DNA of 64,000 bases from a bacterium. Its GTDB lineage: Bacteria; Patescibacteriota; Microgenomatia; Levybacterales; UBA12049. Shown in pieces: positions 1 through 64,000 of this stretch (within the stretch, counting starts at the first letter, position 1; each line of letters starts with the position of its first letter). The stretch is taken from positions 3,515 through 67,514 of the forward strand of contig JAKALS010000001.1 of assembly GCA_021813145.1 (NCBI GenBank). The letters are read 5' to 3'. A program made the translations under genes and the position numbers. Under the pieces are notes generated by a model, which was given only the letters and a program-made list of their open reading frames with translations, searched no databases and was not told where the DNA came from.

Positions 1-348
1 GCGGTAATAATTTTGCTTTTTCCCCTCACCAGGAAAATTGTTTTAGTAAAAGATGAAAGCCAAAGTTTATCTTTTAAATCAAAAGAGGGATTACTTTTTT
101 TATTCGGACAGTCATCGGGAGGAGCTTCCGAGCTTCTTATAACTTTTTCGGTATCGCTTGCCACTCCTGCCCTTGTCAATTCCCTGCAGGGCAGCCAATA
201 TTTATTTCTTTTTATCGCGGGTTTATTCTTGGGAAAAAGATTCCCCGAGATTTTTAAAGAAGAGCATACTCCGCTAAAAACCAGCCTTAAGGTGGCCGGA
301 ATTGCCTGCATAACAGTCGGTTTATACGCCTTAGCCTTCTACAGGTAA
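1..348 (+). CDS. partial CDS (5-prime end outside the window): C-terminal part of a polytopic membrane protein, family not recognised
   Basis: ORF is open to the window edge in frame 1. Hydrophobic stretches LLFLFGQ, YLFLFIAGLFLG and VAGIACITVGLYALAF. Confidence 0.3.
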   Translation, partial: AVIILLFPLTRKIVLVKDESQSLSFKSKEGLLFLFGQSSGGASELLITFSVSLATPALVNSLQGSQYLFLFIAGLFLGKRFPEIFKEEHTPLKTSLKVAGIACITVGLYALAFYR

Positions 349-383
349 AATTTCCCCATTTTATGGTATACTTAAGCTCACAA

Positions 384-455
384 GGCGCGGTGGCGAAGTG
401 GTAACGCACCTGTCTGCAGAACAGGCATTCGTCGGTTCGAATCCGATCCGCGCCT
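384..455 (+). tRNA. tRNA-Cys (anticodon GCA)
   Basis: Hand-folded cloverleaf. Acceptor GGCGCGG pairs with CCGCGCC. Anticodon stem CCTGT/ACAGG with loop CTGCAGA gives GCA. T-loop TTCGAAT. U73 discriminator, as expected for tRNA-Cys. Length 72 nt. Confidence 0.8.
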
Positions 456-499
456 CATACCTCAGTTTTGATGAATTTTATCTCCTAAATTTTTTGAGT

Positions 500-865
500 A
501 TGGAAGAAGAATTAAAAACCGAAAAAGAAGAACGAAGGCGTGAGAACGCAGAATCCGTTTCAAGGCTTGAGGAGGAAATAAAAGCCGGAGAGTGGAAGAA
601 CCTGAAAAGGTTCGAGGCTTACAGGCAAAGAAGCAGGCAGGGAAGAATAATTGCCACCCATAAGGCACTTTCCAACAGAATTAAACAGCTCGAGTATCTT
701 TTTTATCAAATGGTAGCAAATAATCCCAAAAAGTCCCTAAAGCTTTTGACGGAGATTAAAAGGTTAAGATTTCTTTTGGATTATTTGCTTAATGCTTTAA
801 TTTGGGAAGAGCGGGGAGAGATAGAGGAGCACGACGTGCCCGAAGAACTCGAAGGAAGTTTTTAG
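500..865 (+). CDS. hypothetical charged, coiled-coil-like small protein
   Basis: ORF 398-865 trimmed to the first ATG downstream of tRNA-Cys (MEEELKTEKEERRRE...). Glu/Lys/Arg-rich. Stop codon abuts the tRNA-Ile. Confidence 0.35.
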   Translation: MEEELKTEKEERRRENAESVSRLEEEIKAGEWKNLKRFEAYRQRSRQGRIIATHKALSNRIKQLEYLFYQMVANNPKKSLKLLTEIKRLRFLLDYLLNALIWEERGEIEEHDVPEELEGSF

Positions 866-937
866 TGGGTCGTGATAGAATCGAACTATCTGCCTCTTCT
901 TTATCAGAGAAGCGTTCTACCAGTGAACTAACGACCC
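866..937 (-). tRNA. tRNA-Ile (anticodon GAU)
   Basis: Reverse complement folds as GGGTCGT..ACGACCC acceptor stem. D-stem GTTC/GAAC. Anticodon stem CTTCT/AGAAG with loop CTGATAA gives GAT. T-stem GATAG/CTATC with loop TTCGATT. Confidence 0.8.
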
Positions 938-979
938 GGAATGAACCTATTTTACCAAAGAATTACAGGCTAAACAACT

Positions 980-1432
980 ATGACACCTGAAAGAAAAGCG
1001 CAATCGGACACACTGAGACAAGAAGATATTCTAAAATATTCTGCAGTTTATATAGAAAGATTGGTATCGAAAATAGAGCGTAGAACTCCACATTCGGCAA
1101 GCATCTTGAGAGGTCAAATTCAGTCGGGTTTTGGAGATTTTACTCTCGCAGAGTCAAATTTTATTATTGAAAGAACACAGACTAACGAAAAATCTTTCGT
1201 TTTGGTCTCTTTAACAAGGTTCCCTTTAGATACTGCTGACGGTGTAATAAGCGAAGGGATAAGGTTTAAAATCGCGAATCCAAAACTCACGGCTGATGAG
1301 GGTTTTATAGAGTATCATATTGCAAAAAAGGATAACCAAACTTTGGTTTCTGTAAATAAAAAGGAGACCTTAAAGTTAATAAGAAGTTTTATTGCCAATA
1401 TTCAGCAACATGAACCCCCTTTATCCGGATAA
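980..1432 (+). CDS. hypothetical protein
   Basis: 150-aa ORF in good coding context with no recognisable motif. Confidence 0.4.
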   Translation: MTPERKAQSDTLRQEDILKYSAVYIERLVSKIERRTPHSASILRGQIQSGFGDFTLAESNFIIERTQTNEKSFVLVSLTRFPLDTADGVISEGIRFKIANPKLTADEGFIEYHIAKKDNQTLVSVNKKETLKLIRSFIANIQQHEPPLSG

Positions 1433-1456
1433 AAATTCCTGCTATAATTTCTCCTT

Positions 1457-2206
1457 GTGGAACAAAGGGATATGAACGCAGAACTGATTGCGCAACAGGA
1501 AAAAGTAAATAAATATGTAGAGGTAAATAAAGTCGAAGCAAACAGCTTTGAAGGCGCTTGCGGAGACGGAAGGCCCGCGGCAGAAGGTACCGTAAGCGGA
1601 AGAGTGAGAAAATTCGGATCCGACATCGGTGACTTAATGGCAATCAAGGCGGCCTTAAATATAAAAGGAAAAGAAATTACCGCACATGACCTCGTTTTAA
1701 AATACTCAAAAGCAATAAAAGAAATAAGGGGAGAAGATTCGGTAATAGACTGGCATACCGACGAACACAGTTTATATGAAGGCGGAATAGGCTGCGGACA
1801 TGCGGCAAAGGCCGTAGCCGGTATTCAGGAAAATTTAAGACCCGAAGAGGTAAAAGCAATCTGGGATGAGGTAACGTCGGGAAATAACGAAAGAAGTGTT
1901 CTTAAGGGAGGACACGCCGAAGAGGCTGTTCTTTTAGTTCACGGGGATAAATTTTCGGTTAACTCGACAGACGGAACTAATATGTTTTTTGTCGTAGATG
2001 TGGACAGAGCCTTGGGATTTTTGGATAAGGTTGTGCCTCTTTTGGGAATAGAGGGGTTAAGCCCAGACGAGGTTAGAGCACAGTGGAATTTACAGATGCA
2101 AAAAACAGCCGGGGCTTTGGCAGCAGGGAAAAATATGTTTGATATTGACTTTGAAGAAAACGGAGACTTTAAAACCTCTTTTGCGGGAGCTGTTCCACAA
2201 AAATAG
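1457..2206 (+). CDS. hypothetical protein with conserved-looking Cys/His clusters (CGDGR, WHTDEH, GIGCGH)
   Basis: 249-aa ORF. Possible metal-binding motifs. Family not recognised. Confidence 0.45.
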   Translation: MEQRDMNAELIAQQEKVNKYVEVNKVEANSFEGACGDGRPAAEGTVSGRVRKFGSDIGDLMAIKAALNIKGKEITAHDLVLKYSKAIKEIRGEDSVIDWHTDEHSLYEGGIGCGHAAKAVAGIQENLRPEEVKAIWDEVTSGNNERSVLKGGHAEEAVLLVHGDKFSVNSTDGTNMFFVVDVDRALGFLDKVVPLLGIEGLSPDEVRAQWNLQMQKTAGALAAGKNMFDIDFEENGDFKTSFAGAVPQK

Positions 2207-2208
2207 TT

Positions 2209-2862
2209 TTATTTTGCAGACATAGTTCCGGAAGTGTTAAACGGAGCGGGTGTTTGATTCTGATTTACAAAGAATAGGCTTCCTGTACTCGTTTTTAATA
2301 CCGACTGGGCAACTCCCTGCGCCGTAACTGCTGTTTTTGGAAGGAAATCCAAAAGCGTACTTCCTGTTGCAGTTGGCGCTTCCGTAAATGTGATTGTTGC
2401 TATAGTTCCGTTCCCCGATACGCCTTTTTGTCCGAGAGGGACTCCCAAAGCCAGGGAAATTCTCCCGTTTTGCTGATCCACATTTTTAAGAAGCACAACG
2501 GGATTTTGTATAAAACTTCCGGGAGCAATCTGTACATTTAGAAGGACCTTAGGGTCAAATGATAACTCAAGCTGGGTAGCGGTAATCTTATCTGTTCCGC
2601 TTGAAATATTAACTTGTGTGGTATATGTGTTAAGACCTGTTTGTTTGGGGGCAGCTAATGTCAATTCGGTATGTGCATAGGGAGGAAAAAGAACTTTATT
2701 TGGAGTTGTCGTAGGCGAAGGGGGAACTATTTTTTGTGTATAAACGGCAAGTCCCAAAAGAACAAGAGTGACTGCGACGAGAAACGTTAAAAATACAACA
2801 GTTTGCTTTGGTAACCCTTTTTTTGCTGTTTGTGGAGTTGTCTGGACAGGTTTATTTTCCAT
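2209..2862 (-). CDS. membrane-anchored protein with a putative cohesin-like beta-sandwich domain
   Basis: N-terminal signal anchor (VVFLTFLVAVTLVLLGLAVY). C-terminal region LELSFDPKVLLNVQIAPGSF...GTIATITFTEAP resembles cohesin domain signatures. Sits directly upstream of two dockerin-bearing proteins. Confidence 0.4.
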   Translation of the reverse strand: MENKPVQTTPQTAKKGLPKQTVVFLTFLVAVTLVLLGLAVYTQKIVPPSPTTTPNKVLFPPYAHTELTLAAPKQTGLNTYTTQVNISSGTDKITATQLELSFDPKVLLNVQIAPGSFIQNPVVLLKNVDQQNGRISLALGVPLGQKGVSGNGTIATITFTEAPTATGSTLLDFLPKTAVTAQGVAQSVLKTSTGSLFFVNQNQTPAPFNTSGTMSAK

Positions 2863-2920
2863 AAACTAATTAAATGATAAATAATCGCTATTCAATAGTC
2901 AATAGTAATAGTCTTAATAA

Positions 2921-5089
2921 CTAATCTCCGCTTTGTACGGAATACTCCCGTACAAAAAGATTATAGTCAAATTTATTTACAACCCCATTGTCATCAAGGT
3001 CAGAATTGATAATATAGCTCGGGTTACTGTTGCAGAGTTGGTGGTTATCTACATTGGCAACATCCGGGTCGTTAATGCAGCTTAAGAGAATATTATAGTC
3101 GGTTATATTTAAAACATTATCTCCGTTTACGTCTCCCGCAACAAGGTTAACCTGGGGCATCTGTGCGGTCTGTCCGGCAGCAATATTTTGTATTCCCGGA
3201 ATAAGCCTTCTTAAATGTCCGTCGGATTTTACTTTAATAGTATAATTTCCCGTTACAAAATTTCCTCCAAGGTCAACCGTTCCGGTAAATATACCTGTTC
3301 CCGCGTTGTAATTTATTGAGCCTAATTTATCTACCACCTGATTGTTATTACTGTCAAACACCCAAACCTCGACATTTCTGTTAGGATGAACAGGATTCTG
3401 ATTTGAAGAGCTCGGATTAGGATTTTCGTTGTCTCCTACAGATCCTATTGCATCCATTCCTACTTTAAGAGCCAGAAGTGTATCTCCCGGAGCAGGGGAA
3501 GCGGTAGGCGCCGGGCTTGAAGTAGGCGTAGGCGTTGGAACTTGGCAGGATCCGTTATAGCAGGCGACCCCGTTTGCGCAGGATGCATTGCATGACTGGT
3601 TATAAACATTTACCGGATTGCACTGGGAGCTGTTTACGTTATATGTGTTATAAACGCATGTCTCGGTTCCGCTTGCCGCTCCGCAGGCATTTACCTGGCT
3701 TGGCTGGCAAACCGCCTGGCTGCAATCCGCGATTCCGACTCCTTGAGAACTTCCATTACAATCCGGAGTGGGAGTCGGGCTGGGAGTGGGCGACGGACAG
3801 GTAGCCGCTGTAAATGTTCCCTGAGCGCTTTGTGCATTTGTTCCTAAAGTATAGACATACCATTGGAATTGGTGTCCTTGATTAAATCCGCACGAATATC
3901 CGGTTCCCGATTGGAGAGGGTCTGTGCATTGTGTAAAGTTATAGGTTGCTCCATTTGAGGGATTTTTAACGGTAGTGTCTCCTGCCTGTCTTGGAGAATA
4001 AAAACTGTTTGCCGTTCCGCTCCCATACTGGTAGGGCCCCCACCACTGATTTGCGGTTACATCATAGTATTTAATATAAACTCCGCTTCCGTCGGTAGGC
4101 CTTGTCCAAGTAAAGTATGTAGAGGACACATTGGCATCGTTTCCGGCTGTGTTTGCGGGATATCCTACTCCGCAATAAGTTTGCTGATTAAGGTTTGTTG
4201 CAACGGAATTGCTGGGAGAAGCAGTAGGGCTAGGAGACGGAGTTTGCCCAATAGGTGTGGATGTAGGAGCAGGAGTGCTTGCACAGGATGCTGTTGTAAA
4301 AGGCTGACCGTTTACCTGAACTCTTGCCCCGGATGTATTTACATATGTCATATACCAGGTCACTGTTTGTCCTTCTCTAAATCCGCAACTGTAGCCTGTT
4401 GTTAACCCCGAACATTGATTGAAATTAAATCCGTTATTTGTTGTCCCGGCTTTAAAAGGTGTTGTAATACTTGTTGACGAACCGGAAGTATAAGGACCAT
4501 AGGTATTATAGTCTGTAGTTATCTGATATTTGATTAAATATTGGGGATTAGAGGACGCGTCCGAAGGTTTCGTCCAGCTGAAAGTAGAAAATACAACACA
4601 TTGTCCGCCGCTTGTGCTACTCGAGCAGTTTCCGTTTGTGCAGTACTGCGCATAGCTTGTTCCGGTAGGGATCCCTTGAGGAGTAGTCGGATTGGGAGTC
4701 GGACTTGAAGGATTTATTACGGGTGTAGATACTGGTGTAGACACAGGCGTAGCGGTGGGGGCAGGTGTAGGTGTTTTATCTATATAGCACGAAACATCTC
4801 CCGCAGATCCTCCTACCGTTGCGGCACAATGGTAGTCAACAGGGCATTGATATTGATTATAAGCGGTTCCAGAACTGTTGCACTGTTGATAACCTCTCGG
4901 CAAACTGCCACCGCAAGTTTGGAAACCGGGCGTGCATGTAGAGGCATGTTGTTGGGTATTTTGCTGTTGTTGGGCTACCAAGACTGTTAGGGGGACAGCT
5001 GCTGCGATAATAAGAATGGCTAAAGCTGTAACCGTTCTTGTATGGCCAGGGGTCTTAAAAAACTCAACAAACCTTTTTAAAGGATTCAT
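2921..5089 (-). CDS. large secreted Cys-rich, Thr/Pro-linker protein with a C-terminal dockerin-like (type I) domain
   Basis: N-terminal signal anchor. Many Cys and PTPTPT linkers. C-terminus has DVNGDNVLNITDYNILL and DLDDNGVVNKFDYNLFV, i.e. duplicated DxNxDGxxxxxD calcium-binding loops. Confidence 0.6.
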   Translation of the reverse strand: MNPLKRFVEFFKTPGHTRTVTALAILIIAAAVPLTVLVAQQQQNTQQHASTCTPGFQTCGGSLPRGYQQCNSSGTAYNQYQCPVDYHCAATVGGSAGDVSCYIDKTPTPAPTATPVSTPVSTPVINPSSPTPNPTTPQGIPTGTSYAQYCTNGNCSSSTSGGQCVVFSTFSWTKPSDASSNPQYLIKYQITTDYNTYGPYTSGSSTSITTPFKAGTTNNGFNFNQCSGLTTGYSCGFREGQTVTWYMTYVNTSGARVQVNGQPFTTASCASTPAPTSTPIGQTPSPSPTASPSNSVATNLNQQTYCGVGYPANTAGNDANVSSTYFTWTRPTDGSGVYIKYYDVTANQWWGPYQYGSGTANSFYSPRQAGDTTVKNPSNGATYNFTQCTDPLQSGTGYSCGFNQGHQFQWYVYTLGTNAQSAQGTFTAATCPSPTPSPTPTPDCNGSSQGVGIADCSQAVCQPSQVNACGAASGTETCVYNTYNVNSSQCNPVNVYNQSCNASCANGVACYNGSCQVPTPTPTSSPAPTASPAPGDTLLALKVGMDAIGSVGDNENPNPSSSNQNPVHPNRNVEVWVFDSNNNQVVDKLGSINYNAGTGIFTGTVDLGGNFVTGNYTIKVKSDGHLRRLIPGIQNIAAGQTAQMPQVNLVAGDVNGDNVLNITDYNILLSCINDPDVANVDNHQLCNSNPSYIINSDLDDNGVVNKFDYNLFVREYSVQSGD

Positions 5090-5132
5090 TACTTTTAGAA
5101 TAGTTTAAGAGGCAGCTATTTGTCAATATAAA

Positions 5133-7181
5133 CTAATTGCCGTTTTGGACAGAGTATTCTCTTAGGAAGAGGTTATAGTCATATCTGTCTACGACTCCGT
5201 TGTCATCCAAATCGGATTGAATTATATAATTCGGGTTGCTGTTGCAAAGCTGGTGATTATCTACATTGGCAATTGTCGGGTCGCTTATGCAGCTTAATAA
5301 TATATTGTAGTCGTTTATATTTATGGCATTATTATTGTCGATATCTCCTGCAACAAGGTTAACCCTTGGCATATTGTTTGTTTGTCCCCCCGTTATATTT
5401 TGTATTCCGGGTATAAGCCTTCTTAAGTGTCCGTCGGATTTTACTTTAACAGTATAAATATCTGTCGGGATTAATCCGACATCAACGCTTCCCGTAAATA
5501 TTCCAGTTCCAGCATTATAATTTATGGAACCCATTTTATCGGCTATAAGATTATTATTTTTGTCGTACATCCAGACCTCTACATTTCTTTGGGGATGTTT
5601 CGGATTTTGATTGGAAGAACTCGGGTTGGGATTTTGATGATCACCTGTTGAGCCGATTGCATCTATGCCTATATTAAGGGCAAGCAATGTGTCCGCAGGA
5701 GCAGGGGTTGCCGTTGTGGTAGGCGCAGGTGAAGAACTGCCCGTAGGATTTGGGGTTGCGGTATTGGTTGGCTTAGGTGAAGCCGTTGCCTGTGCTATGC
5801 AGGTATTGCTTGAACAGATTGTTCCCAAAGCACATGAAGGTTGACACGTAACAATGGCGTGGATCGGGTTGCAGTTTGTGCTTCCGTTATAAGTAGTATA
5901 TGTACAAGTCTTGGAACCGCTTGTAGGTCCGCAAGCATCCAACGGAGTTGCAGCGCATGTGGTGCAGTTAGTAAGAGTTGTATTACAGACCGGCAAAGGT
6001 GTAGCGGTCGGCACGGGCGTAGGAGAGACTACTCCGCAACTGCTTTGGCATTGCACCAATGAAAGATTACCTGAATTTGTTCTAACACAAGCTCCGCTGA
6101 CACAGGCATAACCTGCGGAGGTCGGAAGTGGAGTTCCACCAGAACATGTCCCCAGACAATCGCTTAATGAAAGATTACCTGAATTTGTTCTAACACAAGC
6201 TCCGCTGACACAGGCGTAGCCGGCAGAGGTAGGGATAGGTGTGGGCGCAGGTGTTGCTATATCCTTGCAGCAAACGGTTCCGGCACCGCAGGTGTATCCC
6301 GAAACAGGTTGTAAACCGTTTCCTGAAAAACAGATACTGCTCGAAATGCACGAATACGGGCAATTGGAGGTTGGCGTAGGCGCCGGAGTAACTAAATCTT
6401 TGCAGCAAACGGTTCCGGCACCGCAGGTGTATCCCGAAACAGGGGAAAGACCGTTTGCAGAACTGCAAATTGTTGTGGAAATGCAGGAATACGGGCAATT
6501 GGGGGTAGGATTGACTGTCGGTTTGGGTGTAGGGGTAGCAGTCGGTTTAGGTGTTGCTCCGCAGGACCCTCCGCAATAACTTAAGGGAACCGAAATATGT
6601 GGACCGTTCGTGCAGGTTGCTGGTGTTCCTCTGCATCCGTATGAATATTCTTCGCAGTTTGTTGTACTTGTGCAAACATAGGTTGCGTTTCCCCCGCAGG
6701 ATGCATTTGTCGTTCCTGTTCCGGAAGTGCAGGTAGAGGTCGTATTGCAAACTCCAAACGAAGCTCCGCATGATGTCCCCGAGGGACAGGTCCATCTTTG
6801 AGATGTCAGACAGCCCGTTGCATTAGCAGTACAACTTGTATGATACAGTCCGCCGTACAAACTTGTAGAACTGGTTTTGGAGCATCCAGTGCATCCGTTA
6901 GCGCTGCATTGGCTACTAAGTTGTGAAAGGCAATAAGAGGACGCTTGCGAGGAAGTATCTGAAGTTCCGGATGCAGAAAAAGTCATGCTTATGGAGTGGG
7001 ATTGAACGGAACAATCGATCGAAGTTCCCGAAGCGTGCTGTTGCGTATTTTGCCTTTGCTGGGCGACTAAAACTGTAAGGGGAACTGCTGCTGCGATGAT
7101 AAGAATTACAAGTGCGGAAACGGTTCTTGTATGGCTTGGAATAGAAATAAATTCACGGAACCTTTTTAACGGGTTTTCCAT
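5133..7181 (-). CDS. paralogous secreted Cys-rich protein with a C-terminal dockerin-like domain and internal tandem modules
   Basis: N-terminal about 50 aa and C-terminal about 180 aa are nearly identical to 2921-5089 (GDIDNNNAININDYNILL and DLDDNGVVDRYDYNLF loops). Middle contains 2 x 36-aa and 2 x ~47-aa Cys-rich repeats. Confidence 0.6.
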   Translation of the reverse strand: MENPLKRFREFISIPSHTRTVSALVILIIAAAVPLTVLVAQQRQNTQQHASGTSIDCSVQSHSISMTFSASGTSDTSSQASSYCLSQLSSQCSANGCTGCSKTSSTSLYGGLYHTSCTANATGCLTSQRWTCPSGTSCGASFGVCNTTSTCTSGTGTTNASCGGNATYVCTSTTNCEEYSYGCRGTPATCTNGPHISVPLSYCGGSCGATPKPTATPTPKPTVNPTPNCPYSCISTTICSSANGLSPVSGYTCGAGTVCCKDLVTPAPTPTSNCPYSCISSSICFSGNGLQPVSGYTCGAGTVCCKDIATPAPTPIPTSAGYACVSGACVRTNSGNLSLSDCLGTCSGGTPLPTSAGYACVSGACVRTNSGNLSLVQCQSSCGVVSPTPVPTATPLPVCNTTLTNCTTCAATPLDACGPTSGSKTCTYTTYNGSTNCNPIHAIVTCQPSCALGTICSSNTCIAQATASPKPTNTATPNPTGSSSPAPTTTATPAPADTLLALNIGIDAIGSTGDHQNPNPSSSNQNPKHPQRNVEVWMYDKNNNLIADKMGSINYNAGTGIFTGSVDVGLIPTDIYTVKVKSDGHLRRLIPGIQNITGGQTNNMPRVNLVAGDIDNNNAININDYNILLSCISDPTIANVDNHQLCNSNPNYIIQSDLDDNGVVDRYDYNLFLREYSVQNGN
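6050..6240. repeat. in-frame tandem coding repeat, 2 x 108 nt (36-aa Cys-rich module AGYACVSGACVRTNSGNLSL...)
   Basis: aatgaaagattacctgaatttgttctaacacaagctccgctgacacaggc occurs at about 6058 and again at about 6166. Period is 108 nt. Confidence 0.7.
6240..6530. repeat. in-frame tandem coding repeat, 2 x ~144 nt (NCPYSCIS...GYTCGAGTVCCKD module)
   Basis: ttgcagcaaacggttccggcaccgcaggtgtatcccgaaacagg occurs at about 6265 and again at about 6409. Confidence 0.65.
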
Positions 7182-7225
7182 TTATTCTTAGAATAGTAAA
7201 AGCGAAATACTATGTCAAGGAGAGA

Positions 7226-8131
7226 ATGAATTGCGAACATGGGGTGTATACTAAAATTATGGATAGTGGAGACATAATAAAACCGGCCCTACAGGAATTA
7301 AAGAATGCTCCAAGAGTAGAAATGGTCGCACAGAGTATTCCGAATGAAGAACATCCAACCAGAAATGAGGATTCATTTTTTTATTCTCAAAGCGAAGGTG
7401 TCTTTGCCGTTTTTGACGGAGTAAGCCATCCTGCACGCGGAGATGTTGCATCCAGACAGGCAAAAGATAGTGTCTCCTCGGAGCTTTTTAAATCACAACT
7501 TAGAGGTTTGTCTTTTGAGGAATTCACTTCCAGGGTTTATTCTTCTTTGATTAAAGCAAATGAATCGGTTTTTGCTAGGGCTCAAAGAGAAGGGGAGATG
7601 GGAACAACCGCATCGGTTGGAGCTATCTGGGAAGGTCCGGGAGGAGAAAAGAAATTACTCGTGGGGAATGTGGGAGACAGCAGAGTATACATATTCAGAA
7701 CAGGAAAGCTTACACAAGTCACATTGGACGACGGAATTGTGCGAGGGGCGGGAAAAACCGAGGAGGAAGACCGTCTGCTCCAGGCAAAATTTAATAATGT
7801 TACCGATTTGGGAAGAGACTTGCCGGACCAGTTCGAACAGCGTTTATTCCTAAGAAGAAATATTTTGACGCAGATGATAGGCGGAGAGAAAAAGGTAATA
7901 CCAAGGCTCTACCGGGTCGATTTAAAGGCAGGGGATTTGCTTTTAGCCTGCTCGGATGGTATTTCCGATAATCTCGCGGATTTTGAGATTGAAGAGATAT
8001 TAAAAACAAGCAGAAATCTGGACGAAGGAATGCATCAGCTTTTATTTGTAGCCCAGGGAAGAAGCAGAAATGAGGGAAGAGAGTTAAGGGCAAAGCCCGA
8101 TGACATGACCGGAATACTTGTTAAGGTATAA
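7226..8131 (+). CDS. PP2C-family Ser/Thr protein phosphatase
   Basis: FAVFDGVSH and GDSRVY motifs, and an LACSDGISD region, typical of PPM/PP2C metal-binding sites. True start may be an internal Met. Confidence 0.7.
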   Translation: MNCEHGVYTKIMDSGDIIKPALQELKNAPRVEMVAQSIPNEEHPTRNEDSFFYSQSEGVFAVFDGVSHPARGDVASRQAKDSVSSELFKSQLRGLSFEEFTSRVYSSLIKANESVFARAQREGEMGTTASVGAIWEGPGGEKKLLVGNVGDSRVYIFRTGKLTQVTLDDGIVRGAGKTEEEDRLLQAKFNNVTDLGRDLPDQFEQRLFLRRNILTQMIGGEKKVIPRLYRVDLKAGDLLLACSDGISDNLADFEIEEILKTSRNLDEGMHQLLFVAQGRSRNEGRELRAKPDDMTGILVKV

Positions 8132-8153
8132 ATCTTAATGTATACTCATTTTC

Positions 8154-8714
8154 ATGCTTTTGTCGGATAGAGATTTAAAAAAAGCGCTCGATTCGGGAAG
8201 AATTAAAATAAACCCCGAGCCCGATTTTCCTACACAGCTTGGTTCCTGTTCGATAGATTTGCGTCTTGGTAATACATTCCGCATTTTTGATTACAGCCGT
8301 CATGCTTTTATAGATCCGTTTAAACCTGACGAATTTACAAAAGAGATAAGAATTAAAGAGGGCGAAGCTTTCATAATCCAACCCGGAGATTTCGTTTTGG
8401 GAACAACAATAGAAAACGTAGAAATCCCGGATGACCTGGTGGGAGGGCTTGAAGGAAGGTCGAGCATGGGAAGATTGGGAATAATTGTCCACTCAACAGC
8501 CGCTACTATAGACGCGGGATGGAGAGGGCATATTACTTTGGAACTCGCAAACATGGGTAAACTTCCCGTAGCGCTTTATCCGGGAATGAGAATTTGCTCG
8601 ATTTCATTTGAAGAACTCACAAGCCCGGCAGAAGTCCCTTATTATAAAAAGAAAAATGCGAAATACGTAAACCAGAAAGGGCCGGGGGAAAGTAAAATTT
8701 CAGCCGAAAAGTAA
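8154..8714 (+). CDS. dcd: dCTP deaminase
   Basis: Near-collinear with the Dcd family: SIDLRLGN, GRSSMGRLGIIVH, DAGWRGHITLEL, KLPVALYPGMRI. Confidence 0.85.
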   Translation: MLLSDRDLKKALDSGRIKINPEPDFPTQLGSCSIDLRLGNTFRIFDYSRHAFIDPFKPDEFTKEIRIKEGEAFIIQPGDFVLGTTIENVEIPDDLVGGLEGRSSMGRLGIIVHSTAATIDAGWRGHITLELANMGKLPVALYPGMRICSISFEELTSPAEVPYYKKKNAKYVNQKGPGESKISAEK

Positions 8715-9554
8715 ATGTCAAATCTTGAAAGAGAAATACCCGGATACCATAGCGGCAACCGCTTAATAAGAAGAGCTTCGGAAGAGGCAGCCCGTTTCTC
8801 CTCAAGAAGACAGTTTTCCCGGGGAAGTCTTGACAATCTCGATAAAGCTGTTACTCTTTGGCAAAACGGAAAAGAGGCCTGGATTGCCTCAAACCACGAA
8901 AGCGATGCAGACGGGCCTTTGGTTGCGGTTTCCTTAAGGGACGGGGGTCACCCTGAGTTTTTGGATAAGATGTTTCTCTTAATGGGCGATAAGATTTTGA
9001 GGAAAAAGTTCAGGGGATGGGTTGCTTCAAGTTACCGCCAGGTGGTAGTTCCTCAACAGGGATCGGGAAACGGAAACACAAGAGAACTTCTAAAAACTGC
9101 AAACAATGCAATTCCGGCACTTTTAAAAGAGGGGATGGTGGCATTCAGTTTTCCCGAAGGAACAAGAAGCAGAGACGGACTTTTGCACAATGCAACTTCT
9201 GTTCTTGGGCATTACATAGGCGACGAAGCTTTTGTTTTACCAATGGCTCTTGAGGGGGCAAGGGAACTGTGGCCGGTTGAAGGTTTCCCGAATTTTGGAA
9301 GCGAGGTTACTTTTCATTTTGGAAAACCTATACTAATGACAGAAATTATTGGAGAAATAGAAGGATATGAAAAAAACTCAGGAAAAAGAGTCACAAAAAA
9401 TAAAAGGAATGAAATAATAGTGGATGTAATTATGAGAAGGGGAATTGCCCCTTTGCTTCCGGAAAGAAAAAGGGGAGAATACTCCGATTTTTCGGTGTCT
9501 GTTTCGGATTTGTTAAGAAACGGCAATCATAAACAAAAAATGCTTATTGCATAA
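8715..9554 (+). CDS. PlsC-family lysophospholipid acyltransferase-like protein
   Basis: NHESDAD (H-x4-D motif I) and FPEGTRS (motif III). Confidence 0.5.
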   Translation: MSNLEREIPGYHSGNRLIRRASEEAARFSSRRQFSRGSLDNLDKAVTLWQNGKEAWIASNHESDADGPLVAVSLRDGGHPEFLDKMFLLMGDKILRKKFRGWVASSYRQVVVPQQGSGNGNTRELLKTANNAIPALLKEGMVAFSFPEGTRSRDGLLHNATSVLGHYIGDEAFVLPMALEGARELWPVEGFPNFGSEVTFHFGKPILMTEIIGEIEGYEKNSGKRVTKNKRNEIIVDVIMRRGIAPLLPERKRGEYSDFSVSVSDLLRNGNHKQKMLIA

Positions 9555-9590
9555 ATTAATTAGTGTTGAATATAATGGGCAAAGTTATAA

Positions 9591-10280
9591 ATGAAGTATA
9601 AGGTTTCATTCAGCATAGACTTTCGAAGAAATCCCTATAGGGGAAAGTTTATTGCCCTCGAAGGAATAGACGGAAGCGGAAAAACAATACAAACCGCACG
9701 GATAGTAGAAGCTTTAAAAGAAAAAGGTTATGATGCTATCGGAATGAAAGAACCGACGGACCTTGTAATAGGAAAGTTTATAAAACAGGAAGTCCTTTCC
9801 GGAAAAATTAGCATACCTCCCGTTGCCATACAATATCTTTTCTCCGCCGACAGATCTATGCATCAGGTAGAAATAGAAAAACTTCTAAAGAAAGGAAAAA
9901 TTATAGTAAGCGACAGATACTTCTGGTCCGCGGTTTGTTACGGTATAGCGGATTTGGACCAGGTTGCGGATTATTACATAACCGTATTGTCGCTTCTTTC
10001 TCCGTATAACAGATTTTTAAAACCCGACATTACGTATTTCCTGGATATCCCTATTAAAACCGCTTTAAAAAGAATCGGTAAAAGTTCAAAGCATAACGAA
10101 ATATACGATAACGAGAAAAAACTTGTAAAAATAAAAAGAGCTTACGACTTTATCAAGAAAAAATTTGAAAAAGAGTTTGTTGCAGTTGATGCGGATAAAA
10201 CAATAGAAGAGGTCACCGATGAGCTACTAAAAAGGATAGAAAAAAGCGCCAAACGGGTTCATAAAGTTAAAAGTTCATAA
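9591..10280 (+). CDS. tmk: thymidylate (dTMP) kinase
   Basis: FIALEGIDGSGKTIQ P-loop and a DRY-like region typical of Tmk. Confidence 0.8.
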   Translation: MKYKVSFSIDFRRNPYRGKFIALEGIDGSGKTIQTARIVEALKEKGYDAIGMKEPTDLVIGKFIKQEVLSGKISIPPVAIQYLFSADRSMHQVEIEKLLKKGKIIVSDRYFWSAVCYGIADLDQVADYYITVLSLLSPYNRFLKPDITYFLDIPIKTALKRIGKSSKHNEIYDNEKKLVKIKRAYDFIKKKFEKEFVAVDADKTIEEVTDELLKRIEKSAKRVHKVKSS

Positions 10281-10283
10281 AAT

Positions 10284-10718
10284 ATGAGAGTTAAGATTAA
10301 AAGGATTGATAAAAGTATTCCTCTGCCGCAATACCATACAAAGGGCTCTGTCGGTTTTGATTTAACGGCAAGGGAAGAGGTTGAAGTTCCTCCTTTTACT
10401 ACGGCACAAATCCCCCTTAATATAATTGTCAAGGTTCCAAAGGGTTACGGTTTGTTTCTTTTTTCAAGGAGTTCTACTCCGGCCAGAAAAGGCCTTATGG
10501 TCGCAAACGGAGTAGGTGTCATAGATCAGGACTACAGCGGGGAAGACGATGAGCTTAAACTTGCTGCGCTGAATTTTACAAAGAAAAAGGTCGTTGTAGA
10601 AAAAGGGGAAAGGATATGTCAGGGGATATTTTTAAAACTTGATACGCCGCAATTTTTGGAAGTTAATAAAATGTCGGCAAAATCCAGGGGCGGTTTCGGT
10701 TCAACAGGACATAAGTAA
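10284..10718 (+). CDS. dut: dUTP diphosphatase (dUTPase)
   Basis: SRSS, GVIDQDYSGE and RGGFGSTG motifs, collinear with trimeric dUTPases. Confidence 0.85.
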   Translation: MRVKIKRIDKSIPLPQYHTKGSVGFDLTAREEVEVPPFTTAQIPLNIIVKVPKGYGLFLFSRSSTPARKGLMVANGVGVIDQDYSGEDDELKLAALNFTKKKVVVEKGERICQGIFLKLDTPQFLEVNKMSAKSRGGFGSTGHK

Positions 10719-10736
10719 GTTAAAAGTTTATAAAGT

Positions 10737-11660
10737 ATGAAGACACTTGGAGCGGAAGAACAATATCTGGAACTTCTTAAAGATATACTTAAAAACGGAA
10801 AGTATAAAGACGACAGGACAAAAACAGGTACCAAATCACTTTTCGGAAGACAGCTTAGATACGATTTATCGAAAGGTTTCCCTCTTTTAACGACTAAAAA
10901 AGTTTTCCTTAAGGGGATAATTTATGAGCTTTTGTGGTTTTTAAAAGGGGAGTCCAATATAAAATACTTGGTGGACAACGGTGTTCATATATGGGACGAA
11001 TGGCCGTACAAATATTATGTAAATAAACAAAAGTCAAAAAACAATAAACGTATTCTCACTCAGGAGGAATACGTAGAAAAAGTAAAAAAAGATAAAAATT
11101 TTGCAAAGAAATGGGCAGATTTGGGGCCGGTTTACGGAGTCCAATGGAGACACTGGAAAAAACAGGGAAGAGGAGAAGTAGATCAGATAAAGCAGGTAAT
11201 AGAGGATATTAAAAAAACTCCGTATTCAAGAAGGCTTATCGTAACCGCCTGGAACCCCGGGGAAATAGACGACATAGTAAAAAGGGAAGGGCTTCCTCCC
11301 TGCCATACGCTTTTTCAGTTTTATGTAAATAACGGTAAACTATCGGTTCAGCTTTACCAAAGAAGCGCAGATTCATTCCTTGGAGTCCCTTTTAACATTG
11401 CCTCCTATGCTCTTTTAACAATGATGATGGCCCAGGTTACAGGTTTAAAACCCGGTGAATTTGTCCACACCTTCGGCGATGTACATATTTATTCCAACCA
11501 CATAAAACAGGTAAAAGAACAGTTAAAAAGAAAACCCAAGAAGCTTCCTGTAATGAAGATAAATCCGGCTGTTAAAGACATTTCAAAATTTAAATTTGAC
11601 GACTTTACTCTTGAAGGTTACAATCCTTACCCTCCGATAAAAGCTCCGGTGGCAGTTTAG
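10737..11660 (+). CDS. thyA: thymidylate synthase
   Basis: [12 protein letters not shown] active-site Cys region, plus [10 protein letters not shown] and HTFGDVHIY. Confidence 0.9.
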
Positions 11661-11766
11661 TATTTTTTCTCACTGATTTTTATATTCCCGGTTTGTTTAA
11701 ATATATCAAGACACTAATAGAATTGAAAAATATTAATTTAAGTAATAGAATTTAAGAGTTTTAAGT

Positions 11767-12246
11767 ATGAAGGTTTCGATAATTGCCGCAATGGACGAAA
11801 ACAGGGGAATAGGAAAACTGAATAAGCTTCCCTGGCATATATCCGCAGATTTGCAGAGATTTAAGGAACTTACGACGGGGCACACAGTAATCATGGGAAG
11901 AAAAACTTTCGAATCCATAGGAAACCCCTTGCCCGACAGGAAAAATATTATTCTTACACATGATTTATCCTACAACTCTCTGGGCTGCCAAATCTCAACT
12001 TCTTTAAAGGAAGCAATAGGGATGGCGCAGGCAGCAGGGGAGACGGAAGCTTTTGTAATTGGAGGCGGAGAAGTATTTTCCCAGGCAATTATATTCGCAG
12101 ATCAGCTTTATCTCACTATCGTTAAAGGCGATTTTCATGCCGACACTTTTTTCCCCGACTATTCGGAGTTTAAGAATAAAATAGTAGATCAGGATTTAAC
12201 AGAAGGTGATTATCACTTTAAATTTTTAACCCTTGTAAGAGGTTGA
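11767..12246 (+). CDS. folA: dihydrofolate reductase
   Basis: IAAMDENRGIGKLNKLPWH, TVIMGRKTFESIG, VIGGGEVF. Confidence 0.85.
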   Translation: MKVSIIAAMDENRGIGKLNKLPWHISADLQRFKELTTGHTVIMGRKTFESIGNPLPDRKNIILTHDLSYNSLGCQISTSLKEAIGMAQAAGETEAFVIGGGEVFSQAIIFADQLYLTIVKGDFHADTFFPDYSEFKNKIVDQDLTEGDYHFKFLTLVRG

Positions 12247-12285
12247 ATTGACTTTAAAGCCTATATTAACTAGAATACTTCTCCT

Positions 12286-12972
12286 ATGCCCGAAAAAGAA
12301 CAAAATTTAAGGCTTGTTGCCGCTTCCCAAATACGTGAAATGAGAAGACTGGAAAGAGAGGAAGGTTGGGTGTTAAGCGAGCAATGGAACCGCGATGTTG
12401 TTGATTACCTCGACAGCCTTAACGGCATTTACGGATTGCTTAATTATTTAAAGGAGTTGGGTAACAGTTCCATTTTGGATATAGGAGCCGGAGGCAAGAG
12501 AGCGATTACAGAATTGGCAAAAGGAAAACTCGGAAGGGATTTTAATTTTTACGCCACGATTTTGACGGGAGATACCGGATCAGAAATTTCCAATTTAGCC
12601 TTCCGTAAAACTTCCGCTGAAGCCTTAAGGGGAATTGAAGATTCTTCGATAGGTCTTGTTTTAGCCTCAAGCTCAATAGCCTACAGTAAAGCAATGCCTC
12701 TGGTAGTTGAAAGTGTAGACAGAGTTCTAATCCCAGGAGGAGTAATAAAATCGGTTTTTAAGGAAAGCGGACAAAGTCATTCAAGGGACTTAAGACAAAC
12801 TTCCGGGGAAGCAGAAAAGCTTTTTAGCTTAAAGGGATACGATATATTTTCATCTAACGGTATTATGCTCGCGGTAAAATCGGGTTTTGCAAAAGCCAGA
12901 AGCGCTTCCTCTCTTTATAAAAGCAACAGTACTTTTATGGATATAGTTGCTCTTTATAATCAAGCTGACTGA
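12286..12972 (+). CDS. putative class I SAM-dependent methyltransferase-like protein
   Basis: ILDIGAGGKRA motif I-like glycine-rich segment. Weak otherwise. Confidence 0.35.
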   Translation: MPEKEQNLRLVAASQIREMRRLEREEGWVLSEQWNRDVVDYLDSLNGIYGLLNYLKELGNSSILDIGAGGKRAITELAKGKLGRDFNFYATILTGDTGSEISNLAFRKTSAEALRGIEDSSIGLVLASSSIAYSKAMPLVVESVDRVLIPGGVIKSVFKESGQSHSRDLRQTSGEAEKLFSLKGYDIFSSNGIMLAVKSGFAKARSASSLYKSNSTFMDIVALYNQAD

Positions 12973-13952
12973 CTTTTTGCGAATCCGTTCCTGCCGAATT
13001 CTACTTGCGGAAGGTGTTGGAAGACAGGATTTTCTTCGGCGGCAAGTTTTAAATCTTCTGTTATTTCTCCTTCCAGAAGCAGTGCATGAGCATCCGAACA
13101 AACGGCATGGCTGAAAATTGAGTCCGCGGTTACGGAATCAATGGTAATTTTTGATAATCTGTTGCAGTTATCATATTCACATGGAGAACCCCTTTTTATT
13201 TTTGCAAAAGCAATATCTCCGGCCTTTCCTTCGCCGAAATCGGCTCTTTGGAATTTTTGCAATAGGTTTCTTTCGGATAGAGTTTTTATAAATAAATCTG
13301 CTACTTTGTCTTTCGGAACAAAAGTCGTGTCTATGATTATGTCGTAAACAGGCATACCGTTTACCGCTTTTACAGAAGGATCAAAGGGATGCTGTCCGTT
13401 TAAAAGCCCAGGGTAAAGACTTTGCATTCTTGCCACGAACTCCCTATCTCTTCTTTGCGTCTCTTCAATAGACTCCTCAAGCGTAAGTGACGGGTTATCT
13501 ACTCTGTCTCTTTGCCAGACCCTCCTGTCTCTTACGTATTTATCCGCCGTTACCAATATTCTTATGATTTTTGGAGCATTATCTTGAATTCTTGCTGCGA
13601 TATCAGCCCCTATTACAGGCCCTAACCTGCTTTCAAGAATCAAGGGAAAGGAATTAGCAGATTCCTTCATTAATCTTTCTTGTTCAACATCTACATCAAA
13701 GTCTTTTTCGGGAGGAATGTTAAATAAGTCGCTCATTTCTTCCCGCATTCTTTGGCCTACTTTAACGAATTGTGTTCCGATTATGACTTCGTTTACGGCG
13801 TCTGCGGCAGATGTTTTTCCGGTTCCGGCAAAACCCGAAAAGACCACAACATCAAAATTAGGGAGATACAGCGTTCTTTCGGGCTGTAAAACTTCCTTTT
13901 TTTCCCGCGGTCTTAAAATTCCTTCTATATAGCGCATCATAAGGCACAGCAT
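12960..13952 (-). CDS. P-loop nucleotide (cytidylate-like) kinase with a C-terminal Cys-containing extension
   Basis: VVVFSGFAGTGKTS Walker A and LVTADKYVRDRRVWQRD (Cmk-like R-x-RR lid). ORF extends to 14039, but the start is more likely the internal Met codon at 13950-13952. C-terminal 130 aa (CEYDNC, HAVCSDAH) is unassigned. Confidence 0.45.
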   Translation of the reverse strand: MLCLMMRYIEGILRPREKKEVLQPERTLYLPNFDVVVFSGFAGTGKTSAADAVNEVIIGTQFVKVGQRMREEMSDLFNIPPEKDFDVDVEQERLMKESANSFPLILESRLGPVIGADIAARIQDNAPKIIRILVTADKYVRDRRVWQRDRVDNPSLTLEESIEETQRRDREFVARMQSLYPGLLNGQHPFDPSVKAVNGMPVYDIIIDTTFVPKDKVADLFIKTLSERNLLQKFQRADFGEGKAGDIAFAKIKRGSPCEYDNCNRLSKITIDSVTADSIFSHAVCSDAHALLLEGEITEDLKLAAEENPVFQHLPQVEFGRNGFAKSQSA

Positions 13953-13990
13953 TATAGGCTTTTTTAAGGCAAAACGCAAGGAACAGGGGA

Positions 13991-14893
13991 CTAATCGAGG
14001 CCCATAGCGTAATCTGTTACTTTTTGCAGCCAGGGCCACTGTTTTATTGTTTGGTCCACATTAGGATTGAAAGGCCGTAAGACCGTAGAATGTATTCCTA
14101 TATTCGAGTGGCTAATAAGATAAGAAAGGCTTTCTCTGAATCTCGGGTCCGTAGCGTCGACGGCGTCTATCGCTTTTATAGCCCCCATTCTTGAAAGCAC
14201 GCTTGTATCGAAGCCTCCTGCCACATCGGTTGGGCAAATAGCCGGATGGGCCCCGTTATATAGATATCCGGGGCTTGAAAAGAAGTCTTTAAATTCACTT
14301 ACATATCTGATAAATCCCTGCGGGGTTGAGAAATCCCTTACTGCTTGGGGATTTAGCTCTATTACACAGTTATGGTGTTTAGTGTAAAAATCTCCTGTTT
14401 TTAAGTTACGTACTCCCGAGGAGGCATTAACAAGATAATAAGGATTAAAATCTTTACCCCATTTCTCTGACATTTCTTTTGAAGCCTCGTACATTCTGGC
14501 AAAGTTTTCCCTTACCTCTTCAAGGCTTTGGGGTTTTCCTCTTCCTTGGTTTGCGGTTATTCCTCTTTCTAAAGTGAGGGGAAATGCTTCTACGTCCGCG
14601 GCGACTATAATTCCCGATTTTTCAGGGAATTCCGATAAAATTGCGCGTGCCCTTTGTGATACCGTTTCTATTTTAGCCTGCATTATCCTGTCCACGTAAT
14701 GCGTTTTTTCTTCCGGACCTGCCGGAATACTTATAACATTTGAGAATGGGAAACAGTATTTTAAAAAATGTTCGCGCCTGTGGCTTGTTCCTGCGTAGAA
14801 TATAAAATCCGGGGCACGTGTTTCGGAGGAAGGAGAATACTCCGTATGTCTTGTATCCGTTTGGGAAGGGGAGAGTCTTTCCCTAAGTGACAT
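13991..14893 (-). CDS. Maf-like nucleotide pyrophosphatase domain with a C-terminal extension
   Basis: FIFYAGTSHRREHFL resembles Maf LILAS-SPRRxELL. IIVAADVEA...RGKPQSLEE resembles Maf GADTVV...GKP. Confidence 0.4.
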   Translation of the reverse strand: MSLRERLSPSQTDTRHTEYSPSSETRAPDFIFYAGTSHRREHFLKYCFPFSNVISIPAGPEEKTHYVDRIMQAKIETVSQRARAILSEFPEKSGIIVAADVEAFPLTLERGITANQGRGKPQSLEEVRENFARMYEASKEMSEKWGKDFNPYYLVNASSGVRNLKTGDFYTKHHNCVIELNPQAVRDFSTPQGFIRYVSEFKDFFSSPGYLYNGAHPAICPTDVAGGFDTSVLSRMGAIKAIDAVDATDPRFRESLSYLISHSNIGIHSTVLRPFNPNVDQTIKQWPWLQKVTDYAMGLD

Positions 14894-14984
14894 ATATCAC
14901 AATTTAAATGTTTAGAAAAATTTTGTCAACAGTTAATTTTTGCCCTCTTGTCAAAAAAAACTTAATAGGTTTAGAATAGAGAAA

Positions 14985-16298
14985 ATGTTAAAGAATAAGG
15001 ACCCCCAAGTTTATAGTTTAATTAAAGAAGAAGAAAAAAGGCAAAGAGAAGTCCTCGAAATGATTCCTTCGGAAAACTATGCATCGGCGGAGGTTCTTGA
15101 GGCTTTGGGGACCGTTTTAAACAACAAATATTCGGAAGGGTATCCTAAAAAAAGGTATTATCAAGGAAATGCAGTAGTCGATGAAGTAGAGCTGTTAGCG
15201 CAAGAAAGAGCAAAAAAGTTGTTCGGAGTGCCTTATGTTAATGTACAGGCTCTTTCGGGTTCAGCCATGAATTTGGCGGTCTATGTTGCCCTTTTGGAGC
15301 CTTTGAAAGGGAAAATAATGGGCCTTTCCTTAGCCTCCGGCGGTCACCTTACTCATGGACAGCCCCAGTCGGCTTCGGGAAAATTTTTTGAATCCGTATT
15401 ATTCACAATAAACAAAGACGGACAGTTTGATTATGGGAAAATAGAAAAACTGGCTGTAAAAGAAAAACCTGATATCATTGTCTGCGGTTTTACTGCATAT
15501 CCGCAAGTTATAGATTTTAAAAAGTTTTCCGAAATTGCAGATAAGGTGGGTGCATATTTAATGGCGGATATTTCTCATATTGCAGGACTTGTAGTCTCCG
15601 GTGTACATCCAAGTCCTGTTCCTTTTGCACATATTATTACCACTACTACACATAAAACTCTAAGGGGGCCAAGGGGGGCTTTGATTATGGTAACCCAAAA
15701 GGGCCTTAAAAAAGACCCGGACCTGGGCAAAAAAATAGATACGGCAATTATTCCGGGGCTCCAGGGAGGGCCCCACGACAATCAGACAGCCGCCATTGCA
15801 GTTGCATTAAAAGAAGCGGCAACACCGGCATTTAAAGCCTATGGTTTTCAAATCGTAAAAAACTCAAGGGCTCTTGCAAAAGAACTTAAAAAATTTGACT
15901 TCGATTTAGTTTCGGGAGGAAGCGAAAATCACCTAATACTTATAGATTTAAGGAATAAAAACGTTAACGGAGCTATTGCCGCTTTGGCTTTAGAAGTGGC
16001 GGGAATTGTAACAAATAAAAACGGAGTTCCTAATGATTCCATGCCTCCTTTTTATCCCTCGGGGCTAAGAATCGGAACGGCAGCAATAACTACAAGGGGT
16101 TTTAGGGAAAAAGATATGGCAAAAATAGCCGGATGGATGAATGAAGCTGTGGAGGAAGCGAAAAAATACGAATTACCTAAAGATAAGGAAGAAAGAAAAG
16201 CCTACTGGAAAGATTTTAGAAAAAATATCTATAAAAACAAAAAGCTTCTTTCTATTGCTCGGGAAGTGAAGGCTTTGACCAAAAGATTTCCAATATAA
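14985..16298 (+). CDS. glyA: serine hydroxymethyltransferase
   Basis: MLKNKDPQVYSLI...EMIPSENYAS...THKTLRGPRG, collinear with SHMT. Start placed at the ATG at 14985 rather than the ORF-track start at 14940. Confidence 0.85.
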   Translation: MLKNKDPQVYSLIKEEEKRQREVLEMIPSENYASAEVLEALGTVLNNKYSEGYPKKRYYQGNAVVDEVELLAQERAKKLFGVPYVNVQALSGSAMNLAVYVALLEPLKGKIMGLSLASGGHLTHGQPQSASGKFFESVLFTINKDGQFDYGKIEKLAVKEKPDIIVCGFTAYPQVIDFKKFSEIADKVGAYLMADISHIAGLVVSGVHPSPVPFAHIITTTTHKTLRGPRGALIMVTQKGLKKDPDLGKKIDTAIIPGLQGGPHDNQTAAIAVALKEAATPAFKAYGFQIVKNSRALAKELKKFDFDLVSGGSENHLILIDLRNKNVNGAIAALALEVAGIVTNKNGVPNDSMPPFYPSGLRIGTAAITTRGFREKDMAKIAGWMNEAVEEAKKYELPKDKEERKAYWKDFRKNIYKNKKLLSIAREVKALTKRFPI

Positions 16299-16903
16299 TG
16301 GAAATTCCATCAAACTTATTACCGGAATCCATAGTAATAGACAGGGAGACAGAAGAGTTCAGGCAAAAACTTGAATCCTTTATTTCGGGTCATTCCTTTG
16401 AAGAAACTGTCTTTATTGCCGATGTTATTGCTTCTTCAAGAATAAATGCTCCCTTAAGAGTGAAGCTGCAAAGAACAACAGTTGACGGTAAAAAATTAAT
16501 GGAGAAAATGGACGGTATCGTCAGACCCTATCTTGCAGAAGAAATCCCCGTGGTAGATGAAGAAACAATTGAGCGGGGAGAAAAAATTGGAATTGCAAAG
16601 ACCGACAATATTTTTGATTATCTTTATTCGGATGCGGGAGACGAACATCCTACGGCATCGGGTGTATCTCCGGATTTAAAAGTTTATACGGAGATAATAA
16701 ACTTCAGAAATCCCCGTCCCGGTGAAAGATGGTTTTTGGCTAAAGAAGCTTATTCCGGTTTTAAGATAGATCCTGTTAAATTAAAACCAGTTGAAGTGCC
16801 CTTGGCATATAGATGGATTGCAAGGAGAGTTCCTTCCGGGAAATCAACGGGAAGAAGAAGGATAAAGCCGAGGAGCATGATTAACAGGAATAATAAAGAA
16901 TAA
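16298..16903 (+). CDS. hypothetical protein
   Basis: 201-aa ORF. Translationally coupled to glyA (ATGA overlap). Confidence 0.4.
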   Translation: MEIPSNLLPESIVIDRETEEFRQKLESFISGHSFEETVFIADVIASSRINAPLRVKLQRTTVDGKKLMEKMDGIVRPYLAEEIPVVDEETIERGEKIGIAKTDNIFDYLYSDAGDEHPTASGVSPDLKVYTEIINFRNPRPGERWFLAKEAYSGFKIDPVKLKPVEVPLAYRWIARRVPSGKSTGRRRIKPRSMINRNNKE

Positions 16904-16904
16904 T

Positions 16905-17270
16905 ATGGCAACAGAAAGCATAGCTGATAAGATATACGGGTTTGTGGAGCCTGAGGCTAAGGCGAGAAGGGATCTGGACAAAGAAATAGACAATTTTTTG
17001 ACTATGTGGGGAATTAAGCCTAACCGCAGCGGCATGGTTCATTTTAACAGAGTTGAGGCAGAGAGAAGACACATAAATGGTAGTCTTATAAGGACCTTAA
17101 AAATTACCGATCAAGGCGGATTTCATACCTATACATCTTCGGGTTTGGTTGTAAAACATACCTTTAAGGGCTTCGACGGGGAAGCGGAAAAACAGGAAGT
17201 TTTAAATGCCAGCGGAATAAAAGAGGCACAGGATTATCTGGCATCGGTAAACGAGAGGAGATTTAAATAA
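16905..17270 (+). CDS. hypothetical protein
   Basis: 121-aa ORF abutting the neighbouring ORFs. Confidence 0.35.
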   Translation: MATESIADKIYGFVEPEAKARRDLDKEIDNFLTMWGIKPNRSGMVHFNRVEAERRHINGSLIRTLKITDQGGFHTYTSSGLVVKHTFKGFDGEAEKQEVLNASGIKEAQDYLASVNERRFK

Positions 17271-17573
17271 ATGTCTGCAGAGCGCTCTGCTGCTAAATGG
17301 AGGGATTCCCAGGCAATAAGAACATTTCTTCGAAGAAGAAGATTAAAAGATCAAGAAGAAAGAGCAAGGCAAGAAATAGAATCATTCAGGCGAGAACGGA
17401 TTCCGGACAATGTTATTTTTCTTGCTGGGGTAAGGCGTAAGTATAAAGGGACAATGGCGACGGAGGAGGATATAAAAAGGCGTATGCGGGAGCAAAATGA
17501 AACTTGTGTAATCGTAGAGCACTTGGGACAGATGACTCCTCAGCGGAATAGGTATAAATTTAATCACCTGTAG
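17271..17573 (+). CDS. hypothetical basic protein
   Basis: 100-aa Arg/Lys-rich ORF. Confidence 0.3.
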   Translation: MSAERSAAKWRDSQAIRTFLRRRRLKDQEERARQEIESFRRERIPDNVIFLAGVRRKYKGTMATEEDIKRRMREQNETCVIVEHLGQMTPQRNRYKFNHL

Positions 17574-17594
17574 GAAATAGTCAGCCTTTATTGA

Positions 17595-18347
17595 TTATCT
17601 TCCGCCGAATCTCCTCTGTCTTTGCGAATACTCTTTTAAGGCGAGAATTATGTCGCTTTTGCCAAGTTCCGGAAGATTCTTTTCTACAGAAACAAATTCG
17701 GCAAGTGAGCCTAAGGGTCCGAATCCGGAAGTTCTTTTTTCGCCGCTAGTTCTTAGAATCATATCAAACATGGGTAACCCGTTATTTATTTTTGTTAAAA
17801 GCTCGTAAGTTGTAGAAAACCCGTCTTTGTTTCTGGCAAGAGCAAATTCTTCCAACTGGAATCTTTCCCCGTAATCAAGGAAAAGTACAAGAGTTTTATC
17901 TCTAAGCCTTGAAGTTTCTTTTTGTGCTTTTTCTATAGTCTTGTAAAGTTTGGGATAGTTCTTTTTTATTTTGTCTTTTTTGCCAATAACCATGAACCTG
18001 ACTCCATTTTTTTTAAGTCTCTCCAGATTTTGATCTATCGTAGCTTTTACAACCGTCATTATATTATCTATTTCTTCCTGGGGCCTTTTCCAGTTATCTT
18101 CCGAAAATCCCCATACGCCTACAACTTTTATATTGAGATTCATGAAAGCTTCAAGAATTTTTCCCATTGTAAGCCCGCCCATTTTATGGCCTTCTTCGAT
18201 TGTTAATCCGCTTTGTTTTGCCCATCTTCCGTTCCCGTCGGGAATTATTAATAAAGAGTTTGGGAGGTTAAGTTTATTAAGGCCCTGAATGCCTAAGCGG
18301 GTAGTATGGTGAGCAATTCTTTCTTTGAGTCGTTTATGAGTATTCAT
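17595..18347 (-). CDS. uppS: undecaprenyl-diphosphate synthase (cis-isoprenyl transferase)
   Basis: IIPDGNGRWA, FSEDNWKRP, RTSGEKRTSGF motifs. Confidence 0.85.
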   Translation of the reverse strand: MNTHKRLKERIAHHTTRLGIQGLNKLNLPNSLLIIPDGNGRWAKQSGLTIEEGHKMGGLTMGKILEAFMNLNIKVVGVWGFSEDNWKRPQEEIDNIMTVVKATIDQNLERLKKNGVRFMVIGKKDKIKKNYPKLYKTIEKAQKETSRLRDKTLVLFLDYGERFQLEEFALARNKDGFSTTYELLTKINNGLPMFDMILRTSGEKRTSGFGPLGSLAEFVSVEKNLPELGKSDIILALKEYSQRQRRFGGR

Positions 18348-18436
18348 GATATCACCACGGATTTTGATTTTACCACAAAATTAAAAGCAGAATCAATTAT
18401 TTGACATTTTGAACGGGGCTTATGATAATTATTTAA

Positions 18437-19075
18437 GTGGATAAGATTTTAGGTTCTTTTGAAGAGAAGTCTCCGGGGCAAAAAATATTAATAACTTTAG
18501 GCATCAGCCTTTTGCTCATAGTATTCCTGGCGGCTTCATATATTTTTACGACGCCAAAGCAAAACAATACGGAGCAACCCTCTACTTCAGAGGCACAAAT
18601 TCCTCAGACATCATCTTTTCCGGTAAATAATCCTGCTTCTCAGAAAAATAAAACTTATACAAGCCCCTATTTTTCGGTAAGTTATCCATCCTCGTATAGC
18701 TATCAAGAGGGCCAGGTCGAGGGAGACTCGCAGTCTTTTTCTCTTTTACTTAAACCTGCTGTTACAAATCAGGAAAAACCTGTTATAGAATTTCAGATTT
18801 ATGGCCCGGGATTGGCTTCTCAAAGCGCAATAGAAAGTGTTTTTACAGCGCTAAATTACAAAAAGAGTAACGCAACGGTTTCGGGAATTACGGCCGTAAT
18901 GTATAAGGGGTCCGTTCCAAGCGGAAATCTTACCCTAAGCGAAGAGGCAGTTGTTTTTACTTATTTGAACAGGGTATATAAAGTCCAGTTAACTTATACG
19001 GGTAAAGAGGATACGGGTCTTGAGAATATTTTTTCTTCTGTTGTTTCCGCCATCAAGTTGCCGTCAGGTTTTTAA
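18437..19075 (+). CDS. hypothetical signal-anchored extracytoplasmic protein
   Basis: N-terminal transmembrane segment LITLGISLLLIVFLAASYIF followed by a Ser/Thr-rich region. Confidence 0.4.
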   Translation: MDKILGSFEEKSPGQKILITLGISLLLIVFLAASYIFTTPKQNNTEQPSTSEAQIPQTSSFPVNNPASQKNKTYTSPYFSVSYPSSYSYQEGQVEGDSQSFSLLLKPAVTNQEKPVIEFQIYGPGLASQSAIESVFTALNYKKSNATVSGITAVMYKGSVPSGNLTLSEEAVVFTYLNRVYKVQLTYTGKEDTGLENIFSSVVSAIKLPSGF

Positions 19076-20121
19076 TTGCCTATTGTTCCGCCCCATTCGA
19101 CACTCGTAAACCCTATCCTTTCGGGGGGATTTGAGGGAAGATTTAAAGGTTTTGGAGAATATTCATAGCTTAAGGGTTTAAAGTAAAGAAGAAATTCTAT
19201 TTTTGTCTGCGGCAAGGGATTTATGTCTACTCTGTCTATTTTTTGTTTTTCCGAATTGGGGATTACGGAAATAAAAATATAAGGAGAGTTTAGCGCGTCA
19301 AGTTTTGGAAGCCAATAATTCACAAGTTCTTTCTGCTCGGGAGTTATTAAGCCCAGTTTATAAGTCAGAGAATAAAGCGAATTTTTAAGGTCTTTTGTTT
19401 TAACGACTATCCCGTTTTCCGGCTCTTGTACGGAGTTAACGGAAGATTCATAGTAAAGCTCGTTGTAGGTTTTCCCGTTATACTCAAAATGCCCGTCGGG
19501 GTGGGCAAGGATGTTTTTCCATCCGTTAATGGGGTAATTCGGAATACTCTCAACAATAGACCCTTTTGTAGAAACACTGACGTTTACCATAGTATCTTTT
19601 TTCGGATAAAGATAGATAACGGGTTTTCCTATGCAGTAAACGCCCGTGCCTGTTCCCGCCAGGGAAGGAGTGCTACACCATTGATTATAAAGCCAAGTGG
19701 GTTGGCAATTAAATTCTGTTTTACTAACCTGATTGTAGGAACTTACGCACTGCTTGTTAGAGCAAGTTACCAGATTTGCGGCGCATCGGCATGTAACGTC
19801 TGTTACGGGAACTCCCGTGTTTGCAACAATCTGTCCATTATCGTGATTACAGGTGCTTGAAGGGCTTGGGCTTGGAGTTGGGGAAGCTGCTCCCAAACCT
19901 TCTATTTGTAGGCTTTGCTGGGAATTCGGAGAAGAGCCTGTACCCGGACCCGAAGCTCCTCCCGGAGCAGGCGTTGGTGTGTTTTGTTCAATTGTATAAG
20001 ACTGGTTGGGATTTTGAAGATTGGAACTATGAAAAGTAAATGAGCCTCCTACAAGTAAAAAGCTTGCGAGTATTACAATAGCAAGAACTATAAATTCTAT
20101 TCCTCCTCTTTCTCTACTCAT
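19072..20121 (-). CDS. secreted Cys-rich protein with a pilin-like hydrophobic N-terminus
   Basis: MSRERGGIEFIVLAIVILASFLLVGG resembles a prepilin-type leader (charged residues, Gly, Glu-containing hydrophobic helix). Many Cys in the remainder. Confidence 0.35.
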   Translation of the reverse strand: MSRERGGIEFIVLAIVILASFLLVGGSFTFHSSNLQNPNQSYTIEQNTPTPAPGGASGPGTGSSPNSQQSLQIEGLGAASPTPSPSPSSTCNHDNGQIVANTGVPVTDVTCRCAANLVTCSNKQCVSSYNQVSKTEFNCQPTWLYNQWCSTPSLAGTGTGVYCIGKPVIYLYPKKDTMVNVSVSTKGSIVESIPNYPINGWKNILAHPDGHFEYNGKTYNELYYESSVNSVQEPENGIVVKTKDLKNSLYSLTYKLGLITPEQKELVNYWLPKLDALNSPYIFISVIPNSEKQKIDRVDINPLPQTKIEFLLYFKPLSYEYSPKPLNLPSNPPERIGFTSVEWGGTIGN

Positions 20122-20246
20122 ACATTTATATTACAGCATTTTTCATTTCCCATCTACCATTTCAATTGGTTAATAAATTGTAAAATTTTAAATGAATAAT
20201 AAATGGAGAATGAGCAATAATTCAATGGAAAATAGCTTTACGAGAG

Positions 20247-21089
20247 CTATTGGCACAGTTTTTGGGATATTTGGGAGAGAATCCCGCTTATTTGATTTGA
20301 GTCCGGGGCTTTGTAAAAATCGTCCGGAGAAGAAGCTACATTACTCATTAAATTTTCAAGTCTTTGTTCAAGATTGGTATCGCTTTTATCTACATAGGCA
20401 ATTGTAAAAATTCTTATTCCTTCCTGCTTTATCTGACTTGCCACGTCTGTAGGGTCTTGTTCGGGGGCGAAACACTGGCAGTTAGCTCTACAATAAGCAG
20501 GAATACATTCGTGGTCGGATTGGACGGTTTCGGGAACTCCGTCCGATATAAAAATAAGGGCAAATTTGTAGTTCGGAAATTTGCTTATTCCAGCATCCAT
20601 TTTTTGCTTGGTAAAAACAAAAGCGTCTTTTGTATACGTGGCTCCATTTGCGCTCATAGAGTTGATGTAATTGGAATACTGTGTCCTTACATCTTTATAA
20701 TAGGAAAAGGGAATTACCTCGGAAGGTTTGTCGCTGAATTTTTGTACCGCAATCGCTGTCGTATCGGTAAAACCCTGCGAAAATTGTATCATTCCTTGTT
20801 TTAGCTCGGTTAGTTTATTTCCAAAACTCATCGAGCCTGAGTTATCTACGAGAAAATCAACGGCCAATGTTTGCCCGCATTGTTTCTGTGTAAACTGAAT
20901 GGGTTTCAGCTGAAGAGACCGGGGGCTTGACGAAGAAGAAGGGGAGACGGGAACGTTTTCAACGTCTGTATTTTGGGGGTAAGAATTAAACTGAGGGGGG
21001 AATATGCCGTTTGTTAAAAGAATTGAGGAGCCGATTACCAAAAGCAGGAGCAAAATAACGATTTTGAGCCCCGGAGAAATCTTTTTCAT
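20247..21089 (-). CDS. secreted von Willebrand factor A (VWA) domain protein
   Basis: Signal peptide MKKISPGLKIVILLLLLVIG. DFLVDNSGSMS MIDAS motif. Start placed at an internal Met (ORF extends to 21122). Confidence 0.55.
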   Translation of the reverse strand: MKKISPGLKIVILLLLLVIGSSILLTNGIFPPQFNSYPQNTDVENVPVSPSSSSSPRSLQLKPIQFTQKQCGQTLAVDFLVDNSGSMSFGNKLTELKQGMIQFSQGFTDTTAIAVQKFSDKPSEVIPFSYYKDVRTQYSNYINSMSANGATYTKDAFVFTKQKMDAGISKFPNYKFALIFISDGVPETVQSDHECIPAYCRANCQCFAPEQDPTDVASQIKQEGIRIFTIAYVDKSDTNLEQRLENLMSNVASSPDDFYKAPDSNQISGILSQISQKLCQ

Positions 21090-21202
21090 CACAAAAACAT
21101 CATAACACAATTTAGAATTCAAAATTCAGAGCGGAAAGCAGGATATATTTGATCTTGAATTTTAGAAAGTCAAGAATTTCTTACTTCAAAAAAATCTATC
21201 CC

Positions 21203-22987
21203 TTAAGGGGCGACTTCTTGCCAGGTGTAGTTTGTTTTCCTGACAAAATTGGGAAGATTAAGTATAAAGTCAGGCCTTGATTGGACCGTAAATACAGGGC
21301 AGTAAGCATCGTTTCCGCAAAGGTCCCTGTTGTTCTGGACAGTTCCGCCGTTTAATCCCGCATTTACAATAATAGCTCCTGCTACATTGAGTCTGTTGTC
21401 GGGGCCTGTTGCGCAGTCGTTTGTTCCATTTATAACGAAGTTCTGGTCTGCGCTGAAAATTCCCTCAAGGTCGGTTGCCGTTGACAGATAATTACTCTCT
21501 CCAACGCTTTTATCTACATATATGCTTCCTTTTACTGAAAATATTACGGTAGAACCGACAGGAACGTGTATTTGAGTGTCTATTGTAAGGTCACCGTTAA
21601 CAAGAATAATGTAGTTTTGGTTTGCCGGGAAAGTATAGGAAGCGGGGCTTCCCGTACCGGTTAATGTAAGGCTTCCGTTTGCAATATATATTCCGTGGGG
21701 AAGACTTGATGAAAGCTGGCAATTTGTAAGTCCTCCAAGATTGCAATAAGAAGAATTGGATGTAATATCAACGGGAGTAATATTTGCCTGCTGGGCAATA
21801 GACTGCATGTAAGCATAAGAAGATTTTATAACTCCTCCGATTGCACCCGGTGCAAAACTCTCCGGGTATGATGCTCCTCCCGAAACCCAGTTGTTTACCG
21901 ATGCGCTTCCCTGGCCGAAATTTGCCGAGCCGTTTCCCGTATATACGACTCCGGGGGAGCCTGCGGAATTTACAGACGTATAAGCTCCGCCGCTGCAGGA
22001 AGTGTTGGCCGTATCCGGGATAGGATTATTAAAGCTGGACCCGCTTCCGCCTGTTCCCGAAGAACTGAAGCCTCCGTCGGTTCTTACATCTCCGCCGCCG
22101 CCGGTTTGAATCCATGGAATGCTGTCGGACATACCGAAGTTAAGGTTTTGGACATTATCCGAAGAGCATGTCGCATCAGGCGAACCGGTGGCCGCGCATC
22201 CCGGGCCTACAGTTACCGAGAAAGAAGGTGGCGCACCCGTAGGGATAGTCATGATCCAGTTTGTTCCGGGAAGACCCGAGGTGTAAGAAACGGTATATGT
22301 TCCGGCCGAAAGTCCTGTCACTTGGAATTTGCCCTGGGAAGGATAAGAAACGCTTCCTGCGGTAGAGGTGATCGTAACAGTACCCGTATAAAGGGATTCT
22401 CCGTTATCCAGTTTTTGATCTTTGTTTGCGTCAACAAATACATTTCCCTGAATGGAATACGGGCCGGGGGTAGGAGCGGGAGTTGAGCCCGTCGGGACAG
22501 GGGTGGGAGTTGTAGGGCAAAGCGAGCAGTCCGTAAGACAGCTTCCCGAAGCACAATATGGAACACATATCCCGCCTGCGCACTGAGAACAGGTTACCTG
22601 CGGAGCTGTACAAACAAGAGGTGTGGGTGTAGGGCTTGAAGTTGGGGTTGGGGTGGGAGTTGAAGTCGGGACCGGAGTTGGACAAGAGCTACAGCTATTG
22701 GAATAAGTACCACAATATTGATAGCAGGTTGATCCAGAGCATCCGTATTGGAGGGAAGAGTTAGATGGGCAAGTAGGAATAGGCGTCGGGCAGCCTGCAG
22801 TGCAACTTGTATTAAGGGTGTAATAAGGGCCGATATTGCAATATGTTCCAATGTAATAATAAGCAGTGTTACACGTGCTACTGCAGTATTGACTGCATGC
22901 ATTAGCCTGTTGGGGAGTGGATAAAAAGAAAAAAGCTCCTAAGAAAAGGAACACTACCAAAGATAAGAGGCTTATCTTTATTCTCAT
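21203..22987 (-). CDS. large secreted Cys-rich surface protein (Thr/Pro linkers)
   Basis: Signal peptide, then CxxC-rich modules, PTPTPT linkers and a Gly/Ser/Thr-rich beta-like C-terminal half. Confidence 0.5.
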   Translation of the reverse strand: MRIKISLLSLVVFLFLGAFFFLSTPQQANACSQYCSSTCNTAYYYIGTYCNIGPYYTLNTSCTAGCPTPIPTCPSNSSLQYGCSGSTCYQYCGTYSNSCSSCPTPVPTSTPTPTPTSSPTPTPLVCTAPQVTCSQCAGGICVPYCASGSCLTDCSLCPTTPTPVPTGSTPAPTPGPYSIQGNVFVDANKDQKLDNGESLYTGTVTITSTAGSVSYPSQGKFQVTGLSAGTYTVSYTSGLPGTNWIMTIPTGAPPSFSVTVGPGCAATGSPDATCSSDNVQNLNFGMSDSIPWIQTGGGGDVRTDGGFSSSGTGGSGSSFNNPIPDTANTSCSGGAYTSVNSAGSPGVVYTGNGSANFGQGSASVNNWVSGGASYPESFAPGAIGGVIKSSYAYMQSIAQQANITPVDITSNSSYCNLGGLTNCQLSSSLPHGIYIANGSLTLTGTGSPASYTFPANQNYIILVNGDLTIDTQIHVPVGSTVIFSVKGSIYVDKSVGESNYLSTATDLEGIFSADQNFVINGTNDCATGPDNRLNVAGAIIVNAGLNGGTVQNNRDLCGNDAYCPVFTVQSRPDFILNLPNFVRKTNYTWQEVAP

Positions 22988-23028
22988 TAATTCAATTATT
23001 GCATTTTATTTTTTTAAAAGTCAATCCT

Positions 23029-23916
23029 CTATTGGGGAGTGTAATAATTTAGAGAATATACGTCTAGCTCTGAATTTTTAGGAACAAGTCCTGTGATTGG
23101 AAGATTCCCAGTTTTTGTGTAAAAAGATTTATTATAGTTGAAAGATTCGATATCTCCATTGGGGAATAATACAGTGAGAGTTTTCCCGTCAGAGGAAAGC
23201 TTAATCGAGAAAAAGGCTCTTTGGGAGATTGAATTATTTGAGGGTGTATAAAATGGTACAAAATCGGTAATTTTAGAAGCGAATAAAAATTGTATACCCC
23301 AAGCGTTAAAACTTGGATAGTAGCTTATATAGAATCTGTTCTCACTTGGATCACCTCCAAACATTAAGCCTAAATCATTCTTCCCATTTGAATCCGCTTT
23401 AAGGGCAAAATTCACCTGAACCCCTTTATTTCCGGGAACGATTTGATCACTGTTGGGAACAAATACGTAAGAGACTTCTTTGTCGGTGTTAATAAATTTT
23501 TGAGGATTAGCACATTTAATAAGTTGGTTTAATATTATGTTTTTATCGTTTGAATTAGAATTACAAGCGGCTAAATTCTGAAAATTATTACTAAAATAGA
23601 TTAAGTCATCCTGAGAAGAAGTATTTATTGCCGCGTTTTGCACGTTTTGCTGTTGAGGGAGAAAAGAAAGAGCGGGAATTACCGAAGAAAGTGGGATAAG
23701 ATTAAAATAATTAAAGGTAGTAAGTATCAGGATGCTGAATAGGGCTATGAGAGTTAATTCAAAAATGGAGGTCCTTATAAAATCAAAAATTCTGTAGGCA
23801 GTGGATTTAGGCGCTTCTTCTTGCTGTGGAGCCGCTTCGGTATTTTGGTTTGGAGTACTTACGGGATTGGGTATCCCAAGAGGATTTTGAATACTGGCAG
23901 GCGGTATTACTTCCAT
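23029..23916 (-). CDS. hypothetical membrane-anchored protein
   Basis: Transmembrane segment LTLIALFSILILTTFNYFNL followed by an Asn/Ser-rich extracytoplasmic domain. Confidence 0.4.
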   Translation of the reverse strand: MEVIPPASIQNPLGIPNPVSTPNQNTEAAPQQEEAPKSTAYRIFDFIRTSIFELTLIALFSILILTTFNYFNLIPLSSVIPALSFLPQQQNVQNAAINTSSQDDLIYFSNNFQNLAACNSNSNDKNIILNQLIKCANPQKFINTDKEVSYVFVPNSDQIVPGNKGVQVNFALKADSNGKNDLGLMFGGDPSENRFYISYYPSFNAWGIQFLFASKITDFVPFYTPSNNSISQRAFFSIKLSSDGKTLTVLFPNGDIESFNYNKSFYTKTGNLPITGLVPKNSELDVYSLNYYTPQ

Positions 23917-24121
23917 GACTTTATGGTAAAGAATGGACTGATTAAAGTCAACAGCTTTGATGGTAGACGATGGAGAATGTAAGCTAGAGCTTGAAGTTGG
24001 ATAAGTTGAAGCGATTAAAACCTTTCGTGGTTTAAAGGTCTGATTCAGCCCTCATCTTCTATCCTCAAGATCCAGCTTCCAGCATCTACTGTTCGCCAGC
24101 AGATAATGTATACTGTTTTTA

Positions 24122-25942
24122 ATGGAGAAGTACTTAAAGTTTGTTTTCTTCTTTTTTCTTGTTGCAGCGTTTTTGTTTGAAGGTTTGGGTATAAAAAATG
24201 GCAGGGTGCTCTCTTACGGCTTAATACTCCTGCTGCCAGTTTTTCTTTTTATTCCGGAGATTTTTTCCAAAAGCCATGAAAAAATTCTCTTTCCGTTAAA
24301 ATTTTCTATCCTCTATTTCTTATTCATACTTTTTAGCTTATTTTCAAGTATCTTTTCCGTGAACCTCCAGAATTCTTTCGAGCAGCTGTTTTTATATATA
24401 GCTTTGTTTTTGGTTTTTATTTTTGTATATAACTACAAACATTTGATAAGTGAAACTTTATTAAAAATAATTTTTGTTTTGGCCCTTATTTTTTCTTTAT
24501 TTTCTATTTTTATAAGTTTTTTTGCATTAAAAAACTCCTTTTTGACTATACCTTTGGATGTAACAACAAACTATTATCAGTTTGTATATTCCGCATGGGC
24601 GCATAATCATTTAAGCGATTTTCTTCTTCTGCCTTTAATAATTTTAATATTCAGATTTTTGTCTCAAAAATTTAAACCGGAGAATTTATTATTTTTTCTC
24701 TTTTTTATTCCCTATTTTATTTTTGCCTACTCAAGGTCGGCCTATCTTGATTTGGCTTTAGTAATTTCGCTAATTCTCGTTTATTATCTTTTTAAGAAAG
24801 GTCAGGGGTGGGGAAAACATATTTTACTGATTTTGGGAAGCTCATTAGCGGTATTAGGTTTAATTGTTTTAGTCTTTTCCGCTTCCGCAGGCGGGCAGCA
24901 GAATGTTTTCGGCTCACTGAATTTTGCACTCAGGGAAAAGTTTGATTTGGGGCAAAAACAGTTTTTTGCAGGCAGAAATGTATACCTTTCCCAGGGACTT
25001 TTTTCTTTTGTAAATAACCCGATTTTAGGATTAGGACCCGGTAATTTTGAATATGCATCCCAAAAATATTCCAATTCTCCGACCGAAATAACAAGCACGG
25101 GCCATAATATTTTTTTGGATATTCTTGTAGAAAACGGATTTTTGGCGGAAATTTTCTTTATATTATTATTTTTTCAAATTTTCTCATCGATAAAAAGAGC
25201 GGTATTCAATAATCTTAACAAAAACGAGTCCAGTCAGAGTTGGCAAAAATCGATAATCAGTAATCAACAATCTTTAATCTATCCGTTGTTGTTTATAGCT
25301 ATGCTGTTAAATTTTCAGACCGATTTTACTTATCAAATTTATTCTTTTTTTCTTTTATTCTTTGCAATATTGGGCTTAGTTTACGAAGAGAAAAGCAAAT
25401 TAAATCCCGGAATTTTGCCGCTGATAATTTCTATAGTACTTTTGTTTTTTATTTCTTTAAAAATTATTAGTTCCGTAGAGGTTTCTAAACAAGATTACAC
25501 GCTTGCATTTTATGCATATCCCCTTAACAGGGAAGTCTATCAGCCGTTAATAAGCAGAGAATTATATATGGGAAACAAGGAAAAAGCCTTCTATTATCTA
25601 AGTTTTTACACAAAAGTTTTTAAAGGAGACTACGATTCGCTAATTTGGGTTGGAGATATATACGACAATTACGAAGGCCCGAAGTATGCATTGCCATATT
25701 ATGAGAAAGCTTTTTTGGTCAATAAGTTCATAGATCCTCTTTACGTTAAAAAAATATACGATATTAAAAGTAAGTTTGAAGGAAGAGAAAATGCAAAGGA
25801 ACTTATTACTCCTTACTTTAAAAATCTCTCTAATGTTAATGATCCGACAGGGCAATATCAACAGACCTATTATCAGTACAGGCTAAGCGCATTAAAAGTT
25901 TGCAGGGAAATATACAACGGGAACTGTCCCTATAGCCTGTAG
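24122..25942 (+). CDS. O-antigen ligase / polymerase (Wzy_C)-like polytopic membrane protein with a C-terminal soluble extension
   Basis: At least 10 predicted transmembrane segments. GHNIFLDILVENGFLAE matches the H-N-x-x-L...E-x-G signature of the O-antigen ligase family. C-terminal about 200 aa are TPR-like. Confidence 0.55.
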   Translation: MEKYLKFVFFFFLVAAFLFEGLGIKNGRVLSYGLILLLPVFLFIPEIFSKSHEKILFPLKFSILYFLFILFSLFSSIFSVNLQNSFEQLFLYIALFLVFIFVYNYKHLISETLLKIIFVLALIFSLFSIFISFFALKNSFLTIPLDVTTNYYQFVYSAWAHNHLSDFLLLPLIILIFRFLSQKFKPENLLFFLFFIPYFIFAYSRSAYLDLALVISLILVYYLFKKGQGWGKHILLILGSSLAVLGLIVLVFSASAGGQQNVFGSLNFALREKFDLGQKQFFAGRNVYLSQGLFSFVNNPILGLGPGNFEYASQKYSNSPTEITSTGHNIFLDILVENGFLAEIFFILLFFQIFSSIKRAVFNNLNKNESSQSWQKSIISNQQSLIYPLLFIAMLLNFQTDFTYQIYSFFLLFFAILGLVYEEKSKLNPGILPLIISIVLLFFISLKIISSVEVSKQDYTLAFYAYPLNREVYQPLISRELYMGNKEKAFYYLSFYTKVFKGDYDSLIWVGDIYDNYEGPKYALPYYEKAFLVNKFIDPLYVKKIYDIKSKFEGRENAKELITPYFKNLSNVNDPTGQYQQTYYQYRLSALKVCREIYNGNCPYSL

Positions 25943-26154
25943 ATTTTTTGAAGTGGGAAGTGAGATGTTCTTGAACTTGAACTAGGTACATGATCCGCAG
26001 CAGTTAGAGCAGGACCAGTTGCAATTGGCAATCCCGCAGCAGGAGGTAGCGCAAGCAATTAATCTTCCCTGGTTTAATTTATTAGGGGTGTAGAAAAGAT
26101 TAATCTTAAATCTCTTTTTTTGAATATCAGGTTTTTGATATTTGTTGTATTTTT

Positions 26155-26670
26155 TCATTGCTGCAAAATAAAAATATTTATGTCCAATGGTGCTTCATTT
26201 GGATCTATGGCGAGGTTCTCATTAAATTGGACCATTATTTTATCTCCGGGTTTTAAATCGCTTACTCCCACCTTTGAAGTTGTTCCATTTTTATCTTGAA
26301 GGTATACTGAGGTAGTTAATAAGTTTTTCCCCGTAATTGGGATGTTTGTCATATCTGCTTTATCGCCCTCCAGCACTATTAGTACTCCTTTATTGTCTTT
26401 TGACGGAATTATATTTTTTACTATTCCGTTAACATTTTGGGTAAAATATACATTTGCATTTTTATAAGACGGCCAGCTTTCAAGCATTTTTAGGGCAATA
26501 GGGTTAATTGCTAGGTTTGCTATGGGTATAGGGGTAGAGGTTGATGTCCCGATCGGGACCTGAGCTATTTTTTTAGGTTCTTCAAAAACAAAAAGAAATA
26601 CAACTTCCGAAAAAGCCGTAATAAGAAGAGCAATTATTATGGCAAGGAACACCTTGTTGAGCCTGGACAC
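26155..26670 (-). CDS. membrane-anchored protein, paralog B of the pair that flanks the RiPP operon
   Basis: MSRLNKVFLAIIIALLITAFSEVVFLFVF is nearly identical in pattern to the N-terminus of 30523-31044. Pro/Thr linker. Confidence 0.5.
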   Translation of the reverse strand: MSRLNKVFLAIIIALLITAFSEVVFLFVFEEPKKIAQVPIGTSTSTPIPIANLAINPIALKMLESWPSYKNANVYFTQNVNGIVKNIIPSKDNKGVLIVLEGDKADMTNIPITGKNLLTTSVYLQDKNGTTSKVGVSDLKPGDKIMVQFNENLAIDPNEAPLDINIFILQQ

Positions 26671-26722
26671 TTTAAATCACCTGATTATAGTAGAACACTT
26701 TGCTTAAGCGATGTCAATAGCA

Positions 26723-27487
26723 CTATTTCAAGGGGTTGCCAAAGGAAAAAGTGCTAATTACTGTTTCCTCAGTCCCGTCTACATCAAGTAATTTGTTTAG
26801 TGTGTCTTCTTTAAAACCCGCTACCTCGCAACACCCAAGATTTAGGGGAATGGAATTTAGGTAAAAATTTTGGCCGAGATGGCCTGTATCGATAAAAACA
26901 TGTCTATAACCGCGTTCTCCGTATTTAACCGTAGTTCTTGCGAAAACTCCGGTAACAATAATTATAAAAGCCGACCCTTTAACCCATTCTTGGTCAAAAT
27001 ATTTTCTGAAGTTTATCGTTTTATACGCGTAAATATGCTCAAGACTGTGAGTTCTTGGGTAATAATGATAAATTCCGTTAGGAAGTTCGGTATTAAAAGA
27101 TAAAAGGTAAATTTCAAGAGGGTATCTTCCTCCTCCCGAAGGATAAAATCTAAGAGGATACAAATTTTCATCAAGATTTTTTATTCCTGCGCTATGGTAC
27201 AGGAGAGAGGAAATTCTTTTAAGGTCAACCTTTTCTTTAGTGAATTCCCTTATGGACTCTCTTTTTAGAAGCGCTTTGGATAAGGCAACTTTAGGAAGTT
27301 CAATTTTGGGAAGCTTAATCTGTTCAAAACGGAAATAGCTTTTAAAATAAACTTTTTTCCACGTTTCGGGAGGTTTTTTTAAATCTTTTCTGAAGCGGAC
27401 ATTTTTTGATGCTTCGTAAAATTTTTGAAAAGGTGAGTTGTTGATGTTTAATAACTCCTCAATCTCGTTGTTATTTTTTATTTTCAT
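26723..27487 (-). CDS. SagB-type (McbC-like) FMN-dependent dehydrogenase of azoline-to-azole RiPP pathways
   Basis: RFYPSGGGRYPLEIY resembles the SagB hallmark PSAGGLYP. GYRHVFIDTGHLGQNFYL and CEVAGF are nitroreductase-fold segments. Confidence 0.65.
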   Translation of the reverse strand: MKIKNNNEIEELLNINNSPFQKFYEASKNVRFRKDLKKPPETWKKVYFKSYFRFEQIKLPKIELPKVALSKALLKRESIREFTKEKVDLKRISSLLYHSAGIKNLDENLYPLRFYPSGGGRYPLEIYLLSFNTELPNGIYHYYPRTHSLEHIYAYKTINFRKYFDQEWVKGSAFIIIVTGVFARTTVKYGERGYRHVFIDTGHLGQNFYLNSIPLNLGCCEVAGFKEDTLNKLLDVDGTEETVISTFSFGNPLK

Positions 27488-28767
27488 ATAAAAGGATGCG
27501 GAACTTGATTAAAATTCCCGGTTTCCACGTTAAAGAAATCCGCCACTTCTTTTATTCTTCCCGTCTTTAATTCTTTCTCTTTCTCATTCAAATAGAGAGG
27601 TTGAAGACGGGGAATAATGATTTTGAATACTTTATAGTCAATATCGGTAAAGTTATCTAAAGTTATGTCGGAATAATATGCATCCAGATTATTTTTCTTT
27701 AAAATTTTTTTCACTGTTTCCAGTTCTTTTACAGGGTTGTCTATGGGGGGTAGGGTTTTATATATCTTCGATTTTTCCGATTTTGTGAGAAAATCTAATT
27801 TGTCTTCCATTTGGGGCGTCATCCATAAAAGTGCCCTTTCAGCAATAGTTGGAACATGTTTTCTTATTTTTACATTTTTCTTTTTGTCAAATAGCTGCAA
27901 TTTCGCAAAGTATCTATTCATGAATGCCTCTTCCATGGCTCCCAGAATCGCAGTTTTTGTATCTAGGCTCGCTTTCATTCCCAGTGAAAGTTGGGGAAGA
28001 TTACCCGTTTCATCTAACAAAACGGTTAAGAATACAGGCACTTGAAGATTATTGGTAATATTAAAGATCAGGGGTTTTAGTCTGTATCTCTTGTAATAAT
28101 CGCCTAGGGATTTTATAGCGCTATCCTTAATGGAACTTATTTTTATCTTGGGGACCCTTATTTTATTAAGATATACCGTCATGAATGCATCTCTTTCTAT
28201 GACCTCATAAATTCCATTAAGAATAACTCTTGTGCTATCAAATCCTCCAGCTGCACCCGTACTTATACTTGAAGTCAGAGAAACTTCATTATCTTTTGGA
28301 AAGTTTAGATATAAAAGCTGGGCAGGAAGAAGTACCTGTTTATTGTCAAATAAATCGTGTCCCTTTATCCATCCGAACTTTGTTTCTTTTATTTTGTCCG
28401 TGTTTATATAAATTTGAGGATTTAAAGCATTAATTCTTTTCTTTTTCAGTTCATTATAGGTAGTATATGTAATCGATTTATAGCTATAGCAGCATTGGTT
28501 AAATCTTTCTGCAGCCTCGCTAAGACACTTCAATAGGGCGGTTTCTTTTGATGCATAAGATAATCCGTTTGCCCCGATTTTATATGCGTTGAGCTTATAT
28601 TCAGATTTCGGAAAAAAGGGATTACTTGAGTTATTAAGCATAACCGAATAGTAATTTAGCTTAGGTTCGTCATAAAAGTGGTTAGAGTTATTTGCTACTT
28701 TCTTAATAATTTTTTTTCCGTTAAGTTCTTTATAGAGTATTTTGATTAATTCCAAGTTATTTTCCAT
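27484..28767 (-). CDS. YcaO-domain cyclodehydratase (azoline-forming type)
   Basis: CLSEAAERFN and GIYEVIERDAF match the YcaO ATP/Mg-binding E-x-x-E-R motifs. SISTGAAGGFD. C-terminal ...VPHPFI is a proline-rich tail like the PxPxP of TOMM YcaOs. Confidence 0.7.
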   Translation of the reverse strand: MENNLELIKILYKELNGKKIIKKVANNSNHFYDEPKLNYYSVMLNNSSNPFFPKSEYKLNAYKIGANGLSYASKETALLKCLSEAAERFNQCCYSYKSITYTTYNELKKKRINALNPQIYINTDKIKETKFGWIKGHDLFDNKQVLLPAQLLYLNFPKDNEVSLTSSISTGAAGGFDSTRVILNGIYEVIERDAFMTVYLNKIRVPKIKISSIKDSAIKSLGDYYKRYRLKPLIFNITNNLQVPVFLTVLLDETGNLPQLSLGMKASLDTKTAILGAMEEAFMNRYFAKLQLFDKKKNVKIRKHVPTIAERALLWMTPQMEDKLDFLTKSEKSKIYKTLPPIDNPVKELETVKKILKKNNLDAYYSDITLDNFTDIDYKVFKIIIPRLQPLYLNEKEKELKTGRIKEVADFFNVETGNFNQVPHPFI

Positions 28768-29483
28768 TATTTTATGTAGTAAAAATTATCAAAATTTTTA
28801 ACAAATTCCATTAAATATTTTATTTGGCTGTTGTAGTTTTTAGAGTCTCCGCTGATTTTTTTCGCAAGGTTTTCGAGGATTTGTTCTTTATCTTCAATTT
28901 TACCTTCGGAAATATTTTTACTTTTTAAGGGGATATAGATATTTCCGATTGGGAATTTCCCGTGGTTTTTTTCAATAAAGGGATTTTCGATAAAAGGTGA
29001 TTGGTAAAAATAATATCTACCGTTTTCCTTTTTTATAATCGATATGTCATCGGTTAAAAATTTATTATGTATATTTTCTATGTCCTTAAAGAAGATTTCT
29101 GCTTTACCGTTTTTTTCTATTGCTATTGATTTTAGGAATAGCGTTTCATGTTTGAGAGATAATTTAAAGAGTATAAAATTAATTACCGTTTGGAATTGAA
29201 GAGGGTTTATGGAGTAGTAGGCGTTCATGCTATTTACTCCGGTTTCTTCAAAAAAACCCAAATAATATTTTTTACCTTTTCCATTGTAAAGTAAGTCCAT
29301 TCTCTTTTTTTCTATAAAATTTATCGTGTAGTCCGGTTTGTTGTTTGGATTTTTTATGATAAATCCTTTAAAAAAATCAATAATTTCATTTTTAATAGTA
29401 TCTCTTACAAAAGGCTTTTCGCTTTTGTTAAAAACTGTTTTAATATTAAATCCGCCGATTTTAAGAGTTAGTGAATTATTCAT
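28767..29483 (-). CDS. HPr-kinase-like family protein lacking a Walker A motif (paralog of 29489-30286)
   Basis: Collinear with 29489-30286 and 48517-49332 (shared NFILF/NFVLL region and C-terminal QIKYLMEF..FDNFY). No GxxGxGKST P-loop. Confidence 0.5.
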   Translation of the reverse strand: MNNSLTLKIGGFNIKTVFNKSEKPFVRDTIKNEIIDFFKGFIIKNPNNKPDYTINFIEKKRMDLLYNGKGKKYYLGFFEETGVNSMNAYYSINPLQFQTVINFILFKLSLKHETLFLKSIAIEKNGKAEIFFKDIENIHNKFLTDDISIIKKENGRYYFYQSPFIENPFIEKNHGKFPIGNIYIPLKSKNISEGKIEDKEQILENLAKKISGDSKNYNSQIKYLMEFVKNFDNFYYIK

Positions 29484-29488
29484 ATTCC

Positions 29489-30286
29489 CTAAAGAGTATT
29501 TTCCAATAATTTTATAAGGCCCTTGCTGCTTTTTGAGAAATAGAGAAAATAAAAGTTATCGAATTCGCTTATAAACTCCATAAGATATTTTATTTGAGTA
29601 GAGTAGTGCTCGTCTCTTGTAAAGATTTGTTTTGATATTAATTTTAGAACATACTCCTTGTTTGTGATTTTTTTGATTTCAAAATGCTTAGATTTTTTTA
29701 AAAAATACACTGAATTTACGGTTGTCCCACTGGAGGTCTTGGTGATCAGGTTTTTTTCCAGGATAGGCGATTGATACAAGTTATATTTGCTTGCCTCTTT
29801 TCTAATTAATGTTATGTCATCGGATAATTTGAAATACCTGTTTTTTAAAAGGTTTGCTGTTGTTGACTTTCCCGCTCCGCTTTTGCCAAGAAAAATATAT
29901 GCCTTGTTATTAATCTTTACTGCGGAAGAATGCAAAAACAAAATTTTATTTTTTTCACTTAATCTTAAAAGTACAAAATTTACCAGCGATTGAAATTGAA
30001 AAATATTTATAAGGTAATGGGTTTTGATTCTATTTTTTTTTATTATTTCGAAAAAAGCCAGATAATATTTCGATTTATTTTTTTCGCTTAATAACTCAAG
30101 TTTTTCTTCTTCCGTTATTTCGATAATAAAGTCGGGGCTTTTAGGTTTATTCTCTATAAAGTTAGCAAAGAAATCTTCAATATTATTTTTTAAAATTTTT
30201 TTTGCAACATTTAATTCAGTCTTTTTAAATATAATCTTTATGGAAAATCCGCCCACTAAAATATTTATAATTTCGGTATTTTTCAT
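29489..30286 (-). CDS. HPr kinase/phosphorylase C-terminal-domain-like putative peptide kinase
   Basis: FLGKSGAGKSTTANLLKNRYFKLSDD matches the HprK P-loop region [25 protein letters not shown]. Confidence 0.55.
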   Translation of the reverse strand: MKNTEIINILVGGFSIKIIFKKTELNVAKKILKNNIEDFFANFIENKPKSPDFIIEITEEEKLELLSEKNKSKYYLAFFEIIKKNRIKTHYLINIFQFQSLVNFVLLRLSEKNKILFLHSSAVKINNKAYIFLGKSGAGKSTTANLLKNRYFKLSDDITLIRKEASKYNLYQSPILEKNLITKTSSGTTVNSVYFLKKSKHFEIKKITNKEYVLKLISKQIFTRDEHYSTQIKYLMEFISEFDNFYFLYFSKSSKGLIKLLENTL

Positions 30287-30335
30287 TTTGGATATTGTAC
30301 CAAATTTATTTTTAATTAAAAGAAGGGGAGAAGGC

Positions 30336-30512
30336 TTATGTTGCTTTTATAGAGCTGCTTCCGCAACCGCAAGAACTCGCTGCATATACTTTTCCTACTG
30401 CTAGTCCATTAGCAGAATCTAGAAAACGTTTATTAAAAAAGAACATAGAAAAACCTTTTACGGTTCTCCTTCTTATCTTAGGCTTAATATAACGATTTTC
30501 AACGGTCTTCAT
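30336..30512 (-). CDS. candidate RiPP precursor peptide, 58 aa (not in the supplied ORF track)
   Basis: Minus-strand ATG at 30512 translates to MKTVENRYIKPKIRRRTVKGFSMFFFNKRFLDSANGLAVGKVYAASSCGCGSSSIKAT, with stop at 30336-30338. The Cys/Ser/Gly-rich C-terminal core is typical of azoline-type substrates. Sits immediately upstream of the HprK-like/YcaO/SagB genes on the same strand. An alternative start is the second Met (36-aa product). Confidence 0.5.
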   Translation of the reverse strand: MKTVENRYIKPKIRRRTVKGFSMFFFNKRFLDSANGLAVGKVYAASSCGCGSSSIKAT

Positions 30513-30522
30513 AATAGCTATT

Positions 30523-31044
30523 TTACTTTAAAAATCTTTGTATTTCTACGCTATCCGGCATTTTGCCATCGGATGTGTGCATATCGTAAGTAGCAGTTAT
30601 TATAATACTATTTCCGGATGAAAGATCACTAAGTTTTATGGGTGTTTGAACTCCGTTTGTCAGATCATAAACTTTTACGCTTTGAGAAAGCGGGGGCATA
30701 ATGTCATATTGAGTAACTTCTTTTCCTTTTACTCCCTCTAGATGAATTGTGAGTACATTATTGTTTGCCTGGGTAGGAAGATCTACCGAAGAGACTATGC
30801 CTGTTACATTTTGAGTAAAGGTGTAAGTTGAGTTGGTCCAATAGTGGGCAGTTTTTAGGTAATCTATCATGTAATTCGTTACGGCAGGGTTTTGAATAGG
30901 GGTAGGTGTAGGAGCTGTTAAGGCCTGAGGGGGAGTGGGAACAGTCTGGGTGGGTTTATAAACAAACAGAAATACCACCTCTGCAAGAGCAGTAAAAAGA
31001 AGAGCTATAATCACAGCTAAAAATATTTTATTCAGCTTTGACAT
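30523..31044 (-). CDS. membrane-anchored protein, paralog A of the pair that flanks the RiPP operon
   Basis: MSKLNKIFLAVIIALLFTALAEVVFLFVY. Pro/Thr linker. 10 nt upstream of the precursor ORF. Confidence 0.5.
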   Translation of the reverse strand: MSKLNKIFLAVIIALLFTALAEVVFLFVYKPTQTVPTPPQALTAPTPTPIQNPAVTNYMIDYLKTAHYWTNSTYTFTQNVTGIVSSVDLPTQANNNVLTIHLEGVKGKEVTQYDIMPPLSQSVKVYDLTNGVQTPIKLSDLSSGNSIIITATYDMHTSDGKMPDSVEIQRFLK

Positions 31045-31597
31045 CAGTTTTAGAGGGCGAGCAACTCTATTATCACTTGGTAAATCCAGTGTATATAAAC
31101 TTATTATTAAAAGTCAATACCCAAGCATTCATATTTTATTTAAAAATACTTTATGCTAATATCAATTTAATTTATGTTCGAAAGCGTCAAGCAAATATTG
31201 ATCTTAAGTACAAAGTCAAAGAAAATCTGGTTGATTCCCGTTTTTTTACTTTTAATAATCATCGCACTTTTGGTAATAAGCGCTACAATTTCTCCTGTCC
31301 CCGTATTCCTTTACCCGATTATATGAAGATTTTAAGGAGAATTTCTAAAAAAATTAACGATTATTTTATTCTTATTGTTCTTTTCATTTTTTATTATCCA
31401 GTAATCGGAATTGCTTTTTTCTTCTTCAAATTGTTGTCTTTAAATAAAAAATCATCAGCTTCTTATTGGGTTAAGCCCAAAAATCAGGATTTCGATAAGA
31501 AATATTTCGAGTCACCATATTGAAGCGAGAGTCCATGTTTAAATATAAGTTTGTATTAAGCGAGCTGAAAGACATGGTTTTCGCGGAGGAGGACTAA

Positions 31598-33334
31598 ATG
31601 TATATTTTAGGAATTTCGGCTTATTATCACGATAGCGCAGCCGTTTTAATAAAAGACGGCAAAATAGTTTGCGGTGCAGAGGAGGAAAGGTTTACAAGAA
31701 AAAAACACGATAACGGTTTCCCTTTTAAAGCAATAGAATTTTGCCTTAAAGAAGCTGGTATCTCAATAAAACAGGTCAATTACGTAAGTTACTACGAAAA
31801 ACCTCTACTTAAGTTTGAAAGGTTAATGGAAACATTCGTAGAGACTTATCCGTGTTCTTTAAAAGTTTTTCTAAAAGGAATGCCCGAACATTTGGATTAT
31901 AAAATAAAAATTCAAAAAACAATAAAAGATAAATTAAAATATAAGGGCAAAGTTTATTTTGTACCGCATCATCTCTCTCATGCCGCAGCGTCTTATTATG
32001 CATCCCCTTTTAAGGACTCCGCAGTCTTAACAATAGACGGAGTAGGTGAGTATCAGACAACGGCTTTATGGAAGGGAGAGGGTAATAAGATAAATCTTCT
32101 AAAATCAATAGATTTTCCGGATTCCTTGGGGCTTTTATATTCAACATTCACAGCTTTTTTGGGTTTTAAAATAAATGACGATGAGTATAAAGTAATGGGA
32201 CTGGCCGCTTACGGAAAACCTAAATATACAAAACAAATATATAAGTTGATAGATGTTAAAGACGACGGAAGTTTTAGAATGGATCAAAGTTACTTTGCGT
32301 ATAGGGAGAGTTTTAAAATGTGGAGTAAAAAATTCGTAAAATTGTTTGGAAAACCAAGGCAACCCGAAGGGGTAATGACACAGAAACACAAGGATATTGC
32401 CGCAAGCCTTCAAAAAGTTACGGAAGAAATTTATTTCAAAATTCTCAACCACTTATACAAACAAATAAATATCAATAATCAGCAATCAGCAATCAGTAAT
32501 CTATGTTTGAGCGGTGGAGTTGCCTTAAATGCATTGGCAAACGGGAAGATATATGAAAATACGCCTTTCAAAAATATATATGTTTTCGGTGCCGCAGGGG
32601 ATAGCGGAGGGGCTTTAGGTTCTGCTTTGTTGACTTATTATTTTATCCTAGGAAAGAATAGAAGAAATAAGATTAAGGATTTATATTTTGGTTCTTCATA
32701 TTCAAATTCCGAAATAGAAAAGGAGCTTGAAGCATACGGCCTAAGCTATAGAAAGTTCAGCTCAGAAGAAAAATTGATTGCGGAAGCCGCAAAGCTTCTT
32801 TCGGAAGGTAAAATAATCGGTTGGTTTCAGGGCAAAATGGAATTTGGCCCAAGGGCATTGGGTTCCCGTTCAATCCTTTCTTCTCCGAATCCAAGAGCAA
32901 TGAAAGAAAAGGTAAACAGGATAAAGGTAAGGGAGCAGTTCAGACCCTTTGCCGGCTCAATTCTACAGGAAAAGGTAGATGAATACTTCAAGGTACCGGA
33001 AAAAACCCATTGGTCTCCTTTTATGATATTCTGCTTTATAGTAAAAAAGGACAAAAGAAAAGAGCTTGCCGCAATTGTTCACGAGGATAATACCTGCAGA
33101 GTTCAAACTGTTAACAGGAAAGATAACGGAAGATACTACAAACTTATAAACAAATACTACAATCTGACCGGAACTCCTTGCATCTTAAATACCAGCTTCA
33201 ATTTAAAAGGGGAGCCCGTTGTAGAAAATCCAAAGCAAGCCATAGAAGACTTTCTGAAAACAAAAATGGATCATCTTGTTGTTGGAGATTATTTGGTTTC
33301 TAAAAATTTTAGAAGAAATTTTTATTCAAGATGA
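31598..33334 (+). CDS. NodU/CmcH-family carbamoyltransferase
   Basis: MYILGISAYYHDSAAVLIKDGKIV...AEEERFTRKKHD N-terminal Kae1/YgjD-like fold. Collinear with O-carbamoyltransferases. Confidence 0.75.
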   Translation: MYILGISAYYHDSAAVLIKDGKIVCGAEEERFTRKKHDNGFPFKAIEFCLKEAGISIKQVNYVSYYEKPLLKFERLMETFVETYPCSLKVFLKGMPEHLDYKIKIQKTIKDKLKYKGKVYFVPHHLSHAAASYYASPFKDSAVLTIDGVGEYQTTALWKGEGNKINLLKSIDFPDSLGLLYSTFTAFLGFKINDDEYKVMGLAAYGKPKYTKQIYKLIDVKDDGSFRMDQSYFAYRESFKMWSKKFVKLFGKPRQPEGVMTQKHKDIAASLQKVTEEIYFKILNHLYKQININNQQSAISNLCLSGGVALNALANGKIYENTPFKNIYVFGAAGDSGGALGSALLTYYFILGKNRRNKIKDLYFGSSYSNSEIEKELEAYGLSYRKFSSEEKLIAEAAKLLSEGKIIGWFQGKMEFGPRALGSRSILSSPNPRAMKEKVNRIKVREQFRPFAGSILQEKVDEYFKVPEKTHWSPFMIFCFIVKKDKRKELAAIVHEDNTCRVQTVNRKDNGRYYKLINKYYNLTGTPCILNTSFNLKGEPVVENPKQAIEDFLKTKMDHLVVGDYLVSKNFRRNFYSR

Positions 33335-34890
33335 AAGTTCATTTTATTAACCTTAGGGCTATATTTTTTAAGTATAAATTAGACATCGTTTTAATTTTGT
33401 CTATTGCGGCCTTTTTCAGGCTTTATAAAATAAGAAACTACATGGAATTTCAGGGGGACGAGGGAAGGGATGCTTTAGTTGCTTATAATATATTACACGG
33501 TCATCTGACCCTCCTTGGTCCATCTGTTTCAGTTGGAGGTTTTTTTCTGGGGCCTGTTTATTACTATTTTATGGCCCCATTTTTATGGATTTTCAACTAT
33601 GATCCGGTAGGCCCAGCGGTAATGGTCGCTTTGTTTGGAATAGCTACAGTATTACTTATTTATAAAGTCGGAGGCGAATTTTTTGGCAGGAAAGCAGGAA
33701 TTATAGCATCATCACTATACGCAATTTCGCCGTTAATGATAATTTACTCGAGTTCATCCTGGAATCCTTGGCTTCTTCCTTTCTTTTCGTTGTTAGCTCT
33801 TTATACTCTTTATAAGGGCCAAATAAAAAATAAATTATTATTTTATTTGGCGACTGGTTTGTTCTTGGGAATTGCCGTACAGCTTCATTACACAGCTCTT
33901 TTTTTGCTTCCAATAGTTTTTGTATATGTCTTAATGGGAGATTTGTTTATGTCAAGAACATACAAAAAAATTATAAAGCCATTAATAATTAAATATTTAA
34001 TTTTGTTATTGGGGTATTTCATTGCGTGGTTGCCGTTTTTATTTTATGAAATAAATAATGGTTTTCCCAATTTAAGAGCAATTTTTAATTTTGTTTTAAA
34101 TACGGGAAGTAGTGGTACGAATTTTGGTATGTTTACAATATTTTATGATGTTTTTGTGAATATTTATGGCAGGTATGTTTTTGGGGCCTTTCCTCCTATA
34201 GAGTACCTAAATTTTAACGGTCAACCGTTTATACTATTAACATATCTCTTTATTTTAATCTCAATTTTTCCAAGCTTTATCCTATTAATCAATAAATGCG
34301 TCAGAGTCTGGAAAGAAAAAAACTCAGATTTTTTGAAATATAATCTCCTGTTGACTTGGTTAGTGTTGGGAGTAGGTTTTTTTAGCTTTTATAGAGGTCC
34401 TTTTATGGATCAGGTTTACGTTTTGCTTTTTCCCCTCCCATTTTTATTGGTAGCATTATTAATAAGTTTCCTTTACGAATATAAATCAAGATTTTTTCCC
34501 CAAAAAATTATAAAAGCAGTTAGTATTTTAATATTTTTAATCATAGCGATACTGAATCTAGAGAACGTCTACATAAAATATCAGCATACAGATAACGTTG
34601 GTCAAACAGAATCTGCATCGCAATTTATATTAGCAAAAGCTGGAGGACAACCTTTTGATTTTGCGTTAATAACCAACCCGCCTAATTATGATATGGCTTA
34701 CTTATATTTTTTTACTATCTTGGGAAATGCTCCGGTAAATTCAGATACAAACCAGCTTTTTGTAGTCTGTGAAAGGAAATGCAGCCCATTAAAAAATAAT
34801 TCACCCGATATAGTAAATTTTGGTAGGGCTAAAGTATTGGGGGTTTGGAAAGTTTCAGGGGTAAAAGTTTATAGATTAGTTCATTTCTGA
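33331..34890 (+). CDS. GT-C fold membrane glycosyltransferase (ArnT/PMT, GT39/GT83-like)
   Basis: About 12 transmembrane segments. N-terminal EFQGDEGRD loop resembles the conserved DE-containing periplasmic loop of the ArnT/PMT family. Confidence 0.5.
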   Translation: MKVHFINLRAIFFKYKLDIVLILSIAAFFRLYKIRNYMEFQGDEGRDALVAYNILHGHLTLLGPSVSVGGFFLGPVYYYFMAPFLWIFNYDPVGPAVMVALFGIATVLLIYKVGGEFFGRKAGIIASSLYAISPLMIIYSSSSWNPWLLPFFSLLALYTLYKGQIKNKLLFYLATGLFLGIAVQLHYTALFLLPIVFVYVLMGDLFMSRTYKKIIKPLIIKYLILLLGYFIAWLPFLFYEINNGFPNLRAIFNFVLNTGSSGTNFGMFTIFYDVFVNIYGRYVFGAFPPIEYLNFNGQPFILLTYLFILISIFPSFILLINKCVRVWKEKNSDFLKYNLLLTWLVLGVGFFSFYRGPFMDQVYVLLFPLPFLLVALLISFLYEYKSRFFPQKIIKAVSILIFLIIAILNLENVYIKYQHTDNVGQTESASQFILAKAGGQPFDFALITNPPNYDMAYLYFFTILGNAPVNSDTNQLFVVCERKCSPLKNNSPDIVNFGRAKVLGVWKVSGVKVYRLVHF

Positions 34891-35882
34891 CAGGGAATAA
34901 TATTGTTTTGGGTTAGATAATTATATAAGTCGTTTACAATTAATGTGTAGCCCTGGGAAGAAGGATGAGAATCTCCTAAATAATATTTTTGATTCTGGTA
35001 AATATTAGCCAAATTTCCATAAAAGTAAGTATGTTGCCTGTCCTTTACAAACCCGTTTATAATATTTAAGGAATTTACATCTTGTGAAGGGAAATTAAAT
35101 AATATTAATGGTCCTTTGTAATAATCATTGACGCTTTCTAAATATTTTTTTTGTAGTCTAAGAATATTTCTTTCTCCCCCAAGCGTCTGCAATATTTGCT
35201 GTTGTGCCTCCTCCCAACCTTTGTAAAAAATACCTTGTTTTTCAAGTTTAGCTTCTTCGCCGGAAGCTTGAAGTTGTGCGTCAAAGGAAGCGGTTTTGGG
35301 AATTTGCAATTCGTCTAATCTTGTCCAATCGGTGTTGATTATAAACCATAATATTAAATCAGGATTATATTTTTGCCCCCTAAGTTTATATCTTTCTACG
35401 GAATAAGCAATATCATAACCGTAGACACCAAGATTAATAACCTCAAATTTCTTGATATTTGTACATTTAAGTGAACTATTTAATTTTTTTTCAAGTTGAG
35501 AGGGGTAATTATCTTCCGTATTTACATTTTGCCCAAACGTAAAAGAATCTCCCAGCGTGACTATTCTATACACACCTGCTGACTTTGTGGCAGTATAGTT
35601 AGGGATTTGGTTTAATCCGTCTGCATTTATTTTGTATCTTATTTGGGTTCCGGCCGGGTAGCCTAATTCTACTACTAATTTAGGGTCTATAGTTTGAATA
35701 CTATTGGGTCTTGGTTCATAATAGTATTTGAATGTTGATGAATAAGGAAAGTCTATAGTTTTTGGTGATATCTCATTTATAGAAACTAAGACTGATTGGT
35801 TTTTATATAAAATATTAAATAATAGAGCAAGAACAATTATTAATTGTAACAAGATAAGAAGTATAAAAATCTTAGTTCTCAC
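34881..35882 (-). CDS. SGNH/GDSL-family hydrolase, membrane-anchored
   Basis: N-terminal transmembrane segment. IVTLGDSFTFG GDSL block. Later GxND/DxxH-like segments. Confidence 0.5.
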   Translation of the reverse strand: MRTKIFILLILLQLIIVLALLFNILYKNQSVLVSINEISPKTIDFPYSSTFKYYYEPRPNSIQTIDPKLVVELGYPAGTQIRYKINADGLNQIPNYTATKSAGVYRIVTLGDSFTFGQNVNTEDNYPSQLEKKLNSSLKCTNIKKFEVINLGVYGYDIAYSVERYKLRGQKYNPDLILWFIINTDWTRLDELQIPKTASFDAQLQASGEEAKLEKQGIFYKGWEEAQQQILQTLGGERNILRLQKKYLESVNDYYKGPLILFNFPSQDVNSLNIINGFVKDRQHTYFYGNLANIYQNQKYYLGDSHPSSQGYTLIVNDLYNYLTQNNIIPCQK

Positions 35883-35999
35883 ACCAGCTAGTTTAAATTA
35901 TAAATAAAAAAAATCAAAGAATAAATATGCAGAAAGCAGTCTTGTTGAAAGAATTTCAGATATTTATTTATTCATAGATTTATAGTAAATATATTAATA

Positions 36000-37607
36000 G
36001 TGTATAAATTTTACATAAAAACAAAGAACAGTATTAATTGGAAATATTTCTACATGATAATTTCTTTAATATCTTTAATCGTTTTTACAGCTTTTTTATA
36101 TGTTTTACACACTCAAATATTCTATGTGGCGGATGATTTCTGCTTTGCAACGTACAAACCGTTAAATATTTTAGGGGTACTTACTAATTCTCTAAACCTT
36201 TATTTTACCTGGAGCGGACGTTTTATCTATAATTTTCTAGCTTTTTATTTTTCGGGAGGGGAAGCCTTTTTATGGGAAATTCTTAATCCTATAGTTATAC
36301 TTTGGTTGTCGTTAATGATATGGATTATATCAAAGGTAAGTGAACCACGCGCAATAAGTAAAATTTCAGCCTTGCTTTTTATTTTGTTTATTTTTTTAAC
36401 TTTAAATCAAAATATCGCTAGAGAAGTACTTTACTGGATGAACGGCACGTTTTATTATTTATGGCCTATAACAATATCTTTGACATTTTTATCTTTTTGG
36501 ATTAAGTCATTTAATAAAACCAAATTTATAAATTACTCAAAATTTATATGTTTAATTACTGCAGCATTTGTTGGTAATTCTCATGAACAAACGGGGACAA
36601 TATTTGTATTTTTAACATTTGGTATATCCCTATACAAAATGAGACAGGGGTTTAGGTTAGATAGAATTCAGTTTATAACATTGTTAATATTGTTAGCCGG
36701 TTTCGTTTTACTTATCTTGGCGCCTGGAAATTTTGTCAGGCTTGGTGATAGTTTACGCAGTAATGGACTTTATTTTTCCGGGGGAATAATTTCAAATCTA
36801 AATATAAGACTTATCGGAATATTGTCAGTTATTTTTTACTCATCGACTGGCAGTATGTTTTTGAGTTTATTCTCAATTTTGTTTTTACTTGCGGTAATTA
36901 ATTTGATTTTCTCGAAGATATTAAGCAATATGATCCATAAATACATATTAGTTTTATTGTTAAGCATATCTTGCCTTGTTTCTTTTTTAATAAATCCTGA
37001 TATAACTTGGAAAATTCTTATGCCAGTTAGGACAATTTTTGGTACTTTTTTTGCCAATTACAATGTTTTCGATGTTCAAGCTGTTCCTACACAAATTTTT
37101 TGGACAATATCTTTATTCTCGTTGATGGATTTTGGGTATATATTAAGTAGGTATGATAAATCACCAATATTTTTTTATACTATAGTTTCCACAATTTTAT
37201 CTCAATTAATAATGATTGTCTTCCCCTATAGCGCTTATAGGTCTTTTTTTATTACAGTTGTTTTTATAGTCATAGCAATATCCTATCTAATTCAAAGGCT
37301 TGATGTAAGATTTATTAATCTGATTATTTTTTCAAGCTGTATGATGCTTTTTATTGGAGGTTTATTATATTATCGGCAATTAATTGAAGGTTATCGTAAT
37401 AACAATTTGATAATGACGAATAATGAAAAGATTATAAAAGAGTATAAGAATAATAATTCAGCTTCACCGCTTGTTCTAAAACGATTAGCAAATGATATGT
37501 ACGGTTTTAATATGCCTTATATTAATGGATATGATTACGAACTTATATGTATTAGAGATTATTATGGCTTAAAGAAAAATGTAAAGTTTTCTTGGATACG
37601 TAAGTGA
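36000..37607 (+). CDS. polytopic membrane protein, probable GT-C-like glycosyltransferase
   Basis: More than 12 hydrophobic segments. Located inside the glycan island. No definitive motif. Confidence 0.4.
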   Translation: MYKFYIKTKNSINWKYFYMIISLISLIVFTAFLYVLHTQIFYVADDFCFATYKPLNILGVLTNSLNLYFTWSGRFIYNFLAFYFSGGEAFLWEILNPIVILWLSLMIWIISKVSEPRAISKISALLFILFIFLTLNQNIAREVLYWMNGTFYYLWPITISLTFLSFWIKSFNKTKFINYSKFICLITAAFVGNSHEQTGTIFVFLTFGISLYKMRQGFRLDRIQFITLLILLAGFVLLILAPGNFVRLGDSLRSNGLYFSGGIISNLNIRLIGILSVIFYSSTGSMFLSLFSILFLLAVINLIFSKILSNMIHKYILVLLLSISCLVSFLINPDITWKILMPVRTIFGTFFANYNVFDVQAVPTQIFWTISLFSLMDFGYILSRYDKSPIFFYTIVSTILSQLIMIVFPYSAYRSFFITVVFIVIAISYLIQRLDVRFINLIIFSSCMMLFIGGLLYYRQLIEGYRNNNLIMTNNEKIIKEYKNNNSASPLVLKRLANDMYGFNMPYINGYDYELICIRDYYGLKKNVKFSWIRK

Positions 37608-37656
37608 ATTCCAAGGGTTAAAATTTTTAGTTGGTTCATTACCCGGGTATATAGAG

Positions 37657-39906
37657 TCAAGCTCCGGAATTTGAAGTTAGAAGTTTTTTATATATATCTA
37701 CCAATGCAAAGTAAGCAGGTTTTGGTTGAAATTCTGAATCGAAAATCATAGCATCTGCGGGGTGGCTTGAGCTACCTGGCTGATTATTTTCATACCATTC
37801 ATACTCATCCGTAAAACCACCAATCCCAAAGCTTCCCCCAACGCTTAAGACAGCAGTGGCAATATCCGAATATACCTTTGCTTGGGCTTGGTCAACATTA
37901 GTAACCGTTACAGCTTTTGGTGTAGTAGAATCCCAGGGGTTAACGTCTGATGTTACAACTGTTGTTTCCCCGGAGATTATTTGATAGCCCAAAGCTTTAA
38001 TTTGATTTAGAATATTTAACATATATTGTTCGTTTGGCGGATTATATACCCACATATTATTTTCAAGGCTTGCAATATCTACTGGTATTCCGGCTTGTTT
38101 AAAGTGTTTTAGGAATGACATGTATAATTGTTCTCGTTGAGCCTGATCTTCCTCAAGTATGCCGTCGTCGGTAAATCTCAGCTTTGCTTTCGGATTTGCC
38201 TGATGTGCCCATTCGAATACTTTATCTACAATTCCGTTTCCTAACCTGTTAAACCAAAATTTTTGCTGGTCTGTTCCCCATAACAAAATCGCGGGTACTT
38301 CAGCAGCTCCTTCCCAGTCGTAAATAACATCTTTATATTGCAAAACCTTAGTTTGAACCATAAACCGTAATAGTTCTGTAAGCTGAGAATTTGTAAAATT
38401 ACCATTTATAATAGTTTGAGGAATATCACTATTTCCCAATAGATGTTGAGCGGCTACCGTCATGTGATGTTGTTGGGCAAAGGCAATTACATTATTGGCG
38501 TCTTGCCAATTATAACCAAAATCGCCCGGAACAATTCCATTATTTAGATCCTCCGAAATTTTCGACCAGTTGGATAGAACTTTCTCCCAGTCGGCATTCG
38601 AAAAGTTTTTAAAAACATTAATTGAATCTAATTCTGCAGCAATTACCACTTGGTTTGCCACTGTTTCTATAGTGGAATCATAAGTAGCATCACCAAATTC
38701 TGGTCCGTAAGTAAAAACAGATAAAGTCTTGCCTTCGGCATCCGCATATTCTCTGAGCGTGTAATCTGCGAGACTTTCTTTGTCCGTTGCCCATATCCAG
38801 GAGCTTTGTCCATAGTCATACCTTGCTCTTGCTACAACCTTTCCCGAAGAATCCTCTGCAGCAATTCTGCCATCTTTGAGTTGTACTATTTTATCGTTTG
38901 AGAATTGAGAGGGAAGTTCTGCTATGACAGGATTTGCTTCGGGAACAGGTTTTCCCTGGACTTTAGTTCTTAGGGGGTCGGTGTTAAGGAAGAACGATCC
39001 TTCTGTTTGTCCTATTAGAGTCATAAAATTACTGTCCACCCTTCCGGGAGTAAGAGTGCTTCCGTCTTTGAATAATATTTCCTGAGCTTTATCATCGTAG
39101 CTTCCTCCTACCCTTGCCAGTATATCCTGAAGGGAAGTTCCTTCGGTTTGGCCCTGAGAGAGAAGGGGAATAGATGCAAGGTACATTTTCGGACTTTTAT
39201 CTTTTGTTCTTGTAGTATCATCGAAAGCGACAACCGCCTCGTTTCCAAATAACCCCAGAAGTGTCATATTAGCGCCTTTTTGTATTGTCATATTTTGAGG
39301 CTTTGCGTCTTTTATCACCAGAGAGCTCTGATCTCCCGGTAGGCTATTTAGATTGAATCTCGCGAGCTTCAAGTCGAGACCGGGAAACATCTCGGAAAGA
39401 TCAACGGTTCCCGTTTGTTTAGACATTTCAACTGCAGATAAAGTAAATATTAATTCCGTCACTGGGTCTCCTGAAAGACTAAAAGCATTGGATAATTGCT
39501 CATTCCACATTGATGAACTTGCCGATAATATATCCTTTATAGCTGTTTTTTGTCCGCCTATATTAAACGTTGCAGAATCACTTACGTTTTCAAAAGGTTT
39601 TGTAAAAAGATCTGTGGTTATATCAACCGCAACAGGTCTTGCTGTTTCCGGGGCAAAAGAACTGCTAATTTCACCAGAAGTCTTGTCAGGGTTTAACGAA
39701 TGTAGGGCAGGTGTTTCTGTAGGAGTGGCGCCGCCGCAGGCCGCAAGAAAAAGATCTGCAGCGAGTAATGTTCCTCCTGCTTTTAATGCCCCCTGAAGAA
39801 CTCGTCTTCTTGAAACAGGTTTTTTAAGAAAATCCTCCGAAAAATTTTCAGTGCCGGAGTTAATCTTTTGATCGACTCTATTGATTTGCTCGGAAATACT
39901 TCCCAT
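37657..39906 (-). CDS. Tat-signal lipoprotein with a C-terminal glycoside-hydrolase-like (TIM-barrel, GH10-like) region
   Basis: SRRRVLQGALKAGGTLLAADLFLAACGG gives a twin-arginine motif plus an LAAC lipobox. C-terminal half has YDWEGAAE and IISGETTVV segments reminiscent of the GH catalytic-Glu motifs (weak). Confidence 0.45.
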   Translation of the reverse strand: MGSISEQINRVDQKINSGTENFSEDFLKKPVSRRRVLQGALKAGGTLLAADLFLAACGGATPTETPALHSLNPDKTSGEISSSFAPETARPVAVDITTDLFTKPFENVSDSATFNIGGQKTAIKDILSASSSMWNEQLSNAFSLSGDPVTELIFTLSAVEMSKQTGTVDLSEMFPGLDLKLARFNLNSLPGDQSSLVIKDAKPQNMTIQKGANMTLLGLFGNEAVVAFDDTTRTKDKSPKMYLASIPLLSQGQTEGTSLQDILARVGGSYDDKAQEILFKDGSTLTPGRVDSNFMTLIGQTEGSFFLNTDPLRTKVQGKPVPEANPVIAELPSQFSNDKIVQLKDGRIAAEDSSGKVVARARYDYGQSSWIWATDKESLADYTLREYADAEGKTLSVFTYGPEFGDATYDSTIETVANQVVIAAELDSINVFKNFSNADWEKVLSNWSKISEDLNNGIVPGDFGYNWQDANNVIAFAQQHHMTVAAQHLLGNSDIPQTIINGNFTNSQLTELLRFMVQTKVLQYKDVIYDWEGAAEVPAILLWGTDQQKFWFNRLGNGIVDKVFEWAHQANPKAKLRFTDDGILEEDQAQREQLYMSFLKHFKQAGIPVDIASLENNMWVYNPPNEQYMLNILNQIKALGYQIISGETTVVTSDVNPWDSTTPKAVTVTNVDQAQAKVYSDIATAVLSVGGSFGIGGFTDEYEWYENNQPGSSSHPADAMIFDSEFQPKPAYFALVDIYKKLLTSNSGA

Positions 39907-39948
39907 AAAAGAGCAGTAGCCGAATTATCGCATAGAGGTTGTTTTAAG

Positions 39949-41067
39949 TCAAATCAGTCTATTTATCAATTTAGAATATTCATTTAACATATTTTCTTTT
40001 GAGAAACTTTTGCTTCTTTCCAAAGACTTTTTGCTATAAAACTTTTGGTTTTTAGTCTTTAAAATTGTATTCATGGCATTTTTCATTTCCTCTTTGTTCC
40101 CGATAGGCACAAGAAGACCAAATTCGTTTTTTCCTATTATTTCTGATGGTCCATAGGCCGCATCAGTGGAGATAATAGGAAGACCGTAAGACATTGCTTC
40201 CAGGAGTACGTAGGGTAAACCTTCTCTTCTACTTGAAAGAATAAATAAAGAAGAGCTTTTAAAAATTGTGCTCAAATTTTGCTTCCATCCTAAAAATTTT
40301 ATTTTTTGATTACCTTTTGAATATTCCTGAAGCTCCTTTTTTTGAGGGCCGTCTCCGGCTACTAAAAGTTTATATTGAGGTAGTTTTTCGGATAAAATTT
40401 TGAATGCGTCTATTAGGGTAAAAAAATCTTTTTGTTCTACAAACCTTCCTGCCGAAAAAATTATTTTACCCTTTGTATTTTTTATTCTTCCTTTTGTATC
40501 GATACCTATATAAATAGTGTTAATCTTTTTTCTAATATTAAAATCTCTTTTTATCTCTACGGCAAGCTCTTTCGATACGGAAACAAGTGCATCTGCTCTG
40601 TTATAGGTAAATCTTACCAACAAGCTTAGAATTAAGTTAACCGGAAAAACAGATTTGTTTTTTATAGTTTCCATCAAGTTAATATGAAATGAGAAAATAA
40701 TTTTGAATTTATTTAATAATAAAACTTTCTCAAAATAAGAAAGAATATTGCAGTGAAGATCTATGCTTAAAATAACGTCGGGTTCTATTTTAGACAGTTT
40801 ACTTCTAAGGATTAAAATTTCATAAAAAAAATTGAATATATTTCTAAATGATAAAAAATATTTCTGGGGATAAAATTTTTGTGGGTTAATAAATATTATA
40901 TCTTTATTTATTATTTTGCGAAAACTTGGCTTTTCAAGAACAACTATTTGTATTTGCGTATTTTTTCCAACTATTTTTTTAAGATCCAGAAGATCAAGTA
41001 CGAAACTTCCTGTTCCTCCATCTATGCTTTTCACCAACAATACAATTTTTATATTGCCTCTGCTCAT
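39949..41067 (-). CDS. GT4-family (GT-B) glycosyltransferase
   Basis: C-terminal EGLPYVLLEAMSYGLPIISTD (E-x7-E motif region). Confidence 0.7.
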   Translation of the reverse strand: MSRGNIKIVLLVKSIDGGTGSFVLDLLDLKKIVGKNTQIQIVVLEKPSFRKIINKDIIFINPQKFYPQKYFLSFRNIFNFFYEILILRSKLSKIEPDVILSIDLHCNILSYFEKVLLLNKFKIIFSFHINLMETIKNKSVFPVNLILSLLVRFTYNRADALVSVSKELAVEIKRDFNIRKKINTIYIGIDTKGRIKNTKGKIIFSAGRFVEQKDFFTLIDAFKILSEKLPQYKLLVAGDGPQKKELQEYSKGNQKIKFLGWKQNLSTIFKSSSLFILSSRREGLPYVLLEAMSYGLPIISTDAAYGPSEIIGKNEFGLLVPIGNKEEMKNAMNTILKTKNQKFYSKKSLERSKSFSKENMLNEYSKLINRLI

Positions 41068-41134
41068 TAATCGGATTATACAATATATTTTTTGCTTTTA
41101 AGGAAAGTAGGGATATGCTAAACTAGCAAAATAG

Positions 41135-42391
41135 ATGAGAAAGAACAGAAAAAGCAGGAAAATAGCATTTGTCACTCATATGTATTATCCTTCTAATCTT
41201 ACGGGTTCATGTATCACTGTAGATAATTTGGCAAAATCTTTTCTAGATAAAGGGTATGATGTTTCGGTTATAGCTTCAACAGCACTGGAGAAAAGATACT
41301 ATTATATCCCTTTCTATTTTAGGAACTCCTCTAGAAGATTTGAGATAATTAACGGTATAAAAGTATACAGATTAGGTTGTAATCAGCTAATTTCATTTTT
41401 TGCTTATTTTGTTAGGCAATTTAAAGTAATTTTGCCGAAAAATTTTTTTAATAAGGTTGATTTTGTAAGTAGGGGGCCATATTTGGTAGGTTTATATGAT
41501 TTATTAAACAAAGAAAGATTTGATGTTATTTTCACATCTCCTTTGCCGTACTATTTGACTAAACAAGTAGCGGATACTTTAGAGAGATTGGATAAAAGAC
41601 CTCTGTTTATATTAAAACCGGAATATCATTTTATGCTTCAAGACTACAATAACCCTGAGTTTAAAAGGGTATTCGAAGCAGCGGACATTATTAATGTATG
41701 GACAAAATCAGAACTATTCGCGATAGAAAAACGGTATTCGATTAGAAGAGATAGAATTAAAATAATACAAAATGCTTTGGCTGGAAGCAGGATAAGAAAT
41801 AGGATTGATAGAGAGGAAAGAAACAGTTTTATTAGGAAATATAAACTCAAGAATAGAAAAATAATTCTATACGCGGGCGTTAAATCCAAATTTAAAGGGG
41901 CACTATTTTTGATGAAAACGGTAAACAAGTTATATAAGAAAGATAAATCTTATTTACTGATTGCTCTTGGACAGGATACTTTTGTATGGAATTTAAACAA
42001 AAGAAACATTAATAAGAATTGTCTATTGGATCTAGGTTATGTGAACAGTGAAGTGAAAGATAGAATATTTGACATTGCTGATATTTATTGTATGCCTTCA
42101 ATAAGCGAAGCGCTTGGAATATCTTATTTGGAAGCTTGGTATAGAAAAAAGCCGGTTATATCTGCAAAATCTCCCGTTGCAGAAGAAGTTATAGGATCCT
42201 CTAACGGGGGATTATTGGTAGAGTTCGGAAATCAAATTGCCTTGGAAAATGCTATAGAAACATTGTTTGGTAACAAAAGAATGGCAACAGAACTCGGTAA
42301 AAATGGATATAGATCATTGATGAACACGTATATTTTTGAGAAGGGTATTAGTAAATACTTAAAACTTTTCAATTTAAAATCAGGAAACTAG
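41135..42391 (+). CDS. GT4-family (GT-B) glycosyltransferase
   Basis: SEALGISYLEAWYRKKPVISAK with a GT-B C-terminal domain pattern. Confidence 0.6.
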   Translation: MRKNRKSRKIAFVTHMYYPSNLTGSCITVDNLAKSFLDKGYDVSVIASTALEKRYYYIPFYFRNSSRRFEIINGIKVYRLGCNQLISFFAYFVRQFKVILPKNFFNKVDFVSRGPYLVGLYDLLNKERFDVIFTSPLPYYLTKQVADTLERLDKRPLFILKPEYHFMLQDYNNPEFKRVFEAADIINVWTKSELFAIEKRYSIRRDRIKIIQNALAGSRIRNRIDREERNSFIRKYKLKNRKIILYAGVKSKFKGALFLMKTVNKLYKKDKSYLLIALGQDTFVWNLNKRNINKNCLLDLGYVNSEVKDRIFDIADIYCMPSISEALGISYLEAWYRKKPVISAKSPVAEEVIGSSNGGLLVEFGNQIALENAIETLFGNKRMATELGKNGYRSLMNTYIFEKGISKYLKLFNLKSGN

Positions 42392-43642
42392 ATGAAAAAA
42401 TTTTTAGAGGGTTTGTTTTATTTAAGTATATTATTGGTTATTTTGCCGTCATTTAAGGCAATATCTCTATTCCCAAGTTCACATGCTTTAGCAGGCTTAA
42501 TGTGGGCCGCTCTCTTTATATTTGTTTTGTATAAGAGTTTTAAAGAAAAATTAGACTTGATTTCGCATAATAGTTTATTTAAATATTTTTTCATATTTTT
42601 CGTATTTCAGTCACTATCGGTAATAAACGTAGTAAATTTTGGATCATTTTTATCTACATTTGAAAAAATATTTTTTTCCGGCATATTAGTTTTTATATCA
42701 AGCTATTTTATAAAAGATTTGAAAAGCATAAATAAGATTATATTTGTATTGTTTTTAGCATCAGCAATAAATCTACTATTGCAGGTTCTTATGTTTTTCA
42801 ATTATCAGCTTTTTCTTTATTTTGGGGGAATTTTCTTAAATAAAAGTTACCTTGATTTGATATCGGTTAATATACAAAGAGGAAGAGTTTATCTCGAAAG
42901 CTATGATGAAATGTTGATCCCTTTAATTTTGTATTTTTGGATGCAGAATAAAAATAGAAAGTTTTTGATTTGGTTTGCCTTTCTTATTCCAATTATTTCC
43001 TTTATTTCTCTATTCAGAACAAAAATTATAATGCTGGCTTTCGCACTACTTGGCTCCATGATTCTCTTTTTAAGAGAAATTAAAAGGTATTATTTAATAC
43101 CCATTGGTATAAGCGTAATAATTTTTTCTCTGTATTGGTTTTTATCTAGCCTTCAGTTTTATACGGTTTTTGACAGGCTTACCTTACAATACAGTTCGGA
43201 TCAAGGAACTATTGCAAGCAGAATAGAAAGATGGGGATTTGCTTTAGATATGGGCATTTCGTCCCCGGCTTTTGGCGTAGGACTCGGAAATTATTATGAT
43301 TATCTTCCGTCTAATAAACAGCAAAGCATAAGCACATACCAACTTGCGAATCAGGAATATGATATTGCGGCGCAGGATCCGCATAATGTTTTTTTCAGTA
43401 CTTTTGCGGAAACGGGTACCCTTGGTTTGGGAACTTTTACCTTATTGCTTCTTTATTTTATAAAAGTAGATTTTGAAGTGCTGAAAAATAAAAAGAATGG
43501 GTTGGGGAAGGCTTTCGTAATTTCATTTTGGACTTTGTTTTTATATTCTCTTGCCAATCCCTCCTCGTCAATTACCTATCAGAGTTTATTTTGGTTAACA
43601 AGAGTTGCTATTTATAAGCTGAATATAATCGAAGCTTCTTAA
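42392..43642 (+). CDS. O-antigen ligase / Wzy-like polymerase family membrane protein
   Basis: About 10 transmembrane segments. DPHNVFFSTFAETGTLGLG matches the H-N-x-x-x-x-x-x-x-E-x-G-x-x-G signature. Confidence 0.55.
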   Translation: MKKFLEGLFYLSILLVILPSFKAISLFPSSHALAGLMWAALFIFVLYKSFKEKLDLISHNSLFKYFFIFFVFQSLSVINVVNFGSFLSTFEKIFFSGILVFISSYFIKDLKSINKIIFVLFLASAINLLLQVLMFFNYQLFLYFGGIFLNKSYLDLISVNIQRGRVYLESYDEMLIPLILYFWMQNKNRKFLIWFAFLIPIISFISLFRTKIIMLAFALLGSMILFLREIKRYYLIPIGISVIIFSLYWFLSSLQFYTVFDRLTLQYSSDQGTIASRIERWGFALDMGISSPAFGVGLGNYYDYLPSNKQQSISTYQLANQEYDIAAQDPHNVFFSTFAETGTLGLGTFTLLLLYFIKVDFEVLKNKKNGLGKAFVISFWTLFLYSLANPSSSITYQSLFWLTRVAIYKLNIIEAS

Positions 43643-43643
43643 A

Positions 43644-44483
43644 TCATTTAATAGCGCTAATTACGAAATCGTTAAGATTTAGTCCATTATTCGTAGACAA
43701 GTTTAATTTATCGCCTAATTGTACAAGTTGATCACCGCCAAAGATAAGTTGGTTATTTTTTTCAAGTAATTTCATTTTTGCAATTATTACTATATCTTGA
43801 GTTGTGTCGGTTGACCCTTCGGATACCTGGCTTGTAAAATTGTTAACTACGGCGAATACATTTTGTTCCAGTTTTTTATCGGTTACTTGAAATACCGATT
43901 GGTTTCCGTTGTAATAACTGTCTCCGATTTTAATACTGTCGTAAAGATAGGGAGCGCTTTTTCTATATGCAGCGGGATCAACCAAGTAAATTGTTTTTTC
44001 GACATATTTGTCTTGGGGAGGCGTTACGCCTAAATACAGGATTGTTCCAATAACATGGGAAGTTGGAAAACTTAGTGTAATAGGAGAGCCTACCGCAATA
44101 GGCGATCTTTGGAAGGAATAGCTTCCTGTAGTTTTATCGTAACCTGCCTGAAGTTTTAAGTTTAAAAAAATATCAAACTGATTATCGGCAAGAGAAGACG
44201 GGTAATATGTTACATTCAGTATTTCTGCTTCGGGTTGGCCTAAAATACCCGTTTGTATTTCTCCGTTATGCAACGAATCTACAATCCAAATATCGGGTCT
44301 TGAGTAATAGGATTCTGGATAATTTATCTCTACTTTTGCATAGATGTAATTTGTTTTGGACAAGAAATTTTTATATAACCCGACCAGTAAAGTTAAAACA
44401 ATTATTACAATAAAAGCCAAAAGTAAATAGTTTTTTTTTACAAAAACTATAATTTCCTTCGTTTGTTTATTTCTTAATCTCAT
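43644..44483 (-). CDS. hypothetical signal-anchored protein
   Basis: N-terminal transmembrane segment LLLAFIVIIVLTLLVGLY followed by a beta-rich domain. Confidence 0.4.
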   Translation of the reverse strand: MRLRNKQTKEIIVFVKKNYLLLAFIVIIVLTLLVGLYKNFLSKTNYIYAKVEINYPESYYSRPDIWIVDSLHNGEIQTGILGQPEAEILNVTYYPSSLADNQFDIFLNLKLQAGYDKTTGSYSFQRSPIAVGSPITLSFPTSHVIGTILYLGVTPPQDKYVEKTIYLVDPAAYRKSAPYLYDSIKIGDSYYNGNQSVFQVTDKKLEQNVFAVVNNFTSQVSEGSTDTTQDIVIIAKMKLLEKNNQLIFGGDQLVQLGDKLNLSTNNGLNLNDFVISAIK

Positions 44484-44529
44484 TTATTTTTTTAGGGTTA
44501 TTTAACGTAGAATTATATTATAATAAGAA

Positions 44530-46101
44530 ATGAATAAAAGCAATAGAATGCAACATCATCAGAAAAAAATCCTAACTAAGTTAATCCGCATCAACAGAAT
44601 TAGCATTCTTTTCTTGTTTATAACTGTACTAGGTTTCATTTTAAGGTTGTATTTTATATTCTCAAATGACATTTTTACAGATGAGGTTTTTTATACCCAA
44701 ATTGCGAGGCAAACTAGTTTTATTAATTTGCTTACACACAATTTTTGGATTAAGGATCATGGAATACTATATCCATTATTTTTAAAGCTGGCTCAGTGTT
44801 TAACTACAAATATCGTTTTATTAAGGACTACTAATTTATTAATATTTTTAATAATCTCGTTTGCTTTATTTAATTTTTTTCAAAAAATTAGTAAAAGCGT
44901 AAATTCTCTCATACCTATATTTCTATTTTCATTTTTGCCATATTTTATTTACATAAACAGTTCCGTTACCATCTATAATTTCGTAATGCTTTTTTCGATA
45001 TTAGCATTTATTTATGTTTCAAACCTTATATTGTTTTCTACAACTAGAGAAGAAAAATTACGTAACCCGATATTATTTCTTATCTTTTCTACATTAGCAT
45101 TTTATTCGGATTATTCGGTTGTATATTTTTATTTGCCATTAATTACATTATTATTTCTCGTTTTGAATTGGCGGAATAAAGAAGCGGAAAACTTGACGTT
45201 GTTGGGTTTTTTAAACCTAATTTTAATTTCCCCAGGGATTTTCCAGTTAATGGGTACCTTTAATAAATTCTATGCTCTAAACGGAATTTCGAGTATAGCA
45301 AATTTAAATATAATTTCATTTTTTGATAAGTTTGCAAATGTCATACTTTTTAAGTCTCAATTTTATATTTCGGAGATATTACTACTGATGCTCGTACTTT
45401 CACTGCTTTTTTTAGTTCTTAGATCAAAAAAAATAACTATACAATATTTAGCCTATTTTGGTTTAACTGGTTTCGTAATAGATTTTATATTTTTATATAT
45501 ATTTAATTCTATTTATTTCCAGATTTTTCTTGAAAGGACTTTTTGGTTTTTTAATTTCTTATTAATTTTGGGTATTTATAGTATTTCGGGTTTTTTATCA
45601 AACTTTAAAAAGTTAGCATTTATCATCTTAATGATGGTAATTGTATTTATAAAGGTTTATATAATTACATACCAACCTCCCATAATTATGAATCCGTATA
45701 TTGACTACAAGGACTTCGTTACTAAATTAGTTTCGGAAATGAATGGTAAAAATTCAACTATTATTTTAGTTGATAGAAAAGGAACAGATTTCGGAGTTCC
45801 CCTAACTAATTATTATTTTCAGGGTTTAAGCTTGTCTCAAAAAGAAAGAACAATAAATATAAATTTATACTCGAAACTTAGCTTATTATATAATGTAAAA
45901 AGTTCTACCGAAGCAGAATTCGTTTTGCCCGAAGCTGGAAACGTAATTTTTATCATTTTTGAGTTTGACGATAATAGATACTACGCATTTAGGAACGCGA
46001 TAACTAATTTTATAGGAAACAATGGATTGCGTTTGAATACGGTTTATTTTAGATTAGAATGTAAGCAAAGCAACTATTGCTATTTTAATCGAGAATTGTA
46101 A
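44530..46101 (+). CDS. polytopic membrane protein, probable GT-C-like glycosyltransferase
   Basis: Multiple transmembrane segments. N-terminal DEVFYTQIAR loop. Glycan-island context. Confidence 0.4.
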   Translation: MNKSNRMQHHQKKILTKLIRINRISILFLFITVLGFILRLYFIFSNDIFTDEVFYTQIARQTSFINLLTHNFWIKDHGILYPLFLKLAQCLTTNIVLLRTTNLLIFLIISFALFNFFQKISKSVNSLIPIFLFSFLPYFIYINSSVTIYNFVMLFSILAFIYVSNLILFSTTREEKLRNPILFLIFSTLAFYSDYSVVYFYLPLITLLFLVLNWRNKEAENLTLLGFLNLILISPGIFQLMGTFNKFYALNGISSIANLNIISFFDKFANVILFKSQFYISEILLLMLVLSLLFLVLRSKKITIQYLAYFGLTGFVIDFIFLYIFNSIYFQIFLERTFWFFNFLLILGIYSISGFLSNFKKLAFIILMMVIVFIKVYIITYQPPIIMNPYIDYKDFVTKLVSEMNGKNSTIILVDRKGTDFGVPLTNYYFQGLSLSQKERTININLYSKLSLLYNVKSSTEAEFVLPEAGNVIFIIFEFDDNRYYAFRNAITNFIGNNGLRLNTVYFRLECKQSNYCYFNREL

Positions 46102-46111
46102 AGATGCTAGG

Positions 46112-46843
46112 ATGAATTTGCGACTTTCTATTATACTTCCTACATTCAATGAGAAAAATAACGTTTGTTTACTTATCGCGGGAATAAAAAATGTGTTGTC
46201 AAACTTCGAATATGAAGTAATCATGGTAGACGATAATAGTCCGGATGGAACGTATAAAAAAATAGCTGAAGAATTTGAAAAAGATGGATATGTCAGGGCT
46301 ATATTAAGGAAAAATGAGAGAGGGTTGGGGACGGCGATACTTCACGGAATAAATAATTCAAGATATCCAATTATTGTCGGAATGGACGCAGATTTTAACC
46401 ACCCGCCCGAACTTATCCCTCAGTTATTAAAAGAAATCGAAAATAATGATTTGATAGTTGCCTCCAGATTTGTAAAGGGCGGGGGAATGGAGGAAAAAAG
46501 AAGGTATTATCCTACATTAATCTTTAATAATTTTTTAAAACACATCTTAGGTTTTCCTACGATGGATAATATGAGCGGATTTTATGCCGTAAAACGTGAA
46601 AAACTCTTGCAACTTCCACTTGAAAAGATATATAAAGGTTATGGTGAATATCACCTCCGTTTGGTGTATTCGGCAAAGAAAAAAGGTTTTCGGATAAAAG
46701 AGGTTCCGGTAGTTTATAAAAAAAGAAAATACGGAAAGTCAAAATCCAATCTGCCTAAAATGTTTTTCCTGTATTTATCCGAAGCTTTAAAGTTGAAGTT
46801 ATTTTATGCGAAATTCTTACAGGATTCCGGTTTCAAAGCCTAA
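46112..46843 (+). CDS. GT2-family polyprenyl-phosphate glycosyltransferase (DPM1/ArnC-like)
   Basis: LSIILPTFNEKNN, VIMVDDNSPDGT and GMDADFNHPP (DxD-like) motifs. Confidence 0.75.
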   Translation: MNLRLSIILPTFNEKNNVCLLIAGIKNVLSNFEYEVIMVDDNSPDGTYKKIAEEFEKDGYVRAILRKNERGLGTAILHGINNSRYPIIVGMDADFNHPPELIPQLLKEIENNDLIVASRFVKGGGMEEKRRYYPTLIFNNFLKHILGFPTMDNMSGFYAVKREKLLQLPLEKIYKGYGEYHLRLVYSAKKKGFRIKEVPVVYKKRKYGKSKSNLPKMFFLYLSEALKLKLFYAKFLQDSGFKA

Positions 46844-47918
46844 TTTAACAAAAGAAGATTTTAAAGAGATTAAAAAGACATTTGATTCTTCATGGATTTC
46901 CTCCAAAAGCCCCGTTGTTGAGGAGTTTGAAAAAGCGTTTGCCAAAAAGGTAAGCAAAACAAAATACGCGGTCTCCGTAAACAGCGGTACATCGGCTTTA
47001 TTTCTGGCTTTAAAAAGTTTGGGAGTAGGCGAGGGAGACGAGGTAATAATTCCTTCCCTTACAATGATTGCCTCCATTAATGCCGTAACCTTAACGGGGG
47101 CAACACCGGTTCTTGTAGACTGCAGGTCTTTTGAGGATTTTATCTTTGATTTGGAAGAAGTGGAAAAAAAGATAACAGAAAAAACAAAAGTAATAATGCC
47201 CGTACACCTTTATGGATACTCCTGCGAAATGGATAAGCTTGTAAAACTTGCCAAAGAAAAAAAGATTTATATCGTAGAAGACGCGGCAGAAAGCATGGGC
47301 GCAACTTATAAAGCGAAATTTTTGGGAAGTTTTGGAGACGCTTCCTGCTTTTCTTTATACTCCAATAAAATCATTACGACGGGAAACGGGGGAATGGTTG
47401 CCACTAATAACAAAAAGCTTTTTGACCTTTTAAGAAAGATAAGGTTTTTTGATTTTAACGAAGATTCCCATTTTACCCACCATGTCATCGGCTATAACAT
47501 GGTTCTTTCCGGCCTTTCGGCCGCCCTGGGCCTTTCCCAGACCAAAAGGTTTGATAAGATGCTTGCAAAAAGAAGGGAAATCTTCAAAACCTATAAAAAA
47601 TATCTTATAAAAGGGGACAAATATTTTATTCCCGAGCCTTTAAAAAACCAGAACCCCAATTTCTGGTTTCCCGCAGTAATTTTTAAAAGCAAAAAGACAA
47701 AAGAAAAAGTAAGACTGGGGCTTTTAAAAAGGGGGATAGAAACAAGAGTTTTTTTCCGTCCGCTTAATACCCAGCCCGTATATAAAGATTTGTTTAAAGG
47801 TCAAAAATACGAAAAAGCGGAGTTTTTATATTCGAACGGTTTACTTTTGCCTTCTTTTTACGAGCTTAAGGAAAGTCAGATAAAAGAGATAACTTCTTTA
47901 ATAAATTCTTTTGTTTAG
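46806..47918 (+). CDS. DegT/DnrJ/EryC1/StrS-family PLP-dependent sugar aminotransferase
   Basis: SWISSKSPVVEEFEKAFA...AVSVNSGTSALFLAL pattern. A Lys-containing SxxSNK-like block (SLYSNKIITTG). Confidence 0.75.
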   Translation: MRNSYRIPVSKPNLTKEDFKEIKKTFDSSWISSKSPVVEEFEKAFAKKVSKTKYAVSVNSGTSALFLALKSLGVGEGDEVIIPSLTMIASINAVTLTGATPVLVDCRSFEDFIFDLEEVEKKITEKTKVIMPVHLYGYSCEMDKLVKLAKEKKIYIVEDAAESMGATYKAKFLGSFGDASCFSLYSNKIITTGNGGMVATNNKKLFDLLRKIRFFDFNEDSHFTHHVIGYNMVLSGLSAALGLSQTKRFDKMLAKRREIFKTYKKYLIKGDKYFIPEPLKNQNPNFWFPAVIFKSKKTKEKVRLGLLKRGIETRVFFRPLNTQPVYKDLFKGQKYEKAEFLYSNGLLLPSFYELKESQIKEITSLINSFV

Positions 47919-48513
47919 TATGTTTCAAAGACCTGTTGCTCTTATTCTGCTTATATTATCCCTGCCGTTTCTTACTGTATTTTTTATCCTGATAAAAATT
48001 TCCTCAAAAGGCCCGTTTATCTTCAAGCAAAAAAGAACGGGTAAGGGCAAAAAAGTTTTTACCATGTATAAAATAAGGACAATGGTGGACAAGGCTGAAG
48101 GCCTTAAGAAGAAATACAAAAAACTAAACGAAGTTGACGGGCCCGTTTTTAAGATAAAGGACGATCCCAGGTTTACAAAAGTAGGGAAAATCCTTTCCTA
48201 TACGGGCTTGGACGAACTCCCGCAATTTTTTAATGTTTTAAAAGGCGATATGGCATTCGTTGGGCCGAGGCCTTTGCCTGTCGATGAGGCAAAAAAGGTA
48301 CCAAAAAAATACGGGGAAAGATTTAGCGTATTGCCCGGTATAACTTCGCCCTGGGTTGTAGGGGGCCAGCACAGGCTTAAATTCAGGGAGTGGATGGAGC
48401 TGGATGTAGAATATTCGAAAAGAAGATCTAGGGCTTATGACTTACGAATATCATTATTGACGTTTTTGCTGATACTAAAACTGATCGGAAGAAAGTTTTT
48501 GGGAAAGGCATAG
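47911..48513 (+). CDS. bacterial sugar transferase (polyprenyl-phosphate hexose-1-phosphate transferase, WbaP/PglC-like)
   Basis: Single N-terminal transmembrane segment. GPVFKIKDDPRFTKVGKILSYTGLDELPQFFNVLKGDMAFVGPRP is the family hallmark. Confidence 0.8.
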   Translation: MFSMFQRPVALILLILSLPFLTVFFILIKISSKGPFIFKQKRTGKGKKVFTMYKIRTMVDKAEGLKKKYKKLNEVDGPVFKIKDDPRFTKVGKILSYTGLDELPQFFNVLKGDMAFVGPRPLPVDEAKKVPKKYGERFSVLPGITSPWVVGGQHRLKFREWMELDVEYSKRRSRAYDLRISLLTFLLILKLIGRKFLGKA

Positions 48514-48516
48514 CTT

Positions 48517-49332
48517 ATGGAAAAAATATATCTTAATATCTGCGGTTTTAATATTCTTTTAAAAGTTCATTACACCGATCAGCCCTATCATCTTGATAAT
48601 TTTGTCGGAATGGTTAAAAAAAACTATTCGGGTTTTATTAAAAGGGGAAAGGGAAAGGTTGATTTTACGGTTCATGTGGATTACACGGGCTCCGTCCTTT
48701 TAAAAATAGATAAAAAAAAGAACTCCGAAGTGGAGTATTTTGATATGAGGTCCTCCTATCTGGATATCCCCAAAAGGACACTTTTTTTTAATAATCCTCC
48801 CGGGGGATTAGATTTCGAATTTGGGCTTTCCATAATCTTAAATAAATATCTTATTCCCAACAGTAACGGTATGGCTCTTCACGGTTCGGCGGTTTCGTAT
48901 AAAAATAAAGCATTTATTTTTGAAGGAAGAAACGGGGCCGGGAAATCAACAACAGCCCAGATGCTCAACGGTCTTTGCAATATTTCTGCGGACGATTCGA
49001 TAGTTATAAGAAAGATAAAAGGAAGATTTTACCTGTTCCAGACAATAATCCACGATAAAAACTATAATTTTAAAAAGGGATGGCAGTCCTATACGGTAGA
49101 CAGGATCTTTTTCATAAAGAAGGCAAAAGAATACAAAATTCAAAAGATAGAAAACAAAAATATGATCTTAAACAAGATCTTAAAACAGATTTTTACATAT
49201 CCCGATATGATTAAAAGACAGTTTCCTTTACTGGTGGAGTTTGCAAACACAAAAGATTTTTATTATCTTTATGTAAAGAAAGACGAGAAAGAATTCAAAA
49301 AGTTTTTTAAAAAAGAAATTTTAAAGATATGA
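48517..49332 (+). CDS. HPr-kinase-like putative peptide kinase (third paralog)
   Basis: ALHGSAVSYKNKAFIFEGRNGAGKSTTAQMLNGLCNISADD is collinear with the P-loop region of 29489-30286. Confidence 0.55.
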   Translation: MEKIYLNICGFNILLKVHYTDQPYHLDNFVGMVKKNYSGFIKRGKGKVDFTVHVDYTGSVLLKIDKKKNSEVEYFDMRSSYLDIPKRTLFFNNPPGGLDFEFGLSIILNKYLIPNSNGMALHGSAVSYKNKAFIFEGRNGAGKSTTAQMLNGLCNISADDSIVIRKIKGRFYLFQTIIHDKNYNFKKGWQSYTVDRIFFIKKAKEYKIQKIENKNMILNKILKQIFTYPDMIKRQFPLLVEFANTKDFYYLYVKKDEKEFKKFFKKEILKI

Positions 49333-49589
49333 AATACAAAGTAAATAAAGGTTTTATAATTCAAAAAGTAGGGGATAGTTCGACGATTTTTGACGGGGAA
49401 AAATCGGAACTTTATACTTTTAATAAAACTGCTACCTTGATTTTTGAAAAAATAAAGTCAGGCTGGGAAAGCGCAAAAATAATTGAATATCTTTCAAAAT
49501 TTTATTCGATTAAAAAAGAAGAGGCGGAAAAAGATTTTAACGAATTTGTATCCGAACTTATAAAATCAAAGATTCTTTCTAAAAAATAA
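49329..49589 (+). CDS. PqqD-family RiPP recognition element (RRE) protein
   Basis: 86 aa. FNKTATLIFEKIKSGWESAKIIEYLSKFYSIKKEEAEKDFNEFVSELIKSKIL follows the PqqD pattern LNETAAxIxELxDG..t..eIi..L...y.v..e....Dv..fl..L...gli. ATGA-coupled to the upstream kinase-like gene. Confidence 0.65.
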   Translation: MKYKVNKGFIIQKVGDSSTIFDGEKSELYTFNKTATLIFEKIKSGWESAKIIEYLSKFYSIKKEEAEKDFNEFVSELIKSKILSKK

Positions 49590-50801
49590 TTTCTCCCGGA
49601 TTTTCTTTTCAACAACCCAATATACGGAATAGACGACTTCTTTATTTGTAAATACAAAAGCCTTTCTGTAAAAAGGGAGAGGGGAGAGGAAAAAAATTGT
49701 CTTGAACCTTTTTACGCCTCCCGTTACTCTTTCGTCCTGGTTAAGTATGTCTATTCCCCTAATCATTTTATTCATATATCCGTTTTTTTCCGGCTTAATT
49801 TTGTTTAAAACGGAAGAGGGAACGGGAGTCTTGTAATACTTTTTAAGAAGAAAAAGAGCGGGGTAAATAAAATTTTCAAGTTTATATTCTTTTATGATCC
49901 TTAGAGCGTTTTCTCCGATTTTATCTTTTTTAATTACGGTGTTTATAAATTCATAACGGTAAGTTCCTTCAAAATTATGGTGAAAAAGGTGAAGGCAAAG
50001 GTAAACGGCAAGATTATCTTTTGAAAGAACGGGAAAATTCTCTCCGTTTACCGTTATTTGTCTTTTGCTATTTAAAAAGTCCGAAGTAAGAGAGTCTACG
50101 AGTTTTTGCGGATAAAGGCTATTCAACTCGCCAAGCTGTGTCATTAAAAAAACAATTTCGAAATGTACGTCAAAAACCACGGCAAATCCGTTTACGTATT
50201 TTATAAAAGTTATTTCCGATTCCTTGTTTTTTAACTGCTTATGCTTTTTGGAAAGGCTGTCTTCGGTTTGCTCATATCCGAATTCTTTTAAAATCCTTTT
50301 AACTTTATTAAAATCGTTTCTTTTAACAAGTATGTCGCAGTCGGCGTAAATTCTCCTGGGGTGGGTCTTTTCGAAATATAAATGAAGGGGAAGGCCCTTT
50401 AGAAAAACAACGTCTATGCCTTTTTTCTCCAGGATTTTTTTAATTTTTATTATTTCCAAAAAATAGAGGCTGGACTGCATAAGATAGAGACTTTCGGGGC
50501 TGAATATTTCTTTACCCCTTTTAACATTTTCCACAATCCCGAGTATGTTTTTTGCCGAAACTCTTTTATCGGAAGTATGGTTGTTATCGCCTTTGGTTAT
50601 AACATAGTCTTTGCCTTTATAAATTACTCTGTGGGTAAAATAAGTATTGCCGTTTTTTACCGTTATTATGTCGTTGGTTTTAATTCTTTTAAAGGGGATT
50701 TTTTTAAGGTATAAAATATCCCCGTCCAAAAGAAGGGGATACATGCTGTTGCCGAAAGTCTTAAGCCCTCTTTTTAAGAAATCTCTATTATTTATATCCA
50801 T
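49566..50801 (-). CDS. fusion protein: N-terminal S24/S26 (signal-peptidase-I / LexA-like) serine peptidase domain plus C-terminal uncharacterised nucleotidyltransferase (NTP_transf_5-like) domain
   Basis: GNSMYPLLLDGDIL (Ser box), FTHRVIYKGKDYVITKGDNNHTSDKR (Lys/GDN boxes). VVFLKGLPLHLYF...RRIYADCDILV in the C-terminal domain. Confidence 0.5.
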   Translation of the reverse strand: MDINNRDFLKRGLKTFGNSMYPLLLDGDILYLKKIPFKRIKTNDIITVKNGNTYFTHRVIYKGKDYVITKGDNNHTSDKRVSAKNILGIVENVKRGKEIFSPESLYLMQSSLYFLEIIKIKKILEKKGIDVVFLKGLPLHLYFEKTHPRRIYADCDILVKRNDFNKVKRILKEFGYEQTEDSLSKKHKQLKNKESEITFIKYVNGFAVVFDVHFEIVFLMTQLGELNSLYPQKLVDSLTSDFLNSKRQITVNGENFPVLSKDNLAVYLCLHLFHHNFEGTYRYEFINTVIKKDKIGENALRIIKEYKLENFIYPALFLLKKYYKTPVPSSVLNKIKPEKNGYMNKMIRGIDILNQDERVTGGVKRFKTIFFLSPLPFYRKAFVFTNKEVVYSVYWVVEKKIREKLFFRKNL

Positions 50802-50852
50802 TCTTTTGAATATTCTAGCATAAGGATAAACGAAGTAGTAAAATAAGCCGTA

Positions 50853-52673
50853 ATGGCAGGCCTTATTAAAAATGAAAGGATAGGTAAAATCCTTGGGACG
50901 GCAAAAACCTCAAAACGCCTTCTTTTGTTTTTGTGGAAAATTGACAAGCCACTTTTTTTGACAAGTTTTATCGTTGCCGTTGTTCCCGCGTTTATTCCTT
51001 TTGCGAATGCGTACATTTACAAATTGATAATCGATTTTATAGTTTCTTCTTTCGGGAAGCCTAACGTAAGTCTTTCTTTCCTTTTTATTTTAATGGGTTT
51101 TCGTCTCGGCACCTTTGTTTTGCAGGAAGTATTTTTTTCTTTGCAAAGTTATGTAGATCTTTTGGTATGGACAAAACTTCCGGTTGAGCTTTACAGAGTT
51201 GTACTTTTAAAACTTTCGGAACTGAATTTACAGTATTTTGAGGACAGCAACTTTAAAGACATGCTCCAACGCGTAAAAGAAAGCTATACATGGAGGCCTC
51301 TTAATATGATCTCTGCCCTTTTTTATACCATGCAAAGCCTTACAGGCCTTATTCTTGCAGTTTTAATAATTGCCACCCTAAATATTTTCCTCGGACTTTT
51401 TATTCTTTTGATAGCCGTTCCCGTATTCTTTAACCAGACAAAGTATGCAAAAACAATATGGGGTCTATGGGAAGAGCATTCTCCGTACAGAAAAAAATTC
51501 TGGTATATATCCGACCTTATCCAAAACGGACAGAGCGCAAAAGAGATGAAGATTTTCCAGACAGCAAAAAATTTTATAGGCGAACTGGACAAAATACAAA
51601 AAAAGTTTGTGAGCCAAAATTCCAAAGTCGGGAAAAGAAGATTTTTAACGACAATGATTTTTGACATAGGCGGAATAGTTGTTTATTTTGCCATAGAACT
51701 TTTTATAGTCCTTTTAACTGTAGCCGGAAAGATTACCCTCGGAAGCCTTACTTACTTTACTTTTGTAGTGGCAAACTTCCAGCAGGCTGTTAACGGACTA
51801 TTCAGGAATATGTCCCAGGTCTATACACAAACTCTTTTTGTCGAGGATATATTTAGGGTCCTTGACGCAAAGCCCACTATTACAACTTCTAAAAGAGCCG
51901 TAAAGCAGGATATACATAAAGCTCCTTTAATAGAATTTAAAAATGTCAATTTTTCCTATCCCGGATCCAAAAAAGCCGTGCTAAAGAATTTTTCCCTTAA
52001 GATTAATCCCGGAGAAAAAGTGGCATTTGTAGGCGAAAACGGCGCCGGTAAGACAACAATAGTAAAACTTTTGGCACGTTTTTATGATACAGATTCGGGG
52101 GAAATACTTATAAACGGCATCAATATAAAAGATATAGACCTTGTTTCCTGGTACAGGACTTTGGGGGTTATTTTTCAGGATTTTATAAAGTACGAATATA
52201 CCCTGCGGGAAAATATTTATTTCGGAAAGACTTTTGAAAAGGAAGACATAAAAGAAATCAGAAAGGCGGCGGGAAAGTCCGGTGCCGATAAGGTGGCAAA
52301 CAGTCTTGAAAAAGGATACGAACAGATTCTGGGAAAAACATTCGAAGGCGGCGCGGACCTATCGGTGGGAGAGTGGCAAAAAGTGGCACTTGCAAGGGCT
52401 TTTTTCCGTAACGCCCCCGTCCTTATTCTGGACGAGCCTACTTCTGCCATTGATCCGAAGTCCGAAAACGAGATATTCGAAAAAGTGGAGGATTTGGGTA
52501 AAAACAAGACAGTCCTTATTATTTCCCACAGGTTTTCAACAGTTAGAAACGCGGATACGATTTATGTAATAGAAAAAGGAAGAATAAAAGAGGCGGGAAA
52601 CCACGAAAAGTTAATGAAACAAAAAGGGATTTACGAAAAGCTTTTTACGATACAGGCCAAAAGGTACAGATAA
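50853..52673 (+). CDS. ABC transporter, fused permease/ATPase (type I exporter, MsbA-like) with an atypical signature motif
   Basis: Six N-terminal transmembrane segments. Walker A GENGAGKTT. Signature LSVGEWQK instead of LSGGQ. Walker B ILDEPTSAID. Confidence 0.8.
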   Translation: MAGLIKNERIGKILGTAKTSKRLLLFLWKIDKPLFLTSFIVAVVPAFIPFANAYIYKLIIDFIVSSFGKPNVSLSFLFILMGFRLGTFVLQEVFFSLQSYVDLLVWTKLPVELYRVVLLKLSELNLQYFEDSNFKDMLQRVKESYTWRPLNMISALFYTMQSLTGLILAVLIIATLNIFLGLFILLIAVPVFFNQTKYAKTIWGLWEEHSPYRKKFWYISDLIQNGQSAKEMKIFQTAKNFIGELDKIQKKFVSQNSKVGKRRFLTTMIFDIGGIVVYFAIELFIVLLTVAGKITLGSLTYFTFVVANFQQAVNGLFRNMSQVYTQTLFVEDIFRVLDAKPTITTSKRAVKQDIHKAPLIEFKNVNFSYPGSKKAVLKNFSLKINPGEKVAFVGENGAGKTTIVKLLARFYDTDSGEILINGINIKDIDLVSWYRTLGVIFQDFIKYEYTLRENIYFGKTFEKEDIKEIRKAAGKSGADKVANSLEKGYEQILGKTFEGGADLSVGEWQKVALARAFFRNAPVLILDEPTSAIDPKSENEIFEKVEDLGKNKTVLIISHRFSTVRNADTIYVIEKGRIKEAGNHEKLMKQKGIYEKLFTIQAKRYR

Positions 52674-52674
52674 T

Positions 52675-53409
52675 TTATTTTCTTCTTCTTGAGGTTTTTT
52701 TACTGTTGCTCCACAAAAGCGCCAAAAGCAGCATTGCTACAATTATTAAGAAAATCAGCGCAAAGACCTTTTGTGTATATAAAGAAGGTCCCGATGATGT
52801 TGTTTTTGCGGGAACATAGGTTCCCGGAGTGGGAGGAGTAAGCGAAGAATCATTTTTGGCAATAATTTTATTTATTCCGACCATAAAAGCACTGTCCTGA
52901 ATCGGGATTTGAGTGTTTAAAAGAATATGTCCCGTAAAGCTTTTTGAATTCGCAACGTCGATATTTCCCACGGAACCCATGGGATAGAAGTATGTGTTTG
53001 TCCCAACATAGTTGTTGTAAACCTGGGCAGAAATTTGATTAGAAGGTGTAACTACTTTCCCCTTTGAATTTATAAAGACCAGGTAGTACGAGGCAATAGG
53101 AGACTGGTCTTTTGGGAGAATTGTCTTAAGTTTGTCCCAGTTTCCTTCGAACACATATACGTTTACATTATCGTTAAAGCTTTGAGGCGGAACGGTAATT
53201 GTTGTAAACGGAAAAAGATTTATTGTTTTAGGCGAAGTTTCCCCGTACTGTATAAAGCTTGTGGCAACGGGTTTTGTCATGTCAAAAAGAGGATTATTCG
53301 GAATGGTTGCGGGAGGAGTCTGTGCAAAGGAAGTTTTTCCCAAAAGCAGGAAGGCAAGTATGAGAGGTAAAACTACAAGCAATTTTATTTTTTTCATGCT
53401 CTTATTCAA
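52675..53409 (-). CDS. hypothetical secreted protein with a C-terminal transmembrane anchor and basic tail
   Basis: Signal peptide KIKLLVVLPLILAFLLLG. C-terminal VFALIFLIIVAMLLLALLW followed by SNSKKTSRRRK. Confidence 0.45.
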   Translation of the reverse strand: MNKSMKKIKLLVVLPLILAFLLLGKTSFAQTPPATIPNNPLFDMTKPVATSFIQYGETSPKTINLFPFTTITVPPQSFNDNVNVYVFEGNWDKLKTILPKDQSPIASYYLVFINSKGKVVTPSNQISAQVYNNYVGTNTYFYPMGSVGNIDVANSKSFTGHILLNTQIPIQDSAFMVGINKIIAKNDSSLTPPTPGTYVPAKTTSSGPSLYTQKVFALIFLIIVAMLLLALLWSNSKKTSRRRK

Positions 53410-53441
53410 TTAAACCCTGTAGAAAACTTTTTGTCAAGGTG

Positions 53442-53470
53442 TTGCGTTTGGAAAGAAGTTTTTGTATAAT
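53442..53470 (+). promoter_or_regulatory. sigma-70-like promoter for rpsB-tsf (TTGCGT-17-TATAAT), followed by a structured leader of about 120 nt
   Basis: TTGCGT at 53442-53447, 17-nt spacer, TATAAT at 53465-53470. Downstream inverted repeats catccgt...acggatg and gctcc...ggagc. Confidence 0.4.
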
Positions 53471-53594
53471 TCCATTATCACTCACATCCGTTGCGTGTCC
53501 CTGTGAGCATAGAACTCATTATTACGGATGGAGGAAAAACCCTCCTTCGCTCCAGCACTTCGGAGCTACGGAAGGGTAAAGGGAACAAATTCAT

Positions 53595-54473
53595 ATGAGA
53601 GAAATAACGCTTGAAGAGTTATTGGAAGCAGGATGCCATTTCGGGCATCAGGTAACAAGGTCAAACCCTAAGGCAAGGGATTTTGTTTTTGAAGCAAGAG
53701 ACAATATTCAGATAATAGACTTGGCAAAAACAAAAGAAGGCCTTGATAACGCAGCCGCATATATTAAAGAGCTAGGTAAAAAAGGAAAAACCTTACTGGT
53801 GGTTGCCACTAAAAGGCAGGCGCAGGGGATAGTTAACGAAGAAATAGCCAGAGCAAAAGAATTACTCAAAGACGGAAAATCAGGCCAGGGAGACGGCCTA
53901 TATTATGTTACAAATAGATGGATTGGGGGGATACTTACAAACCTTCCCGAAGTTTCAAAGAACTTTAAGAAATTAAAAGACCTTAAGGCAAATTTGGCGT
54001 CTCCCGAGGAAAAGGCAAAGTATACAAAAAGAGAAGTCGGCCTTTGGGAAAAGGAAATACAAAGACTCGAAGCTCTCTACGGGGGAATATCTGAACTTAA
54101 AGAAAAACCCGACGCAATGTTTGTTATAGATTCCCATCTGGAAGAGCTTGCTATTAAAGAGGCAGCTAATATGGGGGTAACGACGGTTGCAATCGTTGAC
54201 ACAAATGCAGACCCTTATATTATTGATTATCCCATTCCTGCAAACGACGATGCGGTCGGTTCTATAAAACTTATTGCCTCTTATATAATGGATGCCTGGG
54301 TTGAGGGAAGAAAAGACTTTGAGTCTTCCCTGGCTAAAGCTTCACAGGAAAAAGAAAAAGAAGAAGTAAAGCCAAAGAAAGCGGAATCTAAAGAAAAGAA
54401 AGAAGAAAAAAAAGAGGCTAAAGAAAAAACAAAAAGTACACCTAAAAAGGAAACGAAAACTTCAAAAAAATAA
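53595..54473 (+). CDS. rpsB: 30S ribosomal protein S2 with a Lys/Glu-rich C-terminal extension
   Basis: LEAGCHFGHQVTRSNPK, VDTNADPY. The tail is KEKEEVKPKK-rich. Confidence 0.9.
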   Translation: MREITLEELLEAGCHFGHQVTRSNPKARDFVFEARDNIQIIDLAKTKEGLDNAAAYIKELGKKGKTLLVVATKRQAQGIVNEEIARAKELLKDGKSGQGDGLYYVTNRWIGGILTNLPEVSKNFKKLKDLKANLASPEEKAKYTKREVGLWEKEIQRLEALYGGISELKEKPDAMFVIDSHLEELAIKEAANMGVTTVAIVDTNADPYIIDYPIPANDDAVGSIKLIASYIMDAWVEGRKDFESSLAKASQEKEKEEVKPKKAESKEKKEEKKEAKEKTKSTPKKETKTSKK

Positions 54474-54495
54474 TTTTGAATTATAAATTAAGCTT

Positions 54496-54948
54496 ATGGC
54501 AGATATAAAACTCATTAAACAATTAAGGGAAGAAACACAGGCTTCCATTTCGGACATAAAAATGGCGCTTGAGGAGTCGAAAGGGGACTCAAAAAATGCA
54601 ATAGAGTGGCTTAAAAAAAGAGGCCTCGAAAAAGCCGAGAAAAAAACAGGAAGGGAAACAGGGGAAGGGCTGGTGGAAGCATACATCCACCAAAATGGAA
54701 AAGTGGGAGTGTTGGTTGAGCTTTTGTGCGAAACGGATTTCGTTGCAAGAACGGAAGAATTTAAAAAATTAGCCCACGAGGTAGCAATGCAGGTAGCTGC
54801 CATGGATCCTAAAAACGTGGACGCTTTGCTTAAGCAGGAATATATAAGAGACAATTCTCAGACAATAGAACAGCTTGTGAAAGGCGTAATAGGAAAACTC
54901 GGAGAGAACATTAAGATCAACAGCTTTTCAAGAATAGAAATCAAATAA
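54496..54948 (+). CDS. tsf: elongation factor Ts (short form)
   Basis: IKQLREETQASISDIKMALEE UBA-like N-terminus. LVELLCETDFVART. Confidence 0.85.
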   Translation: MADIKLIKQLREETQASISDIKMALEESKGDSKNAIEWLKKRGLEKAEKKTGRETGEGLVEAYIHQNGKVGVLVELLCETDFVARTEEFKKLAHEVAMQVAAMDPKNVDALLKQEYIRDNSQTIEQLVKGVIGKLGENIKINSFSRIEIK

Positions 54949-55050
54949 AATCTCATTTTTTATTCCTCTTAACAAATTTCAAATTCCTGAATGTAAATAA
55001 AAATTTAGCAGAATTGTAATTATTTAAATTAATTGCTATTATTTCTGTGT

Positions 55051-55614
55051 ATGAATCCGAATACGGTAGACAACGCAAGGGGACAGATGCAAAAAATAAT
55101 AGAGGTCTTAAAAACAGACCTTTCTACAGTCAGAACAGGCAGGGCAACTCCCTCCCTAGTAGAGAATATAGTTATTAACGCATATCAGGGAACTGCAAGA
55201 ATGCGTGTTGTAGAGCTTGCGCATGTTGCCGTCTCGGATCCCCAGACGCTTTTGATTACTCCTTTTGACCCTTCAATAACAGGGGAGATTAATAAGGGAA
55301 TACAGGAAGCAAATATCGGTTTTACTCCCGTTATAGACGGAGAGAAAATAAGAATTTCCATTCCTCTGCTTTCCGAGGAAAGAAGGCAGGAGCTTGTTCA
55401 TCTTGTAAATCAAAAGCTCGAGGGCGGAAAAATTCAGGTAAGACAGACAAGGCACGAAGCAATGACGGAAGTTAAAAAAATGCTCGATAACAAAGAGATT
55501 TCCGAAGACGACCAGCAAAGACTTGAAAAAGAAATTCAAAAATTAACAGACGACACAATAGCAGAAATTGACACTTTAGGAAAGAAAAAAGAAGAAGAGC
55601 TAATGGCCGTATAG
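55051..55614 (+). CDS. frr: ribosome recycling factor
   Basis: RTGRATPSLVENIVINAYQG. ORF-track start at 55033 is TTG, and the ATG at 55051 is preferred. Confidence 0.85.
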   Translation: MNPNTVDNARGQMQKIIEVLKTDLSTVRTGRATPSLVENIVINAYQGTARMRVVELAHVAVSDPQTLLITPFDPSITGEINKGIQEANIGFTPVIDGEKIRISIPLLSEERRQELVHLVNQKLEGGKIQVRQTRHEAMTEVKKMLDNKEISEDDQQRLEKEIQKLTDDTIAEIDTLGKKKEEELMAV

Positions 55615-55701
55615 TTTATTTGGTGCGATTACGGCTAATCCTTTCCTCATGAATTCGGAAATCTTTAATCTTCAATGATATTCTGGTATACTCACTAGGT
55701 T

Positions 55702-56820
55702 ATGTTAGTCACGGTAATAATTTTCATAGTCATCCTCTCGGTTCTTGTTTTAATACACGAAGCAGGACATTTCTTTGTCGCAAAATTTTTCGGAATAAAA
55801 GTGGAAGAATTCGGTTTCGGTCTGCCGCCACGAGCTTTCGGGATAAAAAGGGGAGAGACAATATATTCAATTAACTGGCTTCCTATAGGAGGATTTGTAA
55901 AACTTTACGGTGAAGACGAAGCAGGAACAGGAGCAGTGAGTATAAAAGAGCAAAAAGTGAGCAAAAAAGACAGAGAAAGAGCCTTTTTTGCTAAACCCGT
56001 ATGGCAAAGAGCTTTGGTTGTTTTAGCCGGAGTAGTAATGAATTTTGTTCTTGCAGTTGCAATAATCTCCATTTTATTTTCCGCGGTGGGAATACAAACA
56101 GGAGGAAACAAGGTTATTGTTACCCAGGTAATCCCTAATTCTCCCGCGCAAAAAGCAGGCCTTAAAGTCGGAGATACGATTGAAGCAATTAATAATACGG
56201 CAGTCTCAAGCCCAGGCCAACTGGTTACAATAACAAGAGGACACCTCGGCCAAAAACTTACTTTAAGGGTATTAACTACAAAGGATAAACAGGAGATATT
56301 GGAAGTAACGCCAAGAAAAAATTATCCTCCCGACCAGGGACCTATGGGTGTTGCTATTTCCCAAAATATTATTATTAAAAAATATCCATGGTATGAAGCT
56401 CCATTCGTAGGCACAAGCCAAGCCCTTAGTGAGTCCTGGCTGATACTCTCGGGACTTGGGATGGTTGTGGTACAGCTTTTTACAAAAGCGTCGGTTCCTT
56501 CGGGAGTTGCGGGGCCTGTCGGAATTGCCGAACTAACAGGGACTTTTGTCCAGCTGGGTCTCCCGGCTCTGCTTTCTTTCGTTTCACTTTTATCTCTTAA
56601 CCTTGCTATTCTTAATATTTTGCCGATTCCAGCCCTTGACGGAGGAAGACTATTCTTTATCCTTGTTGAGGGAATAACAAGAAGAAAAGTAGACCAGAGA
56701 GTTGAGTCTTATGCTCATGCAATCGGCATGGCTGTTCTTCTTCTCATAATAGCGCTAATAACCCTCCACGACATTATAAGGCTTATAAGCGGACAGCCTA
56801 TTCTTCAGATTCCAAAGTAA
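55702..56820 (+). CDS. rseP: RIP site-2 metalloprotease (RseP/YaeL family) with a PDZ domain
   Basis: HEAGHFFVAKF (HExxH), PDZ segment GLKVGDTIEAINN, NILPIPALDGGRL. Confidence 0.85.
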   Translation: MLVTVIIFIVILSVLVLIHEAGHFFVAKFFGIKVEEFGFGLPPRAFGIKRGETIYSINWLPIGGFVKLYGEDEAGTGAVSIKEQKVSKKDRERAFFAKPVWQRALVVLAGVVMNFVLAVAIISILFSAVGIQTGGNKVIVTQVIPNSPAQKAGLKVGDTIEAINNTAVSSPGQLVTITRGHLGQKLTLRVLTTKDKQEILEVTPRKNYPPDQGPMGVAISQNIIIKKYPWYEAPFVGTSQALSESWLILSGLGMVVVQLFTKASVPSGVAGPVGIAELTGTFVQLGLPALLSFVSLLSLNLAILNILPIPALDGGRLFFILVEGITRRKVDQRVESYAHAIGMAVLLLIIALITLHDIIRLISGQPILQIPK

Positions 56821-56983
56821 AAGGGGTAGCATTCAATCTTTTGATCCTTCTTCCATTAGCTGGAAGACAAGATGCTCCGGTTCATAAAATTCAAATTCTC
56901 CCTCGGCAGTGCGCCTGAAGACCTGATACAGGGGGCATAATTCTCTTGTTGGGAGGCAAATACAACAGACAATCCTTTAAAAA

Positions 56984-58306
56984 TCAAACCGAGAGGATTT
57001 TACCAAGAGCAACAAGGTAAGAGGCTTCTTTAAGATCGGTTTTTTGTTTTTTGGATTCGTTCCAAACGTTTTCAAACGCGTTTTGCATCATTTTTTCGAG
57101 CCTTTTCAGGACGTCTTCCTTTTTGTATTTTTTATCTTCCATATTCTGTTCCCATTCAATATAACTTCCCGCAACTCCTCCGGAATTTGCCAGTATATCG
57201 GGAACAATTATTACGCCTTTTTCCGTTAAATAGTGGTAAGCGGTCGGGGAAACAGGTCCGTTTGCCATTTCTATTATTATTTTTGCTTTTATATTTTGCA
57301 TGTTGTTTTCATTAATTACGTCCTCCAGGGCAGCCGGAATAAGTATATCTACCGGAAGTTCCAGAAGCTCTTCGTTTGTTATCATCTGCCCGCCTCTTGT
57401 ATCACAAACTCCGCCTGCGCAGTAGCAGCCGGCAAGGCTCCCTTTTTCCTGTTTGCAGTCGTATACAAGGGGAATATCAAGGGGAATGAATTTTTCTCCG
57501 TTTTTCTTTATAATTCCTCCCTTTGAGTCGGAAACGGCAACTAGGTTAAATCCCGATTTTGAAGCAAGGTCTGCAAAATAGAAACCCACATTTCCGAATC
57601 CCATCACCGCAACGTTTTGCGTTTTCGGTTCGAGATTAAGCTTCTTTGCAAGTTCTTTAAGAACCGTTACTCCTCCAAAACCCGTTGCTTCGGTTCTTCC
57701 TTCGAGACCGTTTTTTGATTTTCCCGTAAAGGTTGCAAATAGCTTGTTGAGCGGAGTTTTCCCCCCGTTCATTCCGGATATTTTTATAAATTCATCGGTC
57801 ATCCAGTCGATGATTTTGGGGTTTGTGTTTACGTCCGGGGCCGGTACATCCTTGTCGTATCCGATTACCTCGGAAATTTTTCTTACATATTCTCTTGATA
57901 ATTCTTCGAGCTGTTTTTCGCTTAATACCTTAGGATCTACGGCAATTCCGCCTTTTCCTCCGCCGAAAGGTATCCCCACAACGGCTGTTTTCAGACTCAT
58001 CCATAAGGAAAGTGCCATAACTTCGTCTTTATTAACTCTTGGATGAAATCTTAATCCGCCTTTATATGGCCCGAGATTTTTATTGTGTTGGCTTCTGTAT
58101 CCCTTAAAAGTTACTACTTGCGTGCCGAGGTTAACAGGTACTTTAACTTCCACAACTCTGTCGGGTTCCAAAAATTCTTCGAGTTTATCCTGTGCTATGT
58201 TGTATTTTTTCCCTACAGAAAGAAGTTCTTCCCTTGATTTATTGTAGACATCGGAATTGTTCACAAAGGACAGTATACAACAGGAAATTTGAAATTTCAA
58301 AAGCAA
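56984..58306 (-). CDS. Glu/Leu/Phe/Val-family (glutamate) dehydrogenase
   Basis: GIPFGGGKGGIAVDPK catalytic Lys region. GFGNVG Rossmann motif. Start uncertain, possibly a non-ATG start. Confidence 0.8.
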   Translation of the reverse strand: MLLKFQISCCILSFVNNSDVYNKSREELLSVGKKYNIAQDKLEEFLEPDRVVEVKVPVNLGTQVVTFKGYRSQHNKNLGPYKGGLRFHPRVNKDEVMALSLWMSLKTAVVGIPFGGGKGGIAVDPKVLSEKQLEELSREYVRKISEVIGYDKDVPAPDVNTNPKIIDWMTDEFIKISGMNGGKTPLNKLFATFTGKSKNGLEGRTEATGFGGVTVLKELAKKLNLEPKTQNVAVMGFGNVGFYFADLASKSGFNLVAVSDSKGGIIKKNGEKFIPLDIPLVYDCKQEKGSLAGCYCAGGVCDTRGGQMITNEELLELPVDILIPAALEDVINENNMQNIKAKIIIEMANGPVSPTAYHYLTEKGVIIVPDILANSGGVAGSYIEWEQNMEDKKYKKEDVLKRLEKMMQNAFENVWNESKKQKTDLKEASYLVALGKILSV

Positions 58307-58372
58307 AAAGTAAAGTTAATGTATATAAGGAAAGTACTTTATATTTGTTGATACGGGACATATAATCTTTTC

Positions 58373-59827
58373 ATGAAAAATAAAAAGAGAGCATTTGTTA
58401 TGGTAATTTTCGGAGCAACGGGAGACCTGGCCCACCATAAACTGATCCCGGCACTGTTTTCTCTTTTTAACCGGGAAAAGCTTCCGGACAATTTTTCCGT
58501 CATAGGTTTTTCAAGAAGGGAAATGACCAACAGACAGTTCCGCGGGCATTTTGAGAATTTAAAAGACAGAAAAGGATGGTCGAAATTCTCAAAAATGCTT
58601 ATATATCAGAAAGGCGATTTCCAGGATAAAGATGCATATCTGGAGCTGATAGAAAAATTGGAAGAATTGGACAAAAAATACAAAGGGCAGGTAACAAGGC
58701 TTTTTTATCTGGCAACTCCTCCTCAAAACTACGATACAATCCTTGATTTTATGGAAGATACAAAACTTTCAAGGGGAATAGGCCAGGACAGCATAAACCA
58801 GACAAAAATAATAATAGAAAAACCTTTCGGAAAAGATCTGGAAACAGCCAAATCTCTTGACAAAAAGCTTTATAAAACTTTCAAAGAAGAACAGATCTTC
58901 AGGGTAGATCACTATCTTGGTAAAGAAACGATACAGAATATGCTTGCATTCAGATTTGCTAACGGAATATTTGAACCTGTCTGGAATAACCGTTTTATTG
59001 ACCATGTTCAGATAACATTTGCCGAACAAAAGGGTATAGAAGGAAGGGGAAGATTTTTCGACGGAGTGGGAATTCTAAGGGATGTTGCCCAGAACCATTT
59101 AATGCAAATCTTAGCTTCTGTTGCAATGGAACAGCCGAAAAGTTTTGAAAGAGAAGCAATAAGAGACGCCAGGGCAAAAGTTATAGAGGCGATAAGGCCG
59201 ATAGAGCCAAAAGACACGGGAAAATTTACCGTAAGGGGACAGTACGAGGGCTATCTTTCGGAAAAAGATATAGACAGAAACTCGAATACGGGAACCTATA
59301 CGGCGGTAAAGCTTTTTGTGGATACAGAAAGATTCCAGGGTGTCCCTTTTTATTTAAGGGCAGGAAAAAATATGCCTAAAAACACAGTTTATGTTTCTGT
59401 CGTGTTTATACAAACATGTCACATTCTTTTTAAAGAATACGGATGCCCTGAGATAGGGAATGTCCTGACTATTAAAATTCAGCCCGATGAGGGAATTACG
59501 CTTAGGGTAATAGCCAAAAAACCACAGGAAAAGCTGGACCTGGCAACGGTAAATATGAAATTTACTTATAAAGATGAATTCGGAGTTGAAATAAAAGACG
59601 CATATGAAAAGATACTTCTTGATATATTTGCGGGAGATCAGATGCTTTTCAACAGAAGCGACGAGCTTCAAAGCTCCTGGAAATTCATAACAAAAATTCT
59701 TAAAGGTTGGGAGGTGCAGATAAAGTCCAGTAAATGGAAAATGCCAAAGTATAAAAAGGGGACATGGGGACCTAAAGAGGCGCTTGACTTATTGGAGAAG
59801 GATGGTAGAAAATGGATAGAAGCATAA
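58373..59827 (+). CDS. zwf: glucose-6-phosphate 1-dehydrogenase
   Basis: IFGATGDLAHHKLIPAL, DHYLGKE, RFANGIFEPVWN. Confidence 0.9.
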   Translation: MKNKKRAFVMVIFGATGDLAHHKLIPALFSLFNREKLPDNFSVIGFSRREMTNRQFRGHFENLKDRKGWSKFSKMLIYQKGDFQDKDAYLELIEKLEELDKKYKGQVTRLFYLATPPQNYDTILDFMEDTKLSRGIGQDSINQTKIIIEKPFGKDLETAKSLDKKLYKTFKEEQIFRVDHYLGKETIQNMLAFRFANGIFEPVWNNRFIDHVQITFAEQKGIEGRGRFFDGVGILRDVAQNHLMQILASVAMEQPKSFEREAIRDARAKVIEAIRPIEPKDTGKFTVRGQYEGYLSEKDIDRNSNTGTYTAVKLFVDTERFQGVPFYLRAGKNMPKNTVYVSVVFIQTCHILFKEYGCPEIGNVLTIKIQPDEGITLRVIAKKPQEKLDLATVNMKFTYKDEFGVEIKDAYEKILLDIFAGDQMLFNRSDELQSSWKFITKILKGWEVQIKSSKWKMPKYKKGTWGPKEALDLLEKDGRKWIEA

Positions 59828-59852
59828 ACAAAGTTCATAAAGTTTATAAAGT

Positions 59853-60179
59853 ATGGATACGATTACATTCGAAGAATTCAAAAAGGTAGAGATAAGGATA
59901 GGTAAAGTGTTATCTGCGGAAAAAGTGGAAAACGCAGATAAGCTCCTAAAGTTACAGGTTGATTTCGGAGAATTTCAGAGACAGATTATATCGGGAATTG
60001 CGCAAAGTTTTACCCCGGAAGAATTAGTCGGTAAAAAACTTCCTTTTATAGTTAATCTGGAATACAGAAAATTCAAAGGGGAAGAGTCACAGGGAATGTT
60101 AATGGCAATTGATGTTCCGGACAAAACTGTCCTTCTTGTTCCGGAAGAACACGTCCCCGAAGGAACGGAAGTCGTTTAG
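59853..60179 (+). CDS. tRNA-binding (OB-fold, CsaA/Trbp111/EMAP-like) domain protein
   Basis: FEEFKKVEIRIGKVLSAEKVENADKLLKLQVDFGE...SQGML pattern. Confidence 0.7.
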   Translation: MDTITFEEFKKVEIRIGKVLSAEKVENADKLLKLQVDFGEFQRQIISGIAQSFTPEELVGKKLPFIVNLEYRKFKGEESQGMLMAIDVPDKTVLLVPEEHVPEGTEVV

Positions 60180-60181
60180 CC

Positions 60182-60209
60182 TTCAAAATTTAAAAAAATA
60201 TGCTACAAT
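60182..60209 (+). promoter_or_regulatory. candidate promoter TTCAAA-16-TACAAT, ending 6 nt before the proS ATG (possible leaderless transcript)
   Basis: TTCAAA at 60182-60187, TACAAT at 60204-60209, ATG at 60216. Confidence 0.25.
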
Positions 60210-60215
60210 CTTTTT

Positions 60216-61430
60216 ATGCGATATTCTAAGCTTTTTGGAAAAACCCTGAGGGAGTTTCCGAAAGACGAAGTTTCCCTAAATGCAAAACTGCTTCTTAGGG
60301 CGGGTTTTATTGATAAACTCATGGCCGGCTCATACACTCTTTTGCCTTTGGGCTTTAGGGTAGAACAGAAAATCGAAGATATAATAAGAGAGGAAATAAA
60401 TTCCACCGGCGCAAACGAACTCTTAATGCCTCTTTTACACCCCAAAGAAATATGGAATAAAACGGGAAGATGGGAAAGCGCCAAAGAAATAATGTATCAG
60501 CTCGAAAAAGACGAAAAAGAATTCGGTCTTTCTTTTACACATGAGGAGATAGTAACGGATCTGATAATAAAACATAATCCTTCGCCTAAGGAATTTCCCA
60601 TTAAGGTTTACCACTTTTCTACAAAATTCAGACACGAAGCAAGGCCGAAATCCGGAATATTGAGGGGAAGGGAATTTTTAATGAAAGACTTATACAGCGC
60701 TCATCTATCGGAAGAGGACATGTATAAATATTATTGGGAAGTAGCAGATTCGTATATTAAGATTTTTAAAAGAATGGGGCTAGATGTAAAAATAGTAGAG
60801 GCATCAGGAGGAGTTTTTACGAAAAACTACACACATGAGTTTCAGGTTCTGTGCGAACAGGGAGAAGATACAATCTTTTATTGCGATTCATGCGATTTTG
60901 CCCAGAATAAAGAAATATTTAGCGGTAAATCGGGTGAGGAATGCCCAAAATGCAAAAAGGGAAAAATAATAGAGGCAAAGTCTATAGAAGTCGGAAACAT
61001 ATTTCCTCTCGGAACGATGTATGCCCAAAAAATGGGTTATAAAGAAAAACTTTGGCTTGCCAGCTACGGAATAGGTCCTACAAGAGTCATGGGAACAATT
61101 GCAGAAATCTACAACGACGATAAGGGTTTGATTTGGCCTTCTTCGGTTGCTCCTTATCAGGTTCATCTTATTTCAATAGATAATGAAGAGAAAACAATAA
61201 GCAGGGAAGCAGATAAGATTTATGAAAGGTTAGTGGCCGAGAGGATAGAAGTTTTATACGACGACAGGGACTCAAGTCCCGGAGAAAAGTTTAAAGATGC
61301 CGACTTAATCGGTATTCCCGTAAGGCTTGTTGTGAGTGCAAAAACAGGAAACAAAATAGAGTGGAAATTAAGAAGCAAAGACAAAACAGAGCTTTTGGAT
61401 TTTGAAGAGATAGTAAAGAGATTAAAATAA
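60216..61430 (+). CDS. proS: proline--tRNA ligase, compact form without the INS editing domain and with a Cys4 insertion
   Basis: N-terminus KLLLRAGFIDKLMAGSYTLLPLGFRVEQKIEDIIREEIN is collinear with bacterial ProRS. CDSCDF...CPKCKKG. C-terminal anticodon-binding domain. Confidence 0.75.
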   Translation: MRYSKLFGKTLREFPKDEVSLNAKLLLRAGFIDKLMAGSYTLLPLGFRVEQKIEDIIREEINSTGANELLMPLLHPKEIWNKTGRWESAKEIMYQLEKDEKEFGLSFTHEEIVTDLIIKHNPSPKEFPIKVYHFSTKFRHEARPKSGILRGREFLMKDLYSAHLSEEDMYKYYWEVADSYIKIFKRMGLDVKIVEASGGVFTKNYTHEFQVLCEQGEDTIFYCDSCDFAQNKEIFSGKSGEECPKCKKGKIIEAKSIEVGNIFPLGTMYAQKMGYKEKLWLASYGIGPTRVMGTIAEIYNDDKGLIWPSSVAPYQVHLISIDNEEKTISREADKIYERLVAERIEVLYDDRDSSPGEKFKDADLIGIPVRLVVSAKTGNKIEWKLRSKDKTELLDFEEIVKRLK

Positions 61431-61766
61431 TCCGAAGAATTTAGCCCAGACTACCGCATACCCCGCAAAAAAAAGTATCCCGACAATAAGAAAAATAATA
61501 GGAAGAAGTCCCGATTTTTTCTTTGCTTTTGCCGGAGTAGCTGTGGGGGAAGACATCATTACCGGAACGGGCTCTAACGGCGGAAGCCTCTGAGGCATGG
61601 GAACGGTTCCCATAGAAGGCATTGCATTATGTCCCTGGGACGGAGGCGGAGGCGGCACGCTTGGCTTGGGAGGTATAACATTCCCCGGATTTATATTGCT
61701 TCCCATAACCCTTTCGTATGCTTCTTTTAGTTTCGGATCCAGATCTTGAGGTGTTTTGGGATTCAT
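61422..61766 (-). CDS. hypothetical Pro-rich protein with a C-terminal transmembrane anchor
   Basis: PPKPSVPPPPPSQ...LLPIIFLIVGILFFAGYAVVWAKFFGLF. Confidence 0.35.
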   Translation of the reverse strand: MNPKTPQDLDPKLKEAYERVMGSNINPGNVIPPKPSVPPPPPSQGHNAMPSMGTVPMPQRLPPLEPVPVMMSSPTATPAKAKKKSGLLPIIFLIVGILFFAGYAVVWAKFFGLF

Positions 61767-61831
61767 AGGCAGTTACTATTATAGTGCGTGATTGAATAAT
61801 TTTTGTCAAGTCCCTTTGCCGTCCTCTGCAT

Positions 61832-62221
61832 TTATTTTGACGGTTCTGTATTCGTCGGTGGTAGGGTTTCGGGAGTACCTGTTACAGCTGTTCCTATTTC
61901 TCCTGTCGGTGCCGGAGATTCCGAAGGTGGAGGCGTGCCGTGGACGGCGGGAGGAACTATAAGCGTCGGGGTAGGTTCTGGAATTGAAGCCGGCGAGGGA
62001 AATGTTATTTCAACTCCCTGTGTTTTGACCGGATTTTGTGTCGACTGGTGCATTTCCGATTGTCTGACAACTCCAACAGGCTGAGCCGTGTTTTCCGGTT
62101 TTGGCTGATTTATGTTGGCAGCAGGAAGGATGTTTCCTCCGATTTCAATTCCTGCTGTAACTGCGGTAGCCATGACAACATCTCTTGCTGTATTGTGTTC
62201 CGCCATAGTTAAATTGTACAT
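61832..62221 (-). CDS. hypothetical Pro/Thr-rich protein
   Basis: 129-aa ORF of low complexity, adjacent to the Pro-rich ORF above. Confidence 0.25.
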   Translation of the reverse strand: MYNLTMAEHNTARDVVMATAVTAGIEIGGNILPAANINQPKPENTAQPVGVVRQSEMHQSTQNPVKTQGVEITFPSPASIPEPTPTLIVPPAVHGTPPPSESPAPTGEIGTAVTGTPETLPPTNTEPSK

Positions 62222-62299
62222 AAAAGCCCATAATTGTCAAATAAGGCTTTCTTTTCCCGTTTAAAAAAGGTATACTACAAAATCTACTTAAAAGAATTT

Positions 62300-63226
62300 A
62301 TGAGAATAATTGTTGCACATACGTCACCCGACATGGACGCTATAACGTCCGTCTGGCTGATTAAAAAATTTTTGCCCGGTTGGGAAGACTCACACGTAAG
62401 GTTTGTTCCTGCCGGAGAGGCGATAGGAAGAACCCCCGAGCAGGGCCTTAAGCTTACAGACCCGGTAGAAAAATCGGGAAAAGACCTAATAATTCATGTC
62501 GATACCGGCTTGGGCCCCTTGGATCACCATCAGACTTCCGACGAAAAGGTTTGCGCTGCGAGTCTTACTTTTGATTATGTAATGAAAGTCCTTAGGGAAA
62601 ACGTTCCGGAAATGGGCGAAGATAAATATGAGGCGCTTAAAAGAATAGTGGACGTTGTGGTACAAGTGGACCATTTTAAAGAAGTTTTCTGGGGAGAACC
62701 TACGGCGGATTATCACGAATTCTCTATTATAGGGATACTTGAAGGGCTAAAACTTGAAAAACCCGATCAGGATAAATTTTATCTTGATTATGTAACTCAG
62801 GCCTTGGATGCTTTATTGCACCAGTTTGAAAACAGAATATGGGCGGAAAAAGAAATAAAAGAAAACGGAATAAAATTTGAAAGCCGTTTCGGTAAATCAA
62901 TAGCGTTTGAGACGATAAACGATTCGGTTATAAAACTTGCACAAAAAATGGGTTACTGTTTGGTTGTCAGGAAAGACCCGAGAAAAGGGTATGTAAGAAT
63001 TAAAGTCAGGCCACAAAAAACAGAGATTTCTAAGTTGAAGATTAAAAGTCAGGGATTGGGAGATTTAACGCTGGCTTACGAAAAGTTGAGAAAAATAGAC
63101 CCTGATGCTACGTGGTTTTTGCATGTTTCGAAAAAAATGCTATTGAACGGAACGGTAAAAAACCCGAAAATGAAGCCGACAAAACTGTCCTTGAGTGATA
63201 TAATGGAAGTACTAAAAAGTATCTAA
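62300..63226 (+). CDS. DHH-family phosphoesterase (NrnA-like)
   Basis: MRIIVAHTSPDMDAITSVWLIKKF DHH motif I-II region. HVDTGLGPLDHHQ. Start set at the ATG at 62300 (ORF-track start 62234 is TTG). Confidence 0.65.
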   Translation: MRIIVAHTSPDMDAITSVWLIKKFLPGWEDSHVRFVPAGEAIGRTPEQGLKLTDPVEKSGKDLIIHVDTGLGPLDHHQTSDEKVCAASLTFDYVMKVLRENVPEMGEDKYEALKRIVDVVVQVDHFKEVFWGEPTADYHEFSIIGILEGLKLEKPDQDKFYLDYVTQALDALLHQFENRIWAEKEIKENGIKFESRFGKSIAFETINDSVIKLAQKMGYCLVVRKDPRKGYVRIKVRPQKTEISKLKIKSQGLGDLTLAYEKLRKIDPDATWFLHVSKKMLLNGTVKNPKMKPTKLSLSDIMEVLKSI

Positions 63227-63260
63227 TGACCTAATTATTCTAATTTTTTAATTAGAAATT

Positions 63261-63581
63261 ATGGATTGTGTTTTTTGCAAAATAAGAGACAGGGAAATTC
63301 CTAAAGAATTTACTTATGAAGACGAAGATGTAATGGTTTTCCCCGATATACATCCGGTAAAGCCGGTTCATCTTTTGGTAATCCCAAAAAAACACATAGA
63401 TGATTTTTCGGACTTTAATTCTTCGGAATTAATGAGTAAAGTTAAAGAAATTATTGATAAAATGATTAGGGAAAACAGTCTTGATAAAAAGGGCTACAGA
63501 ATAGCCGTTAACGGCGGAGGAGCACAGGTTATAAACCATGTGCATTTTCACGTTACAGGCCCTGTAGCTAAAGGCCAATAA
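63261..63581 (+). CDS. HIT (histidine triad) family hydrolase
   Basis: CVFCKI, HLLVIPKKH, INHVHFHV (HxHxHx motif). Confidence 0.85.
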   Translation: MDCVFCKIRDREIPKEFTYEDEDVMVFPDIHPVKPVHLLVIPKKHIDDFSDFNSSELMSKVKEIIDKMIRENSLDKKGYRIAVNGGGAQVINHVHFHVTGPVAKGQ

Positions 63582-63655
63582 CAGGTTGCCGATTAATAAG
63601 GATTAAAAAAATTGTTCATTGGTAATTAGTAATTAATAAAGGAGGTGTTTTATTT

Positions 63656-63841
63656 ATGGTAGTTGTTAAAAAAATGCCCGGAGACAGCGATGATGCATTA
63701 ATCAGAAAATTTTCAAGAAAAGTAATGTCCGAAGGAATACTTCAGGAGGCAAAAAGGAGAGAATTTTATCTTAAACCTTCACTTGCCAGAAAGCAGAAAG
63801 CCGAGGACGCAAGAAAGGCAAAAAAACTTTGGACGGCATAA
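63656..63841 (+). CDS. rpsU: 30S ribosomal protein S21
   Basis: 61-aa basic protein ...[32 protein letters not shown] Shine-Dalgarno 8 nt upstream. Confidence 0.8.
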
Positions 63842-63845
63842 TTTA

Positions 63846-64000
63846 TGAATAAGATTAATGTTTTAATCTTTGTCGAAAGCAGGTATAAGGTTAATAGAAA
63901 AAGGATAAAAGAGACAGTGGAAAAGACCGTTAACAAAAACGGCCTTGATTCACCGGTTGAGATTTCAGTTGCCATTGTCGGCGACAGAAAAATGAGGAGC
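63846..64000 (+). CDS. ybeY: partial CDS (3-prime end outside the window): probable rRNA maturation endoribonuclease YbeY N-terminus
   Basis: MNKINVLIFVESRYKVNRKRIKE...VEISVAIVGDRKMRS resembles the YbeY N-terminal pattern. Runs off the window end. Confidence 0.4.

Follow-up and report, generated by a model that had tools for sequence, protein, structure and literature searches.

The ORF-A operon

The window, by which we mean the whole 64,000-nucleotide stretch of DNA that was analysed, carries a minus-strand operon with the gene order TM173, ORF-A, ScmC1, ScmC2, YcaO, SagB, TM171 and ORF-B. ORF-A (30336..30512, minus strand, stop codon included) encodes a 58-aa precursor peptide. Its ATG occupies 30510-30512 and its TAA stop codon 30336-30338, and translation of the minus strand gives MKTVENRYIKPKIRRRTVKGFSMFFFNKRFLDSANGLAVGKVYAASSCGCGSSSIKAT followed by the stop. 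This is an exact match to the reading of the original prediction, in which the ORF was put forward as a candidate substrate for a cyclodehydratase.

The first gene of the operon, TM173 (30523..31044, minus strand), encodes a 173-aa protein that is anchored in the membrane at its N-terminus and has a Pro/Thr linker followed by a beta-rich domain. The TM173 stop codon lies 10 nt before the start of ORF-A, as had been claimed; on the other side, the distance from the end of ORF-A to the first HprK-like gene (29489-30286), counted to its ATG, was measured as 49 nt, where 50 nt had been given. TM173 had no Pfam or NCBIfam match and its AF2 model has a pLDDT of 57. Homologs of TM173 adjoin the precursor gene in the related loci L001, L002, L008, L010 and L040, and within the operon it is 37% identical to its paralog TM171 (26155..26670, minus strand), a 171-aa membrane-anchored protein whose stop codon overlaps the start of ORF-B (ATGA).

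The intergenic stretch between ORF-A and the kinase gene (30287..30335, minus strand) contains TGGTACAAT, which ends 7 nt before the kinase ATG. This stretch is nearly identical to the corresponding intergenic region of L001 despite a dS >1 in the flanking genes, and similar TAnAAT-to-ATG spacing is seen at other genes of the window. It is probably an extended −10 promoter that would yield a leaderless transcript, a prediction made from the sequence. A scan of 25.7-31.7 kb with promoter and terminator consensus sequences gave counts at shuffle level, and an Rfam scan returned two tRNAs only, with no match near ORF-A.

ScmC1 (29489..30286, minus strand) encodes a 265-aa P-loop kinase of the HprK/PEPCK fold, with a precomputed assignment to the Pfam family ScmC (PF27840). 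Its profile matches (Hpr_kinase_C, HprK_rel_A and ScmC) were all weak; the AF2 model (pLDDT 93) matches the PEPCK and HprK/P folds, and H119, a GxxGAGKST P-loop and D156-D157 are conserved. ScmC2 (28767..29483, minus strand) is a paralog with 39% identity to ScmC1 in which the GKSGAGKS segment is deleted, leaving no P-loop, and it is likely to be a pseudo-kinase. Its frame overlaps the start of the YcaO gene, and its ortholog in L001 is 67% identical.

The YcaO gene (27484..28767, minus strand) encodes a 427-aa SagD-type protein (Pfam YcaO, E = 3.9e-46), for which the top NCBIfam match was TIGR03604 with 198 bits, against a cut-off of 219. Its nearest solved structures are MJ1094, TruD, LynD and MusD, and a scan of genome contigs with YcaO alone found no relative. 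The gene is translationally coupled to that for a 254-aa SagB-family FMN dehydrogenase (26723..27487, minus strand; TIGR03605, 146 bits, cut-off 78.4; Pfam Nitroreductase). The ORFs scanned with Pfam, most of those with 120 aa or more throughout the window, included no E1-like (C), ThiF-like/Ocin-ThiF-like (F) or TfuA protein, and the related clusters likewise gave no E1-like or Ocin-ThiF-like partner. Since the YcaO protein falls below the TIGR03604 cut-off and has no E1-like, ThiF-like or TfuA partner, its activity and chemistry are uncertain.

ORF-A is a conserved gene translated from its first ATG

ORFs of 50-60 codons are frequent in this AT-rich window, so the length of ORF-A is not significant by itself. 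Conservation in relatives, on which the original prediction depended, was borne out. The syntenic ortholog at 621-797 of L001, MKTTKDCYIKPKVKKKQVKGLSMFFFNRRFLDSANGLEIGQVYAASSCGCGSSTIKAQ, shows 72% protein identity and 76% DNA identity to ORF-A, in a locus where the kinase is 79% identical. There are 42 nucleotide differences between the two genes, 23 of them at third codon positions. With a dN of 0.158 and a dS of 1.23 (dN/dS 0.13, compared with 0.08 for the adjoining SagB gene), ORF-A is under purifying selection and is a real gene. A distant cluster, in which the kinase is only 33% identical, encodes MIKKSVYHTPSIKVKKVKLSFFYSHRRFVDSFNELGGMDFEGQTLMASSCSGCSSLKS; here too the gene for a 173-aa membrane protein comes immediately before it. 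L001, L008/L009 and P0001 all have the ORF with its ASSC(G)GC(G)SS core, and HMM searches for similar small ORFs turned up the family in many further loci.

An independent family HMM, built from 106 members of which none came from the window or its close orthologs, was run against the window's 1,830 stop-to-stop ORFs. ORF-A was found at E = 4.7e-18 with an alignment running from the first Met, while the best unrelated ORF was at E = 1.5. The second Met, Met23, had been offered as an alternative start with a purine tract 9 nt upstream. The product would indeed be 36 aa, but the tract, AAAAGG, ends 7 nt before that ATG; it carries no weight in any case, because most genes of the window have no Shine-Dalgarno sequence, and none precedes the ORF-A ATG either. 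Met23 lies downstream of Y8, K10, P11, I13 and K-K-[IV]-K, all of them conserved in the leader, and itself occupies a Phe position of the family. Therefore, ORF-A is translated from its first ATG, and a start at Met23, inside the conserved leader and downstream of the Met1 at which the HMM alignment begins, was rejected.

The ORF had also been described as unannotated. An identical 58-aa protein has already been called in public NCBI, Logan and ENA assemblies, although no source gives it a name.

A precursor family: conserved leaders, variable cores

A search of 1.84 billion representative proteins with a profile built from five peptides returned 110 representatives at E <= 1e-3, two of which are repeat-protein false positives. 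The family comprises at least 110 sequence clusters at 50% identity, and HMM scans of related loci revealed more members, mostly uncalled, in L002, L006, L014 and L015. When ORF-A was the query of a single-sequence, word-indexed search, the sole match was a copy 98% identical to it, and a profile search was needed to reach the family. ORF-A and ORF-B had no match in Pfam-A or NCBIfam r20; for 40 family members, the only Pfam-A or NCBIfam models found were those of the self-cleaving Hint and Peptidase_S74 domains to which some of the peptides are fused. The peptide-family profile matched none of the solved structures. This precursor family is large and uncatalogued, and to date it has been seen in uncultured bacteria, among them Candidatus Levybacteria.

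Column conservation across 113 members places the predicted leader of ORF-A at residues 1-43 (30384..30512, minus strand), with the boundary inferred to about one residue; leaders across the family are 43-44 residues long. The family leader can be written M-K-K-x-K-Y-x-K-P-x-I-K-x-K-K-[IV]-K-x-[NS]-F-F...R-F-x-D-S-F-N...V-Y-A-[QA]-S, and the Gly/Ser/Cys core that comes after it is hypervariable. Y8 is invariant (113/113) and P11 nearly so (112/113). Other well-kept columns are K10 (97/113), position 13, which is Ile in 82/113 members and Ile, Val or Leu in 107/113, K16-K17, [IV]18, K19, [NS]22, F23-F24, R29, [FW]30, D32 (99/111), [SQ]33, [ND]35 and L37. ORF-A fits the consensus at every key position: Y8-I-K-P11-K-I13 (30474-30491, minus strand) is followed by a basic stretch, F24, R29-F30, D32-S33, N35, L37 and V42-Y43.

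The Y8 to I13 segment has the form of the YxxPx[L/V/I] leader motif that is bound by the RiPP recognition elements (RREs) of lasso peptides and of linear polyphosphorylated peptides (LPP; PMC13381572). The latter were described for the Paenibacillus alginolyticus genes lppA-K-B-S-D-N (Popov et al., Nat Commun 2026, PMC13381572). Their leader consensus is YxxPxVLxHQxIxFET, with cleavage after T-1 and an LppA core that begins AQSNWK; the RRE LppB presents the leader to the signal peptidase LppS, and the kinase LppK polyphosphorylates Ser3 of the core (PMC13381572). The leader/core architecture originally predicted for ORF-A thus stands, but the leader is more than generically basic and hydrophobic, as both the lasso/LPP-type motif YxxPx[I/V] and the junction A-[QA]-S are present.

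The junction across the family is [VLI]42-[YLF]43-A44-[QAS]45-S46, with A44 in 93/112 members, mostly Q or A at position 45 and S46 in 69/110; conservation collapses past position 47. Among 73 members, the commonest junction triplet was AQS (41/73), followed by AAS (11/73) and ASS (8/73). Junction conservation and the alignment with LPP place the predicted core of ORF-A, AASSCGCGSSSIKAT, at residues 44-58 (30339..30383, minus strand), and Ser46 aligns with Ser3 of the LPP core. Family cores have a median length of 20 residues and contain 19% Gly, 18% Ser and 10% Cys. The ORF-A type of core, A-S-S-C-x-G-C-x-S-S-x-K with a short tail, is also present in P0033, P0050, P0061, P0077 and P0145, and Cys48 and Cys50 of ORF-A are candidate azole sites. 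ORF-A has what is expected of a RiPP precursor, namely a small ORF with a conserved leader, a variable core and enzymes adjoining. The central proposal of the original prediction is therefore supported: ORF-A is a genuine precursor peptide whose leader is conserved and whose core is of the Cys/Ser type, and it sits just upstream of a YcaO operon.

A second precursor at the end of the operon

We noted that the operon ends with a further precursor gene, which the original prediction had overlooked and whose core is more Cys-rich than that of ORF-A. ORF-B (25982..26158, minus strand) encodes the 58-aa peptide MKKYNKYQKPDIQKKRFKINLFYTPNKLNQGRLIACATSCCGIANCNWSCSNCCGSCT, is homologous to ORF-A in its leader and was recognised by the family HMM at E = 6e-4. 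There are nine Cys among its last 24 residues, compared with two Cys in ORF-A. ORF-B is missing from the public gene calls; a homolog, P0046, lies in the related loci L040/L041 in the same context of a TM protein and Wzy_C.

An LPP-type gene set elsewhere in the window

The core LPP genes encode the SipW-like signal peptidase LppS, the RRE LppB, the HprK-like kinase LppK, the NTP transferase LppN and the MsbA-like exporter LppD (PMC13381572). Every one of these gene types is found at 48517-52673 of the window, 17-20 kb from ORF-A, a distance that counts against a pathway shared between the two regions. Immediately before the set is a gene for a polyprenyl-phosphate sugar-phosphate transferase (Bac_transf; 47911..48513, plus strand), of a type that recurs beside the kinase and RRE genes. 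In the LppK position is ScmC3 (48517..49332, plus strand), a further HprK-like kinase, the third, whose P-loop is intact; it matched ScmC and is 43% identical to ScmC1 over 135 aa. The set ends with a 606-aa MsbA-like ABC exporter in the LppD position (50853..52673, plus strand), identified by profile matches.

The LppB/B1 position is taken by a discrete PqqD-type RRE (49329..49589, plus strand; Pfam PqqD, E = 2e-8). This protein matched an HMM of the cluster-linked PqqDs at E = 6e-32 as well as the NCBIfam models for lasso PqqD chaperones. Against solved structures, the PqqD profile found only TfuB1, TbiB1, PbaB1 and LppB, which are lasso and LPP RREs. The CPR-type RRE profile matched actinobacterial lasso B1 proteins better (E = 6.6e-9) than LppB (E = 0.011), which counts against a specific relationship to LPP. 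No match to a lasso macrolactam synthetase (Asn-synthase-like) or B2 protease (transglutaminase-like) was found in the scanned ORFs of the window.

On the opposite strand, 49566..50801 encodes a 411-aa protein in which a signal peptidase I of the archaeal type is fused to NTP_transf_5 (matches to TIGR02228, Peptidase_S24 and NTP_transf_5). The TIGR02228 score was 53 bits, against a cut-off of 51.85, and the match to SipW was weak. The catalytic residues of LppS are Ser, His and Asp (PMC13381572), and the peptidase part of the fusion, a Ser19/His57 domain, carries the motifs GNSMYP, THRV and GDNN. From its domain content, this protein may combine the functions of LppS and LppN.

Linkage of the precursors to the two enzyme sets

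In three related loci (L002, L008 and L010), a family peptide, YcaO, SagB, ScmC, PqqD and NTP_transf_5 are encoded in one contiguous cluster, and the 7.6-kb contig L006 has the same gene set minus NTP_transf_5. Family peptides adjoin the enzymes in the window and in L001, L002, L006, L008, L010 and L015, and SagB accompanies YcaO in each of these six related loci. Counting against a strict pairing of Cys-bearing cores with the azole enzymes, L010 has a YcaO gene and yet its precursor core is without any Cys.

We also surveyed 33 loci anchored on the RRE, scoring the family peptide at E < 1e-3. NTP_transf_5/S24 was present in 24/33 of these loci, Bac_transf in 20/33 and ScmC in 19/33, and the family peptide in 12/33, compared with 6/33 for YcaO and 4/33 for SagB. 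YcaO and SagB were absent from L014 and from five peptide-bearing, RRE-anchored loci of at least 10 kb, which again counts against an obligate association. The family peptide is thus bound more tightly to the known tool-kit of kinase, RRE, signal peptidase and NTP transferase, to which the HprK-like genes belong, than to YcaO. As family peptides occur without YcaO or SagB, Cys/Ser-rich cores do not need YcaO; and as YcaO and SagB are found in only part of the peptide loci, the azole module is an accessory to an LPP-like core.

A proposed pathway for ORF-A

We consider it likely that ORF-A, translated from its first ATG, is a conserved ribosomal precursor for a hybrid LPP-like/azole pathway, the chemistry of which we infer throughout. 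The PqqD protein would bind the leader through Y8-x-x-P11-x-I13 and present the peptide to the enzymes. An HprK-like (ScmC) kinase would phosphorylate Ser46, the third residue of A-A-S, much as LppK acts on Ser3 of AQS. YcaO would cyclodehydrate Cys48 and Cys50, and possibly nearby Ser residues, after which SagB would oxidise the azolines to azoles, giving thiazoles at Cys48 and Cys50. The signal-peptidase-like domain would cut off the leader at or beside V42-Y43-A44, the fused NTP transferase may decorate or extend the phosphate, and the ABC transporter would export a product of about 14-15 residues. We speculate that the P-loop-less ScmC2, which is translationally coupled to YcaO, could replace the missing E1-like or ThiF-like partner of YcaO, serving as a scaffold.

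The two halves of this pathway need not act on the same peptide. ORF-A might serve only the LPP-like phosphorylation route, leaving YcaO and SagB to act on another substrate, such as ORF-B, or on nothing nearby. This would agree with the many YcaO-less loci in which the family goes with the RRE, kinase and NTP-transferase genes, and with the difference between the two Cys of ORF-A and the nine near the C-terminus of ORF-B. However, ORF-A and the YcaO module come and go together. L001 has ORF-A together with ScmC1/2, YcaO and SagB but not the ORF-B pair, whereas L040/L041 have an ORF-B-type pair within the same carbamoyltransferase/Wzy_C frame as in the window and neither ORF-A nor the YcaO module. 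It is because of this joint gain and loss that ORF-A can be tied well to the YcaO module. In addition, the L008 cluster encodes a core of the same type, ASSCSGCSS, beside YcaO and SagB. A purely phosphorylative role for ORF-A is thus improbable.

A second question is what YcaO would make, and here the formation of backbone thioamides or amidines rather than azol(in)es seems very improbable. By sequence, MJ1094, a thioamide-forming enzyme, is the best match to YcaO among solved structures (E = 1.2e-12), and the missing E1-like or ThiF-like cyclodehydratase partner would fit such an activity. Against this, TfuA is absent from the scanned ORFs of the window, and the SagD-type model scored 198 bits compared with 81 bits for the McrA-thioamidation model. 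Furthermore, the dehydrogenase coupled to YcaO, which travels with it in six loci, is of the SagB family, known for oxidising azolines.

Finally, we dismiss as extremely unlikely the idea that ORF-A is a chance ORF, an untranslated spacer or a small Sec-secreted protein with an ordinary signal peptide: its length is commonplace, its ATG lacks a Shine-Dalgarno sequence and V-Y-A looks like an AxA signal-peptidase site, but most genes here lack a Shine-Dalgarno sequence anyway, the dN/dS and family HMM values argue against chance, the hydrophobic stretch of about six residues (FSMFFF) runs into K28, R29 and D32, unlike a Sec h-region, and the invariant YxKPxI is an RRE motif with no role in Sec signals. 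A Sec signal peptide was rejected on these sequence features and this leader motif.

Beyond the hybrid pathway for ORF-A, the family could represent a separate class of CPR RiPP, although we think this rather unlikely. In such a class, an LPP-like phospho(glyco)sylation core would be combined, on one leader scaffold, with optional YcaO/SagB and with self-cleaving Hint or Peptidase_S74 domains; a ScmC2-type protein would replace the E1/ThiF partner; and the product would pass to Bac_transf/Wzy_C and the ~170-aa partner protein as an envelope component rather than a free antibiotic.

The precursor family, with at least 110 clusters and no curated model, recurs with a fixed set of enzymes in Levybacteria-type genomes. 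The proposed pathway would extend the LPP system from Bacillota to a distant lineage and, by inference, join it with azole chemistry, and the YcaO protein appears to operate without its usual partner. A further feature of the family is that some leader-core peptides are joined to a self-cleaving Hint or S74 domain. The leader HMM can be used for genome mining, and a core of 14-15 residues is practical to reconstitute.

Comparison with known systems

Our literature search found no pairing of YcaO with an HPr kinase, only unrelated acronyms for ScmC with PqqD, and only passing mentions of YcaO in CPR/Patescibacteria, with no description of such a RiPP pathway in CPR. The terms ‘YcaO’ and ‘nitroreductase’ are absent from the supplementary text of PMC13381572, as represented by its files, one of them in part.

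The SynChlorMet system (ScmC, TIGR04249/PF27840) resembles the locus in having HprK-like proteins of the ScmC Pfam family and a co-occurring PqqD homolog in a peptide-maturation context. However, the NCBIfam ScmC score was 27, against a 125-bit cut-off, and radical SAM/SPASM enzymes are absent.

Phosphorylated and phosphoglycosylated lasso peptides (paeninodin, pseudomycoidin) use a B1-type PqqD RRE that reads [Y/W]xxPx[L/V/I] (PMC8498205, PMC13381572). Like them, the locus has a homolog of HPr kinase along with a nucleotidyltransferase and such an RRE. It differs in that the scanned ORFs of the window include no macrolactam synthetase or B2 protease, and the lasso kinase targets a C-terminal Ser.

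The likeness to LAP/TOMM systems (SagBCD, McbBCD, plantazolicin) lies in the SagD-type YcaO coupled to a SagB-family dehydrogenase and in the small Cys/Ser/Gly-rich precursors. In place of the E1-like (C) or Ocin-ThiF-like (F) partner of those systems, HprK-fold proteins stand beside YcaO, and the leader is probably recognised by a discrete lasso-type PqqD.

LPP match in the overall gene set: an HprK-like kinase, a discrete PqqD RRE, a peptidase resembling signal peptidase I of the archaeal type, an NTP transferase and an exporter resembling MsbA. LPP have been described as limited to Bacillota, with genes inside polysaccharide loci (PMC13381572). The genes here also lie within polysaccharide loci, several precursors per locus share a conserved N-terminus and differ at the C-terminus, and both systems have a YxxPx[V/I] leader motif and a core start, predicted here, of A-Q-S (A-A-S in ORF-A), whose Ser3 is the phosphosite in LPP. 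Weighing against the likeness, the leader here exceeds that of LPP by about 17 residues, contains an additional FF..RFxDSFN block and has V-Y where LppA has F-E-T before the junction; from the Tyr to the junction there are 33-52 residues in the family and 15 in LPP, and the family lacks the HQxIxFET block. Moreover, the named relatives here are Candidatus Levybacteria rather than Bacillota, and the peptidase, free-standing in LPP, is fused to the NTP transferase. The present system is further set apart from LPP by its short Gly/Ser/Cys-rich cores, its YcaO and SagB module, its extra kinase paralogs and the ~170-aa membrane-anchored protein beside each precursor.

Paired membrane proteins and a second precursor

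The window encodes two paralogous proteins of ∼170 aa, at 30523–31044 and 26155–26670 (both minus strand), which are 37% identical to each other and share an architecture of N-terminal membrane anchor, Pro/Thr linker and beta-rich domain. Each is directly followed by a precursor gene, the second of these being ORF-B (25982–26158, minus strand), a 58-aa precursor with the core ACATSCCGIANCNWSCSNCCGSCT whose start codon (ATG) overlaps the stop codon of the 171-aa gene. ORF-B is missing from public gene sets, where the first precursor, ORF-A, is called; an ORF-B homolog, P0046, was found at another locus. Homologs of the ∼170-aa proteins also adjoin precursors in related loci L001, L002, L008, L010 and L040. 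A family search with the two paralogs gave no match, and AF2 model quality was too poor for use.

Gene starts and the second HprK-like gene

ORF-A and the kinase gene are separated by a spacer (30287–30335) that is almost identical in L001, despite dS > 1. Within it lies TGGTACAAT, ending 7 nt upstream of the kinase ATG. Many window genes lack a Shine–Dalgarno sequence and carry TAnAAT ∼5–9 nt ahead of the start codon, a pattern which suggests that leaderless transcripts are widespread in the window.

The second HprK-like gene (28767–29483, minus strand) has lost its P-loop through deletion of the GKSGAGKS segment. It is still conserved, with a counterpart in L001 at 67% identity, and its reading frame overlaps the YcaO start. 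A possible role of its product is as a pseudo-kinase partner to YcaO.

Precursors fused to self-cleaving domains

In ∼15% of the peptide-family members, the leader and a short core are joined directly to a Hint/intein-like domain with the signature CFLxGT...HNYFA..LVHN, and a few members are fused to the Peptidase_S74 self-cleaving chaperone domain. Members with one or other fusion include P0039, P0041, P0059, P0064, P0069 and P0075; L067:8098–8700 and L074:15595–16167; and P0092, P0140 and L057:5107–5673. These fusions suggest that the core is released autocatalytically or activated at its C-terminus.

The fusion of a signal-peptidase-I-like domain to NTP_transf_5 (SpI::NTP; 49566–50801, minus strand) also occurs in L002, L003, L010, L014 and most loci fetched through the RiPP recognition element. 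Beside the ABC exporter, a 244-aa protein without a family match (52675–53409, minus strand) has a signal-like segment at its N-terminus and a region rich in Pro and Thr; at its C-terminus, a hydrophobic helix leads into the basic tail SNSKKTSRRRK. This C-terminus resembles a cell-surface sorting signal.

Locus variation and glycan-gene setting

Within a common carbamoyltransferase/Wzy_C frame, the system varies by presence and absence among L001 (9.6 kb), L040/L041 and the window. In one relative, the ORF-A module with kinase, YcaO and SagB is all that is present; in another, there is just the membrane protein with an ORF-B-type peptide. The window combines the two. L014 (CAYIFB010000001.1), whose label reads 'uncultured Gammaproteobacteria', encodes PqqD, the SpI::NTP fusion, the HprK-like kinase ScmC and a family peptide, with YcaO and SagB absent within 16.7 kb; the contig may be mis-binned, or may be a true YcaO-less variant.

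The stretch at ∼24000–50000 is low in GC (mostly 28–36%, versus ∼40% in the flanks) and crowded with glycan genes: two Wzy_C, two PMT_2, GT1/GT2/GT4 glycosyltransferases, DegT aminotransferase, Bac_transf, carbamoyltransferase and GH10. At unrelated loci, too, the peptide system has Wzy_C and Bac_transf as neighbours, a setting like that of the clusters for linear polyphosphorylated peptides, which lie in capsule loci.

Follow-up and report, generated by a model that had tools for sequence, protein, structure and literature searches.

The genes at 47911-52673 of the window (the whole 64-kb stretch of DNA analyzed) probably form the maturation and export module of a ribosomal-peptide pathway in a bacterium of the Microgenomates (CPR). 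The pathway resembles that of the linear polyphosphorylated peptides (LPPs), and its substrates would be the two 58-aa precursors of a YcaO operon at 25982-31044. This pathway type is known from Bacillota LPP; here it has a CPR host, a fused peptidase-nucleotidyltransferase, and precursors encoded apart from the maturation genes. The features of the two half-loci are as follows.

47911-48513, plus strand: small polyprenyl-phosphate sugar-phosphate transferase (Bac_transf; PF02397 9e-54), 4 bp upstream of the kinase gene; a probable accessory part
48517-49332, plus strand: HprK-like, ScmC-family P-loop kinase (LppK-like), with a Ser/Thr of the precursor core as its predicted target
49329-49589, plus strand: discrete PqqD-type RiPP recognition element (RRE; lasso B1/LppB-like)
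49566-50501, minus strand: PF14907 nucleotidyltransferase domain and helical tail (LppN/PsmN-like), C-terminal part of a 411-aa fusion
50502-50801, minus strand: signal peptidase I domain (archaeal/ER-type, S26B, SipW/SEC11-like; LppS-like), N-terminal part of the fusion; predicted RRE-dependent leader peptidase
50853-52673, plus strand: MsbA-like ABC exporter without a peptidase domain (LppD-like; MsbA_lipidA 4.6e-87, below cutoff)
25982-26158, minus strand: precursor peptide 2, 58 aa; leader with YQKPDI and ..RLIA, core CATSCCGIANCNWSCSNCCGSCT
26155-26670, minus strand: TM17x paralogue of 171 aa, sharing 4 nt with the start of precursor 2
26723-27487, minus strand: SagB-family FMN peptide dehydrogenase (PF00881 6e-21; TIGR03605 146 bits, above cutoff)
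27484-28767, minus strand: YcaO cyclodehydratase, SagD family (PF02624 4e-46; TIGR03604 2e-58, 198 bits, below the cutoff of 219)
28767-29483, minus strand: third ScmC-family paralogue, without P-loop (family HMM 1.7e-65)
29489-30286, minus strand: second ScmC/HprK-like kinase, P-loop intact
30336-30512, minus strand: precursor peptide 1, 58 aa; leader with YIKPKI and ..KVYA, core ASSCGCGSSSIKAT
30523-31044, minus strand: TM17x, 173-aa membrane-anchored protein with an N-terminal TM segment, directly upstream of precursor 1

The initial annotation had described four ORFs at 48517-52673, and the ORF check and profile searches bore out their coordinates, overlaps, and domain assignments. An ATGA (49329-49332) holds both the stop of the kinase gene and the start of the PqqD gene, and the PqqD gene overlaps the convergent 411-aa gene by 24 nt (49566-49589). 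The 411-aa gene and the ABC gene are divergent, with a 51-bp gap between them (50802-50852). Both half-loci belong to one low-GC island (24-52 kb) and flank a 17-kb block of glycan genes. The maturation and export genes are embedded among polysaccharide genes.

The HprK-like assignment of 48517-49332 is weak by sequence (ScmC model TIGR04249 7.5e-5, HprK_rel_A 8e-3) and was confirmed by a precomputed PF27840 (ScmC) match, by profile matches to PEPCK (1j3b, 3e-6) and HPrK/P (1ko7, 7e-5), and by Foldseek matches of the AF2 model (pLDDT 91) to PEPCK (2e-8) and HPrK/P (1knx, 2e-6). Residues H122, G140, G142, K143, T145, and D159 are invariant. The protein shares 43% identity over 139 aa with the kinase at 29489-30286, and the paralogue at 28767-29483, which lacks a P-loop, is probably non-catalytic.

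The 86-aa PqqD-family protein passed the HMM check (PF05402 2e-8, above cutoff) and is the sole PqqD-type RRE ORF in the window; with the NCBIfam models for lasso PqqD it scores 3e-8 and 4e-7, both below the cutoffs. Its family profile matches TfuB1 (6jx3, 5e-8), TbiB1 (5v1u, 6e-8), PbaB1 (9x90, 5e-6), and LppB (9x8z, 3.5e-5), and reaches just 0.39 with true PqqD (3g2b). Since the profile scores actinobacterial lasso B1 proteins better than LppB, we make no claim of descent from the Bacillota LPP clade.

The 411-aa protein had been annotated as an S24/S26 peptidase fused to a nucleotidyltransferase. The fusion stands, and the peptidase type is refined to archaeal/ER (SipW/SEC11, S26B), a LexA-like S24 identity being rejected. 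The peptidase domain scores above cutoff with archaeal signal peptidase I (TIGR02228, 53 bits against 51.85) and Peptidase_S24 (25.1 bits), and its profile matches SEC11A/C (7p2p/7p2q, 1.5e-4) with GxSMxP, THRV, and KGDNN aligned. Among 30 aligned homologues, H57 and D78 are invariant and S19 and D72 nearly so. Foldseek matches of this domain are LexA, SEC11C, SipA, and SpsB, and a search for a TM segment in the fused peptidase found none. Residues 109-323 match NTP_transf_5 (PF14907, 1e-26), with G136, D154-C155-D156, and D211 invariant in the same alignment. This domain carries a DxD motif and shares an ANT(2'')-like fold with PsmN; its AF2 model (pLDDT 90) matches MenT1 (8an4), LnuA (4fo1), and ANT(2'')-Ia (5cfs/4xje) in Foldseek, and identical structural templates were reported for PsmN (PMC6993621). 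The two domains are fused in every homologue seen (best 120 of 429; 30 aligned).

The precursor-family HMM gave two matches in the window, both in the YcaO operon, 18-23 kb from the module at 48.5-52.7 kb, and none at 48-53 kb, in agreement with the earlier statement that no precursor lies in cis. The earlier picture of the operon also held for the shared HprK-like family and the missing RRE; the precursors are two rather than one. Across 40 distinct sequences of this Y-x-K-P-x-[ILV] leader family, Y and P are invariant and the C-termini hypervariable. The leader continues with KK[IV]K[LIV]N[FL]F and a long spacer to a Phi-Phi-Ala motif at the leader-core boundary, which is present in 36 of the 40 and nearly always single. 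The precursors of the operon are Cys/Ser-rich, with Cys-rich cores. TM17x proteins, for which Pfam and PDB searches gave no match, occur in 43 loci; in nearly all of them the gene lies immediately upstream of that for the precursor, in many cases with a 4-nt overlap.

Linkage was counted in 80 related loci of the fused enzyme, up to 10 kb on each side, which have diverged deeply (36-63% identity) and still keep the association. PqqD is found beside the fused enzyme in 61, ScmC/HprK-like proteins in 48, Bac_transf in 34, the precursor family in 32, and YcaO with SagB in 17; for the 30 loci with at least 8 kb on both sides, the counts are 25, 25, 13, 17, and 11, respectively. Most of the related loci show no YcaO within up to 10 kb on each side, which gives it the look of an add-on, and there is no correlation between YcaO presence and core type (Fisher p = 1). 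The kinase/RRE/peptidase-nucleotidyltransferase module, rather than YcaO, is the core of the system.

According to the initial annotation, the YcaO operon 18 kb upstream may draw in trans on this module for its RRE, leader peptidase, and exporter, and comparative genomics supports this. The only two precursor-family members of the window lie in the YcaO operon, and both halves are contiguous in four compact clusters that contain every part (L022, L084, L018, and L055). The order in L022 is YcaO>SagB>precursor>fusion><PqqD<ScmC<ABC, and the other three are similar. Alternatively, there may be two independent pathways, with an LPP-like system at 48.5-52.7 kb whose precursor lies outside the window, and the YcaO operon as a separate LAP/TOMM cluster whose own ScmC-like proteins handle its substrate. 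This would fit the operon's own pair of ScmC-family paralogues, one with and one without a P-loop, and the many loci where fused enzyme, PqqD, and precursor are not accompanied by YcaO within 10 kb. We consider it unlikely, as no RRE, leader peptidase, or exporter was found in the YcaO operon, its peptides share the leader family that in relatives normally precedes the fused enzyme immediately (at least 12 loci), and in the four compact clusters the same precursor is flanked by YcaO/SagB and by fused enzyme/PqqD.

The exporter assignment and its unusual LSVGEWQ signature, both noted earlier, were confirmed. The signature ([LI]S[VLF]G[EQ]WQK) is kept in 11 of 11 ABC transporters linked to the system and is therefore a trait of the family, not a sign of decay. 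Just 8 of the 80 related loci have the exporter, in four gene orders, and its best matches are flippases of lipids or lipid-linked sugars (MsbA, PglK). These matches would also suit a role in the cell envelope, in which a phosphorylated, nucleotidyltransferase-activated peptide is joined by Bac_transf to polyprenyl phosphate or glycan and flipped by the MsbA-like protein, giving a surface-bound peptide-phospho-glycan conjugate instead of a secreted natural product. Consistent with such a role, Bac_transf adjoins the fused enzyme or PqqD in 34 of the 80 loci, in five gene orders and often with overlapping reading frames, the glycan block shares the island with both half-loci, Bacilli LPP clusters also lie within capsule loci, and LppN appears to need a further partner. 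However, Bac_transf is absent from more than half of the long-flank loci (13 of 30 have it), its association could reflect just a shared sugar-nucleotide supply or co-regulation, and we know of no phosphosugar transferase with a peptide substrate; we regard this role as rather improbable. The weak individual scores of the kinase and peptidase domain might point to unrelated genes that lie together by chance: a signal peptidase with a housekeeping role, a PqqD-like ORF that strayed there, some P-loop protein, and a multidrug exporter. This reading is refuted by the universal fusion of an anchorless peptidase to the nucleotidyltransferase among the homologues seen and by the linkage conserved in 80 diverged loci.

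For the preferred LPP-like pathway acting on the YcaO-operon precursors, we infer every chemical step, the step order, the cleavage site, and the product chemistry. The PqqD protein (lasso B1/LppB-type RRE) would bind Y-x-K-P-x-[ILV] near the precursor N-terminus, and core Ser/Thr would be phosphorylated by the ScmC/HprK-like kinase or kinases. The SagD-family YcaO and SagB may then turn core Cys/Ser/Thr into azol(in)es. The nucleotidyltransferase domain may elaborate the phosphate, as a homologue of PsmN, without which no hexose is added to phosphoserine, and neighboring sugar genes, including the Bac_transf gene, may supply its substrates. The fused soluble SipW/SEC11-like peptidase, whose Ser-His-Asp residues are intact, would remove the leader, most likely just after the hydrophobic-hydrophobic-Ala motif, and the MsbA-like transporter would export the product.

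A neighborhood of HprK-related, PqqD-like, and nucleotidyltransferase proteins, mentioned in the initial annotation, is indeed published, as paeninodin-type lasso and LPP clusters (PMC8498205, PMC13381572). The LPP clusters of Bacillota (LppA/K/B/S/D/N; Popov et al., Nat Commun 2026, PMC13381572) share with the present system a signal peptidase I of archaeal type that acts as leader protease, a discrete lasso-type RRE, a kinase resembling HprK, an uncharacterised NTP transferase, an MsbA-like exporter, an N-terminal YxxPx[V/L/I] precursor motif with hypervariable C-termini, a polysaccharide-gene setting, and the lack of any macrolactam cyclase. In that work, the kinase polyphosphorylates core Ser3, the peptidase cleaves solely with the RRE present, LppN had no activity in the heterologous system, and LPPs were called restricted to Bacillota (PMC13381572). 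In contrast, the present host is a CPR/Microgenomates bacterium, peptidase and NTP transferase are a single polypeptide, and the precursor genes stand at a distance of 18-23 kb. The RRE resembles LppB no more closely than it does actinobacterial lasso B1 proteins, most relatives lack the exporter, and the system recurs with YcaO/SagB, translationally coupled TM17x, and Bac_transf. The precursors here lack the extended leader consensus of LPPs, VLxHQxIxFETxxS, and the distance from Y to the boundary is ~32 residues instead of 16, which makes the cleavage register uncertain.

Paeninodin/pseudomycoidin-type lasso clusters (PadeK/PsmK kinase, PsmN nucleotidyltransferase, B1 RRE, D exporter) likewise contain an HprK-like kinase, PF14907, an ABC exporter, and a PqqD-type B1 RRE that reads [Y/W]xxPxL, and some of them also fuse the nucleotidyltransferase to a leader protease (PMC8498205, PMC6993621). 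That protease is a cysteine B2 enzyme, whereas the one here is serine S26B, and the present system has neither an Asn-synthetase-like cyclase nor a transglutaminase-like B2 protease.

The SynChlorMet (SCM)/HPr-rel-A systems (NCBIfam TIGR04248/04249/04352) combine a ScmC/HprK-related protein with a small PqqD-like protein, as here, but their radical SAM/SPASM maturases are absent, and scores to their equivalog models are all far below the cutoffs. With LAP/TOMM clusters of the SagB-SagC-SagD type, the YcaO operon shares a SagD-family YcaO, a SagB dehydrogenase, and Cys/Ser-rich precursors. It differs from them in that, instead of an RRE-bearing SagC/E1-like or Ocin-ThiF-like partner, ScmC/HprK-like proteins stand beside YcaO and the sole RRE is the distant discrete PqqD protein.

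The locus at 47911-52673 is probably a maturation and export module like that of the linear polyphosphorylated peptides (LPPs), judging from the sequence comparisons described here, and probably acts on two precursor peptides encoded in a YcaO operon elsewhere in the window. It contains the following genes.

47911-48513 (+), Bac_transf, a small PglC-like phosphosugar transferase
48517-49332 (+), HprK-like/ScmC-family protein, 271 aa
49329-49589 (+), PqqD-family protein, 86 aa
49566-50801 (-), fused peptidase-nucleotidyltransferase, 411 aa
50853-52673 (+), MsbA-like ABC exporter, 606 aa

The last four genes and their arrangement are as described in the initial annotation. The kinase and PqqD reading frames overlap in ATGA, the PqqD and 411-aa genes converge with a 24-nt overlap, and the 411-aa and ABC genes diverge across 51 bp. 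Scanning 46-54 kb for promoters and terminators gave results at or near the shuffle expectation, which were uninformative on operon structure. The proposed domain assignments also hold: the 86-aa protein matches PF05402 above the cutoff (Pfam, E 2e-8), the 411-aa protein matches Peptidase_S24 (residues 13-90) and NTP_transf_5 (PF14907, residues 109-323, E 1e-26), and the exporter has a Pfam match and is MsbA-like by NCBIfam. The ABC signature of the exporter is LSVGEWQ (window 52326-52346). The variant [LI]S[VLF]G[EQ]WQK replaces LSGGQ also in 10 related transporters and is kept in both subgroups of the exporters linked to this system.

LPPs were defined in 2026 by Popov et al. (Nat Commun, PMC13381572), who called them restricted to Bacillota. 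The core genes encode a SipW-like signal peptidase (LppS), a discrete RiPP recognition element (RRE, LppB), an HprK-like kinase (LppK), an uncharacterised NTP transferase (LppN) and an MsbA-like exporter (LppD). YxxPxVLxHQxIxFETxxS is found in the precursors, and the clusters lie within capsule loci (PMC13381572). LppK polyphosphorylates core Ser3, cleavage by LppS (Ser/His/Asp) requires LppB, and LppN was inactive, so that a partner outside the core cluster is suspected (PMC13381572). YcaO, Patescibacteria and peptidase-transferase fusions are absent from the main text of that paper. Paeninodin-type lasso clusters contain an HprK-like kinase that phosphorylates a precursor Ser and a nucleotidyltransferase N, which is fused to the B2 protease in some of them (PMC8498205). 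Addition of one or two hexoses to phosphoserine depends on PsmN, which must have an intact DxD motif and can be modelled on ANT(2'') (PMC6993621). The window system shares the five LPP gene types, as follows; its precursors carry the core of the leader motif but not the extended consensus, and they lie outside the locus.

The HprK-like assignment of 48517-49332, proposed in the initial annotation, has a weak single-sequence match and is upheld by four other lines of evidence. NCBIfam gave ScmC at 7.5e-5 and HprK_rel_A at 8e-3. There is a precomputed match to PF27840 (ScmC, a newer Pfam family); across the H..GxxGxGKS..DD stretch the family profile matches PEP carboxykinase (3e-6) and HPr kinase/phosphatase (7e-5), and the H..GxxGxGKS/T..DD motifs are invariant in the family; the structure model is confident (pLDDT 91); and its top fold matches are PEPCK (2e-8) and HPrK/P (2e-6). 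The profile and fold searches were needed because a single-sequence PDB search returned only the P-loops of ABC proteins. The LPP-type HprK-like gene is thus represented in the locus, with a predicted kinase activity.

The best NCBIfam matches of the 86-aa protein are lasso-type PqqD chaperone models. A profile of its homologues has exactly four strong matches among solved structures: TfuB1 (5e-8), TbiB1 (6e-8), PbaB1 (9x90, 5e-6) and LppB (9x8z, 3.5e-5), whereas genuine PqqD reaches only 0.39 against the same profile. LppB is the sole LPP RRE sequence compared, and it scores below the actinobacterial B1 proteins. All four are lasso or LPP recognition elements that bind a [Y/W]xxPx[L/V/I] leader motif (PMC10368454, PMC13381572). 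The 86-aa protein, which is the only RRE in the window, is therefore similar to elements that read this motif, and RRE type and leader motif fit each other. These matches point to a discrete RRE of the lasso/LPP type.

The 411-aa protein has 429 homologues, with 86 matches among species-representative genomes. The best 120 of the 429 are all 388-465 aa long and 46-67% identical, and their source labels read 'signal peptidase I' or Roizmanbacteria, Microgenomates or Patescibacteria. Its peptidase region scores 53 bits with TIGR02228 (archaeal-type signal peptidase I, NCBIfam), above the cutoff, and the family profile matches human SEC11A and SEC11C with the three boxes characteristic of ER/archaeal signal peptidases aligned. 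Both sets of active-site residues are retained in an alignment of 30 homologues: the boxes GxSMxP with Ser19, THRV with His57 and KGDNN..D with Asp72/Asp78 are conserved, and G136, D154-C-D156 and D211 of the nucleotidyltransferase part are invariant. In the AlphaFold model (pLDDT 90), Foldseek relates the N-terminal part to LexA, SEC11C, SipA and SpsB, and the C-terminal part to the small-substrate nucleotidyltransferases MenT1, LnuA and ANT(2'')-Ia (5cfs/4xje). We looked for a hydrophobic anchor in the 411-aa protein and found none, unlike in real signal peptidases; we therefore take it for a soluble serine peptidase, probably located in the cytoplasm, with a nucleotidyltransferase attached. 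An archaeal-type (SipW-like) signal peptidase I with a Ser/His/Asp triad is thus present as a domain of the fusion. The PF14907 match, the invariant DxD and the ANT(2'')-like fold, which PsmN is reported to have too, mark the other domain as an NTP transferase of the PsmN/LppN type; we infer its equivalence to LppN, since PMC13381572 gives no Pfam number. The fusion itself argues for one RRE-bound substrate shared by both activities. A search with the peptidase domain only gave 3 matches, and the sole stand-alone one (P0157, in L085) lies in an unrelated context. Two related loci (L016 and L080) have two matches each to the fused enzyme.

The partner operon lies on the minus strand at 25982-31044, in the order < precursor < TM17x < SagB < YcaO < ScmC* < ScmC < precursor < TM17x, where TM17x is a family of membrane-anchored proteins and ScmC* is a ScmC paralogue lacking the P-loop. 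Its precursor and TM17x genes are as follows.

25982-26158 (-), precursor peptide, 58 aa
26155-26670 (-), TM17x protein
30336-30512 (-), precursor peptide, 58 aa
30523-31044 (-), TM17x protein

We seeded a precursor search with the two Cys-rich 58-aa ORFs and iterated the HMM over all small ORFs; the search settled on 42 ORFs, of which 40 are distinct. The only window matches of this model are 30336-30512 and 25982-26158, 18-23 kb from the locus, which confirms that the locus has no precursor in cis. Shortly after a basic N-terminus, all precursors contain Y-x-K-P-x-[ILVFM] (Y and P in 40/40, K in 35/40). The YxxPx[V/L/I] motif is found in both window precursors and throughout the family; the VLxHQxIxFETxxS part is absent. 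A KK[IV]K[LIV]N[FL]F block follows, and then a spacer with an often acidic end. A hydrophobic-hydrophobic-Ala (Phi-Phi-Ala) tripeptide occurs in 36/40 precursors, singly in nearly all, and the sequence immediately after it is hypervariable. Cleavage directly after N[FL]F, which would place the Tyr at about -16 as in LPPs, appears less likely than cleavage at Phi-Phi-Ala, because it would leave a bulky residue at -1 and because conservation runs on to the tripeptide. Three kinds of core occur: Cys/Ser/Gly-rich ones of 13-50 aa, very short ones (ATWV, APTSYL, TLIR, ARTC) and, in one locus, long GQGGYY repeats. In that locus (L034), two precursors with the same leader have cores of ~90 aa of these repeats, ~8.4 kb upstream of the fused enzyme, so the family includes both tiny cores and long repetitive ones. 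Core type (long and Cys-rich with YcaO, short without) showed no relation to the presence of YcaO (Fisher p = 1).

The comparison covered 79 loci from species-representative genomes and a few more from metagenomes, and the window proteins were used to search all of them. The hosts are nearly all Microgenomates (Levy-, Roizman-, Gottesman-, Beckwith- and Woesebacteria). Many metagenome-assembled genomes titled 'uncultured Gammaproteobacteria' carry the Microgenomates-type cluster (L008, L012, L015, L016 and others) and look taxonomically mislabelled.

Genes linked to the fused enzyme, counted in 80 non-redundant loci and in the 30 loci with at least 8 kb on both sides of the fused enzyme (long flanks)
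PqqD homologue: 61/80 (within 3 kb); 25/30
ScmC/HprK-like gene: 48/80; 25/30
Bac_transf: 34/80; 13/30
Precursor family: 32/80; 17/30
YcaO and SagB-type dehydrogenase: 17/80; 11/30
Window-type ABC exporter: 8/80; 3/30

The link to YcaO suspected in the initial annotation is thus recurrent, and 11/30 is a lower bound, since YcaO was scored within 10 kb only and that of the window is 18 kb off. The MsbA-like exporter of LPP clusters has its counterpart in the window and, as the window type, in only 8 of the 80 loci. In the most frequent arrangement, [TM17x > precursor > fused enzyme >] is convergent with [< PqqD < ScmC < Bac_transf], and in at least 12 loci the gene of the fused enzyme is immediately preceded by a precursor gene of the same strand. 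One related locus, L022, has the order YcaO > SagB > precursor > fused enzyme > < PqqD < ScmC < ABC, and L084, L018 (the same place as L003) and L055 resemble it. L022 unites the content of both window loci in one compact cluster, which suggests that the window holds a split version. Beyond the YcaO operon come ~15 kb of glycan genes and then GT2 > DegT > Bac_transf > ScmC > PqqD > < fused enzyme, ABC >. Both half-loci and the intervening glycan genes lie in one low-GC stretch at 24-52 kb (GC 0.28-0.36, with one 2-kb block at 0.40; flanks 0.37-0.47). The glycan genes of this island are Wzy_C (two), a carbamoyltransferase, PMT_2 (two), GDSL, DUF6056, GH10, GT4 (two), GT2 and DegT.

The partner operon, outside the coordinates of the locus, contains the YcaO and SagB pair of azole-forming TOMM/LAP systems. 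Its YcaO scores 198 bits with TIGR03604 (cutoff 219), and its SagB dehydrogenase scores 146 bits with TIGR03605, above the cutoff. No E1-like/SagC or RRE-bearing Ocin-ThiF-like domain was found in the operon; the place of the E1-like partner is taken by two ScmC-family proteins (238 and 265 aa) adjoining YcaO, which raises the possibility that such proteins, together with the discrete RRE, bring the substrate to YcaO. This YcaO/SagB hybrid suggests that a lasso-type RRE, perhaps with ScmC-like proteins, can serve an azole-forming YcaO. The third ScmC-family paralogue of the window, immediately beside YcaO (28767-29483, -) has no P-loop, which is missing in 21/60 ScmC-family members of the related loci; it may be a non-catalytic YcaO partner in place of an E1-like protein. 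Our literature search found nothing on YcaO and HPr kinase together, and neither RRE-Finder nor a structure-based RRE paper of 2025 refers to kinases, nucleotidyltransferases or signal peptidases.

TM17x proteins (~170-200 aa) occur in 43 loci (for example L026:8473-8985, L084:9194-9700 and L051:9203-9799), usually directly upstream of a precursor gene and often translationally coupled to it by a 4-nt overlap. A Glu within their N-terminal TM helix is near-invariant, a DLKxGD motif lies in the C-terminal part, and the family profile has no credible match in Pfam or PDB. TM17x might act in immunity or export, or as a scaffold. Several TM17x-precursor cassettes per locus were seen in L023, L029, L036, L044 and L054. 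Five different gene orders link the Bac_transf family to the fused enzyme or PqqD, and its reading frames often overlap their neighbours in related loci; it is a candidate for the missing partner of LppN/PsmN-type nucleotidyltransferases.

An alternative, which we consider improbable, is that the conserved core (precursor, TM17x, peptidase-nucleotidyltransferase, PqqD, ScmC kinase and small phosphosugar transferase) builds a peptide-phosphate-sugar or peptide-phosphate-polyprenyl conjugate rather than a free secreted peptide. The kinase would form phosphoserine, the nucleotidyltransferase would convert it to an NMP-phospho ester, as for sugar-1-phosphates, Bac_transf would move the phosphopeptide to a lipid carrier or a sugar phosphate onto the carrier, and an MsbA/PglK-like flippase or TM17x would move the product outward. 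If so, tiny CPR cells would bear ribosomally encoded, azole-decorated peptides on their surface glycan, and the missing partner of LppN/PsmN would be identified. The locus is not a lasso cluster, since the Asn-synthetase-like cyclase (C) and the transglutaminase-like B2 are absent from all 38 window ORFs scanned (Pfam). The SynChlorMet cassette combines the radical SAM/SPASM maturases ScmE/ScmF with ScmC and ScmD. This cassette and HPr-rel-A membership are rejected, as the scanned ORFs include no radical SAM protein and the scores are far below the cutoffs (ScmC 22 against 125 bits, ScmD 18.5 against 100 bits).

The LPP-like module that we favor differs from the Bacillota systems in its Microgenomates (CPR) host, the fusion of peptidase and transferase, the split of its genes in the genome, the recurrent YcaO/SagB coupling, the conserved TM17x, the Bac_transf linkage, and a longer leader with a Phi-Phi-Ala boundary. 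Microgenomates thus appear to hold a large, deeply diverged sister set to the Bacillota LPPs, as the number of fused-enzyme homologues indicates. The set offers natural experiments, with Bac_transf and TM17x as concrete 'missing partner' candidates, and a likely function can be assigned to a very common CPR gene set annotated merely as 'signal peptidase I' or 'hypothetical'.

Elsewhere in the window, a Pfam search gave no match for four minus-strand ORFs (2921-5089, 5133-7181, 21203-22987 and 23029-23916), which encode 295-722 aa, three of them at least 594 aa. Next to the exporter gene, 52675-53409 (-) encodes a 244-aa protein for which no family match was found; it has a signal peptide and, at its C-terminus, a TM helix plus an RRRK tail. 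In L001, a 236-aa protein in a similar position has a precomputed match to Cohesin (PF00963) and was missed by tblastn with the 244-aa protein. The 244-aa protein probably sits at the surface and has no part in the pathway.

Follow-up and report, generated by a model that had tools for sequence, protein, structure and literature searches.

The 64-kb stretch of DNA analysed here (hereafter, the window) carries a complete gene for a 411-aa protein in which an S26B-type peptidase domain is joined to an NTP_transf_5 nucleotidyltransferase domain. This fusion is conserved across CPR (Microgenomates-group) bacteria and is genetically tied to genes for a PqqD-family protein, an ScmC-family protein, a phosphoglycosyl transferase and an ABC exporter, as well as to a family of precursor peptides. 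We infer, with moderate confidence, that the protein is a bifunctional RiPP-maturation enzyme, the peptidase domain of which would remove the leader of a precursor peptide, while the nucleotidyltransferase domain would carry out a PsmN-like modification. Present annotations of such proteins read either 'signal peptidase I' or 'nucleotidyltransferase family protein', and either name leaves out half of the protein. Coordinates of the fusion gene, of its domains and of the associated genes are given in Table 1.

Table 1 Features of the window associated with the fusion gene (positions within the window; a slash marks the predicted leader/core junction of precursor peptides)
Feature	Position	Strand	Evidence
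Precursor peptide 1, 58 aa, ...NKLNQGRLIA / CATSCCGIANCNWSCSNCCGSCT	25982..26158	-	Leader HMM, E = 3.2e-12
Paralogue of single-pass membrane protein, 171 aa, upstream of precursor 1	26155..26670	-	Kyte-Doolittle maximum 2.7-2.8, N-terminus
SagB-type dehydrogenase	26723..27487	-	Pfam Nitroreductase, E = 6e-21; TIGR03605, 146 bits (cut-off 78.4)
YcaO cyclodehydratase	27484..28767	-	Pfam YcaO, E = 3.9e-46
ScmC paralogue, P-loop lost	28767..29483	-	tblastn, HprK/ScmC matches
ScmC paralogue, P-loop intact (GKSGAGKST)	29489..30286	-	tblastn, HprK/ScmC matches
Precursor peptide 2, 58 aa, ...RFLDSANGLAVGKVYA / ASSCGCGSSSIKAT	30336..30512	-	Leader HMM, E = 2.1e-12
Single-pass membrane protein, 173 aa, directly upstream of precursor 2	30523..31044	-	Kyte-Doolittle maximum 2.7-2.8, N-terminus
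Small monotopic phosphoglycosyl transferase (Bac_transf), 200 aa	47911..48513	+	Pfam Bac_transf, E = 8.7e-54
ScmC-family HprK-related P-loop protein (GRNGAGKST), 271 aa, putative peptide kinase	48517..49332	+	Weak HprK/ScmC matches
PqqD-family protein (RiPP recognition element), 86 aa	49329..49589	+	Pfam PqqD, E = 2.1e-8
Fusion gene, 411 aa, complete: S26B-type peptidase and NTP_transf_5 nucleotidyltransferase	49566..50801	-	ORF list; Pfam; NCBIfam; AF2
Linker helix, nucleotidyltransferase domain and helical C-terminal region, aa 102-411	49569..50498	-	Pfam, conservation, Foldseek
Peptidase domain, aa 13-100	50502..50765	-	SEC11C/SEC11A alignments, conservation in 64 relatives, Foldseek
ABC exporter (permease and ATPase), 606 aa	50853..52673	+	ABC_tran, E = 1.9e-32

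The fusion is genuine and conserved

The preliminary description of this DNA had proposed a fusion of a peptidase with a nucleotidyltransferase, and the fusion proved both genuine and conserved. The gene is a single ORF with no interruption, and domain HMM searches, set beforehand as a check, placed Peptidase_S24, TIGR02228 and NTP_transf_5 all above their curated cut-offs. Both domains, each of them intact, sit in one rigid protein, being modelled confidently by AF2 as a single body (pLDDT 95.6, pTM 0.93). No second copy of the fusion was found within the window.

Among relatives, the best 120 matches span 93–99% of the query, and 213 representative clusters were recovered below 1e-30, with lengths of 385–455 aa in nearly all. 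Full-length ORFs are present in hundreds of independent assemblies (NCBI, JGI, ENA, Logan), and the identical fusion protein occurs on 7 contigs. At the DNA level, the catalytic residues of both domains are kept in 82 loci. Wherever a source gives an organism name, it always belongs to the CPR/Microgenomates lineage, the closest named genome being a Candidatus Levyibacteriota MAG (genome-contig scan with a single protein, 3 loci).

An assembly or gene-calling artefact joining two genes might be suspected from a few database entries of ~ 300 aa, which span the nucleotidyltransferase part alone. One of these short entries (P0209) was rejected as evidence of a split gene, its ORF ending at a contig end. 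With full-length relatives forming over 200 clusters at 50% identity, hundreds of full-length assemblies, an identical protein on separate contigs and a high-confidence model of the whole chain, the artefact reading is refuted by the data. Another short entry (P0205, locus L091) represents a genuine nucleotidyltransferase lacking the S26 domain, which is also missing from the product of the gene upstream. Searches of the literature on PF14907, ScmC/SynChlorMet, S26 leader peptidases and YcaO/RiPPs in CPR found no account of the fusion or the system, and only the work on the lasso-peptide enzyme PsmN was relevant.

An S26B-type peptidase domain without a membrane anchor

The N-terminal domain matched Peptidase_S24 (Pfam, E = 1.5e-5, 25.1 bits against a cut-off of 23.3, aa 13–90) and TIGR02228, the archaeal/ER-type signal peptidase I model of NCBIfam (53.0 bits against a cut-off of 51.85), with the bacterial-type model TIGR02227 (NCBIfam) reaching 26.9 bits only. 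Both by sequence and by profile, its best PDB matches were SEC11C and SEC11A (E = 8.8e-7 and 4.1e-6, respectively, for a 64-sequence family profile, the Ser, His and GDNN..D boxes being in register), while the Foldseek matches of the domain were SEC11A/C, SipA and LexA. In the alignment with SEC11, S19 falls in the SGSM box and H57 in the VHRV box, and TKGD72NNHTSD78 is matched to TKGDNNAVDD; S19, H57, D72 and D78 are each conserved in at least 90% of 64 relatives. On the basis of these alignments, we propose Ser19 (GNSMYP), His57 (THRV) and Asp78 (GDNNHTSD) as the catalytic triad, together with Asp72. Thr takes the place of the nucleophilic Ser in one paralogue (locus L056).

The domain had initially been described as a signal-peptidase-I/LexA-like Ser peptidase with Ser, Lys and GDN boxes. 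The signal-peptidase fold, the Ser box (GNSMYPLL) and the GDN box withstood profile alignment, but the Ser/Lys (LexA/LepB-type) assignment did not, and the domain is instead of the ER/archaeal S26B type with a Ser-His-Asp arrangement. What had been read as the Lys box (FTHRVIYKGKD) is a His box, in which the general-base position is occupied by His57 and not by Lys; K62 is conserved only moderately and K64 not at all. A self-cleaving S24 regulator of the LexA/UmuD type was rejected on account of the His at the Lys position and the lack of an Ala-Gly cleavage-site region in the ~ 16 residues upstream.

The absence of a membrane anchor, suggested earlier, was upheld. The highest 19-residue Kyte-Doolittle mean of the fusion protein is 1.55, whereas true transmembrane proteins encoded nearby reach 2.7–2.9, and a hydrophobic N-terminal extension is present in 0 of 203 relatives. 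The G-N-S box begins after just 16 residues, and in the 203 relatives a median of 19 residues lies ahead of the G-x-S-M box. The domain therefore shares with S26B its profile, Ser/His boxes and GDNN...D box and lacks its N-terminal transmembrane anchor, so that a membrane signal peptidase was rejected as an identity for the protein, which is predicted to be cytoplasmic. S26B enzymes normally work at the membrane surface, on signal peptides with a hydrophobic h-region.

The nucleotidyltransferase domain

Assignment of the C-terminal part as a nucleotidyltransferase, also made in the preliminary description, is supported by a match to NTP_transf_5 far above the cut-off (PF14907, Pfam, E = 1.2e-26, 94.2 bits against 31.2, aa 109–323, model positions 52–248/249). 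The domain shows the pol-beta-type signature (G[GS]...DxD plus a third carboxylate) in the form LKG136 ... D154-C-D156 ... D211-V-H213, of which G136 and D156 are invariant and D154, D211 and H213 are conserved in at least 90% of 64 relatives. Foldseek matches of the domain were LnuA, ANT(2'')-Ia, MenT1 and TM1012, with an identity of 10–18% to the LnuA/ANT(2'')/MenT-type matches, and Pfam Aminoglyc_resit gave a weak match (E = 0.049).

To our knowledge, the NTP_transf_5/PsmN family still has no defined reaction. PsmN itself, described as an 'uncharacterized NTP transferase', is needed for hexose to be added to the phospho-Ser that an HprK-type kinase produces, and a DxD mutant of it is inactive; its authors allowed for the possibility that it makes an activated intermediate for host glycosyltransferases (PMC6993621). 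In vitro activity of PsmN has not been reconstituted (PMC11912497).

Gene neighbourhood

A link between this nucleotidyltransferase family and RiPP-like neighbourhoods had been suggested, and the surroundings of the gene are indeed RiPP-like, comprising genes for a leader-binding PqqD protein, an HprK-like protein and homologous precursors, plus an exporter that carries no peptidase domain of its own. The PqqD and fusion genes converge, with an overlap of 24 nt at the 3' end of the fusion gene, and in 31 of 49 related loci a convergent PqqD gene lies at most 1.5 kb downstream of the fusion gene. Similarity of the PqqD protein to lasso-type PqqD models was below threshold. It is the last gene of a Bac_transf-ScmC-PqqD run, which starts with Bac_transf; the latter often overlaps the PqqD gene in related loci (e.g. 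L006, L040 and L087). Precomputed Pfam assignments for the middle protein of the run and its orthologues were PF27840 (ScmC). The ABC exporter gene is divergent from the fusion gene, and its product, which has no N-terminal C39 peptidase domain, matches bacteriocin ABC models only from model position ~ 150 onward.

Co-occurrence was assessed in the 34 loci that had 8 kb or more of flanking sequence; the partners there were PqqD (27 loci), ScmC (26), a precursor (23), Bac_transf (19) and YcaO or SagB (12). No recurrent protease neighbour other than the fusion gene was found in related loci. Within the window, the peptide genes bracket a low-GC glycan island at 24–52 kb (Wzy_C, carbamoyltransferase, PMT_2, GT2/GT4, DegT); similar surroundings were seen in loci L001 and L006, and in L003 Bac_transf and carbamoyltransferase genes are located near the fusion gene.

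Precursor peptides and azole genes

The precursors constitute a new family with 35 distinct members, two of which are encoded at 25.9–31.0 kb of the window. They share a conserved basic leader (M-K-K..Y.KPKI..KKIK.NFF), devoid of a hydrophobic h-region, which ends with a hydrophobic-hydrophobic-Ala/Ser motif right before the core. All 31 Cys-containing precursors carry hydrophobic-hydrophobic-[AS] within 12 residues before the first Cys (4.6 expected from shuffles), and Ala occupies position -1 in 30 of 33 precursors. The putative cleavage junction, small at -1 and aliphatic at -3, is reminiscent of the -3/-1 rule for signal peptidases. The cores are of several types: Cys-rich and azole-type, 4–6 residues long, or placed ahead of self-cleaving domains, several precursors having just 4–6 residues past the junction or Hint or S74 domains of their own.

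Across related loci, the median distance between precursor and fusion gene is ~ 0.7 kb, and in six loci a precursor gene is found directly upstream of the fusion gene on the same strand. In the window, the nearest precursor is 19 kb away with glycan genes in between, and none was found among the small ORFs beside the fusion gene (48.3–53.7 kb). Homologues of the single-pass membrane protein encoded upstream of each of the two precursors also adjoin precursors in related loci.

Relation to known systems

In their fold and their SM, HR and GDNN...D boxes, the S26B enzymes of MEROPS (SEC11A/SEC11C, SipW, archaeal signal peptidase I) and the peptidase domain are alike. Unlike them, the fusion protein has neither a transmembrane anchor nor partner subunits, its ~ 100-aa domain is joined to a nucleotidyltransferase, and its candidate substrates, cytoplasmic leader peptides lacking an h-region, are not Sec signal peptides. 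Compared by published description, PsmN of the pseudomycoidin lasso cluster (accompanied by the HprK-type PsmK) is likewise of the NTP_transf_5 type, with an essential DxD, and both PsmN and the fusion genes adjoin genes for HprK-like, PqqD-type and ABC exporter proteins (PMC6993621). However, PsmN stands alone within a lasso cluster, whereas here the nucleotidyltransferase is fused to S26 and neither a lasso cyclase nor a B2 protease is encoded. The split lasso leader peptidase B1/B2 follows a similar logic, a small PqqD protein beside a leader-removing protease, but employs a transglutaminase-type Cys protease in place of the Ser-His-Asp S26B domain and is accompanied by a macrolactam synthetase, which is absent here. 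A lasso cluster was rejected, given that no Asn-synthetase-like macrolactam synthetase or B2 protease was present among Pfam-annotated neighbours in the window and in loci L001–L006.

YcaO, SagB and Cys/Ser/Thr-rich cores, found in the window and in 12 of the 34 loci, are shared with TOMM/linear azol(in)e peptides (microcin B17, streptolysin S, plantazolicin), and in the window YcaO, SagB and Cys/Ser/Thr-rich precursors occur together at 25982–30512. A search beside this YcaO/SagB pair for an E1-like (C) or Ocin-ThiF-like (F) partner with an RRE found none; ScmC paralogues and a free PqqD fill that position instead. YcaO/SagB are optional here, and leader removal would be the task of the S26 domain rather than of TldD/E or a CaaX-type protease. 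PCAT/LanT transporters (C39 domain) also couple a protease physically to another step of RiPP maturation, although in the present case a protease of another catalytic class is joined to a tailoring enzyme and not to the exporter. Lastly, the SynChlorMet cassette/HPr-rel-A system (TIGR04248/04249, TIGR04352–04355) likewise combines an HprK-related protein of the ScmC type with a small relative of PqqD, but scores of 15–28 bits against cut-offs of 35–200 fall far short of equivalog-level membership for the ScmC/HprK_rel_A and ScmD/PqqD_rel_X proteins, and ScmE/F radical-SAM genes are not adjacent.

Proposed role and alternative readings

Taken together, the two domains, the genuine fusion and the RiPP-like neighbourhood make coupled leader cleavage and modification, as first put forward in the preliminary description, the most economical reading of the sequence. 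PqqD would bind the conserved basic leader and present the precursor for tailoring of the core, azoles being potentially formed by YcaO/SagB where the core is Cys-rich. ScmC may phosphorylate Ser or Thr, and the nucleotidyltransferase domain would then modify that phosphate or hydroxyl, as PsmN does with the phospho-Ser of pseudomycoidin. The S26 domain would cut after the hydrophobic-hydrophobic-Ala/Ser junction, and the ABC transporter would export the product.

Some observations count against this reading. One is the 19-kb distance, across glycan genes, that separates the fusion gene from the nearest precursor in the window. A scheme of 'leader off, core exported' predicts neither cores of 4–6 residues nor precursors with Hint or S74 domains, and S26B substrates normally carry the h-region that these leaders do not have. 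Moreover, the precursors of locus L091, located beside the S26-less nucleotidyltransferase, still bear the hydrophobic-hydrophobic-Ala junction, so that the tie between this motif and the S26 domain is one that we infer, and the motif may serve another purpose. The same locus would suit a different function of the S26 domain, namely as a peptide-binding or chaperone module, or as a peptidase cutting elsewhere (e.g. at a C-terminal follower), with another protease removing the leader. The non-catalytic signal-peptidase homologue SipA, a pilus chaperone, is among the fold matches, and the L056 paralogue with Thr for Ser points in the same direction. We nevertheless regard this as unlikely, since conservation of Ser19, His57, Asp72 and Asp78 at 90% or above is not expected of a non-catalytic module, and no other protease recurs in the neighbourhoods. 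A very improbable option is that the nucleotidyltransferase half modifies small molecules (antibiotics or toxins) or confers self-resistance in the manner of LnuA, ANT(2'') or MenT, the fusion being unrelated to peptides: these proteins are its best solved-structure matches, but at the low identity given above, the specific family is NTP_transf_5 and not Aminoglyc_resit, and the tight recurrent linkage with PqqD, ScmC and precursor genes points to a peptide as the substrate.

Conjugation to the cell envelope, in place of a diffusible natural product, is an alternative of a different kind, to which we likewise assign a low probability. By analogy with a sugar kinase, an NDP-sugar pyrophosphorylase and a PGT, the ScmC protein, the nucleotidyltransferase domain and Bac_transf could act in series, from a phospho-peptide via an NDP-peptide to polyprenyl phosphate or a glycan of the island, with the leader removed by the S26 domain. 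The frequency of Bac_transf (19 of 34 loci) and its common translational coupling to PqqD would fit such a series, as would the bracketing of the glycan island by peptide genes and the similar arrangement in L001 and L006; precursor variants with Hint domains imply thioester-mediated transfer of a short peptide. Still, the analogy is purely a logical one, the presence of glycan and RiPP genes in one variable island may have unrelated causes, and Bac_transf is missing from ~ 45% of loci. We know of no lipid-linked peptide of this kind. An activated intermediate made by PsmN, a possibility that its authors allowed for, would also be compatible with conjugation (PMC6993621). Its fullest version, somewhat more doubtful again, is a peptide activation and loading line, in which Ser/Thr of the short core would be phosphorylated by the ScmC 'kinase', converted to an NDP-peptide and then to a lipid-PP-peptide by the nucleotidyltransferase domain and Bac_transf, and attached to the CPR surface by Wzy/ligase-type and glycan genes, S26 removing the leader. 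If true, peptide-glycan or peptide-lipid conjugates would be built in a new way, and the PsmN family would gain a defined chemistry.

Significance

We know of no RiPP pathway in which an S26-type (signal-peptidase) domain serves as the dedicated cytoplasmic leader peptidase, and a search of the literature for an S26-type RiPP leader peptidase found none. Should coupled leader cleavage and modification by the fusion protein be true, a protease class with a simple Ala-at-minus-1 junction would be added to the RiPP toolbox. Several hundred fusion proteins with co-encoded candidate substrates provide a second, independent system for solving the NTP_transf_5/PsmN reaction. CPR bacteria are usually held to be poor in secondary metabolism; the fusion and its partners form an apparently widespread modular peptide system across Microgenomates-group genomes, often inside surface-glycan islands, and this setting may bear on the interactions of these episymbionts with their hosts.

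Domain architecture and conservation of the fusion

The fusion protein matched NTP_transf_5 in Pfam over residues 109–323 (E = 1.2e-26, 94.2 bits; gathering score 31.2) and Peptidase_S24 over residues 13–90 (E = 1.5e-5, 25.1 bits; gathering score 23.3). NCBIfam gave a more specific assignment of the peptidase domain: the protein passed the cut-off of TIGR02228, which models archaeal/ER-type signal peptidase I (53.0 bits, cut-off 51.85), and reached only 26.9 bits with the bacterial-type model TIGR02227. These scores bore out the preliminary description of an S24/S26 peptidase joined to a nucleotidyltransferase (NTase), and its remark that a membrane anchor is absent also held: the maximal 19-residue hydropathy mean was 1.55, versus 2.7–2.9 in nearby true membrane proteins, and a hydrophobic N-terminal extension was seen in 0/203 family members. 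An AlphaFold model built from a 64-member family alignment (A1) was very confident (mean pLDDT 95.6, pTM 0.93), which implies a fixed predicted arrangement of the two domains. In Foldseek comparisons with the PDB, the N-terminal part matched SEC11A/C, SipA and LexA, and the C-terminal part LnuA, ANT(2'')-Ia, MenT1 and TM1012.

An assembly artefact, raised earlier as a possible explanation of the fusion, was rejected. A word-indexed search returned 429 relatives, the best 120 of which were all ~390–465 aa long and covered 93–99% of the query, and the identical protein was present on seven independent contigs. Exhaustive searching of 50%-identity representatives gave 2752 matches below 1e-3 (213 below 1e-30), and the best 150 were almost all full length. 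As for the short entries checked, P0209 is truncated by a contig end and P0205 is a genuine NTase-only relative. Many database entries, roughly a fifth of relatives in the exhaustive-search list, start at Met20, directly after the catalytic Ser; since the DNA upstream of these annotated starts in related loci encodes the G-x-S-M box, they are start-codon miscalls, which probably contribute to most entries lacking a precomputed Peptidase_S24 match. The miscall removes the nucleophile Ser from the annotated relatives. All organism-named relatives belonged to the candidate phyla radiation (CPR; Roizmanbacteria, Microgenomates, Patescibacteria group, Levyibacteriota).

Catalytic residues

Searched singly against the PDB, the fusion protein matched only human SEC11C by sequence, and the A1 profile matched SEC11C (E = 8.8e-7) and SEC11A (E = 4.1e-6). 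In these alignments G-N-S19-M falls on S-G-S-M, T-H57-R-V on V-H-R-V and T-K-G-D72-N-N-H-T-S-D78 on T-K-G-D-N-N-x-x-D-D; the Ser, His and GDNN..D boxes are those of the S26B subfamily (SEC11, SipW, archaeal enzymes). S26B catalysis is of the Ser-His(-Asp) type, and LepB and LexA use a Ser-Lys dyad. Family-wide conservation is at least 90% for each of S19, H57, D72 and D78, only moderate for K62 and absent for K64, so the Ser/Lys assignment made earlier did not stand: judged by alignment, the supposed Lys box is a His box. Most of the apparent motif exceptions at the DNA level, among 82 loci covering the N-terminus, arose from the regular expression or from contig ends (Ser, His) or were conservative GDNN-box variants. 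One locus (L056) carries two fusion copies (1256–2455, minus; 4032–5288, plus), one with Thr for the nucleophilic Ser (GENTMRP). Membership in the LexA-type S24 peptidases was rejected, given the His in place of Lys and the lack of an internal cleavage region. The N-domain shares the sequence and catalytic boxes of S26B signal peptidases but not their defining membrane anchor and topology; it is thus predicted to work like an S26B peptidase without being a signal peptidase.

The C-domain is a true NTP_transf_5 member. G136 and D156 are invariant in A1, and K135, D154, D211 and H213 at least 90% conserved; G136, D154, D156 and D211 form the G...DxD...D signature of Pol-beta-fold nucleotidyltransferases, and this half of the fusion is predicted to be intact. 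PsmN, an 'uncharacterized NTP transferase' of the pseudomycoidin lasso cluster, is needed for adding hexose to the phospho-Ser that the HprK-type kinase PsmK produces, and a D134A/D136A mutant of PsmN is inactive (PMC6993621); in vitro reconstitution of the PsmN reaction has not been achieved so far (PMC11912497).

Gene neighbourhood

Features of the window and of related loci (L handles)
Feature	Location	Strand	Remark
Precursor, 58 aa	25982–26158	minus	Cys/Ser-rich tail
Single-pass membrane protein	26155–26670	minus	directly upstream of precursor 25982–26158
ScmC paralogue, 238 aa	28767–29483	minus	P-loop lost: KDIENIHNK replaces GKSGAGKST
Precursor, 58 aa	30336–30512	minus	Cys/Ser-rich tail
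Single-pass membrane protein	30523–31044	minus	paralogue of 26155–26670; directly upstream of precursor 30336–30512
Bac_transf	47911–48513		first in run
ScmC	48517–49332		middle of run
PqqD	49329–49589		last in run
Fusion gene	49566–50801	minus	uninterrupted ORF, 411 aa
Met20 codon	50742–50744		mis-annotated start in many relatives
ABC exporter	50853–52673		divergent from fusion gene
244-aa protein	52675–53409	minus	N-terminal signal-like segment, C-terminal TM/basic anchor
Short-tail, Cys-less precursors	L013 9789–9917; L079 1778–1930; L047 2235–2390; L091 1125–1587		
Hint/intein-like precursors	L034 4843–5400; L006 3459–4037; L075 1421–1981	L075 minus	PT-HINT, Intein_splicing
Peptidase_S74 precursors	L083 765–1283; L025 16385–16903	L025 minus	E = 1e-17; E = 3.5e-15

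The Bac_transf-ScmC-PqqD run is convergent with the fusion gene, overlapping it by 24 nt, and profile comparison found no C39 peptidase domain in the exporter. The 244-aa protein had no family match; its positional counterpart in L001 matches Cohesin (PF00963). We gathered 89 related loci, and their ORFs were scored with the proteins of the window. In a non-redundant set of 34 loci, each with 8 kb of flank or more, PqqD occurred in 27, the HprK-like ScmC in 26, a precursor in 23, Bac_transf in 19, YcaO or SagB in 12 and ABC in 8; PqqD was convergent and within 1.5 kb downstream of the fusion gene in 31/49 loci. The frequent neighbour Bac_transf is a polyprenyl-phosphate phosphoglycosyl transferase; its gene often overlaps that of PqqD by a few to ~30 nt (L006 8183–9050, L040 1367–2226, L087 8437–9317, others), which suggests that a lipid-carrier enzyme and a peptide-binding protein are translationally coupled.

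Traced back into the window, the YcaO/SagB association led to a second block (25982–31044, minus strand), a YcaO/SagB azole-type peptide gene block that also encodes SagB dehydrogenase, YcaO and two further ScmC paralogues. The P-loop-less one, whose gene is flanked by those of an intact ScmC and of YcaO, may act as a partner subunit with no catalytic role. YcaO, SagB and Cys-rich cores recall TOMM clusters in part, but their E1-like or Ocin-ThiF partner is missing from the block. A lasso cluster was rejected (no cyclase or B2 protease among Pfam-annotated genes of the window or of L001–L006), and the window proteins score far below the SynChlorMet and HPr-rel-A equivalog thresholds. The two peptide-maturation blocks bracket a low-GC island (24000–52700; GC 0.28–0.36 versus ~0.37–0.47 in flanks) crowded with surface-glycan genes (Wzy_C, carbamoyltransferase, PMT_2, GDSL esterase, GT2/GT4, DegT, Bac_transf). 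Similar surroundings occur in L001 and L006, and Bac_transf and carbamoyltransferase lie close by in L003.

Precursor peptides

A leader HMM seeded on the window's two 58-aa ORFs recovered 35 distinct precursors in related loci, with a common basic leader (M-K-K..Y.K-P-K-I..K-K-I-K.N-F-F...) closing in a hydrophobic-hydrophobic-Ala/Ser junction directly before the core. This junction lay no more than 12 residues from the first Cys in 31/31 Cys-containing precursors (4.6 expected with each leader shuffled), with Ala at −1 in 30/33 and Leu, Val, Ile or Phe at −3; the allowed residue sets were fixed by the regular expression, and the informative parts are the distribution within them and the shuffle control. 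Median distance to the fusion gene was ~0.7 kb, the precursor being directly upstream on the same strand in six loci; in the window the nearest lies 19 kb away, across the glycan island.

Some Cys-less precursors have only 4–6 residues after the junction (TFKS, SIAR, KRISPV; AKQNM and QLITAK in L091). L091 holds three tandem precursors beside a radical-SAM enzyme, a PqqD-QueC fusion and an S26-less NTase relative, and these precursors keep the junction motif. Hint variants have the same leader and a hydrophobic-hydrophobic-Ala junction, then only 4–6 residues and a Hint/intein-like domain, an arrangement suggesting that a very short peptide is released or transferred through a thioester. In other variants a Cys-rich core is followed by Peptidase_S74, known from phage tailspikes as a self-cleaving intramolecular chaperone; such precursors in effect carry their own C-terminal 'follower' protease.

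Proposed function

The fusion unites two domains, both catalytically intact as judged by their conserved residues, in one soluble protein, and is tightly and recurrently tied genetically to PqqD, an HprK-like protein, a precursor family and a protease-less exporter. We infer that it acts both as a leader protease of RiPP maturation and as a tailoring enzyme of the PsmN kind. PqqD would present the precursor leader, the S26B domain would cut after the hydrophobic-hydrophobic-Ala junction, ScmC would phosphorylate Ser or Thr of the core, and the NTase domain would modify the phosphorylated site, with PsmN as precedent. The junction, small at −1 and aliphatic at −3, is in keeping with the known rule for signal peptidases. 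The coupled leader cleavage and modification of the preliminary description is favoured by gene context (PqqD, ScmC, precursors, protease-less exporter), though not with its Ser/Lys chemistry, and the scheme as a whole appears slightly on the probable side.

Several ill-fitting points keep alive a reading that we regard as improbable, in which kinase (ScmC), NTase and phosphoglycosyl transferase would activate and load a phospho-peptide in series, by steps modelled on the passage from sugar-1-phosphate via NDP-sugar to Und-PP-sugar, and so link the peptide with envelope glycan machinery. These are the 19-kb gap filled by the glycan island; Bac_transf, so often a neighbour and overlapping the PqqD gene, for which the ordinary RiPP scheme has no place; the precursors with very short tails or Hint or Peptidase_S74 domains; and the S26-less NTase of L091 beside junction-bearing precursors.

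No description of the fusion or the system was found in the searchable literature, which omits most subscription journals. With its putative leader protease and tailoring enzyme, the fusion is part of a CPR peptide system that is widespread and apparently undescribed.
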